Origin: a virus
Lineage: Duplodnaviria; Heunggongvirae; Uroviricota; Caudoviricetes
Length of the DNA stretch: 21,552 nucleotides
Direction: 5' to 3' (one strand)
IMG/VR virus record: IMGVR_UViG_2718218127_000003
Both the position numbers and the translations under genes were made by a program. Below are positions 1 through 21,552 of this stretch, piece after piece (within the stretch, counting starts at the first letter, position 1; every line of letters starts with the position of its first letter). Below the pieces are notes generated by a model, which made no database searches, was not told the DNA's origin, and saw only the letters and a list, made by a program, of their open reading frames with translations.

Positions 1-186
1 ATGGCAGAAAGGTTCGTGAAAACGATGAAGGAAGACTACATCGCGTTCATGCCGAAACCGAATGTAAGAACGGCATTGCATAATCTTGCAGTGGCGATCG
101 AACATTACAATGAAAACCATCCGCACAGTGCGTTGGGTTATCGCTCTCCGCGAGAATATCGACGTCAGCGGGTAACGTTAACTTAA
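1..186 (+). CDS. IS3-family (IS2-group-like) transposase OrfB, C-terminal fragment; 5' end lies outside the window
   Basis: Translation ends ...[25 protein letters not shown], the typical C-terminus of an rve/DDE transposase of the IS3 family. The ORF is open at the window start. Confidence 0.75.
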
Positions 187-223
187 GATACACCCCCTGT
201 CTGGAAATAAGGGGGCAAGAACA
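1..223 (+). mobile_element. Right end of an IS2-like insertion sequence (partial)
   Basis: The transposase 3' end is followed by GTCTGGAAATAAGGGGGCAAGAACA, which resembles the IS2 terminal inverted repeat and ends in CA. The exact terminus is approximate. Confidence 0.55.
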
Positions 224-227
224 ATGA

Positions 228-971
228 TCAGATTCCCTGGTGAGTAAGAATTTTACTTTCTGAACTCCTCTGAGAGTATTGACTTGGAGAAACACCAAAA
301 TAACGTCTAAATACATAAGTAAAGTATGAGACACTGGCATAACCACAGACCTTAGCTACTTTACTAATAGGATAACAACGAGTGCAGAGTAAATATTCAG
401 CCATTTGCATCCTCTCATCAAGTATGATCTTACTGAATGATACCCCCTCTTCTTTCAATTTCCTCTTTAGTAAACTTTCGCTGAGATATAATCTTGATGA
501 TATATCCTTAAGACGCCATGGTGCAGATAAATCCGTATGAATAATCGTTTTAACTTTAGCCCCTGTGCTTTTCAAACATTCAAACAGAAATACTCCAAAT
601 TGTTTTTCAGAAGAAAATGCAGAGAGACATGTAAAAGCAATAGACTCATCAAAAATTTCTATGTATTCAGCACAGTGATTAGCCCAACTAATTAATCCTT
701 TAATTAAACTGAAGTCAGCAAAGTTTATTTTTAAATAAGATGGATATTCCCTACAATCAGAAATTTCCCTTAAGTTATTAGCTTTCAAATAGCGACTAAT
801 AAACTCAGCGCCAAAATCCGCCACTATCACTCTTTCAGGATATGTCAGGAAAAAATCTCTAGAGCTAGAGTCGACAAGTACAGATGAACCTCTCTCCAGA
901 AACACACTCTCTTTTCCGAAATAAACATCAAAGGACTCCAAAATCAATATAACTGAACATGTAGTTGCCAT
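228..971 (-). CDS. AraC/XylS-family transcriptional regulator, AppY/EnvY-like (247 aa from the ATG)
   Basis: The C-terminal HTH region (...WRLKDISSRLYLSESLLKRKLKEEGVSFSKIIL...CGYASVSYFTYVFRRYFGVSPSQY) is typical of small AraC regulators such as AppY, EnvY and YdeO. The ATG at 969-971 is preceded by GGTGGA. The gene is AT-rich. Confidence 0.8.
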   Translation of the reverse strand: MATTCSVILILESFDVYFGKESVFLERGSSVLVDSSSRDFFLTYPERVIVADFGAEFISRYLKANNLREISDCREYPSYLKINFADFSLIKGLISWANHCAEYIEIFDESIAFTCLSAFSSEKQFGVFLFECLKSTGAKVKTIIHTDLSAPWRLKDISSRLYLSESLLKRKLKEEGVSFSKIILDERMQMAEYLLCTRCYPISKVAKVCGYASVSYFTYVFRRYFGVSPSQYSQRSSESKILTHQGI

Positions 972-1555
972 ATCATCCACCCAACTTAACTGAAACCAGG
1001 ATGAAGTATATGCATATAAAGTTCACTTTGCCAAACTTCAGTATAAAAAACCACATAAAAAATAGGGTGTGATAAAAAATACCGTAACAATAAAGCAAAG
1101 GATTATAAATTCCGTTACAGTTACAAATGATACTCAAGAAACAATTCCTTAGGAAAAACTTATTTACAGCCAATAAGTAAGACACTTATATGATATCAAG
1201 TTTTCATAAAACATAACTAGGCTAAATAGCTGCGCCTAATACCGCTACACTTTTGCCAGCCCATGTTTGCCTCCGGGTATTGACCCCTTCTCTACGCAAC
1301 TTCAGTTCCTACCACCAACTTTGCGGCAGCTTTGTAGGATCAATGTCTAAAAGAATAATGGTGACCGATAAGAAAACGACTGAATAACTGCAAATTTTCG
1401 CTCAAAACCTTCCTGTCAGATCCATAGCGAATCAAGTGCTGAATGTCACAGTATCGAACAGAAAACAGTGACGATCTAACCCTTCAAGAATATTCTACGA
1501 TTGTTCTGTTTAGGAAAAGCAAGGCGGGAAGTCGGGAGATAAGTCATTGATAAAG

Positions 1556-1617
1556 TGGCGGAGAGAGGGGGATTTGAACCCCCGGTAGAGTTGCCCCTAC
1601 TCCGGTTTTCGAGACCG
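1556..1617 (-). tRNA. Partial tRNA-Ser(CGA): 3' 62 nt only, from the anticodon stem through CCA; att remnant rather than a functional tRNA
   Basis: The minus strand reads CGGTCTCGAAAACCGGAGTAGGGGCAACTCTACCGGGGGTTCAAATCCCCCTCTCTCCGCCA, which is the anticodon arm (CGA), long variable arm, T arm, acceptor 3' strand and CCA of a serine tRNA. No D arm or 5' acceptor strand is present upstream. Confidence 0.7.
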
Positions 1618-2350
1618 ATGATACAGAGTCGAAAAATCAAAGAGTTAAAAATTTTTCTTGGAATAAATGTCTTAAAATCGTACACGAAAAATCAATGAAT
1701 TACATAACATTAAAGAAGAATATTCCAAGCCTTCTTGAGGCTACTACCTGTTTTCAGGTGTCATTCAGACGTGATTTGCCCCAGATTGGGAAAGCACGCT
1801 TTTTTCTCAGCTATCGTCCTCTTATTTTGCCGTTACATTTCTTTTTGCACTCTAATGATTAATTTACAATAATAATATCGGTAATTATTGAGTAATAATA
1901 AATTGATTATTGCAAATGTAATTTAATTCCATCTTCGCGTTATATTCCAATCTTTAATCTCCGCATGGAACAAGTTGCATGCGTGACTATATTAAGACAA
2001 CTTATAACCACCAAAACATTTGCTTTGCAAACAAAAACAGTGACCATTGACTCTAAGAAAATTCCGATCTATTGTTAGGGTCATCAAAGTTACTTAACAG
2101 TATTCCGAAATGAAAATACAAAGCAAGCTAATTGTCTTATTAAACATTATCATTGCATTTATATTATTTGAGCTTTTAGCTCAAAAATTTGGTTTGAGTA
2201 CATTATTTTAAAGCAAGATAAACAATATCGGGCACTCTAGTTTTTATAATTAACAATTAAACGTCCATAAAATGTTATTTACTTTTGTTCGCTATTGTCA
2301 CATCTTAATATAGTGGCTTACGCCACTCTACTTTCATCACATTTTGTACG

Positions 2351-2385
2351 TTTATGTACTCGCCATGAAGCTCTTTCATGGCGAT
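2351..2385 (+). terminator. Intrinsic terminator-like hairpin in the AT-rich spacer
   Basis: CGCCATGAA-gctct-TTCATGGCG (9-bp stem) followed by ATTTTTATTCTT. Confidence 0.4.
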
Positions 2386-2475
2386 TTTTATTCTTAATCC
2401 AAGAACATACTCCCTACCTATAGCAAAATCACTTTTTGAACAAAAGAATAACGTATTTAGGTAATCATTACGAAT

Positions 2476-3057
2476 TTACCCTATAGGTGCTACTGGCCAT
2501 TCAATATCCGGAGCAGTTGTTGTATTAACACGGTTCAGCAACACCCGATACTTTTTCCAGGCTTCCAGCAACGAGTTTTCTTCCTCCGTTGCGATTTCCA
2601 GATCTACAGCATCCTGAAGTGGCGCAATATGCTCATTCGCTGCCTGCATCAGGCTGTTTTTTGTTTCTTCCGCCTCCCGGATCCGGAATAGTTTTTCTGC
2701 TTCTGCATCTTTCACCCAGGCTGTGCCGTTCCACTTCTGAAACTCCCCTTCCGGGGATAACCAAGTGGCATTTTCCGGTAACGGACCGAGTTCAGAAATA
2801 AATAACGCGTCGCCGGAAGCCACGTCATAAACCGTTTTACCCCGATGATCTTCAACGAGATGCCACGATGCCTCATCACTGTTGAAAACAGCCACGAAGC
2901 CTGCCGGAATATCTGGCGGTGCAATATCGGTACTGTTTGCTGGCAGACCTGTATGAGGCGGAATATATGCGTCACCTTCACCAATAAATTCATTAGTTCC
3001 GGCCAGCAGATTATAAATTTTTATGGTCCGTGGTTGTTCACTCATTCTGAATGCCAT
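2476..3057 (-). CDS. Phage tail fiber assembly protein (Tfa)
   Basis: The N-terminus [54 protein letters not shown] is characteristic of lambdoid Tfa chaperones. The ATG overlaps the stop of the upstream stf fragment (TAATG). Confidence 0.85.
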
Positions 3058-3297
3058 TATGCAAGCCTCACAATATAGTTAAATGCGATGTTTTTGACGG
3101 TGTTTTCCGCGTTACCAGCAGCGTTAACGGTGATGGTATGTCCATGTGAACCAATCGCAACGGAGTGCGTATGAGCACCAATACCGACAGTATGTGCGTG
3201 TGCACCTGCGCTTGCAGCAGTACCCGATACAGAGTGCGTATGAGCGCCTGCAGAAGAAGTGTTAACACTGTATTTAGAATAATCAGGTGATCCACTT
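3057..3297 (-). pseudogene. Side tail fiber (stf) gene, 3'-terminal remnant of about 80 codons
   Basis: My own translation of an alternative minus-strand frame gives ...[79 protein letters not shown], the (G)AHTHSV-repeat C-terminus of lambdoid side tail fibers. There is no start codon; it is fused upstream to the nu1 fragment. Confidence 0.7.
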
Positions 3298-3625
3298 CCA
3301 CCACTTCAGCGGAGTCTCTGGCATTCTTCAGTTCCTGTGCGTCGGCCTGCGCACGCGTAAGTCGATGGCGTTCGTACTCAATAGTCCCTGGCTGGAGATC
3401 TGCCTCGCTGGCCTGGCGCAGTTCTTCAACCTCCCGGCGCAGCTTTTCGTTCTCAATTTCAGCATCCCTTTCGGCATACCATTTTATAACGGCGGCAGAG
3501 TCATAAAGCACCTCATTACCCTTGCCACCGCCTCGCAGAACGGGCATTCCCTGTTCCTGCCAGTTCTGAATGGTACGGATACTCGCACCGAAAATGTCAG
3601 CCAGCTGCTTTTTGTTGACTTCCAT
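3296..3625 (-). pseudogene. nu1: Terminase small subunit Nu1, N-terminal 110 codons only
   Basis: [110 protein letters not shown] matches lambda Nu1 as I recall it. After codon 110 the frame runs into out-of-frame stf sequence (the listed 185-aa ORF is a chimera). Confidence 0.85.
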
Positions 3626-3850
3626 TGTTCATTCCACGGCCAAAAACAGAGAAAGGAAACGACAGAGGCCCAAAAGCTCGTTTTCAGCACCTGTCGTTTC
3701 CTTTCTTTTCAGGGGGTATTTTAAATAAAAACATTAAGTTACAACGAAGAAGAACGGAAATGCCTTAAACCGGAAAATTTTCATAAATAGCGAAAACCCG
3801 CGAGGTCGCCGCCCCGTAACAGCCCGGATCGCCGGAAAGGACCCGTAAAT
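3626..3850 (-). other. Lambda-type cos site (cosQ-cosN-cosB); 12-nt cohesive end at 3803-3814
   Basis: The reverse complement of 3721-3814 reads GGGCGGCGACCTCGCGGGTTTTCGCTATTTATGAAAATTTTCCGGTTTAAGGC..., which is the lambda left-end/cos sequence. The flanking CGGAAAGGACCCGT matches the lambda right end. It sits directly upstream of nu1. Confidence 0.85.
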
Positions 3851-3968
3851 GAGATGCTTTGTTGTTTTCTTGTTGGCTGTTCAACTACATGCAAGCATAT
3901 GGCATAATATTTAATTGATAATCTAATAGTTATAAAAACTTGCCCCAAAACCTTAACGGAGACTAAGA

Positions 3969-4661
3969 ATGTCCAGAGAAGGAACGTTAGATTTATTGCA
4001 AGAAGTTGAAGAAACCGTTGAAATATTAAAAGATACGCAACAAATAAAACCAGTAAAGGTTAAATCAATACTTGAAAATTTAAGAAGCGCATTAGAATAC
4101 GTTGCGAATGATAGTTATGAAAAACATACCACTAACCAATCAACCCCTCGGCCAAAAATTTATTTCCCATACGGCGAGAAAAAATTTTTAGATGCTTTCT
4201 TTATTAAAAAATTAAACTGCCAGCAACCTGAATTATCTCCATTATATGCAGTTTTTGTTTCAATCCAAGACTATCAAACTGGTAATAACTGGCTTGGAAT
4301 GATGTGTAACCTCACGAACGAAGTAAAACATAGGAAACCAATCCCATTGAGTGAAGATAGTATTGTTCGAGGAATAGATGTTAATATCAATGGGTTTGGA
4401 TTAATTAAGACAGATGCTACATCAAAAATCATTTTCAGAGATAATTTCACCAATGGACAGAGAATTGAAGACTTCACCATTGAAAATGGTAAAGTTGAAA
4501 AATCAGGGAACGGAATCCCCATCAATATTAACATAACCGAAGAGAAAAAAATAAGATTCCACGGTACAGATTATGAGGTCATTCCTTTTGTAGAGTTATG
4601 TCTAAAAGAAATAAGAGATTTTGTTAATGAAGCATATGAAATTTTAGATGCCATTGAATAA
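3969..4661 (+). CDS. Hypothetical protein, 230 aa, no recognisable domain; gene at the bor position between Rz and cos
   Basis: ATG at 3969 is preceded by GGAG with 7-nt spacing. The gene is AT-rich relative to its neighbours and lies on the strand opposite the late genes. The product is hydrophilic with no signal peptide. Confidence 0.7.
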   Translation: MSREGTLDLLQEVEETVEILKDTQQIKPVKVKSILENLRSALEYVANDSYEKHTTNQSTPRPKIYFPYGEKKFLDAFFIKKLNCQQPELSPLYAVFVSIQDYQTGNNWLGMMCNLTNEVKHRKPIPLSEDSIVRGIDVNINGFGLIKTDATSKIIFRDNFTNGQRIEDFTIENGKVEKSGNGIPININITEEKKIRFHGTDYEVIPFVELCLKEIRDFVNEAYEILDAIE

Positions 4662-4756
4662 TAATGATTAAGTAACATGGCAGGTAATCTATTTAAACCG
4701 GCCATGTTACAAATCATTGACGTAGAGAAAAAATGTAAAGTATATCCTTTATATAC

Positions 4757-5260
4757 TCAATTGTAATTTGATGTCCTCACCGACTCATAAACGCGCTCAC
4801 ACGTCATTCCAGCCCGGTAGCTTTCGTCAGATCGCTCAGCATAATATCGAGCTTCTTCTGTAAGGCGGCCGAGCATGTCGGCGAGCACTGCGGCGTCGGC
4901 TCCGGCTGTTTTGCTTCTGACGGCAGCGGCAAGATCTGCGGTGTGCTTTGCGGCGTCCAGGCGGGCGGCAAGCTTTGTTGCTTCGGTGCGCAGCTGGTTA
5001 ACAGTGGCAGACAGGCCAGCAGCAGTGGCAGCAGATTTAGCTGCTTGTGCTTGTGCATCTTTTACAGCCTCATCACGGGCAATTATGCGCCCTTGTTCAA
5101 TCATGCGGGCTGCGGTCTGCGCGTTCGCTGTTTGCGATGATTCCGCGCTGTCACGTTCCGCCCACTTTTTTTCCCAACCGCGGCTACACCATATATTTCC
5201 AGCGATAAACGCACTGGTCACTAGTACCGCGGCAACAATAAGCTGGGAGCACAGGCTCAC
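4757..5260 (-). CDS. Rz-like i-spanin (inner-membrane spanin)
   Basis: N-terminal TM helix [23 protein letters not shown] followed by an Ala/Gln-rich coiled coil. The GTG start overlaps the endolysin stop (GTGA). Confidence 0.7.
4804..5058 (-). CDS. Rz1-like o-spanin lipoprotein, embedded in the +1 frame of Rz
   Basis: [23 protein letters not shown] has a lipobox (LTSC) and is followed by a Pro-rich segment. The gene lies entirely inside Rz, as in lambda Rz/Rz1. Confidence 0.65.
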
Positions 5261-5790
5261 TGGTCTATCCCCCAGCAGGTTAATGCACTCTCCTGGTCAC
5301 GACGAATAACCTGACCGTAACAATTATTTGAACGAATACGGCAATCACGTCCACCGTCCTTTATCCACCAGCGAATCGCCTCGCATGCGCCTTTACGATC
5401 ACCGGCATTAAGCCGCTTATAAAACGTCGACGGAAAACACTTACCAGGGCCAATGTTATAGGGACAGAATGACGCGATACCGGCTTTCTGTGGCTCGGTC
5501 AGTGGAACTTTTATATTGCGCTCCACCCATGCCAGCGCCTTATCCCGCTCAATGGCGTTAACCTGGGCGCATTTTTCCTTCGACAGTTTCATTCCCGGAA
5601 TAACAGGTTTACCGTCCACCATCGTTGCTCCCCGACAGATGGTCCATACGCCGGAGCCATCGCGGTATGCAGTGGTGTGATTCCCCTCTTTTTCATCAAG
5701 AAACTGATCGAGAATGTCAGGTGCAGGAGCACTGGCGGCAATCAGTGCCAGAACAGCAGCCGACAGGCTGTATCTGATTTTTACGTTCAT
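5257..5790 (-). CDS. Phage endolysin (GH24 lysozyme) with an N-terminal signal-anchor (SAR-type), RrrQ-like
   Basis: [56 protein letters not shown]... matches lambdoid lysozymes of the Qin/21 type. Confidence 0.85.
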
Positions 5791-5924
5791 GGATATTTAT
5801 CAGGATTTATCGGTTTCTGAACCCTGGATATGTTAAGCATTCAGCCCGTCAGTGGTAGGACACTGGCGCTCTGGTTAAGGATTATGGGGGATGCAGGCTG
5901 GGCTACCCCATCTGAGGATTTGAT

Positions 5925-6164
5925 ATGCAAAAAGAAGTTTTTATCAATATTACAGCTGACTGCTCATCTCCTGCATCAACAGCAAAAGAAATTGAAGCTC
6001 TTAAATATATGATTACAGTAATATTTACCGTATTGGACCAGAATGAAAAAAATGGAATCATTCATCAATTAAATGAACATGTAAATAATCCATATATCAA
6101 AAGCAATCTGGAAATGTTGCTACCAATGAAAGATATTGGAAAACCAACTGAAACAAAAGGCTAA
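5925..6164 (+). CDS. Small hypothetical protein (79 aa) inserted in the lysis cassette on the opposite strand
   Basis: ATG at 5925 is preceded by GAGGA with 6-nt spacing. The gene is AT-rich and has no recognisable family. Confidence 0.45.
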   Translation: MQKEVFINITADCSSPASTAKEIEALKYMITVIFTVLDQNEKNGIIHQLNEHVNNPYIKSNLEMLLPMKDIGKPTETKG

Positions 6165-6475
6165 CAACCCGTAATCGAGTTATCTGAACTGTTAATTTTT
6201 ATGGTATACCGCGCCTCTGAACAGGGGCGCGTTTCTGGCAACAGCTCGTCCCCTTCACATAACCCGGCAGCAACATCCAGGAAGACCTGTCTGATGCTCC
6301 TTCTGGCTGCTGCCTCATAAAACTCCAGCGCGGCACCTTCAACACGGTCCAGCGAGATGTCCAGGTCAAAAATTTCACCGTCAAAGCGTTTTTTGTCCCG
6401 TAACGCTAAAGTTACCGTAACTTTATTCTCAAAATTGCGGATCCCTTTCACAATCAGTTCATAGTTTTGAGTCAT
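6161..6475 (-). CDS. YdfR-like protein (DUF1327 family) of the Qin-type lysis cassette
   Basis: MTQNYELIVKGIRNFENKVTVTLALRDKKRFDGEIFDLDISLDRVEGAALEFYEAAARRS... ATG at 6473-6475 with GGGGAGAG upstream. It sits between holin and endolysin, as ydfR does between essQ and rrrQ. Confidence 0.7.
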   Translation of the reverse strand: MTQNYELIVKGIRNFENKVTVTLALRDKKRFDGEIFDLDISLDRVEGAALEFYEAAARRSIRQVFLDVAAGLCEGDELLPETRPCSEARYTIKINSSDNSITGC

Positions 6476-6479
6476 TGAA

Positions 6480-6695
6480 TTACTCTCCCCGTGCAGCCTT
6501 GCGCTTATCTTCTTTAATCTTGAAATAAAGGTTTGTCAGGTACGTCAGCAGGCCAAATACCAAGCTACCCAGCACACCTATTGCTGCCCACTGTGAGGGC
6601 GTGACTTTATCGAGCAGCTGTAAAAACCAGTAGCCAGCACTGCCTGCGGAGGTGCCGTAGGCAATGCCCGTTGTTAACTTATCCATGGATTTCAT
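6480..6695 (-). CDS. Class II holin, phage 21 S (pinholin)-like, with a dual-start motif
   Basis: [71 protein letters not shown], 71 aa, with Met1 and Met4 (antiholin/holin starts). Strong SD GGAGGTG. Confidence 0.85.
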
Positions 6696-6786
6696 AGCCT
6701 CACCTCCGCAAATAACGGATGGTGTACACGGTTCGGAACGAAGAGGAAAGGTATAGAAGTTACATTAGCGTAAGGCTTGAACATCT

Positions 6787-6821
6787 ATTCAAAAAGAAAA
6801 ACGCCAGCGATTATTCTGGCG
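6787..6821 (-). terminator. Intrinsic terminator downstream of the AraC-like gene and upstream of the holin
   Basis: On the minus strand: CGCCAG-aataatcg-CTGGCG followed by TTTTTCTTTTTG. Confidence 0.55.
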
Positions 6822-6888
6822 TAGCTGAAAGCATCATACAATTATCAAATACGAAAATTACAAAATCATTAAAACGCATCACGTTACA

Positions 6889-7614
6889 TCATGTCTTTTC
6901 TAAAAAAAATCTTGATGAATATTGATGGGGAGGAACACCAAAATATCTTCTGAAAACACTTACAAAATATGACGTGTTTTCATAACCGCATATCTCAGTA
7001 ACTTTTCCAACAGAATATAAATTGTAGCTTAATAACCTTTCCGCCATCACCATTCGCTCTTCAAGAATTAACTTACTAAATGATAAGCCTTCGTGCTTTA
7101 ATTTTCCTTTTAACAGACTTTCACTCAGATACAGTCTTGAAGATATATCACAAAGTCTCCATGCTGCAGATATATCCGTGTGAATAATAGCCTTAACTTT
7201 ACTTCCTAAACTATTAAGACATCCAAATAAAAAACTTTGCACTATTTTCTCTGAAGATAAGATAGCAAGACATGCAAGTGATATTTGATTTCTAACAAAA
7301 TCCACAGTTCTGCCATCACAATTCAAGCATGCAATCAAGTTCTTTAACAATGAAAAATCTTCACATTCCACCATCAAGTATGCCGGATAAAACCTTCTTA
7401 CAGAAAAAGGTGAGAGTGTGTTGCTTTTAAAGAAATCATTAACTGTTTTCTCTTCAACATCTACGATCATTGCATGATCTATATTTGATGAAAAAAAATC
7501 TTTTAAATTGTAATCAATGAGAACAGCACTTCCTTTTTTAAATAAAATATCTTCTTTACCAATTCGGACATCAAACGAGTTCAACACCAAAATGATAGAA
7601 CATATGTATGGCAT
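6889..7614 (-). CDS. AraC/XylS-family transcriptional regulator, AppY/EnvY-like (241 aa from the ATG); paralog of 228..971
   Basis: ...WRLCDISSRLYLSESLLKGKLKHEGLSFSKLILEERMVMAERLL...CGYENTSYFVSVFRRYFGVPPHQYS. ATG at 7612-7614 is preceded by AGGTGG. The gene and its 350-bp upstream region are AT-rich. Confidence 0.8.
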   Translation of the reverse strand: MPYICSIILVLNSFDVRIGKEDILFKKGSAVLIDYNLKDFFSSNIDHAMIVDVEEKTVNDFFKSNTLSPFSVRRFYPAYLMVECEDFSLLKNLIACLNCDGRTVDFVRNQISLACLAILSSEKIVQSFLFGCLNSLGSKVKAIIHTDISAAWRLCDISSRLYLSESLLKGKLKHEGLSFSKLILEERMVMAERLLSYNLYSVGKVTEICGYENTSYFVSVFRRYFGVPPHQYSSRFFLEKT

Positions 7615-7965
7615 ATTATCCACCTGATATCATTGGGGTTACACCAGGTAAGTATAGGTGGAAAATCAATATTCGCCAGTTCAACAATAAGGAAAATCTC
7701 ATTGCATCACAAGTATAAAATTATGTATTTAACTCACAAAGACAAATTATTAAACCAATCTGTTATATTATATATAGCTGCGTGGAATCATAATATTATA
7801 TATTTTGACTGGCATGTTTACCAACTTTAAGTTGCATCTCAATGGTTTCTTCAGCGTAAACAGAGTTTTTATACAAACTGACACTCTGGGTATCATAGTG
7901 TAGTTTTTACGATTGTAAATATCCTGCATGCAGGAACTCATCCTTTTGGATGATATCGCATACAA

Positions 7966-8925
7966 TTAATTTACCATCAGTCTTAGAGCCAGTTCGTCCG
8001 GATAGGGATCGAAGTAATTCTGTGTAAGCAAGTAATCATTAGGATACTCACCCAGATAATGCTTCAGCAGAGTCAACGGCGCAAGAAGAGGTAATGTGCC
8101 AGAACGATAGTTAAGTATAACCTCGCTCAACTCTTTACGCTGGCGTGTACTTAAGTAGTTACTAAAATACCCCTGTATATGCATCAGCACATTCGTGTGA
8201 TTTTTACGTGATGCAGGTTTTCTGAGAATCGCCATCAGCTTATCACGATACACCTCAAAGTATGATTCAAGGTCCGCCCACTCGTGTATTGCAGCCACAA
8301 ATGGTCCCATATCTTTATAGCCTGCCTGACTATGCGCCAACAACTGAAGCTTATAACGACTATGAAAAGCTAATAACTCTCTTCTTGATAATTTCTCCTT
8401 GTAAAGGTGATTGAGCTCATGCAAAGCAAAAACTCTTTCAACAAAATTCTCACGAAGCACTGGATCATGTAATCGCCCATCCTCTTCAACCGGTAGCCAG
8501 GAAAACTTTTCCATCAAAGTGCTCGTAAATAGTCCCACTCCATCTTTACGACCTCGATTACCATTTTCATCATAGACACGCACGCGCTCCATGCCACAGC
8601 TGGGAGATTTAGCACAAACCACAAACCCCGATACATCCTTTAATTTGTCCATATAAGAACGACTAAACTCTGTCATTCTCTCTGTCACATCCTCATTCTG
8701 GTCGTGGCTGAAACACATCCGAATATTTCCTTGCGTCGAGCGCACAAGACGTAGAGCAGGACGCGGAACTGGCAGCCCTATAGCCATTTCCGGACATACT
8801 GGTCTGAATGTTACCCATTCCACTAATTTGTCCATTAAAAAGTCAGCTCTTTTGTGACCACCATCAAAACGAACAGCAGAACCGGCCAGACAACCGCTGA
8901 TTCCAATCACAGGTTTTTTTATCAT
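7966..8925 (-). CDS. YbgA-family protein: N-terminal DUF523 (TudS-like, Cys-rich) fused to C-terminal DUF1722
   Basis: MIKKPVIGISGCLAGSAVRFDGGHK...PVCPEM...VVCAKSPSCGME carries the conserved cysteines and SPSCG motif of the DUF523/thiouracil-desulfidase family, with a helical C-terminal half. Strong SD GGGGGAGG. Confidence 0.75.
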   Translation of the reverse strand: MIKKPVIGISGCLAGSAVRFDGGHKRADFLMDKLVEWVTFRPVCPEMAIGLPVPRPALRLVRSTQGNIRMCFSHDQNEDVTERMTEFSRSYMDKLKDVSGFVVCAKSPSCGMERVRVYDENGNRGRKDGVGLFTSTLMEKFSWLPVEEDGRLHDPVLRENFVERVFALHELNHLYKEKLSRRELLAFHSRYKLQLLAHSQAGYKDMGPFVAAIHEWADLESYFEVYRDKLMAILRKPASRKNHTNVLMHIQGYFSNYLSTRQRKELSEVILNYRSGTLPLLAPLTLLKHYLGEYPNDYLLTQNYFDPYPDELALRLMVN

Positions 8926-9117
8926 ATCCTCCCCCTTGACTAATTCATTAACACATAAACTGTGTAGTGCACGGAATAAATTGCCTTTCTGGCGTCATCA
9001 CTGACAATTTTTCTGTTATGGACTATTCCTAATATAGTATGAAAGTTCTTTAAGTGATCGGTCGTAATCATCTATCTTTCATACTTACTCTCAACTATCA
9101 AAAGTACAGGATTTATT

Positions 9118-9642
9118 ATGAAGTTATGGCCTGTGTTGACTGGCATTGCACTCTCTTTCACTCTTATAGCATGTAAGGCCCCGACACCACCTAAAGGTGT
9201 GCAGCCGATTACAAATTTTGACGCCAACCGCTACCTCGGAAAGTGGTATGAAATAGCTCGCCTCGAGAACCGGTTCGAACGTGGTCTGGAACAGGTCAGC
9301 GCTACTTATGGAAAACGGAACGACGGAGGGATTCGTGTACTTAACCGTGGATACGATCCAACGAAAAATAAATGGAGCGAGAGCGAAGGTAAAGCATACT
9401 TTACTGGAGATACTAAAACTGCAGCGTTGAAGGTTTCGTTTTTTGGCCCCTTCTATGGTGGCTATAATGTAATCAAACTGGATGATGAGTATAAGTATGC
9501 TCTTGTCAGTGGTCCGAACAGAGAATACCTATGGATTCTGGCAAGGACCCCAACTATTCCAGATAAAGTAAAAGCAGACTATGTGCGAACCGCTCAAAAG
9601 TTGGGATTCAATGTCAATGAATTATTATGGGTTAAACAATAA
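9118..9642 (+). CDS. blc: Outer-membrane lipocalin lipoprotein, Blc family (paralog-like, prophage-borne)
   Basis: Lipoprotein signal MKLWPVLTGIALSFTLIAC, then ...NFDANRYLGKWYEIARLENRFERGLEQV...GKAYFTG...LKVSFFGPFYGGYNVI...YLWILARTP..., the bacterial lipocalin signature. Confidence 0.85.
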   Translation: MKLWPVLTGIALSFTLIACKAPTPPKGVQPITNFDANRYLGKWYEIARLENRFERGLEQVSATYGKRNDGGIRVLNRGYDPTKNKWSESEGKAYFTGDTKTAALKVSFFGPFYGGYNVIKLDDEYKYALVSGPNREYLWILARTPTIPDKVKADYVRTAQKLGFNVNELLWVKQ

Positions 9643-9667
9643 AATCCCTACCCGAAATAATACTTAT

Positions 9668-9697
9668 TAGAAAAAAACCAGCCTTTGGGGAGGCTGG
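9668..9697 (-). terminator. tR'-like intrinsic terminator about 100 nt downstream of Q
   Basis: On the minus strand: CCAGCCT-ccccaa-AGGCTGG followed by TTTTTTTCT. The position matches the lambda pR'-tR' unit on which Q acts. Confidence 0.55.
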
Positions 9698-9797
9698 CTA
9701 AATCAGGAAACAAGCTGTTATATGATAATAACTACGTTGCGATTCCAACATTTAAAATGTTAGACTAATGAGAATCAGACAGCAACTTTTCCTTTAA

Positions 9798-10175
9798 TTA
9801 TTTCGAACAATCAGCATCCATCTCCAATCGGAGATCCAACACCATCAGCATACCCTCCACTACGCCCTCAGCTTTCTGGAGCATCCTGCCAACCCAACAA
9901 TCAGATCGCCCATGCTTACGTGCAAGCGCCATAAAAGTCATGCCGCCGACATAATAGTCCACCAATAAATCGTGCAAATCGCTGTTGTTCTTTTTCAGAC
10001 GGGCCATGCACCCGCAAATGATCATCGCGTCATCGTCACAACATTGCGGGCGAGATTTTACTTTTGAAGGAATTAATCCCTTAAAACCGGCGGCAATGGA
10101 CGACCAGGTCACATCTTCATGATTATTAGCCGCCCATGCTCCCCAACGCTCCAGAACCATCTGAATATCACGCAT
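9798..10175 (-). CDS. Late-gene antitermination protein Q (phage 82/21 type, QuuD-like)
   Basis: [76 protein letters not shown]... The ATG at 10173-10175 is preceded by GGAG; the TTG 4 codons upstream used by the ORF track is less likely. Confidence 0.85.
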
Positions 10176-10192
10176 CAACTTTCTCCACAAAA

Positions 10193-11188
10193 TCAGGCCA
10201 GCACACCAATCGCCAGCGCACGATCGATAAAACGAAATATCAGCTCCAGCTGGGAGCCATACTTCTCTTCAAATGCCACGGTATCCGCATGCAGCTCGTC
10301 GTGATGCTTTCTGCACAAAGGCAACACAAAAAGGTCATGCGCTTTTGTACCCATTCCACCCTGACCGTGGCCTATCAGGTGATGGGGATCATCGGCGGGC
10401 TTTCCACAACATGCACACGGCTGCGTCTTAACCCAGCGCGTGTACTTTTCATTAACCCAGCGGCGACGTTTTGGGCGTAACATAAAAGACTCCGGCGACT
10501 CCGGCTCCACTTTCAGCGCCAGCACCTTTTTCGCTTTATCCTGGATGATGCTGGTGGCAGGAACCGAAGGAACAAGATCACTTTCCCGGGTGACAGACGG
10601 CACAACAGGCTTCGGTAATCTCAGTGCCTTACGGGCTGCACTTTCCGGTAAGGCATCCGCCAGGTCATTACGAACCAGCCACCAGCACAGTTCCGGCATT
10701 GTCACAACGTGACTGTCATCAAAACCGAGATCCCGACGCACGACAGACAACACCCAGCGGGCACAGTTATCCGTTGCCATTGATTCCAGCCGTTCCGTGA
10801 ACTGATCGCGCAGCTGGTTATCGCAGTGCCAGCACAGACGGATTGCGCCCGGAGCGTGTCGCATTGTGGTCATGTTCTCGCTGTGCCAGTCGGAATGAGG
10901 CCACTGGCAGCCTTTTTCACGAAGTAACCAGCTTTCAAGACATTCCACGCCACCAGCACGACGGATCACCGCCTCATTGCGGAACACAGACCGAACGGCA
11001 GGATCATCCGCCAGTGGTTGTAATGCCGCCGGAACGGCACCACTGGAAAAAGATGAATAATGTTCCGGCTCAGGCTCCAGCAGGACACGCCCCTGCATAA
11101 ACAGGGGCATCAGCTCTGAACCGGGTCTGAACAATACGATCCCCATACGCGGGGCAACTTCAGGGGTCAGTAGTGCTCTCACGGTCAC
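10193..11188 (-). CDS. DUF968-family prophage protein (YdfU-like) with a C-terminal HNH-like Cys/His motif
   Basis: C-terminus ...[47 protein letters not shown]. It lies immediately upstream of Q, as ydfU does in Qin. The start is GTG and uncertain. Confidence 0.7.
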
Positions 11189-11189
11189 C

Positions 11190-11763
11190 TCAATGAACGG
11201 TATCGAGCAGCTTTAACAGCTCAGGGAATCGGGATTCGAAGAAATGCGGCTGCGTCTCGCGCGGATTTGCGGGACTGGTGATATTCTTGCCGAACATGCA
11301 GCCTTTCGCTGTCAGCGACCAGAATTTTTTGATGTTGTTAATCGCGGTACGGCTGTATCGTTCGCGCTGCTCGACGATCCCCAGCTTCACCATCTGGTGA
11401 TATGCCTGATTAGCTGTCAGGCGGATACCATACTGCTTCAGCAGTGCACTCAGTGACAGCGTGGGGCGGCTTGAGCCATCAGGCGCGTCAGCAGGAGCAT
11501 CAATGGCATAGCGCGGTGCCAGATTCGGTACCCTGGCGACGCGCCTTACGCGTTAACCAGCCTTCTGCTTCCAGCCGTGCGATAGCCGTCCTGACGGTAC
11601 TCATCCCCGCGCCAATCTGACGGGCAATAGTTTCAATTGATGGCCAGCACACACCTTCGTCATTACTGAAATCAGCCAGGCGGGCCATAATTGCCACGCT
11701 GGATAATTTCATGCCTGATGCAGCGCAACCATCCCATACATAGCCGGTTAATTTAGTGCTCAT
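11190..11763 (-). pseudogene. Helix-turn-helix phage protein (replication/regulatory-like), apparently frameshifted near 11500-11520
   Basis: The 87-aa ORF (MSTKLTGYVWDGC...RLEAEGWLTRKARRQG) stops at 11500, and protein-like sequence continues in another frame (RYAIDAPADAPDGSSRPTLSLSALLKQYGIRLTANQAYHQMVKLGIVEQ...) into the 67-aa ORF ending at 11190. Confidence 0.5.
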
Positions 11764-12111
11764 GACCGACCTCTATTTCCCTGAATTTACGACGAAACTG
11801 TTCGAGCGGGCTGAAGCACTCATGCTCATAGCCTTCGCGGAGGTAGATAACTCGTTGTGTTTCCGGCTCCCAACGAATGACTCTGACGGGCACTCCGTAG
11901 TGATCTTTGAACCAGCGGTTAACTTGTCGCAAAGGACTGTCTCCTTCTGCCGGTTGAAATCACCCACAGCCCACTCAGCAAAGCTGTGGGTTACAATTTC
12001 CCTGTCACCTGGTACATTAACTGCATAGCAATACTCCACCTTCGCTTTTCCACCCGGTACAGGAAGCGCAATCAGTTGCGAGCGACGGTAGTGTGTTGTT
12101 AAACTGTTCAT
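11753..12111 (-). pseudogene. Hypothetical phage early protein, frameshifted near 11940-11975
   Basis: The N-terminal frame ([50 protein letters not shown]) then degrades, while another frame gives protein-like ...[62 protein letters not shown], whose stop overlaps the next ATG. Confidence 0.5.
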
Positions 12112-12671
12112 GCGTTAGTTTCTCCACAGTCACGACACGCCACGGCGCCCGGAGCTGCACACTCGCGGGCGTCATTACTTTCTGAAATGCAAAAGATTTT
12201 GTAGACCAGTGCTGCATGCTCCTGCAGCTTCGAAATTGAGAGATACAGCTCGTCGTTAATTGCTGTCTTCTCATGCGGTTCCACTACACCGTCTTCGATT
12301 GCTGAACGAATCTGTTTTGAATAACTGCCGATCTGTTCAATGACTTCCAGCAGACGCTGGTTAATATCGGCGTTGTCCACATCCTCGACGTCAGGAAGAG
12401 ACACAAAGACGCCATTTGCAGACTGCGCCACAGCGTCAGCAATGAAGTGAGTTCCACCAGCACGTTGCAAAATCATTGCCCATCCCAGCGGGAAAATCTG
12501 ATCGCCATCGGCACGAAGGCGGTTAAATAATGCGTTCTCTGTTACATCCAGCCAGTCAGCCGCTTCAGCGTAACCACCCGGCAACGCCGCGATAGTTTTT
12601 CTGACAGCTTTCACGTACCACTCAGGCTGTTTTTCTATTTTCCAGTGATGCTTACCCACGATTAGCCTCAT
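12108..12671 (-). CDS. Phage regulatory protein, CII-like / YdaT-like, downstream of cro
   Basis: 187 aa with ATG at 12669-12671. Its stop overlaps the next gene start (ATGA). It is second in the pR-side operon after cro, as ydaT/cII are. Confidence 0.6.
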
Positions 12672-12702
12672 CGTTCTGTGGTTAAAAATTGAAAGTGTTC
12701 TG

Positions 12703-12903
12703 CTAATCTTTCGGATAGATATCCGGTCTTAAGTCAGATTTCGTAATTGCACCTGACGTGCATTGCTCAAGTTTTTTAGCCAGCACAAAACTGGCTTTTT
12801 TATAGCCATTGAAAACCAGCCGTAAGTAGCCAGGTGTTGAGCCAACTTTTCCGGCCAACTCGCCCTGCTGTTCTTTGGTTAAAGAGTCCCAATACGCTTT
12901 CAT
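12703..12903 (-). CDS. Cro-like HTH regulator (YdaS family), 66 aa
   Basis: MKAYWDSLTKEQQGELAGKVGSTPGYLRLVFNGYKKASFVLAKKLEQCTSGAITKSDLRPDIYPKD. ATG at 12901-12903 with SD GGAGGT. Divergent from the cI-like gene. Confidence 0.8.
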   Translation of the reverse strand: MKAYWDSLTKEQQGELAGKVGSTPGYLRLVFNGYKKASFVLAKKLEQCTSGAITKSDLRPDIYPKD

Positions 12904-12906
12904 ACA

Positions 12907-12978
12907 ATATGTACCTCCGGTGTACATATTACATGATTGAAATGAACCTTCAAGATACTTGTACCTTAACGGTACAAG
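12907..12978. promoter_or_regulatory. Immunity operator/promoter region (oR-like) with two palindromes between cro and cI
   Basis: ATATGTAC-ctccggt-GTACATAT (12907-12929) and CTTGTACC-ttaac-GGTACAAG (12958-12978) share the half-site (A/T)TGTACC. Confidence 0.5.
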
Positions 12979-12993
12979 GGTTTTAATTTCGTT

Positions 12994-13668
12994 ATGAAAA
13001 CAATCCATGACATCCGGCGGTCTAACGCCAGAAAACTGAGAGATGGTGTTGGCGGGAATTCTTCCTTTGCCACTATGATTGATCGCGAGCCAACCCAGAC
13101 CAGCAGGTTTATGGGAGATGGTGCTACTAAAAATATCGGTGACAGCATGGCACGACACATCGAAAAATGTTTCGACCTGCCTGTCGGATGGCTCGATCAA
13201 GAACACCAGACAACGAACATCACAAAAAAACCTGATGTTTCAATCACTAATAAACAAATCACATTAGTCCCTGTCATATCATGGGTACAGGCCGGAGCAT
13301 GGAAAGAAGTTGGATATTCTGAGGTTGATTTGAGCACAGCAGAAACGTATCCCTGCCCTGTACCCTGTGGGGAAATGACTTATATCTTGCGGGTGATAGG
13401 TGATTCAATGATTGATGAGTACCGCCCGGGAGACATGATTTTTGTCGATCCTGAAGTACCTGCCTGCCACGGTGACGACGTTATTGCATTGATGCACGAT
13501 ACAGGTGAAACCACCTTCAAAAGGTTGATAGAAGATGGGACACAGCGTTATCTCAAAGCGTTAAACCCAAACTGGCCTGAGCCTTACATTAAGATCAACG
13601 GTAATTGCTCTATAATTGGAACTGTGATTTTCTCAGGAAAACCAAGAAGATACAAAATCAAAGCCTAA
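12994..13668 (+). CDS. cI-like prophage repressor: N-terminal HTH, C-terminal S24 (LexA-like) autopeptidase
   Basis: The C-terminal domain has an AG cleavage site (VQAG/AW), the GDSM serine motif and a downstream Lys (TFKRL). The ATG has almost no SD, consistent with a leaderless pRM-type transcript. Confidence 0.85.
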   Translation: MKTIHDIRRSNARKLRDGVGGNSSFATMIDREPTQTSRFMGDGATKNIGDSMARHIEKCFDLPVGWLDQEHQTTNITKKPDVSITNKQITLVPVISWVQAGAWKEVGYSEVDLSTAETYPCPVPCGEMTYILRVIGDSMIDEYRPGDMIFVDPEVPACHGDDVIALMHDTGETTFKRLIEDGTQRYLKALNPNWPEPYIKINGNCSIIGTVIFSGKPRRYKIKA

Positions 13669-13688
13669 TCAATGTTTATGAACCTGCT

Positions 13689-13712
13689 TCGGCAGGTTTT
13701 TTTATACTTGAC
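13689..13712 (+). terminator. Intrinsic terminator after the cI-like gene
   Basis: AACCTGC-ttcg-GCAGGTT followed by TTTTTTT. Confidence 0.6.
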
Positions 13713-13715
13713 AAT

Positions 13716-13749
13716 GTACCTTTGAGATACATAATGTACCCAAGAGAAA
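13716..13749 (+). promoter_or_regulatory. pL-like promoter overlapped by an operator palindrome
   Basis: TTGACA-N16-CATAAT. The spacer contains ATGTACC-tttga-GATACAT (13722-13740), the same half-site and 5-bp spacing as the oR palindromes, plus a further ATGTACC at 13742-13748. Confidence 0.5.
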
Positions 13750-13816
13750 CAACAAACAGGCAGGACGCCCACGAAGTATCCGCCTGGGGCATATGAAGTC
13801 CAGGATGATTCGTTAG

Positions 13817-13846
13817 CAACAAAAAAGCGCCCTACAGGACGCTTAG
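13817..13846 (-). terminator. Intrinsic terminator downstream of the 173-aa gene
   Basis: On the minus strand: AAGCG-tcctgtaggg-CGCTT followed by TTTTGTTG. Confidence 0.45.
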
Positions 13847-13885
13847 CTCTTTAACAATCTGGGTATCATCCAACCAATGCAAGAT

Positions 13886-14407
13886 TTAAGGAATCCAAGG
13901 CGAATTCAGATCTCGCCCCAACTCACGTAATGATCTTGGTCGTTCGTACATCGGATTTTTTTCCATAAGAAATTTATTTTCACAGTGAAGGCAACGGCTT
14001 GTAAGAAAATGAGAAGTTTTACCTACTGGAAGCGGATGAAGTATCGATTTTATATTTTTGGAATAACAAAGTGGGCACAGATGCACAGTTATTTCTTTTC
14101 CACTCACAATTTCATTTTTAGAGTAAACAAAAGCACCAGAGTCAAGCTGATCAAGGACATATCCTTCTACCTTGGCACAAAAATCTTCAAACTCTGCAAT
14201 TTTTGCTTTGAGATGCATCACCTCTTCATCACGAAGGCGGATCGCATCGCCAAGAGAGAAGCATTCTGCCTGAAGCGTGATTAGTTTGTTCTGGAGTTCA
14301 ATGGTTGCAGCTTTAACTTCTGCATCCGTTTTCGCGTCATTAATAACCTTAGCAAGACCGGCAGTCTCCTTTATAGCGGCCATAGCCGCAGACAGTTCAG
14401 CTATCAC
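13886..14407 (-). CDS. Hypothetical protein, 173 aa: N-terminal coiled coil and C-terminal CxxC-X22-CxxC zinc-ribbon-like motif
   Basis: ...HLCPLCYSKNIKSILHPLPVGKTSHFLTSRCLHCENKF. The gene is AT-rich, convergent with cI, and has its own terminator. The start is uncertain (GTG at 14405-14407 or the ATG 8 codons in). Confidence 0.55.
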   Translation of the reverse strand: MIAELSAAMAAIKETAGLAKVINDAKTDAEVKAATIELQNKLITLQAECFSLGDAIRLRDEEVMHLKAKIAEFEDFCAKVEGYVLDQLDSGAFVYSKNEIVSGKEITVHLCPLCYSKNIKSILHPLPVGKTSHFLTSRCLHCENKFLMEKNPMYERPRSLRELGRDLNSPWIP

Positions 14408-14876
14408 GTTGAATACTCAGCTAGTTGTTGGGGATATCCAGATTAACCAAATCCTTGTTGTTGGGGAATAACTAGGTCCACCTCGCCTGATGTGGCTAAA
14501 AGCAGGCACATAACAGCTAAGTATTTTCAACCAGAGAGAATCCTTAGCGTTGTGGTGAATGCGGCTCAGCGCACGCGGGTTAAGGTTGAGGCTGACAGTC
14601 GACCTTCTGTGGATACCCACCCGCCTGGTGTGCAACCTTCGCCAGGCACCGGGAGGCACCCGGCACCACAACTTTATGCTGTGTGTAGTCCTGGCGGTAT
14701 CAGCTTGTACCCTTGCTTCCGGCTGGTACCGTCCTTTTTACAAAACAGAGAAGAGCATCACCGGACGACGGGCTCATAACCCAATCCATCCGGGCGGCTG
14801 CCACCGCAGGTGTTCTTCTCTGTTTTGTGGAGAAACCAACCGACCCTGCAGGGTCGATATGATGGGGAGCAGCAAA

Positions 14877-15239
14877 ATGGCTAGCGAACGCAGTACTGAT
14901 GTGCAGGCATTTATCGGGGAGCTGGACGGCGGCGTATTTGAAACCAAAATCGGCGCAGTTCTCAGTGAAGTCGCTTCCGGTGTGATGAACACGAAAACCA
15001 AAGGTAAGGTCTCGCTCAACCTGGAAATCGAACCGTTTGATGAGAACCGTGTAAAAATCAAACACAAACTCTCATATGTTCGCCCGACTAACCGCGGGAA
15101 AATTTCCGAAGAAGACACCACCGAAACGCCGATGTATGTCAATCGCGGTGGTCGCCTGACTATTCTGCAGGAAGACCAGGGACAATTACTGACTCTTGCC
15201 GGTGAACCTGACGGAAAACTCCGCGCAGCAGGTCGTTAA
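14877..15239 (+). CDS. YfdP-like prophage protein (120 aa)
   Basis: MASERSTDVQAFIGELDGGVFETKIGAVLSEV... ATG at 14877 is preceded by GGGGAG with 7-nt spacing. The upstream in-frame extension is GC-rich and low-complexity and is rejected. Confidence 0.7.
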   Translation: MASERSTDVQAFIGELDGGVFETKIGAVLSEVASGVMNTKTKGKVSLNLEIEPFDENRVKIKHKLSYVRPTNRGKISEEDTTETPMYVNRGGRLTILQEDQGQLLTLAGEPDGKLRAAGR

Positions 15240-15304
15240 TATCGTTTTTAATAAACTGATTATTTATCTCATCACTGAATATCTTTATATAGTGAGGACT
15301 TATT

Positions 15305-16129
15305 ATGTCTCAGAACTTAGACGCAACCGCAATTAATCAAATCCATGCCCTTATTTCTGCTCAGGGTGTTAATGAAATTATCAGTAAGATTGGTGCCGAT
15401 GCTGTGGCATTGCCTGAGAATTTCCGCATTCATGATCTGGAAAAATTTAATTTAAATCGCTTCCGTTTCCGTGGTGCGCTTTCCACTGCCAGCATCGATG
15501 ACTTTACCCGTTATTCTAAAGATCTTGCAGATGAAGGCACCCGCTGCTTTATCGATGCTGATAATATGCGAGCCGTCAGTATGCTTAACCTGGGTACTAT
15601 TGATGAACCAGGTCACGCAGATAACACCGCCACTCTCAAACTGAAAAAGACAGCACCGTTCTCTGCCCTGTTGTCTGTTAACGGCGAGCGTAACTCCCAG
15701 AAGTCACTGGCAGAATGGATTGAAGACTGGGCCGACTACCTTGTGGGCTTTGATGCTAATGGTGACGCCATTCAGGCAACAAAAGCGGCTGCGGCGGTCC
15801 GTAAAATCACGATTGAAGCAAACCAGACCGCTGATTTTGAAGACAATGACTTCAGCGGCAAACGCTCTCTGATGGAGTCTGTCGAAGCGAAAACCAAAGA
15901 CATTATGCCAGTAGCATTTGAGTTTAAATGCGTTCCGTTTGAAGGCCTGAAAGAACGTCCGTTTAAATTACGCCTCAGCATTATCACTGGTGATCGCCCT
16001 GTACTGGTTCTGCGCATTATTCAGCTGGAAGCAGTGCAGGAAGAAATGGCTAACGAATTTCGTGATCTGCTTGTTGAAAAATTCAAAGACAGCAAAGTAG
16101 AAACCTTTATTGGTACTTTCACCGCCTGA
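15305..16129 (+). CDS. YfdQ-like prophage protein (DUF2303 family), 274 aa
   Basis: Good SD (TGAGGA). The size and position match yfdQ in the CPS-53-type early-left module. Confidence 0.75.
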
Positions 16130-16141
16130 TTTCATTACTGC

Positions 16142-16166
16142 AAATGCCCCTGCGGGGGCATTTATG
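16142..16166 (+). terminator. Strong stem-loop between the yfdQ-like and yfdR-like genes (possible attenuator or partial terminator)
   Basis: AAATGCCCC-tgcg-GGGGCATTT, a 9-bp GC-rich stem, followed by AT-rich sequence but no clean U-run. Confidence 0.3.
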
Positions 16167-16256
16167 GAAACGTAATTAACTCAATAATCGCCTGATGGCG
16201 AGGGTTTTCTTTAACCAAAATTCAGCGCGGTGCAGCGCATATACGTGGAGAACAAA

Positions 16257-16793
16257 ATGTCATTTATTAAAACTTTTTCCGGGAAGCATTTTTATTATGA
16301 CAGGATAAATAAAGACGACATCGATATTAACGATATCGCGGTTTCCCTTTCAAATATCTGTCGCTTTGCCGGTCATCTTTCGCACTTCTACAGCGTCGCC
16401 CAACATGCGGTTCTTTGCAGCCAGCTGGTGCCGCAGGAATTTGCTTTTGAAGCGTTAATGCATGATGCAACAGAAGCGTATTGCCAGGACATTCCCGCAC
16501 CACTGAAACGCCTTCTTCCTGACTATAAACAAATGGAAGAAAAAATAGACGCCGTAATCCGTGAGAAATACGGGTTACCCCCAGTTATGAGTACGCCCGT
16601 GAAATATGCCGATCTCATCATGCTGGCAACCGAACGCCGCGATCTCGGGCTTGATGATGGCTCTTTCTGGCCTGTACTGGAAGGTATCCCGGCAACAGAG
16701 ATGTTCAACGTGATTCCACTGGCACCGGGCCATGCCTACGGGATGTTTATGGAACGCTTTAACGAGTTATCGGAGTTACGCAAATGCGCATGA
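16257..16793 (+). CDS. HD-domain phosphohydrolase, YfdR-like (5'-deoxynucleotidase family), 178 aa
   Basis: ...FAGHLSHFYSVAQHAVLCSQL...ALMHDATEAYCQDIPAPLK... is an HD motif. ATG at 16257 with GGAG upstream; the GTG at 16230 used by the ORF track is less likely. Confidence 0.8.
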   Translation: MSFIKTFSGKHFYYDRINKDDIDINDIAVSLSNICRFAGHLSHFYSVAQHAVLCSQLVPQEFAFEALMHDATEAYCQDIPAPLKRLLPDYKQMEEKIDAVIREKYGLPPVMSTPVKYADLIMLATERRDLGLDDGSFWPVLEGIPATEMFNVIPLAPGHAYGMFMERFNELSELRKCA

Positions 16794-17146
16794 ATGTTTT
16801 CGAAATGGAAGGGTTTCTTCGTGGGAGATGTGTACCGCGAGATCTGAAAGTAAATGAAACAGATGCTGAATACCTGGTGCGTAAATTCGATGCGCTTGAA
16901 GCTAAATGTGCAGCACAGGAAAACAAAGTAATACCAGTGTCAACTGAACTGCCACCAGCAAATGAAAGTGTTTTGTTATTCGATGCTAACGGAGAAGGCT
17001 GGCTAATTGGCTGGCGTTCTCTCTGGTACACCTGGGGACAAAAAGAAACCGGAGAATGGCAGTGGACATTTCAGGTCGGGGACCTTGAAAACGTCAATAT
17101 CACTCACTGGGCAGTAATGCCAAAAGCACCGGAGGCTGGAGCATAA
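16784..17146 (+). CDS. DUF551-family prophage protein (YfdS-like), 120 aa
   Basis: C-terminal Trp-rich segment ...GEGWLIGWRSLWYTWGQKETGEWQWTF... SD GGAG. Overlaps its neighbours, consistent with an operon. Confidence 0.75.
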   Translation: MRMNVFEMEGFLRGRCVPRDLKVNETDAEYLVRKFDALEAKCAAQENKVIPVSTELPPANESVLLFDANGEGWLIGWRSLWYTWGQKETGEWQWTFQVGDLENVNITHWAVMPKAPEAGA

Positions 17147-17475
17147 TGACCACTTTTACCGACAAAGAACTGATTAAAGAAATTAAAGAGCGTATCAGCA
17201 GCCTTGACGTGCGAGACGATATTGAGCGCCGTGCTTATGAAATCGCACTCCTATCTCTGGAAGTAGAACCAGATGAACGCGAAGCTTATGAATTATTCAT
17301 GGAAAAGCGTTTCGGTGACTTAGTAGATCGTCGGAGAGCAAAAAACGGCAATAACGAATACATGGCATGGGATATGACTCTCGGTTGGATCGTCTGGCAG
17401 CAACGAGCTGGTATCCATTTTTCAACAATGTCACTGAATCGCCACGGGTTTAACAGACACCTCAGAGTCATTTAA
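17146..17475 (+). CDS. YfdT-like prophage protein; the 3' end is probably altered by the IS insertion at about 17435
   Basis: ATG overlaps the upstream stop (TAATG), with SD GGAGG. The last ~14 codons are read from the IS terminal repeat. Confidence 0.6.
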   Translation: MTTFTDKELIKEIKERISSLDVRDDIERRAYEIALLSLEVEPDEREAYELFMEKRFGDLVDRRRAKNGNNEYMAWDMTLGWIVWQQRAGIHFSTMSLNRHGFNRHLRVI

Positions 17476-17497
17476 GATGGCTTAAAGAGAGGTGCCC

Positions 17498-17748
17498 ATG
17501 AGCGGTAAGCGTTATCCCGAAGAGTTTAAAACTGAAGCAGTCAAACAGGTTGTTGATCGCGGTTATTCTGTTGCCAGCGTTGCAACACGTCTCGATATCA
17601 CCACCCACAGCCTTTATGCCTGGATAAAGAAGTACGGTCCGGATTCTTCCACTAATAAAGAACAGTCAGATGCTCAGGCCGAGATCCGCCGTCTCCAGAA
17701 AGAGCTGAAACGGGTTACCGACGAACGGGACATATTAAAAAAAGCCGC
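17498..17748 (+). pseudogene. IS3-family OrfA (HTH), interrupted by IS30; the last 9 codons resume at 18972-18999
   Basis: MSGKRYPEEFKTEAVKQVVDRGYSVASVATRLDITTHSLYAWIKKYG...ILKKAA, then after IS30 AYFAKLSD*. Confidence 0.8.
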
Positions 17749-18969
17749 TGTAGATTCAATTGGTCAACGCAACAGTTATGTGAAAACATGGGGTTGCGGA
17801 GGTTTTTTGAATGAGACGAACATTTACAGCAGAGGAAAAAGCCTCTGTTTTTGAACTATGGAAGAACGGAACAGGCTTCAGTGAAATAGCGAATATCCTG
17901 GGTTCAAAACCCGGAACGATCTTCACTATGTTAAGGGATACTGGCGGCATAAAACCCCATGAGCGTAAGCGGGCTGTAGCTCACCTGACACTGTCTGAGC
18001 GCGAGGAGATACGAGCTGGTTTGTCAGCCAAAATGAGCATTCGTGCGATAGCTACTGCGCTGAATCGCAGTCCTTCGACGATCTCACGTGAAGTTCAGCG
18101 TAATCGGGGCAGACGCTATTACAAAGCTGTTGATGCTAATAACCGAGCCAACAGAATGGCGAAAAGGCCAAAACCGTGCTTACTGGATCAAAATTTACCA
18201 TTGCGAAAGCTTGTTCTGGAAAAGCTGGAGATGAAATGGTCTCCAGAGCAAATATCAGGATGGTTAAGGCGAACAAAACCACGTCAAAAAACGCTGCGAA
18301 TATCACCTGAGACAATTTATAAAACGCTGTACTTTCGTAGCCGTGAAGCGCTACACCACCTGAATATACAGCATCTGCGACGGTCGCATAGCCTTCGCCA
18401 TGGCAGGCGTCATACCCGCAAAGGCGAAAGAGGTACGATTAACATAGTGAACGGAACACCAATTCACGAACGTTCCCGAAATATCGATAACAGACGCTCT
18501 CTGGGGCATTGGGAGGGCGATTTAGTCTCAGGTACAAAAAACTCTCATATAGCCACACTTGTAGACCGAAAATCACGTTATACGATCATCCTTAGACTCA
18601 GGGGCAAAGATTCTGTCTCAGTAAATCAGGCTCTTACCGACAAATTCCTGAGTTTACCGTCAGAACTCAGAAAATCACTGACATGGGACAGAGGAATGGA
18701 ACTGGCCAGACATCTAGAATTTACTGTCAGCACCGGCGTTAAAGTTTACTTCTGCGATCCTCAGAGTCCTTGGCAGCGGGGAACAAATGAGAACACAAAT
18801 GGGCTAATTCGGCAGTACTTTCCTAAAAAGACATGTCTTGCCCAATATACTCAACATGAACTAGATCTGGTTGCTGCTCAGCTAAACAACAGACCGAGAA
18901 AGACACTGAAGTTCAAAACACCGAAAGAGATAATTGAAAGGGGTGTTGCATTGACAGATTGAATCTACA
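17749..18969 (+). mobile_element. IS30, complete (1221 bp) with a 2-bp GC target duplication
   Basis: Ends TGTAGATTCAATTGGTCAACGC... and ...GACAGATTGAATCTACA. GC is present on both flanks. Confidence 0.9.
17811..18962 (+). CDS. insI: IS30 transposase (383 aa)
   Basis: MRRTFTAEEKASVFELWKNGTGFSEIANILGSKPGTIFTMLRDTGG... through the DDE domain to the IS30 end. Confidence 0.9.
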   Translation: MRRTFTAEEKASVFELWKNGTGFSEIANILGSKPGTIFTMLRDTGGIKPHERKRAVAHLTLSEREEIRAGLSAKMSIRAIATALNRSPSTISREVQRNRGRRYYKAVDANNRANRMAKRPKPCLLDQNLPLRKLVLEKLEMKWSPEQISGWLRRTKPRQKTLRISPETIYKTLYFRSREALHHLNIQHLRRSHSLRHGRRHTRKGERGTINIVNGTPIHERSRNIDNRRSLGHWEGDLVSGTKNSHIATLVDRKSRYTIILRLRGKDSVSVNQALTDKFLSLPSELRKSLTWDRGMELARHLEFTVSTGVKVYFCDPQSPWQRGTNENTNGLIRQYFPKKTCLAQYTQHELDLVAAQLNNRPRKTLKFKTPKEIIERGVALTD

Positions 18970-19055
18970 GCGGCGTACTTCGCAAAGCTGTCCGACTGAG
19001 GTACGCCTTTATCCGTGACAACTCCTGTTGCTGGCCTGTTCGCCTGCTCTGTCGG

Positions 19056-19868
19056 GTGCTGGATGTTCATCCCAGTGGTTTTTACGCCTGGCTTCAGCAG
19101 CCGCATTCACAACGCCATCAGGCAGACCTGAGACTGACAGGACAGATTAAACAGTTCTGGCTGGAATCGGGATGCGTCTATGGTTATCGCAAAATCCATC
19201 TGGATTTGCGTGACAGCGGGCAACAGTGCGGAGTAAACAGAGTCTGGAGACTGATGAAACGTGTCGGAATAAAGGCTCAGGTCGGATACCGAAGCCCGCG
19301 GGCACGTAAAGGCGAGGCCAGTATCGTGTCACCCAACAGGCTCCAGCGACAGTTCAATCCGGATGCTCCTGATGAGCGTTGGGTAACGGACATAACCTAC
19401 ATCAGGACCCACGAAGGCTGGCTGTATCTTGCCGTTGTTGTTGATCTGTTCTCACGCAAAATTATCGGCTGGTCCATGCAATCCCGGATGACAAAGGACA
19501 TTGTCCTGAACGCACTGCTGATGGCTGTATGGCGGCGTAATCCCGAAAAACAGGTGCTGGTTCATTCGGATCAGGGCAGTCAGTACACAAGCCATGAGTG
19601 GCAGTCGTTCCTGAAATCACACGGCCTGGAGGGTAGCATGAGCCGTCGCGGTAACTGCCATGATAATGCGGTTGCAGAAAGTTTTTTCCAGTTGTTGAAA
19701 CGTGAACGGATAAAGAAAAAGATCTACGGAACGCGGGAAGAAGCCCGCAGTGATATTTTTGATTACATCGAAATGTTTTATAACAGTAAGCGTCGGCATG
19801 GTTCTAGCGAACAGATGTCACCGACAGAATATGAAAACCAGTATTATCAACGGCTCGGAAGTGTCTAG
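19056..19868 (+). CDS. IS3-family OrfB transposase (rve/DDE domain); the 5' part overlaps orfA and is normally reached by a -1 frameshift
   Basis: ...WVTDITYIRTHEGWLYLAVVVDLFSRKIIGWSM...LVHSDQGSQYTS...GNCHDNAVAESFF... Confidence 0.85.
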   Translation: MLDVHPSGFYAWLQQPHSQRHQADLRLTGQIKQFWLESGCVYGYRKIHLDLRDSGQQCGVNRVWRLMKRVGIKAQVGYRSPRARKGEASIVSPNRLQRQFNPDAPDERWVTDITYIRTHEGWLYLAVVVDLFSRKIIGWSMQSRMTKDIVLNALLMAVWRRNPEKQVLVHSDQGSQYTSHEWQSFLKSHGLEGSMSRRGNCHDNAVAESFFQLLKRERIKKKIYGTREEARSDIFDYIEMFYNSKRRHGSSEQMSPTEYENQYYQRLGSV

Positions 19869-19964
19869 ATTATCCGTGGCGATTCACTTCTCAGTGAGAA
19901 GGCCTTATTTGTATTGTTTCAAAAAATTACTAAAATGCAGTTTCGTTACGCAATTTTCTATAGA

Positions 19965-21221
19965 TTACTGATAGTCATCAGCAAGTCCGCTACTAAATAA
20001 CGTTTCTGCATTTTCAGCGGTAGCAACAGCATCCTGCACATCCTGCCGTTTCAAATCTAACACTCGTAATTTACCCTTTACTTCGGCGACAGATTCGATT
20101 CGCCTGTAAGCATCAGAATGATGTTCGGCATATAGCGCAAGTCCTTCCAGTTTGGGCAAAGCATCAGCCAGATGTAGGCTATGTGGATCTACCAGGTCCA
20201 CAACCATTTTGCCATCCTGTTCGGCAAAGAACAGGAAATCGGGACGAACAATCTTGTACTGTTCAGCTTCAACATAAGCGATTCCCAGTGACGACTGCCC
20301 TGTGTACTGTGGATTACGATACCAGAAAGCAAATCCTTCACGTTTGGTTTCGATCTCAAAAACCTTGGTTTCCCAATGGTTCAACAGAGCCGGATAGTTC
20401 CCGCTTTCGTCACACAACAAATGGTGTTTCCAGACTGGAAGGTCAGCTTCCTTTTCACCTTCACGCACCCTGGTCATTTCAAACTTGTTCGCCGGCCTGA
20501 CCAGATCCACATCCTGCGGTTCGGTACTCATTTCGACGATTTGACGATAGGCCTCTTTACGCTCATCTTTCAACGACTTGATTTGCGGTGTGTACTCGGC
20601 CAGCCACGCCTTCGCCAGTCTATCGGCCTCGCCATCGAAGTAATCCTGCACCTCCATCACCAGCCCCATGCCAGCAACGGTAACACGAGCCTCCATGATT
20701 GCTTCCAGATATTCCTCTGCATCCTCTTCTCGATCCGCAACCTTATCGGCCAGATATTCGACATAGGTACGTGAAACATCCGGGCTGAAAATTCGGGCTG
20801 CACGCCGGTAGGCGTCATCAATCACCGTTACGTCCGCCTCCTCCCAGAATTCGTTGAAGGTCATTGCTTTGTTCTTGAGGCTGGCAACCACAGCCTTACC
20901 ATCTACGACGAGCACTGCATTGCGTTTGTTTTTGATTTTCTCGGCATTTTCTATCTGGAACTTGTCCAGAACAGCGTGCAAAGCAGCATGGGCTTTCCTG
21001 ACTGCCCCATCAAGAATACCGTCATCAACCAGTTCCTGTGCCAGCGCGGTCAGACGTCTGGCGGGTCTGGCTCCTTTCTGTGGTCGGGTTTGCGAAGGTA
21101 GCGCTTCAAATGCTTCCCATACTTCAGCTGAAGCAGCCGGGTTAGGTTTCATCTCCACAGGGTTAACCAGGATGCGTCCGCTTGGAGGAGAGGTATCATC
21201 GCCCTTAAACAAGGTATTGAC
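19965..21221 (-). pseudogene. 3' portion (at least 415 codons) of a large gene of unknown function; the 5' part is separated or removed by the IS1 insertion
   Basis: The reading frame is open right up to the IS1 left inverted repeat at 21222, where the only in-frame stop lies inside IS1. The first codon in the ORF track is TTG, with no credible start. The C-terminal region ...YKIVRPDFLFFAEQDGKMVVDLVDPHS... is faintly nuclease-like. Confidence 0.55.
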
Positions 21222-21552
21222 GGTGATGCTGCCAACTTACTGATTTAGTGTATGATGGTGTTTTTGAGGTGCTCCAGTGGCTTCTGTTTCTATCAGCTGT
21301 CCCTCCTGTTCAGCTACTGACGGGGTGGTGCGTAACGGCAAAAGCACTGCCGGACATCAGCGCTATCTCTGCTCTCACTGCCGTAAAACATGGCAACTGC
21401 AGTTCACTTACACCGCTTCTCAACCCGGTACGCACCAGAAAATCATTGATATGGACATGAATGGCGTTGGATGCCGGGCAACCGCCCGCATTATGGGCGT
21501 TGGCCTCAACACGATTTTCCGCCATTTAAAAAACTCAGGCCGCAGTCGGTAA
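21222..21552 (+). mobile_element. IS1, left end and insA; truncated by the window edge
   Basis: Left inverted repeat GGTGATGCTGCCAACTTACTGATTTAGTGTATGATGGTG begins at 21222. Confidence 0.85.
21277..21552 (+). CDS. insA: IS1 InsA (91 aa)
   Basis: [59 protein letters not shown]..., with a GTG start as in IS1. Confidence 0.9.

Follow-up and report, generated by a model that had tools for sequence, protein, structure and literature searches.

A modular non-coding stretch upstream of yfdP in a lambdoid prophage carries conserved RNA structures, one of them tipped by a copy of the initiator-tRNA anticodon arm

The DNA analysed here (hereafter, the window) is a stretch of 21,552 nucleotides from a tailed virus (Caudoviricetes; IMG/VR record IMGVR_UViG_2718218127_000003). 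We focused on its positions 14408 to 14876, i.e., the interval that separates a moron gene from yfdP. The surroundings of this interval contain the following features:

13708-13735: oL/pL, the pL-like promoter
13751-13814: conserved leader RNA by pL, about +10 from the transcription start
13846-13856: perfect BoxA, about +105 from the transcription start (the exact core match is also given as 13846-13857)
13886-14407, minus strand: 173-aa moron gene, between pL and the interval
14877, plus strand: ATG start of yfdP

A preliminary description, made from the sequence, had presented the interval as a GC-rich stretch with repeats and a hairpin, devoid of any credible ORF and located downstream of a pL-like promoter. 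The promoter does lie upstream, but it does not adjoin the interval, which begins approximately 670 nt past the start of pL, with the moron intervening. The GC content is indeed of 0.52-0.58 over 14400-14850, against 0.37-0.45 in the flanks, and the repeats and the hairpin listed for 14408-14876 were all found in place. The RNA of positions 14500-14880 folds with an energy of −164 kcal/mol, compared to −130 ± 5.5 for shuffled sequences (z = −6.2), and none of 100 shuffles equals it. A scan for sigma-70 consensus promoters on both strands of 14408-14548 found none. Among complete E. coli genomes, around half (2859 of 5426) contain this interval, where it is annotated as a hypothetical or frameshifted protein.

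The ORFs of the interval gave no match in Pfam, in agreement with the preliminary description, and its forward ORFs gave none among the PHROGs; the only CDS that NCBI PGAP can call across it is a pseudo-CDS, a “frameshifted” hypothetical protein. We also looked for an intact gene in the homologous prophages, and found no annotated CDS in ST64B and only broken ORFs in phiNP. Moreover, the indels that distinguish the window from these two prophages measure 1, 20, and approximately 27 nt, none a multiple of three, and the substitutions compensate within RNA helices. Because of the lack of Pfam matches, the absence of a CDS in ST64B, the non-triplet indels, and the compensatory changes, we conclude that 14408-14876 is non-coding, modular DNA, with RNA modules on the plus strand. 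The opposite reading, a decayed or unrecognised gene, could take three forms: an N-type gene, as the preliminary description had envisaged; an N-terminal extension of yfdP (ORF 14559-15239, in frame with yfdP); or an antisense ORF (14700-15065) that matches phrog_3651 with E = 2e-78. The PGAP call would fit such a gene. However, the antisense ORF does not survive intact in phiNP and owes its conservation to its overlap with yfdP and module D (see below), and the indels and helix-compensating substitutions misfit a coding constraint. A coding gene of any of these kinds is thus extremely improbable, and the decayed N-type gene in particular was not borne out.

The 5′ part of the interval contains a repeat region, which we call module A, and two small hairpins:

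14421-14434 and 14454-14467, strand not assigned: module A, direct repeats (CTa)GTTGTTGGGGA, found by repeat search (span 14421-14475)
14478-14508, plus strand: hairpin CCACC..GUGG, then AAAAGCAGGC
14516-14548, plus strand: hairpin GCUAAGUAUUUUC / GAGAAUCCUUAGC, from the inverted repeat and the MFE fold

The direct repeats are bracketed by CTAG at 14421 and 14472, this CTAG...CTAG bracket being itself an inverted repeat (CTAGTTGTT / AATAACTAG). Module A lies in the 5′ flank of the divergent moron, and in SfV, which is devoid of this moron, the similarity to the window begins only at 14478. The repeats belong to the moron cassette, of which they may be a regulatory site or the end. We rejected them as oL, since 14380-14560 contains no further copy of the cI/cro operators (TGTACN7GTACA) and has no word of 8 nt or more in common with the oR region; oL/pL lies by the leader RNA. 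As for the first hairpin, the CCACCNNGCCUGAUGUGG..AAAAGCAGGC block recurs 5′ of the DicF-like module described below, in loci with and without the core that follows here.

This core, module B, is organised as follows:

14549-14672, plus strand: module B, STnc100/PasD-type RNA core (Rfam match, covariation)
14549-57 / 14664-72, plus strand: closing stem P1
within 14549-14672, plus strand: junction GGUGAAU
14561-76, plus strand: P2, with a bulged A
14582-88 / 14633-39, plus strand: pseudoknot AAGGUUG / CAACCUU, the 3′ partner lying in the P5 loop
14623-30 / 14640-47, plus strand: P5
14649-63, plus strand: P6, CCGGG-AGGCA-CCCGG, directly next to the 3′ strand of P1

Module B is a compact pseudoknotted RNA domain, a divergent member of the STnc100/PasD family. 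The Rfam model STnc100 (RF02076) aligns over its full length (1-206) to 14519-14741, with 40.5 bits and E = 3.4e-7. This score is below the gathering score of 47 bits, as are those of SfV (39.5), phage P1 (37.8), ST64B (35.1), and Qin (34.4 bits), while VT2-Sakai (207.7) and HK639 (52.6 bits) exceed it. The architecture of the family is nevertheless found at 14549-14672, with the closing stem, the GGUGAAU junction, P2, and the terminal CCGGG-AGGCA-CCCGG hairpin. GGUGAAU and ACCGGGAGGCACCCGGCACC are invariant and common to module B and STnc100-type cores. In a set of 46 non-redundant copies, window included, P1, P2, and P6 all present compensatory changes. The pseudoknot covaries as well, and can form over at least 6 nt in 84% of the matched pairs versus 27% of the mismatched pairs. 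The preliminary description had proposed an Rfam scan, folding, and covariation as checks, and these reveal a conserved RNA structure, with an STnc100 match and helices that covary. The prophage-borne character and the succession of a core, a linker, and a Rho-independent terminator are also shared with STnc100 and PasD. On the contrary, the sequence of P2 and the inner hairpins are unlike theirs; the window core is located in the early-left operon, 5′ of yfdP, whereas theirs are late, downstream of Q or stx2; and the pseudoknot is not seen in the Rfam STnc100 consensus line, to the fold of which it constitutes an addition. In one subfamily only, P2 bears what we take to be a resemblance to RNase P RNA, which we dismissed as a coincidence.

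We found the B core in no fewer than 120 IMG/VR contigs; among the 128 distinct copies listed, most have a variable linker of 25-45 nt and then an intrinsic terminator after it. It can also directly precede an RBS and an ATG, in P1-like phages, or lie before dicB, in Qin. Furthermore, B-type cores occur two or three in tandem, also by tRNA genes in late leaders, as well as downstream of Q or stx2 and in phage P1, where no pL exists. PasD and STnc100 have been reported as discrete, Hfq-bound prophage sRNAs of common origin, with target sets (bioRxiv 10.64898/2026.05.13.724894).

Immediately downstream of this core comes module C:

14673-14739, plus strand: module C, DicF-like module (fold, conservation)
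14673-91, plus strand: single-stranded linker UUUAUGCUGUGUGUAGUCC, with the putative seed GCUGUGUGUAGUC
14693-14704 / 14722-14733, plus strand: intrinsic terminator with a 12-bp stem, U5 (T5) at 14735-14739

Module C consists of a conserved single-stranded stretch and a DicF-type Rho-independent terminator. The hairpin with a T5 run that had been noticed earlier as a possible terminator is confirmed, with its 12-bp stem and its run at 14735-14739, and it provides the 3′ terminator that STnc100 carries after a variable linker. A consensus terminator scan, limited to loops of 8 nt, gave no call at 14693-14739, only because the loop of this hairpin is longer. The module folds with −23.7 kcal/mol (z = −3.5), and its stem is retained in ST64B through compensatory changes and an insertion. 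Contigs from Salmonella, Citrobacter, Enterobacter, and Buttiauxella keep the sequence GCUGUGUG(U/A)AGUC, including those with a different hairpin and those that do not match the strict pattern of the B core. Nearly all the relatives have an intrinsic terminator between pL and the first early-left gene.

The likeness to DicF lies in the terminator and in the location. Indeed, the terminator hairpin starts with UGGCGGUAUCAG (14692-14703), 12 nt identical to K-12 DicF, and both terminators end CCGYCCUUUUU. Each is the 3′ end of an sRNA-type module that lies within the early operon close to the immunity region of a lambdoid prophage; in the window as in Qin, the module is followed by a structured RNA enclosed by a long stem and then by the first downstream gene. 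A Qin-type upstream region precedes the same DicF-like module in other loci. K-12 Qin contains the same parts in the order dicF, B-type core, dicB, whereas the order in the window is permuted (core, sRNA, module D). The Rfam model DicF (RF00039) reaches 20.5 bits (E = 0.08) on 14680-14734, below its gathering score of 48 bits, compared with 76.7 for K-12 dicF. The 5′ seed by which DicF pairs with ftsZ and manX, UUUCUGGUGACGUUU, is absent, the window having UUUAUGCUGUGUGUAGUCC at this place, and the putative seed GCUGUGUGUAGUC is unrelated to that of DicF (UUUCUGGUGACGUU). Hence, the targeting of ftsZ and manX cannot be assumed. Targets of the putative seed were sought within the window, where complementarity is at chance level. 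The preliminary description had raised an sRNA among other possibilities, and an sRNA-type module is present, which joins a structured body through a linker to an intrinsic terminator and is related to both STnc100 and DicF.

This association of a folded core with a terminator could also be read as a riboswitch. Module B would be an orphan aptamer and module C (or an RBS in other loci) its expression platform, a ligand determining whether transcription stops at 14739 or continues into yfdP. The compact fold, the pseudoknot, and the invariant junction nucleotides are aptamer-like, and the cores do mostly precede a terminator or, in P1-like phages and Qin, the start of a gene. However, across 77 distinct copies, complementarity between the 3′ part of the core and either terminator arm does not exceed that obtained with shuffled arms (4.1 versus 4.4 nt and 3.8 versus 4.1 nt), so that the alternative pairing by which core and terminator would compete in a riboswitch gives no signal. 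The linkers between core and terminator are long and unconserved, the tandem copies and those by tRNA genes in late leaders do not fit an aptamer, and neither does the description of PasD and STnc100 as sRNAs with target sets. We thus hold the riboswitch for quite improbable and favor an sRNA-type body for module B.

Module D lies between the terminator and the ribosome-binding site of yfdP:

14740-14828, plus strand: module D, three-way-junction RNA (fold, covariation)
14740-59 / 14809-28, plus strand: P1, 20 contiguous bp
14761-92, plus strand: P2, with the invariant tip GACGGGCUCAUAACCCAAUCC at 14767-87
14794-807, plus strand: P3

A perfect inverted repeat of 14 bp had been noticed at this place; we recovered it (CAAAACAGAGAAGA at 14741-14754 and TCTTCTCTGTTTTG at 14814-14827, enclosing 59 nt) and found that it is the core of a longer one (14740-14764 / 14804-28; 25 nt, 84% complementary). 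By our own arithmetic, around 2e-4 such perfect 14-bp repeats within 100 nt would be expected by chance in a stretch of 470 bp. The MFE of module D is −45.5 kcal/mol (z = −7.3). In 15 diverse copies, 98.2% of the cells are paired and 8 pairs are changed on both sides, a result matched by none of 500 shuffles. The motif occurs in at least 120 IMG/VR contigs and at least 25 species genomes. The 21 nt of the tip do not vary across Enterobacterales, whereas P1, P3, and the base of P2 undergo compensatory changes or are replaced.

Within this tip, positions 14769-82 (CGGGCUCAUAACCC) are 14 contiguous nt identical to the anticodon stem-loop of K-12 metY tRNA-fMet, comprising the three G-C pairs that are the mark of initiator tRNAs and the CUCAUAA loop. 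The stem pairs that flank this segment in the tRNA are lost, C.A and A.A standing for C-G and U-A. Module D is therefore a conserved three-way junction, the tip of which reproduces exactly the anticodon stem and loop of the initiator tRNA. It is not a tRNA: it has neither D nor T arm, the anticodon arm alone being copied, and sits on a three-way junction, with no cloverleaf. ARAGORN calls no tRNA in the window, in the SfV locus, or in the ST64B locus, and the Rfam tRNA model gives no match in the window at E ≤ 10. Neither is it a copy of an attP site, since this would reach the 3′ end of the tRNA and the identity to tRNA-fMet ends at the anticodon arm. Regulatory RNAs that mimic tRNAs exist, e.g., the thrS operator, with which module D can be compared. 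As the Rfam search matched module D to no family, and as none of the titles and abstracts listed dealt with a phage mimic of initiator tRNA or with regulation upstream of yfdP, we consider it as a previously undescribed RNA.

In some copies of module D, hereafter class II, the RNA comes directly after tRNA-Asn and tRNA-Arg, P1 is reduced to 7 bp, and a CCA-like tail is present, a setting that suggests a release by the tRNA-processing machinery. These copies bear on another reading, in which module D would be only an element of RNA processing and stability, a hairpin cut by RNase III ahead of yfdP and comparable to the site in the lambda N leader, its tip being a functionless vestige of a phage tRNA gene. 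The location of the 20-bp P1, directly between the terminator and the ribosome-binding site, would suit this role, and the presence of class II copies in tRNA arrays is compatible with a descent from tRNA genes. On the other hand, a vestige would drift, and the 21-nt tip has remained invariant while the helices around it changed; class II copies keep this tip too, and their P1, being only 7 bp long, cannot be an RNase III site. We therefore judge this reading rather unlikely, and we prefer to see the tip as the part of module D that would be displayed to a partner.

Between module D and yfdP lies module E, a hairpin ahead of the yfdP ribosome-binding site:

14829-36, plus strand: conserved tail GGAGAAAC
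14841-56, plus strand: palindromic hairpin CGACCCUG / CAGGGUCG
14864-69, plus strand: GGGGAG, Shine-Dalgarno sequence of yfdP (ATG at 14877)

Homologues also have a hairpin at this position, with other sequences (e.g., GGCGGUGGCAGCCGCC or CGCCCCUACGGGGGC).

Since a strong intrinsic terminator separates pL from the first early-left gene, antitermination is needed for the expression of the operon. Phages of the SfV/ST64B group have been reported to be without an N homologue, and early antitermination in N-less phages of the SfV/ST64B/LLS type has been stated as an open question (PMC12315714). The preliminary description had proposed a nut- or put-like antitermination RNA acting in cis, and a highly structured stretch of the pL operon of an N-less phage, 5′ of its first early-left gene, would suit such a processive antiterminator of the pL transcript. 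Like HK022 and HK639, the phage presumably lacks N and has strong terminators to be read through in its pL operon. However, a nut site comprises a BoxA, a boxB hairpin, and a cognate N, and the BoxA consensus (GYTCTTTAANA; PMC5725501) is not found in 14408-14876, the sole exact core of the window being at 13846, outside of the interval. On inspection, neither the sequence nor the two-stem fold of the put sites of HK022 and HK639 (CGAACGGCGCG...AAACCAUGCGUCGG...CAGGAUGA) is recognisable there, and modules B, C, and D are unlike put in both respects. A put site is located no further than about 300 nt into the pL or pR transcript, whereas these modules are 800-1100 nt from the transcription start, the conserved leader RNA and BoxA being those that lie close to it. 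Moreover, B-type cores normally precede terminators, which define discrete sRNAs, and exist past Q or stx2 and in P1, where there is no pL transcript to modify. An antiterminator located in the interval is thus very improbable, and this proposal did not hold.

The conserved leader RNA and the BoxA, which lie right after pL and about 700 bp upstream of the interval, are better candidates for antitermination. The leader RNA is the positional equivalent of putL, yet it is not a put homologue: its covariance model matches nothing in HK022 or HK639, the record of the latter annotating a putL-like RNA. The AGGAUGA common to the leader RNA and put was rejected as a sign of homology, for it belongs to a stem plus a tail and not to a hairpin loop. 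In mEp460, modules C, D, and E are present, and the leader RNA was not detected in the 5.2 kb examined, which tells against the explanation given below.

Taken as a whole, with the mechanism that we propose below, the explanation that we find on balance probable is that the window comes from an N-less lambdoid prophage of the SfV/ST64B/CPS-53 type, that the interval serves its early-left (pL) operon as a non-coding leader, and that this leader was assembled from mobile RNA modules. Transcription initiated at pL would run into modules B and C. An RNA polymerase without resistance to termination would halt at module C and generate an STnc100/PasD-like sRNA, the 5′ trimming of which might produce a shorter DicF-like sRNA acting on mRNAs by its putative seed, through Hfq. 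A polymerase made processive near pL, by the leader RNA and/or BoxA as candidate signals, would pass the terminator and transcribe module D, the P1 helix of which begins 1 nt past the U-tract and is, judged by its length alone, a likely RNase III substrate. Cleavage there would detach the sRNA from the yfdPQR mRNA, by analogy with the action of RNase III on the region past DicF in Qin. RNase III has been reported to make a 72-nt DicF species (PMC9438474). In Qin, a stem of approximately 15 bp surrounds the B-type core that comes after dicF. The leader of the lambda N gene also carries an RNase III site. In all these cases, a long, near-perfect helix stands between an upstream RNA signal and the RBS of the first pL-operon gene. 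The helix of module D, a predicted substrate, differs from these in enclosing a conserved, functional-looking RNA instead of a plain hairpin.

The cleavage would thereby free the P2-P3 part of module D as a small RNA displaying the initiator-tRNA anticodon arm. For this RNA, the role that we prefer, reasoning from the identity of its tip, and that we put forward as a speculation, is to bind, as a decoy or a ligand, some factor recognising the anticodon arm of tRNA-fMet. The loss of the flanking stem pairs of the tRNA tells against it. Salmonella and Shigella VapC cuts tRNA-fMet within its anticodon stem-loop (PMC7180214), and a nuclease of this type could be such a factor, as could the 30S P site with IF3, or MetRS. 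In its full form, this proposal makes of module D a small structured phage RNA of a new class, which RNase III or the tRNA-processing machinery would cut out and which would present its mimic as a decoy or competitive inhibitor of the host factors that recognise tRNA-fMet; in this form, we regard it as unlikely.

These results have several consequences. The interval called a hypothetical or frameshifted protein in E. coli genomes is RNA. The STnc100/PasD and DicF families, with the K-12 Qin prophage as a further instance, are tied into one modular architecture. The question of early antitermination in N-less phages is narrowed to two testable elements located by pL, the leader RNA and BoxA. 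If the decoy proposal is true, VapC-type toxin nucleases would be the most attractive partners of module D and would then work as an anti-phage defence, the 30S P site with IF3 and MetRS being other candidates. Modules B and D, with the previously undescribed pL-leader RNA, would in that case make the early-left leader of SfV/ST64B-type phages a cassette of host-directed RNAs, and module D, as a decoy for anticodon-arm nucleases or as a ligand of the ribosome or synthetase, would represent a new RNA-based device for counter-defence or host takeover.

The window is E. coli prophage DNA, lambdoid and of the SfV/ST64B/CPS-53 type. Over 14300-14950 it shows 100% identity to the XD35 and MB06022 chromosomes, and a match to this segment is present in 2859 of 5426 complete E. 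coli genomes. The features discussed here are the following:

about 12731-12931, minus strand: cro
12910 and 12960: operators TGTACN7GTACA
13029-13655, plus strand: cI, with its own terminator at 13680-13699
13708-13735: pL promoter TTGACA-16-CATAAT, overlapped by a third operator (13715-13731)
13751-13814, plus strand: 64-nt leader RNA directly after pL (stem S0, block AGGCAGGACGCCCACGAAGUAGCCG, hairpin H2)
13825-13844: bidirectional terminator hairpin of the moron
13846-13856, plus strand: BoxA, perfect match, GCTCTTTAACA
13886-14407, minus strand: 173-aa moron, phrog_1244, a PHROG of unknown function
14421-14475: module A, direct repeats
14549-14672: module B, STnc100/PasD-type core
14673-14739: module C, linker and DicF-like terminator
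14740-14828: module D, three-way junction
14841-14856: module E, hairpin
from ATG 14877, plus strand: yfdP, then yfdQ and yfdR, directly after the stretch
2516-2714, minus strand: IS009 (RF02111), Rfam 212 bits, inside the minus-strand ORF 2476-3057

The order pL, moron, 14408-14876 and yfdPQR therefore places the stretch within the pL transcript, with its first base some 670 nt past the transcription start. The XD35 locus (L001) is identical to the window over 14300-14950, yet its pL and operator sequences upstream of the leader RNA differ (left of about 13760), which indicates a mosaic joint at the start of the leader RNA.

The preliminary description had seen in 14408-14876 a GC-rich, repeat-bearing DNA devoid of any credible ORF, and all of this holds. 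The repeats lie where they were reported, GC content is 0.52-0.58 in the stretch as against 0.37-0.45, and the sequence folds much better than its shuffles (z = -6.2). None of the six overlapping ORFs matches Pfam and none of the forward ones matches a PHROG; the ST64B annotation has no gene from cI to the yfdP homologue, and PGAP calls nothing across the stretch but a "frameshifted" pseudo-CDS. The antisense ORF 14700-15065 (minus strand), which overlaps yfdP and module D, does match phrog_3651 (E = 2e-78). However, it is disrupted in Citrobacter phage phiNP, so that this family is probably an annotation artefact built from mis-called ORFs. Compared with ST64B and phiNP, the stretch shows indels of 1, 20 and about 27 nt, and substitutions that compensate each other in helices. 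These argue against a decayed gene, an earlier suggestion that is not supported. The stretch is a genuine non-coding, modular RNA leader, whose functions are proposed here from its anatomy and its relatives. Its first module, the direct repeats, is part of the moron cassette. SfV carries a different insert there and resembles the window from 14478 onward; a promoter scan found no consensus promoter around the repeats. At the other end, hairpin E, which precedes the yfdP Shine-Dalgarno sequence, is kept in position and not in sequence.

An sRNA was among the readings first proposed, and modules B and C indeed belong to known prophage sRNA families, as a divergent member or a variant. At gathering thresholds, Rfam matches nothing in the stretch, IS009 being the sole match in the whole window. 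By E-value, the STnc100 model aligns end to end with 14519-14741 (40.5 bits, E = 3.4e-7; gathering score 47). It gives 207.7 bits in VT2-Sakai (downstream of stx2B), 52.6 in HK639 (downstream of Q), 39.5 in SfV, 37.8 in P1, 35.1 in ST64B and 34.4 in K-12 Qin. STnc100 and PasD have been described as related sRNAs that prophages encode and Hfq binds, with no known function (bioRxiv 10.64898/2026.05.13.724894). A search pattern made of the two invariant blocks, GGTGAA...CCGGGNNNNNCCCGGCACC, retrieved the B core from at least 120 IMG/VR contigs; in some of them it is present two or three times. Across 46 non-redundant copies, we found covariation in the closing stem P1 (e.g., GCAUGGUG/CACCAUGC, GUUGCGGUG/CACCGCAAC) and in the bulged hairpin P2 (CCCCC..GG-A-GGG vs GCGGC..GC-A-CGC). 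P6 is invariant within this set, and variants occur outside it (GGUGG/CCACC, CCUGG/CCAGG). Moreover, the 6-11 nt directly 3' of P2 pair with the P5 loop in a pseudoknot, AAGGUUG/CAACCUU in the window and CUGGUG/UACCAG, CCAGCC/GGCUGG or AGACUGACAAA/UUUGUCAGUCU in other copies; a pairing of at least 6 nt is present in 84% of copies with matched partners against 27% with mismatched ones. On nine phage contigs (L016, L019, L027, L028, L032, L045, L063, L074, L083), STnc100-type cores recur two to three times a few hundred bases apart, and their inner hairpins and pseudoknot sequences differ from copy to copy.

Most B cores are followed by a variable linker of 25-45 nt and an intrinsic terminator, and a few (P1-like phages; Qin before dicB) directly by an RBS. 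A test for a riboswitch-like design, with the 3' strand of the core competing with a terminator arm, gave no signal in 77 copies. The terminator of module C (12-bp stem and U5, -23.7 kcal/mol, z = -3.5) is longer and altered on both strands in ST64B, and is thus conserved as a structure. Its 5' arm, UGGCGGUAUCAG, is identical to K-12 DicF, although the module scores only 20.5 bits on the Rfam DicF model, against 48. Contigs from Salmonella, Citrobacter, Enterobacter and Buttiauxella conserve the single-stranded GCUGUGUG(U/A)AGUC before this hairpin, including those that have an unrelated hairpin or do not match the strict B-core pattern, while linkers at other loci differ. Such a pattern is typical of sRNA seeds and makes this segment a putative seed. 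In K-12 Qin these parts are arranged differently: first comes a Qin-type upstream region, which many IMG/VR loci also have 5' of module C, then dicF, a B-type core and the dicB RBS. In this core, which the K-12 record (L267, about 745-895) leaves unannotated, P6 reads CCUGG/CCAGG and the outer stem is extended to about 15 bp (GUGAAUUUUGUGAUG/CAUCACAAAAUUCAU). DicF arises by termination together with trimming by RNase E, or, in a 72-nt form, via RNase III (PMC9438474); we infer that the extended stem, which lies where the cut is expected, is the probable RNase III site for this form.

A nut/put-like signal inside 14408-14876, also proposed earlier, is not supported, and antitermination is more probably encoded near pL, by the leader RNA or BoxA. 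Absence of N has been reported for phages of this group, at least for the ST64B-like LLS (PMC12315714). The leader RNA, a candidate new antiterminator RNA, comprises closing stem S0 (with one A.C mismatch in the window), a 25-nt invariant block and covarying hairpin H2, with compensatory changes in 10 of 11 pairs, 94.7% of cells paired and 0 of 500 shuffles as good. The promoter/operator types that precede it are unrelated and number at least 10, in phages of E. coli, Shigella, Salmonella, Citrobacter, Yersinia and Pectobacterium; it follows the repressor gene in SfV, ST64B, phiNP, mEp237, SPN3UB, Yersinia YeP1 and Pectobacterium ZF40. Its covariance model gives a single hit per phage, but none in HK022 or HK639. 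It is thus not a put homologue, although its position is equivalent to that of putL; the putL-like RNA annotated in the HK639 record clearly resembles HK022 putL. The HK639 record (L266, 4911-4970) also annotates an "M3-like RNA" after cII. BoxA (consensus GYTCTTTAANA, PMC5725501) directly follows hairpin 13825-13844, an rrn-like order, and lies about 105 nt past the pL start. Of 46 distinct leaders, 15 have the same spacing, and BoxA matches total only 22 in 2.2 Mb of comparison loci. BoxA may shield from Rho the untranslated antisense run of about 660 nt across the moron.

Module D appears to be undescribed and the most interesting part of the stretch. The 14-bp inverted repeat noticed earlier lies within its 20-bp P1. 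The junction folds at -45.5 kcal/mol (z = -7.3), and among 15 diverse copies 98.2% of cells are paired (37-52% in slid controls), with 8 pairs changed on both sides and 0 of 500 shuffles as good. P3 is swapped for hairpins of other lengths, and the P2 tip, GACGGGCUCAUAAYCCAAUCC, is invariant. Fourteen nucleotides of this tip, CGGGCUCAUAACCC (14769-14782), are identical to the anticodon stem-loop of the K-12 initiator tRNA gene metY, covering three G-C pairs and the loop CUCAUAA. No Rfam family matches D, and our literature search found no paper on such a tRNA-fMet anticodon-arm mimic. D was also considered as a tRNA, and this was rejected. At least 120 IMG/VR contigs carry the motif, and so do 25 species representatives, of which 23 are Enterobacterales and the other two may be contamination. 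The invariant 21-nt tip sits on a different stem in an Acidobacteriaceae MAG contig, assigned to a distant phylum (L252, about 2560-2640), either as contamination or as a sign of a universal partner.

Two arrangements of D are found. In class I, as in the window, terminator, U-tract, D, tail GGAGAAAC and hairpin E precede the RBS of a yfdP-like or other gene. In class II, from Klebsiella phages, D starts 4 nt past the 3' end of a tRNA gene downstream of Q; its P1 there measures 7 bp and its tail is CCA-like. In Klebsiella phage GZ7 (L131, 1503-1585) it follows the tRNA-Arg of a tRNA-Asn/tRNA-Arg array; there, as at similar IMG/VR loci with tRNA arrays, it resembles a D-arm-less tRNA-like RNA with a 7-bp acceptor-like stem. 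The P2-P3 part would be excisable in both: RNase III could release it in class I, and tRNA-processing enzymes in class II. A decoy role of D is conceivable, because VapC toxins of Salmonella and Shigella cut tRNA-fMet in its anticodon stem-loop (PMC7180214).

Follow-up and report, generated by a model that had tools for sequence, protein, structure and literature searches.

A probable early-left yfdPQRST block from a decayed SfIV/SfV-like lambdoid prophage and the conserved RNA leader that precedes it

The five genes yfdP to yfdT in the stretch of viral DNA analyzed here (the window; 21,552 nt, IMG/VR record IMGVR_UViG_2718218127_000003, Caudoviricetes) are very probably the early-left genes of an SfIV/SfV-like lambdoid prophage that has decayed; in Escherichia coli K-12, the same block survives as yfdPQRST of CPS-53/KplE1. 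This judgment bears on the explanation as a whole, including the regulation and the DnaA-related role that we propose below. The genes themselves are already known, the block being, at the sequence level, a near-identical copy of a characterized K-12 prophage cluster that occurs across hundreds of E. coli genomes as well as in phages of Shigella, Salmonella, and E. coli that have been sequenced. What is new beyond these genes is an RNA leader immediately ahead of yfdP, whose structure is conserved and shows covariation. In addition, the window copy retains the phage's own regulatory region, now missing from K-12, which points to the cluster as the start of the pL operon in an SfIV-type phage. 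The coordinates of all features are collected in Table 1.

Table 1. Features of the early-left region and of the adjoining insertion elements (window coordinates)
Feature	Position	Strand	Description and basis
cI-like repressor gene	12994-13668	+	224 aa; S24 peptidase C-terminal domain
Candidate pL	13708-13735	+	TTGACA-16 nt-CATAAT; 11/12 consensus positions
Two OL-like operator repeats	13713-13731, 13733-13751	+	Overlap candidate pL
boxA-like 12-mer GCTCTTTAACAA	13846-13857	+ (pL-sense)	Just after hairpin 13825-13844
sRNA-like element	14519-14741	+	Resembles STnc100/DicF, sub-threshold; ends in hairpin 14693-14733, then U-run (to 14739)
Structured 5' leader of yfdP	14740-14858	+	Alignment of 23 diverse loci, RNAalifold
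yfdP	14877-15239	+	120 aa; ORF listing, K-12 alignment
yfdQ	15305-16129	+	274 aa, DUF2303; ORF listing, K-12 alignment
yfdR	16257-16793	+	178 aa, HD-domain phosphohydrolase; ATG start
yfdS	16784-17146	+	120 aa, C-terminal DUF551
yfdT', 3'-truncated	17146-17475	+	96 native codons to 17434, then 13 IS-derived codons and stop
IS3-family element	17435-19886	+	38-nt imperfect inverted ends; NCBIfam transpos_IS3 on both ORF halves
IS30 nested in the IS3-family element	~17749-18969 (transposase 17811-18962)		RefSeq annotation of matching records

The preliminary description of this DNA had likened the block to the yfdPQRST module of CPS-53/KplE1, and the comparison that it proposed with the K-12 proteins revealed not low similarity but 95-99% identity, so that the likeness holds in size, order, and sequence. 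In global protein alignments with MG1655, YfdP is identical at 118 of 120 positions (98%), YfdQ at 271 of 274 (99%), YfdR at 174 of 178 (98%), and YfdS at 115 of 120 (96%); YfdT is identical at 91 of 96 positions (95%) and then diverges. The DNA from 14858 to 17434 is 96.5% identical to that of K-12, the homology beginning only ~18 nt ahead of the yfdP ATG, and the best genome matches in RefSeq carry the same gene names. yfdP belongs to PHROG 204 and, by precomputed annotation, to PF27127; YfdQ matches PF10065 (E 4.5e-92), and YfdS just passes the PF04448 cutoff (22.2 bits; cutoff 22). A longer ORF for yfdR, with a GTG start, begins at 16230 in the ORF listing. The five genes had also been described as tightly coupled, which is true of yfdR, yfdS, and yfdT, whose ends overlap (by 10 nt for yfdR/yfdS and 1 nt for yfdS/yfdT), but not of the remaining junctions: 65 nt separate yfdP from yfdQ, and the 127 nt between yfdQ and yfdR hold a weak terminator-like hairpin at 16188-16201.

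Two segments of the window are close to phage SfIV, namely, the region with cro, cI, and the sequence downstream (11529-13862; 98.8% DNA identity) and that comprising the leader and yfdPQRST (14424-17434; 98.4%). The product of the cI-like gene matches Pfam Peptidase_S24 (E 1.5e-26) and PHROG 4, "transcriptional repressor." Just 3' of this gene, and reading away from it, lies the candidate pL, which by consensus match is the best promoter-like site within 12600-17500. It is overlapped by putative operators that recur at OR: the repeat family, (A)ATGTACC...ACA, comprises the OL copies and three more between cI and cro (12909-12976). Further downstream, the boxA-like 12-mer, which we take to be the rrn boxA consensus, has its sole exact match in the window at this place, where ~0.17 matches with at most one mismatch would be expected by chance. 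The order immunity region, block, and then xis-int is found in the functional phages SfIV, ST64B, and cdtI and in an intact thrW prophage of strain AB66. The early-left placement under pL that was put forward in the preliminary description is thus supported by the local arrangement of repressor gene, operator repeats, promoter match, and boxA as well as by the synteny in SfIV, cdtI, and ST64B, and these features favor the view that yfdP-yfdT lies in a lambdoid pL/early-left operon.

We propose that, in the lysogen, cI bound to OL would hold pL off and keep the block silent. Upon induction, transcripts from pL would pass the reverse-strand gene (173 aa, within segment 13863-14423), the terminator of the sRNA-like element, and the folded leader before reaching yfdP-yfdT. 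No N-like gene was found among the window ORFs, and the next gene after boxA is on the opposite strand. Given the terminator-like hairpin between the candidate pL and yfdP and the lack of an N-like gene among these ORFs, expression from pL would depend on read-through. Alternatively, the block might be domesticated host cargo that raises stress tolerance, as has been proposed for K-12 CPS-53, and might be controlled by the host rather than driven by pL. In K-12, the host regulator SrsR, which has four binding boxes in the yfdO-yfdP interval, switches on yfdPQ during stationary phase (PMC9181523), and deletion of yfdQ or yfdS is reported to raise sensitivity to H2O2 (Wang 2010, as cited). However, the K-12 region upstream of yfdP is a deletion joint that is absent here, the SrsR box (TCAGATTTTG) does not occur in the window, and the phage's own immunity region and leader are still in place, so that we regard such host control as very improbable for the present copy.

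Two RNA elements precede yfdP. The first aligns to the whole model of STnc100 (Rfam RF02076), sharing its core ...GUGGUGAAU...CACCGGGAGGCACCCGGCACCA, with a score of 40.5 bits against a gathering threshold of 47 (E ~2e-7), and the scan of the window at gathering thresholds returned no match. Its 3' hairpin resembles the terminator hairpin of DicF (RF00039), the score for which is 20.5 bits with a gathering threshold of 48. dicF sits in a repressor-controlled early operon, as does the sRNA-like element here. PasD, a relative of STnc100, has been described beside Q, and STnc100 matches are found near PasA, PasC, and PasD, in neither case beside cI.

The second element, the yfdP leader, is predicted to fold as a three-way junction. 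The outermost stem, P1, has 20 bp (14740-14759 with 14809-14828) and encloses P2 (14761-14767 with 14787-14793), whose loop contains CGGGCUCAUAACCC, and P3 (14794-14797 with 14804-14807), where other genera carry an insert of variable length. A further hairpin, P4 (14839-14858), is followed by the SD and the ATG of yfdP. RNAalifold predicts the same structure from the alignment of 23 loci, in which 93% of the cells are paired, compared to 35-51% in slid controls. Compensatory changes affect 14 pairs, a number reached by none of 500 shuffles, and the fold of the single sequence has a z score of -5.07. A covariance model built on the leader finds one plus-strand copy in the window, scoring 133 bits, and its shadow on the minus strand at 43.7 bits; in most loci a copy abuts yfdP. 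The leader matches no Rfam family in the window, and a gathering-threshold Rfam scan of the regions upstream of yfdP in 16 diverse loci likewise returned no family.

We considered whether the GC-rich region upstream of yfdP might be a put-type antiterminator RNA, as in HK022. Such an RNA would be expected twice, once in each early operon, and would resemble putL/putR in sequence. The region shows no similarity to the immunity region of HK022, and the leader covariance model finds no copy in HK022 and a single one in the window; the put hypothesis was therefore rejected. Instead, the ~120-nt leader may be an undescribed cis-acting structured RNA that belongs to the yfdP-yfdQ(-yfdR) module of SfV/ST64B-type temperate phages in Enterobacterales, an interpretation, together with the functions suggested for it, to which we attach an evenly balanced degree of belief. 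The three-way junction could serve as an RNase III processing site or as a switch acting on translation, setting the expression of YfdPQ once transcription has passed the sRNA terminator. The P2 loop shares 14 identical nucleotides with the anticodon arm of initiator tRNA-fMet; that the loop mimics this arm is pure speculation. The window contains no tRNA genes.

The genes behind the leader were also compared across genomes. Relatives of YfdQ on viral contigs are 99-100% identical and were useless for this purpose, so that diversity was supplied by a genome collection. Among 78 genome loci, yfdP is directly upstream of the yfdQ homolog in 77, and yfdR accompanies the pair in 59; yfdS is next to yfdQ in only 6 and yfdT in 4. 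This distribution shows the apparent evolutionary unit to be yfdP-yfdQ(-yfdR) behind a folded leader RNA and not the yfdQRST set of the multicopy assay in which an effect on replication was seen in K-12. The leader and the P-Q pair offer a concrete handle for the study of these phages; within the pair, residues 85-110 of YfdP, a conserved and disordered C-terminal stretch, are predicted to dock on YfdQ.

The effect in question is the inhibition of replication initiation through YfdR and DnaA, which the preliminary description mentioned and which is indeed documented. Purified YfdR of K-12 binds specifically to DnaA domains I-II, through domain I and in a Phe46-dependent manner, and multicopy yfdQ and yfdR together with either yfdS or yfdT inhibit initiation at oriC; yfdQ is needed for this phenotype, and yfdP is dispensable (Noguchi and Katayama 2016, PMC4776307). 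The effect requires overexpression, initiation is unaltered upon deletion, and the authors themselves raise the possibility of an artifact (PMC4776307). From the 98% identity of the two proteins, we infer that YfdR of the window would also bind DnaA and inhibit initiation. By analogy with K-12, it would contact the Phe46 patch of DnaA domain I in competition with DiaA and DnaB, and YfdR and YfdQ, along with YfdS or YfdT, would damp initiation at oriC. A role of the block in host takeover, as suggested in the preliminary description, is likewise something that we infer. A comparison of YfdS with YfdT revealed no common similarity that might account for their being interchangeable in the K-12 assay.

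The near-constant linkage of yfdP and yfdQ, together with the rarity of yfdS and yfdT, suggests that DnaA inhibition may not be the whole, or even the selected, function of the core. One may therefore imagine that YfdP and YfdQ, often with YfdR, serve another early function of the phage, such as DNA or nucleotide handling or anti-defense, and that DnaA binding is a side effect of overexpression. The dispensability of yfdP and the authors' own reservation are in keeping with this idea, as are the invariant HD catalytic residues of YfdR and the occurrence of DUF2303-fold proteins in phages of Gordonia and in sequences from uncultured phages (Caudovirales). Yet the alternative activity has no positive evidence, a PADLOC search for defense systems returned no match for any of the five proteins, and the binding of purified YfdR to DnaA is specific. 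We therefore consider this explanation possible but unlikely, and we prefer the early-left block with a DnaA-directed role.

YfdR had been assigned to the 5'-deoxynucleotidase family of HD-domain proteins, an assignment that stands only in part. The residues of the HD motif, whose loss had been named as grounds for doubt, are all present (H50, H69, D70, E73, D78, and D119), at least 98% conserved across 55 homologs that are 50-98% identical, and aligned with those of YfbR and of Atu1052 (2gz4), the nearest solved structure (E 3e-14) and itself an uncharacterized protein. All four substitutions relative to K-12 (R16K, D23V, Q92R, and E170D, the window residue being given first) fall outside the motif. 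The K-12 protein is annotated as a 5'-deoxynucleotidase in RefSeq, and YfdR matches PHROG 318, "deoxyribonucleoside 5' monophosphate phosphatase" (E 2.7e-110). In contrast, the cutoffs of the YfbR family were missed, narrowly for the YfbR-like Pfam model (PF12917; 25.2 bits against 25.9) and widely for the NCBIfam equivalog (NF003009, PRK03826; 20.5 against 122). YfbR (2paq), the 5'-deoxynucleotidase of E. coli, belongs to the same HD superfamily and has the motif HDxxE(x4)D(L/I)PxP(L/V)K in common with YfdR, but the alignment of the two is only local, over the HDxxE(x4)D segment (E 0.88), and DnaA binding has been reported for YfdR of K-12 beyond what is shared with YfbR. Judged by these profiles, YfdR is a separate HD subfamily (PHROG 318), a distant relative of YfbR and not its ortholog.

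The invariance of the catalytic residues points to selection for enzyme activity. Because the HD site is conserved, YfdR would be expected to hydrolyze a phosphoester substrate in addition to binding DnaA; the reported substrates are dNMPs, at low affinity. The role of YfdR might even be mainly metabolic, that of a dNMP 5'-nucleotidase reshaping the deoxynucleotide pool during phage development, with the other genes as unrelated neighbors. The T5 Dmp enzyme is comparable to what such a role would entail. The spacing of HDxxE(x4)D shared with YfbR, the invariant residues, and the names given by PHROG 318 and RefSeq all fit with this proposal; nevertheless, YfdR scores below the YfbR-family cutoffs, and its close linkage to yfdPQ speaks against unrelated neighbors. 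A mainly metabolic YfdR thus appears improbable to us, and we retain the proposal in which hydrolysis would accompany an effect on DnaA.

The last gene was said to be damaged at its 3' end by an IS insertion. The loss of the yfdT 3' end is real: the last five codons of K-12 YfdT (QQEVK) are replaced by LNRHGFNRHLRVI, which is read from the IS, and the junction, as compared with the intact 3' end in SfIV, reads ...ATGTCAC followed directly by TGAATCGCC. The matching RefSeq records annotate both IS3 family and IS30 elements. However, the event is not a simple insertion: the right flank of the IS3-family element is unrelated to yfdT, xis, and int and does not contain the missing 3' end of yfdT, and no target duplication surrounds the element. 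It is a rearrangement that took away xis and int, and for that reason the window copy cannot excise. A search of 5,426 complete E. coli genomes did not find the exact yfdT::IS junction in any of them. Since YfdT is not needed in K-12 when YfdS is supplied, any effect on initiation should persist despite the clipping of YfdT.

The window can be placed among its known relatives as follows. The Shigella serotype-converting phages SfIV, SfV, and SfII have the same layout, in which cI is followed by the leader, yfdP and the genes after it, xis, and int. In SfIV, the 13863-14423 segment is swapped for other reverse-strand ORFs, and it is absent in cdtI. Variant forms of the SfIV-type early-left region are found in phage cdtI and in ST64B, a Salmonella phage; ST64B has only the leader and yfdP-Q-R in common with the window, at 67-78% DNA identity, and bears other genes before xis. 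CPS-53/KplE1 of MG1655 contains the five genes in the same order (b2359-b2363; 120, 274, 178, 120, and 101 aa), and its yfdR/S/T overlaps and remaining intergenic gaps equal those described here. K-12 has lost the entire upstream region through a deletion that fuses yfdP to a yfdO/ori remnant bearing the SrsR boxes, whereas the window retains cro, cI, OL/pL, boxA, the sRNA-like element, and the structured leader. Conversely, yfdT is intact in K-12, with ypdJ and torI (excisionase) behind it, while in the window yfdT is clipped by the IS and both xis and int are lost.

Window positions 14877-17475 (+) hold five genes placed and ordered as in K-12 yfdPQRST, as the preliminary description proposed, a reading borne out by the open reading frames and by alignment of each product to its MG1655 CPS-53 counterpart. 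These protein identities (see the table), together with a megablast identity of up to 99.9% for 14500-17434 across 5,426 complete E. coli genomes, establish that the yfdP-yfdT block is real and far beyond chance; in the matched genomes, the RefSeq gene names are likewise yfdP to yfdT. The block is already known: it is almost identical to K-12 yfdPQRST, for which a candidate function has been published. The tight coupling ascribed to all five genes holds for the yfdR/yfdS (10-nt) and yfdS/yfdT (1-nt) overlaps only, since gaps of 65 nt and 127 nt separate yfdP from yfdQ and yfdQ from yfdR.

Features of the yfd block and its surroundings (positions in the window)
Feature	Position	Strand	Remarks
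cI-like repressor	12994-13668	+	intact, S24 domain; upstream of yfd block
Candidate pL	13708-13735		TTGACA-16-CATAAT, toward yfdP; overlaps OL copies
boxA	13846-13857	+	exact 12 nt (GCTCTTTAACAA), ~100 nt downstream of candidate pL
173-aa gene	13886-14407	-	PHROG 1244; CxxC...CxxC near C-terminus; between pL and early genes
sRNA-like element	14519-14741	+	full-length but sub-threshold STnc100 match, within presumed pL transcript
Structured RNA leader	14740-14858	+	right after 14693-14739 hairpin and U-run, directly upstream of yfdP
Leader P1			20-bp outer stem, closes three-way junction
Leader P2			hairpin, loop highly conserved
Leader P3			hairpin, insert of variable length
Leader P4			hairpin just ahead of Shine-Dalgarno
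yfdP	14877-15239	+	ORF; 118/120 identical to K-12 YfdP
yfdQ	15305-16129	+	ORF; 271/274 identical to K-12 YfdQ
Terminator-like hairpin	16188-16201		weak; yfdQ-yfdR gap
yfdR	16257-16793	+	ORF; 174/178 identical to K-12 YfdR
yfdS	16784-17146	+	ORF; 115/120 identical to K-12 YfdS
yfdT	17146-17475	+	ORF; 91/96 identical to K-12 YfdT
IS3-family element	from 17435; inverted end 19849-19886		begins TGAATCGCCACGG...
IS30 copy	about 17749-18969		nested in IS3-family element

Noguchi and Katayama found that yfdQRST suppresses hda-185 when in multicopy, the minimal set being yfdQ and yfdR with either yfdS or yfdT, and yfdP being dispensable; DnaA pulled down YfdR only, via domains I-II and in a Phe46-dependent manner (PMC4776307). 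Deletion had no phenotype, the authors considered that overexpression might have produced the effect artefactually, and Shigella phage SfV was noted to encode YfdQRST homologues (PMC4776307). The link proposed earlier between the K-12 cluster, YfdR binding to DnaA and inhibition of initiation accurately reflects that study. Comparative data delimit a different unit. We collected 78 loci with YfdQ homologues (37-99% identity) from a one-genome-per-species collection, ranging from Escherichia through Proteus, Photobacterium and Psychromonas to an Endozoicomonadaceae genome. yfdP lies directly upstream of yfdQ in 77 of the 78, the sole exception being cut off by a contig end, and yfdR lies downstream in 59, whereas yfdS and yfdT are found beside yfdQ in only 6 and 4, respectively. 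These counts identify yfdP-yfdQ, usually with yfdR, as the evolutionary core, a correction that we add here; yfdS, which combines an Ea22-like N-terminus with DUF551, and yfdT are mosaic accessories. The K-12 genetic set does not match this core, and mainly for this reason we keep the rather unlikely alternative that the block was selected for something other than DnaA inhibition.

The near-constant adjacency of yfdP and yfdQ, along with occasional database proteins (P0011, P0073, P0160) that carry PF27127 and PF10065 domains in one chain, suggests that YfdP and YfdQ work as a pair. Their structures were predicted with pLDDT values of 67 for YfdP, whose C-terminus is highly conserved yet disordered in the model, and 76.7 for YfdQ. 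Neither model had informative PDB neighbours, and among viral structure models the searches gave only other DUF2303 proteins; PADLOC returned no matches on the block.

In YfdR, none of the HD catalytic residues is lost: H50, H69-D70, E73, D78 and D119 are present and 98-100% conserved among 55 homologues (50-98% identical to the window protein), and the four differences from K-12 all lie outside the motif. The segment LMHDATEAYCQDIPAPLK aligns with MYHDASEVLTGDLPTPVK of YfbR and with the uncharacterised Atu1052, the closest solved structure. The proposed membership of the 5'-deoxynucleotidase family agrees with these features but not with the profile scores, which fall below both the Pfam YfbR-like cutoff (25.2 versus 25.9 bits) and that of the NCBIfam YfbR equivalog (20.5 versus 122). 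On sequence grounds, YfdR is a member of a phage HD subfamily (PHROG 318) and not a YfbR orthologue.

The 3' end of yfdT is indeed damaged: beyond residue 96, 13 insertion-sequence-derived residues replace the K-12 tail QQEVK, and 17434 is the last position homologous to K-12 and to phage SfIV. A simple IS insertion does not account for this, however, since the missing yfdT end is not in the right flank of the IS, no target duplication was found around the IS3-family element, and intact relatives carry an excisionase and then an integrase gene downstream of yfdT. We conclude that five yfdT codons, xis, int and the attachment site were all lost in an IS-mediated rearrangement. None of the 5,426 complete E. 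coli genomes searched has this precise junction. E. coli MB06022 (L002, locus 7001-25776) matches window 1-16738 at 100% identity, beyond which it shows an IS1-associated deletion within yfdR; independent events in related strains have thus truncated the same prophage remnant at separate sites within the yfd block. A 415-aa ORF (19965-21212, -), flanked by the IS3-family element and an IS1 copy, has no Pfam or NCBIfam family and a very weak PADLOC match (PDC-M34A, E 0.006).

The window represents a lambdoid prophage in a degraded state. A cI-like repressor gene and a divergent cro-like gene precede the yfd block, and a repeat family, (A)ATGTACC...ACA, has three copies in the cI-cro spacer (12909-12976) and two just past cI (13713-13751), the layout of putative lambdoid OR and OL operators. 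The candidate pL is the best sigma-70 match in 12600-17500 (11/12 positions). The cro-cI-OL block and the leader plus yfdPQRST are 98.8% and 98.4% identical to phage SfIV, respectively, and in SfIV, cdtI, ST64B and an intact thrW prophage, yfdP and the following genes sit between cI and xis-int. This anatomy, with boxA, and synteny make the early-left assignment well supported, in line with the initial proposal, pL itself being predicted. No N-like gene was found after boxA, and on the way from the candidate pL to yfdP transcription would have to cross a reverse-strand gene and then a hairpin resembling a terminator, with its U-run (14693-14739); this 173-aa gene behaves like a moron, as its segment is swapped for other reverse-strand ORFs in SfIV and absent in cdtI. 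A direct repeat, CT(A/T)GTTGTTGGGGA (14421-14434 and 14454-14467, +; 33 nt apart), at the start of the SfIV-conserved block and ahead of the sRNA-like element, may bind a protein or belong to a promoter.

The 470 nt from the reverse-strand gene to yfdP contain no clean ORF, and RefSeq annotates a "frameshifted hypothetical" protein there in related genomes. In E-value mode, the sRNA-like element scores below the Rfam STnc100 threshold (40.5 versus 47 bits), and its 3' hairpin and U-run give a weak DicF-like match. The only Rfam match above gathering score within the window is IS009 (RF02111; 2516-2714, -; 212 bits), in the tail-fibre-assembly part of the prophage remnant. The leader that follows the sRNA-like element is better conserved than the flanking proteins: its DNA is 80-93% identical in genera where protein identity for YfdP and YfdQ is down to 55-62%. 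In an alignment of 23 loci, diverse at genus level, 93% of leader cells are paired, versus 35-51% with partners slid by 1-3 columns, and 14 pairs show compensatory changes, a count matched by 0 of 500 shuffles. RNAalifold independently predicted the same four-helix fold, which the window sequence alone also adopts (z = -5.07). G.U pairs and covariance-model scores (133 bits on +, 43.7 on -) favour the yfdP-sense strand. The P2 loop, with its nearly invariant CUCAU core and variable flanks, contains CGGGCUCAUAACCC, an exact 14-nt match to the anticodon arm of initiator tRNA (tRNA-fMet) from E. coli, which we regard as a curiosity. Neither Rfam 15 nor the retrieved papers on DUF2303, yfdP and STnc100 yielded a matching family or description, and the leader is a candidate new RNA that deserves a separate look.

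The native phage regulatory context, a further addition of our analysis, sets this copy apart from K-12. A two-copy put-type antiterminator was considered and rejected: the covariance model has a single match in the window and none in HK022, to which the leader has no similarity, and in about 55 of 74 genome loci a match lies directly against the start of yfdP, which argues for a yfdP-specific leader. The order of a hairpin (13825-13844), which doubles as terminator of the convergent reverse-strand gene, and then boxA is closer to rrn leaders than to lambda nut sites. In K-12, the entire leader is absent and homology to the window starts only about 18 nt ahead of the yfdP ATG; SrsR boxes, of which the window has none, lie upstream of K-12 yfdP and confer host control (PMC9181523).

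What the first reader, a model, noticed from the sequence alone, without database searches (positions are those of the whole stretch)
19965..21221. Large gene of unknown function truncated at its 5' side by IS1
An ORF of at least 415 codons stays open right up to the IS1 inverted repeat, so IS1 has split a larger gene. The missing N-terminal portion would sit beyond the IS1 copy outside the window, if it still exists. The retained part ends in a segment (...FAFWYRNPQYTGQSSLGIAYVEAEQYKIVRPDFLFFAEQDGKMVVDLVDPHS...) that loosely recalls the PD-(D/E)xK nuclease-like C-terminal domains of helicase-nuclease defence proteins, but I cannot place it in a family. Because it lies past the IS-damaged prophage end, it may belong to a separate defence or accessory island inactivated by IS1.
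Basis: inference. Interest (0 to 1): 0.5.

Follow-up and report, generated by a model that had tools for sequence, protein, structure and literature searches.

The report
IS1-truncated restriction enzyme gene remnant (yagJ)
This is the dead 3' half of a restriction-enzyme gene, the longer form of the E. coli K-12 pseudogene yagJ in cryptic prophage CP4-6, cut off by an IS1 element; it is an ordinary, already catalogued relic.

Summary
On the minus strand, 418 sense codons plus a stop (19965-21221) run without interruption up to the IS1 inverted repeat at 21222. The ORF is yagJ (b0276) of cryptic prophage CP4-6, in a form 142 codons longer than the K-12 copy.

Intact homologues are 855-871 aa SF2 ATPases with a ResIII domain, GAGKT and DEAH motifs, and a C-terminal Pfam PF27151 'YagJ' region. 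Each lies directly downstream of a ~707-aa methyltransferase that matches a Type III Mod model end to end (E 2.6e-291). The window keeps only residues 440-857. All ATPase motifs and the mod gene are gone.

The same IS1 junction occurs in at least 61 complete E. coli genomes. In the four checked, the far side of IS1 carries afuB' or argF, never the 5' half of res. K-12 has a deeper IS1 junction, which fits nested IS1 deletions.

Verdict: an inactivated Type III-like restriction gene. It is a known entity of low interest.

The parts
19965..21221 (-). Remnant of a Type III-like restriction subunit gene (res; yagJ allele): codons 440-857 of an 857-codon gene, plus the TAA stop at 19965-19967
   Evidence: 99.8% aa identity to residues 440-857 of the intact gene in E. 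coli 2273-PO3 (L005:8178-10751) and 94% to that of STEC17-190. Only 2 nt differ from the 2273-PO3 allele. The K-12 yagJ region is 100% identical over its shorter 830 nt.
20532..21065 (-). All-helical middle region of the remnant (fragment residues ~53-230; full-length ~492-669), with no recognisable structural relative
19968..20519 (-). C-terminal nuclease-like domain with the restriction-endonuclease (PD-(D/E)xK) fold (fragment residues 235-418; full-length 674-857)
20181..20246 (-). Candidate active-site strands: R765-P766-D767 ... D781-x-x-D784-P785-H786 (fragment R326-P-D328 ... D342, D345, P346, H347)
   Evidence: D767, D781, D784 and H786 are invariant in 42 full-length homologues, P785 in at least 90%; all are present in the window. 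The assignment to PD...(D/E)xK positions is inferred from the strand order in the model.
19887..19964 (-). 78 bp of native 3' flank of res, ending inside the res/yagK intergenic hairpin (GGCCTTCTCACTGAGAAGGCC), where the IS3-family element abuts
   Evidence: The alignment with K-12 and Mixta tenebrionis is identical up to ...GAGAAG and then diverges into the IS end TGAATCGCCACGG. The terminator-like hairpin is reported at 19887-19901.
21222..21552 (+). IS1, left end (IRL and insA), cut by the end of the window; it forms the 5' truncation point of res
   Evidence: Sequence read; insA ORF at 21277-21552. The identical junction is annotated as an IS1A/IS1B transposase in H7, ECONIH4 and E. coli C.
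17435..19886 (+). IS3-family element bounding the remnant on its 3' side, itself interrupted by an IS30 copy at 17750-18970
   Evidence: Inverted repeats at 17435-17472 / 19849-19886 and at 17744-17774 / 18944-18974. ORFs: orfA at 17492, the 383-aa IS30 transposase at 17811-18962, orfB at 19056-19868.

Best explanation
The ORF is the 3' half (codons 440-857) of the res gene of a two-gene mod-res restriction-modification system of the Type III kind. The system was once carried by the CP4-6 integrative element, and the remnant is the gene known in E. coli K-12 as yagJ.

How the intact system works is inferred from established knowledge of Type III systems. A beta-class N6-adenine methyltransferase (Mod; DPPY before FxGxG) recognises and methylates a short asymmetric site. 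The 857-aa Res subunit binds Mod. Res uses its N-terminal SF2 ATPase (GAGKT, DEAH, QLLGR) to communicate between sites, and its C-terminal PD-(D/E)xK-fold domain to cut unmethylated DNA.

In this window an IS1 element abuts codon 440. The mod gene, the promoter, the start codon and every ATPase motif are gone. What remains is a helical region plus the nuclease-like domain. This remnant cannot find targets or be activated, so it is an inert pseudogene.

The loss most likely came from IS1-promoted adjacent deletion or IS1-IS1 recombination rather than a simple insertion. That step is inferred.
For: Identity
- The fragment is 99.8% identical to residues 440-857 of an intact 857-aa 'DEAD/DEAH box helicase'.
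- It is 100% identical to K-12 yagJ over the K-12 part.
- Homologues carry Pfam PF27151, named YagJ.

System
- The intact gene overlaps by 4 bp the stop of a 707-aa N6_N4 methyltransferase. That methyltransferase matches PADLOC MTase_III model PDLC03645 over 1-704 of 709 positions, E 2.6e-291.
- Res has the Pfam ResIII domain (E 2e-12) plus a sub-threshold Helicase_C match, and weak REase_III hits. The motifs were located.
- Of 80 loci from different species, 69 have an intact 855-871 aa Res and 71 have Mod directly upstream. No third gene is conserved.

Nuclease domain
- The invariant acidic, His and Lys residues are all retained in the window.

Origin in CP4-6
- In H7 and K-12 the remnant is followed by yagK-yagL-yagM.
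- Mixta tenebrionis keeps intact mod-res-yagK-yagL-yagM, with Res 98% identical.

Deletion rather than insertion
- At least 61 complete E. coli genomes share the identical junction.
- Across the IS1 lies afuB' or the argF side.
- K-12 has an IS1 in the same orientation 426 bp deeper in the gene.
Against: - No sequence-level similarity to any solved structure was found, with either the single protein or a 42-sequence profile. Kinship to the characterised Type III Res proteins therefore rests on domain architecture and the Mod partner.
- The PADLOC REase_III matches are weak (33 bits or less) and cover only helicase motif VI.
- No member of this clade has been tested for restriction, as far as my searches show.
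- The remnant has accumulated no stop codons or frameshifts, so inactivity is inferred from the missing parts, not from decay.
- What lies beyond IS1 in the source genome itself is outside the window.
Confidence: 0.9

Rival explanations
1. IS1 made a simple insertion that split an otherwise complete res gene. The 5' half and mod would sit immediately beyond this IS1 copy, outside the window, and the gene could be restored by precise excision.
For: The window ends 331 bp into IS1, so the far side cannot be read. The remnant is undecayed, with 2 nt differences from an intact allele.
Against: Four genomes with the identical junction carry afuB'-fbpC-mmuM or the argL-argF side across the IS1, never res. 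The genome closest to the left 16.7 kb of the window runs from the prophage into an IS1 fragment and then afuB'. A second, nested IS1 junction in K-12 points to progressive deletion.
Confidence: 0.04
2. The remnant is not inert. The helical and nuclease domains are expressed, for example from a hybrid promoter at the IS1 end or from an internal start as in the annotated 243-aa K-12 YagJ. They act as a stand-alone nuclease or regulator and are retained by selection.
For: The reading frame is intact over 418 codons and all invariant nuclease-domain residues are kept. Remnants of this gene occur in 392 of 5426 complete E. coli genomes. RefSeq annotates them as proteins.
Against: No sigma-70-like promoter was found at the IS1-proximal end on the minus strand. 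The only minus-strand sites are internal (20573-20544) or downstream of the stop. Different lineages keep different pieces: 440-857, 582-857, and 440-551 in E. coli C. This argues against selection for any one product. Near-identity within E. coli is expected from recent common ancestry. Type III Res subunits need Mod for DNA binding (established knowledge of the family).
Confidence: 0.05
3. The parental two-gene module is not a restriction-modification system of the Type III kind. It would be another methyltransferase-plus-helicase-nuclease defence or DNA-processing system with a different mechanism.
For: Res has no detectable sequence similarity to solved Res structures. It gives only marginal REase_III model hits, has a ~180-residue helical region without structural relatives, and has a non-canonical nuclease motif.
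Against: Mod matches a Type III Mod model end to end. The gene order mod-res with overlapping stop and start, the ResIII domain, the C-terminal endonuclease-fold domain and the absence of further conserved genes are all the Type III pattern. JGI annotates many members as 'type III restriction enzyme'.
Confidence: 0.08

Closest known systems
E. coli K-12 yagJ (b0276), cryptic prophage CP4-6; Pfam PF27151 'YagJ'
   Same: It is the same gene. The DNA is 100% identical over the 830 nt that K-12 retains, with the same 3' flank and an IS1 in the same orientation at the 5' side.
   Different: The window allele keeps 418 codons (residues 440-857), against 276 in K-12 (582-857). Its IS1 junction lies 426 bp further upstream. 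On the 3' side, yagK is replaced by an IS3-family element.
Type III restriction-modification Res subunits (EcoP1I/EcoP15I type; Pfam ResIII PF04851)
   Same: In the intact homologues: mod-res gene order with overlapping genes, a beta-class N6-adenine Mod, an N-terminal SF2 ATPase with Walker A and DEAH, and a C-terminal restriction-endonuclease-fold domain.
   Different: About 110 residues shorter than EcoP15I Res (970 aa, from memory). No sequence match to any solved chain, even with a profile. A family-specific helical region precedes the nuclease domain. The motif reads PD...D-x-x-D-P-H...K instead of PD...ExK. No member has been tested experimentally. The window copy lacks the ATPase half and Mod altogether.
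Archaeal Holliday junction resolvase Hjc, RecU and TnsA (minimal PD-(D/E)xK nucleases)
   Different: Sequence identity is 6-16%. This is a fold-level resemblance only, and here the domain is the tail of an ATPase rather than a free-standing dimeric resolvase.

Membership tests
yagJ / Pfam PF27151 (YagJ) | Sequence match to the family, and orthology with K-12 b0276 in its CP4-6 context | tested here: met
   All 120 listed homologues carry PF27151, and the family name YagJ appears. The fragment is 100% identical to the K-12 yagJ region. yagK-yagL-yagM follow in H7, K-12 and Mixta. The local Pfam copy lacks this model, so the fragment itself gave no Pfam hit.
Type III R-M Res subunit | N-terminal SF2 helicase-like ATPase (ResIII domain, Walker A, DEAH, motif VI) | tested here: met
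   Met in intact homologues: ResIII E 2.2e-12, GAGKT at 43, DEAH at 176, QLLGR at 401. Helicase_C is below the Pfam cut-off (19.4 bits against 23.5). It is NOT met in the window copy, which starts at residue 440.
Type III R-M Res subunit | C-terminal PD-(D/E)xK endonuclease domain | tested here: inconclusive
Type III R-M system | Partner Mod methyltransferase (beta-class N6-adenine, PF01555) encoded immediately upstream in one operon | tested here: met
   Met for the family: full-length match to PADLOC MTase_III PDLC03645, E 2.6e-291; N6_N4_Mtase; DPPY at 166 before FSGSG at 489; a 4-bp overlap with res; Mod is upstream in 71 of 80 loci. It is absent from the window.
Type III R-M Res subunit | Detectable sequence homology to characterised Res proteins (EcoP15I and relatives) | tested here: not met
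   phmmer and a 42-sequence profile against all PDB chains gave no hit at E<=1 and E<=10 respectively. PADLOC REase_III models match only about 70 residues around motif VI, at 33 bits or less.
Type III R-M system | ATP-dependent cleavage requiring two inversely oriented unmethylated sites; hemimethylation of an asymmetric site | not testable with these tools
   This needs biochemistry or a methylome of a strain with the intact pair.
IS1 insertion (simple transposition) | 9-bp target duplication, with the interrupted gene continuing on the other side | not testable with these tools
   The far end of IS1 is outside the window. In relatives with the identical junction, the far side is afuB' or argF-side DNA.

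The most novel reading that the evidence does not exclude
The YagJ-type Res proteins (about 1000 clusters at 50% identity, from Proteobacteria to Acidobacteria and Nitrospira) may form an uncharacterised branch of Type III-like restriction enzymes. The features that set them apart are a nuclease active site that uses an invariant D-P-H plus a helix-borne Lys instead of ExK, and a ~180-residue helical module that has no structural relative. If these reflect a different mode of activation or cleavage, the family would be a new mechanistic variant. The window would then hold a natural 'nuclease-only' fragment of it.
Probability: 0.12. Interest if true: 0.45.

Novelty: already known. Interest (0 to 1): 0.12.

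Why it matters
The value is mainly in annotation. RefSeq labels these remnants 'hypothetical protein' or 'protein YagJ'. They are in fact 5'-truncated res pseudogenes of a mod-res restriction system that CP4-6-type islands once carried. The nested IS1 junctions (residue 440 here, residue 582 in K-12) and the piece left in E. coli C give a clear example of stepwise IS-driven erosion of a defence island. Nothing here challenges current understanding.

Tried and rejected
- Pfam, NCBIfam and PADLOC scans of the 418-aa fragment gave only noise, because the local Pfam copy predates PF27151.
- NCBIfam on the intact Res and Mod gave nothing useful.
- Sequence searches of the PDB with the full-length protein, the fragment profile and a 42-sequence full-length profile found nothing. 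The single hit was a chance match at E 1.3.
- A second AlphaFold model of a 730-aa homologue (P0040) was meant for comparing the whole enzyme with EcoP15I Res. It came out at pLDDT 63 with the N-terminal 136 residues unmodelled, so it was not used.
- The afdb50 fold library was unavailable.
- The promoter scan found no convincing outward promoter at the IS1 end.
- Literature searches for yagJ, and for CP4-6 with type III restriction, found no functional study.
- The 80-nt probe for the K-12-type junction was confounded by two-piece matches in window-type genomes. The K-12-type count (352 minus about 61) is therefore only approximate.
- I considered that the lambdoid prophage and the remnant were joined by a large rearrangement and rejected it. 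Strain MB06022 shows that the same prophage sits at the CP4-6 chromosomal locus, between paoD/yagP and afuB'.

Full report
**Observation**

On the minus strand, a TAA stop at 19965-19967 is preceded by 418 sense codons. They run without interruption to 21221. At 21222 the IS1 left inverted repeat begins (GGTGATGCTGCCAACTTACTGAT), followed by insA from 21277. The window ends 331 bp into IS1.

The TTG 'start' at 21212 in the ORF list is only the first start-type codon after a stop inside IS1.

**Identity**

A megablast of 19880-21221 against complete E. coli genomes found the segment in 392 of 5426 genomes, usually annotated 'hypothetical protein'. In strain H7 it lies between yagK-yagL-yagM and an IS1. 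That is the position of yagJ (b0276) in the K-12 cryptic prophage CP4-6.

The K-12 yagJ region is 100% identical to the window but shorter. There, IS1C abuts the gene 426 bp further in, leaving 276 codons, of which RefSeq annotates 243. Protein homologues carry Pfam PF27151, which the context tool names 'YagJ'. My local Pfam copy predates that model, which explains the empty Pfam, NCBIfam and PADLOC scans of the fragment.

**The intact gene**

A metagenome contig extended the protein upstream. That led to E. coli genomes with a complete 2574-bp gene annotated 'DEAD/DEAH box helicase'.

- The window fragment is 99.8% identical to residues 440-857 of the 857-aa protein of strain 2273-PO3, with 2 nt differences.
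- It is 94% identical to the protein of STEC17-190.

The intact protein has a ResIII domain (E 2e-12) and a sub-threshold Helicase_C match. Its motifs are GAGKT at residue 43, DEAH at 176 and QLLGR at 401. All of these lie upstream of residue 440, so they are missing from the window.

In 80 loci from different species, 69 have an intact Res of 855-871 aa, all starting MKFTLKDYQ. This excludes a true start inside the window ORF.

**The system**

In STEC17-190 the gene overlaps by 4 bp the end of a 707-aa methyltransferase. That protein is an N6_N4 methyltransferase with DPPY (166) before FSGSG (489). It matches the PADLOC Type III Mod model PDLC03645 from end to end (E 2.6e-291).

Mod lies directly upstream of Res in 71 of the 80 loci. 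Most of the nine exceptions lack the upstream sequence, through contig ends or truncation. The clear exception is L065, which has an intact Res and full upstream flank but no detectable Mod.

Clustering of all flanking ORFs found no third conserved gene. The only recurrent neighbours were integrases and resolvases, which fits carriage on integrative islands. This is the architecture of a Type III restriction-modification system, and JGI annotates many members as 'type III restriction enzyme'.

The link to characterised Res proteins is architectural only. No solved chain is matched by sequence, even with a 42-sequence profile. PADLOC REase_III models match only about 70 residues around motif VI.

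**The retained part**

An AlphaFold model of the 418 residues, built with 66 aligned sequences, has a mean pLDDT of 89.4. It shows three parts:

- a short beta element;
- an all-helical region (residues ~53-230);
- an alpha/beta domain (~235-418).

Residues invariant in 42 full-length homologues are E723, E730, R765-P766-D767, D781, D784, H786, D792 and K796. All are present in the window. From the strand order in the model, D767 opens the second core strand and D784-P-H786 sits where (D/E)xK is expected. K796 is on the following helix. This register is my inference.

The domain alone recovers 1048 clusters at 50% identity. In the full-length proteins it lies at the C-terminus of 830-990 aa chains.

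**How the truncation arose**

An 80-nt probe across the junction is fully matched in 61 complete E. coli genomes, including E. coli C. The junction is therefore inherited, not private to this window.

Across that IS1, the related genomes carry other DNA:

- H7, mip270_04 and ECONIH4 carry a 5'-truncated afuB followed by fbpC and mmuM.
- E. coli C carries the argL-argF side.

None carries the res 5' half. Strain MB06022 matches the first 16.7 kb of the window at 100%. It runs from the same prophage into an IS1 fragment and then afuB'.

K-12 has an IS1 in the same orientation but deeper in the gene. Together, these findings fit IS1-promoted adjacent deletion or IS1-IS1 recombination better than a simple insertion. 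I cannot read the far side of IS1 in the source genome itself.

A decay series is visible:

1. Intact mod-res-yagK-yagL-yagM in Mixta tenebrionis, with Res 98% identical, and intact mod-res in STEC17-190.
2. Mod broken by a transposon but res intact in 2273-PO3.
3. Res residues 440-857 in this window.
4. Res residues 582-857 in K-12.
5. Res residues 440-551 in E. coli C.

**Surroundings**

The native 3' flank continues for 78 bp and stops inside the res/yagK intergenic hairpin. There an IS3-family element (17435-19886) abuts it. That element is itself interrupted by IS30 at 17750-18970.

The CP4-6-derived DNA in the window is therefore a 1335-bp islet between two IS ends. To the left lies a lambdoid prophage remnant with yfdP/yfdQ-type genes. 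In MB06022 this prophage occupies the CP4-6 chromosomal locus next to paoD/yagP.

**Function of the remnant**

Without Mod, a promoter, a start codon and the ATPase, the remnant cannot work as a restriction enzyme. No sigma-70-like promoter was found at the IS1-proximal end on the coding strand.

The frame is undecayed. However, the different pieces kept in different lineages argue against selection for a product. I rate a residual stand-alone function at about 5%.

**Comparison and novelty**

The feature is a longer allele of a named K-12 pseudogene in a curated Pfam family. Its parental system has the standard Type III layout. I found no paper that discusses yagJ function.

The only mildly open point is that this Res clade is untested and diverges from EcoP15I-type Res in its nuclease motif and in a helical insert. 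That concerns the family, not this window. I score interest at 0.12 and novelty as 'already known'.

Noticed in passing
window 17435-19886 (IS30 at 17750-18970): An IS3-family element (38-nt imperfect inverted repeats, TGAATCGCCACGG...) has an IS30 copy inserted in the 3' end of its orfA. This splits orfA from orfB, so the IS3-family element is itself disabled.
   Followed up: partly
window 1-17434; L091 (E. coli MB06022): The lambdoid prophage remnant left of the finding (lysis genes, Q antiterminator, ymfK/L/T-like and yfdP/Q-like genes) sits in MB06022 at the CP4-6 chromosomal locus, between paoD/yagP and IS1-afuB'. In this lineage the prophage seems to have replaced the intF-yagK part of CP4-6. 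The yagJ remnant is the last CP4-6 relic on that side.
   Followed up: partly
L005:4208-8178 (E. coli O15:H12 2273-PO3): This strain has a second, intact res copy (857 aa, 2 nt from the window allele over the shared part). Its mod gene is broken by an ISPpu12 transposon carrying lspA, a cation transporter and cadR, and lacks its first ~510 codons. The result is an orphan Res without its methyltransferase.
   Followed up: partly
L004:719-2336 (metagenome contig ERZ1754951 NODE_1336): Another decay form of the same allele: res residues 1-42 are joined to residue ~327 onward, an internal deletion of about 284 codons. A mod 3' tail and an IS3-family transposase lie upstream.
   Followed up: partly
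L089:3672-4080 (E. coli C): E. coli C keeps the window-type IS1 junction, but only res codons 440-551. An IS3 copy removes the rest from the 3' side, and the 99-aa leftover is annotated as a hypothetical protein.
   Followed up: partly
L009:3519-10686 (Mixta tenebrionis BIT-26): An Erwiniaceae genome carries intact mod-res followed by yagK (97% aa), yagL (94%) and yagM (81%). The CP4-6-type module has therefore moved recently between Escherichia and Mixta.
   Followed up: partly
L065:5663-8254: One locus has an intact full-length Res and a full upstream flank, but no detectable Mod homologue. It may be another orphan Res or may have a replaced methyltransferase.
   Followed up: no
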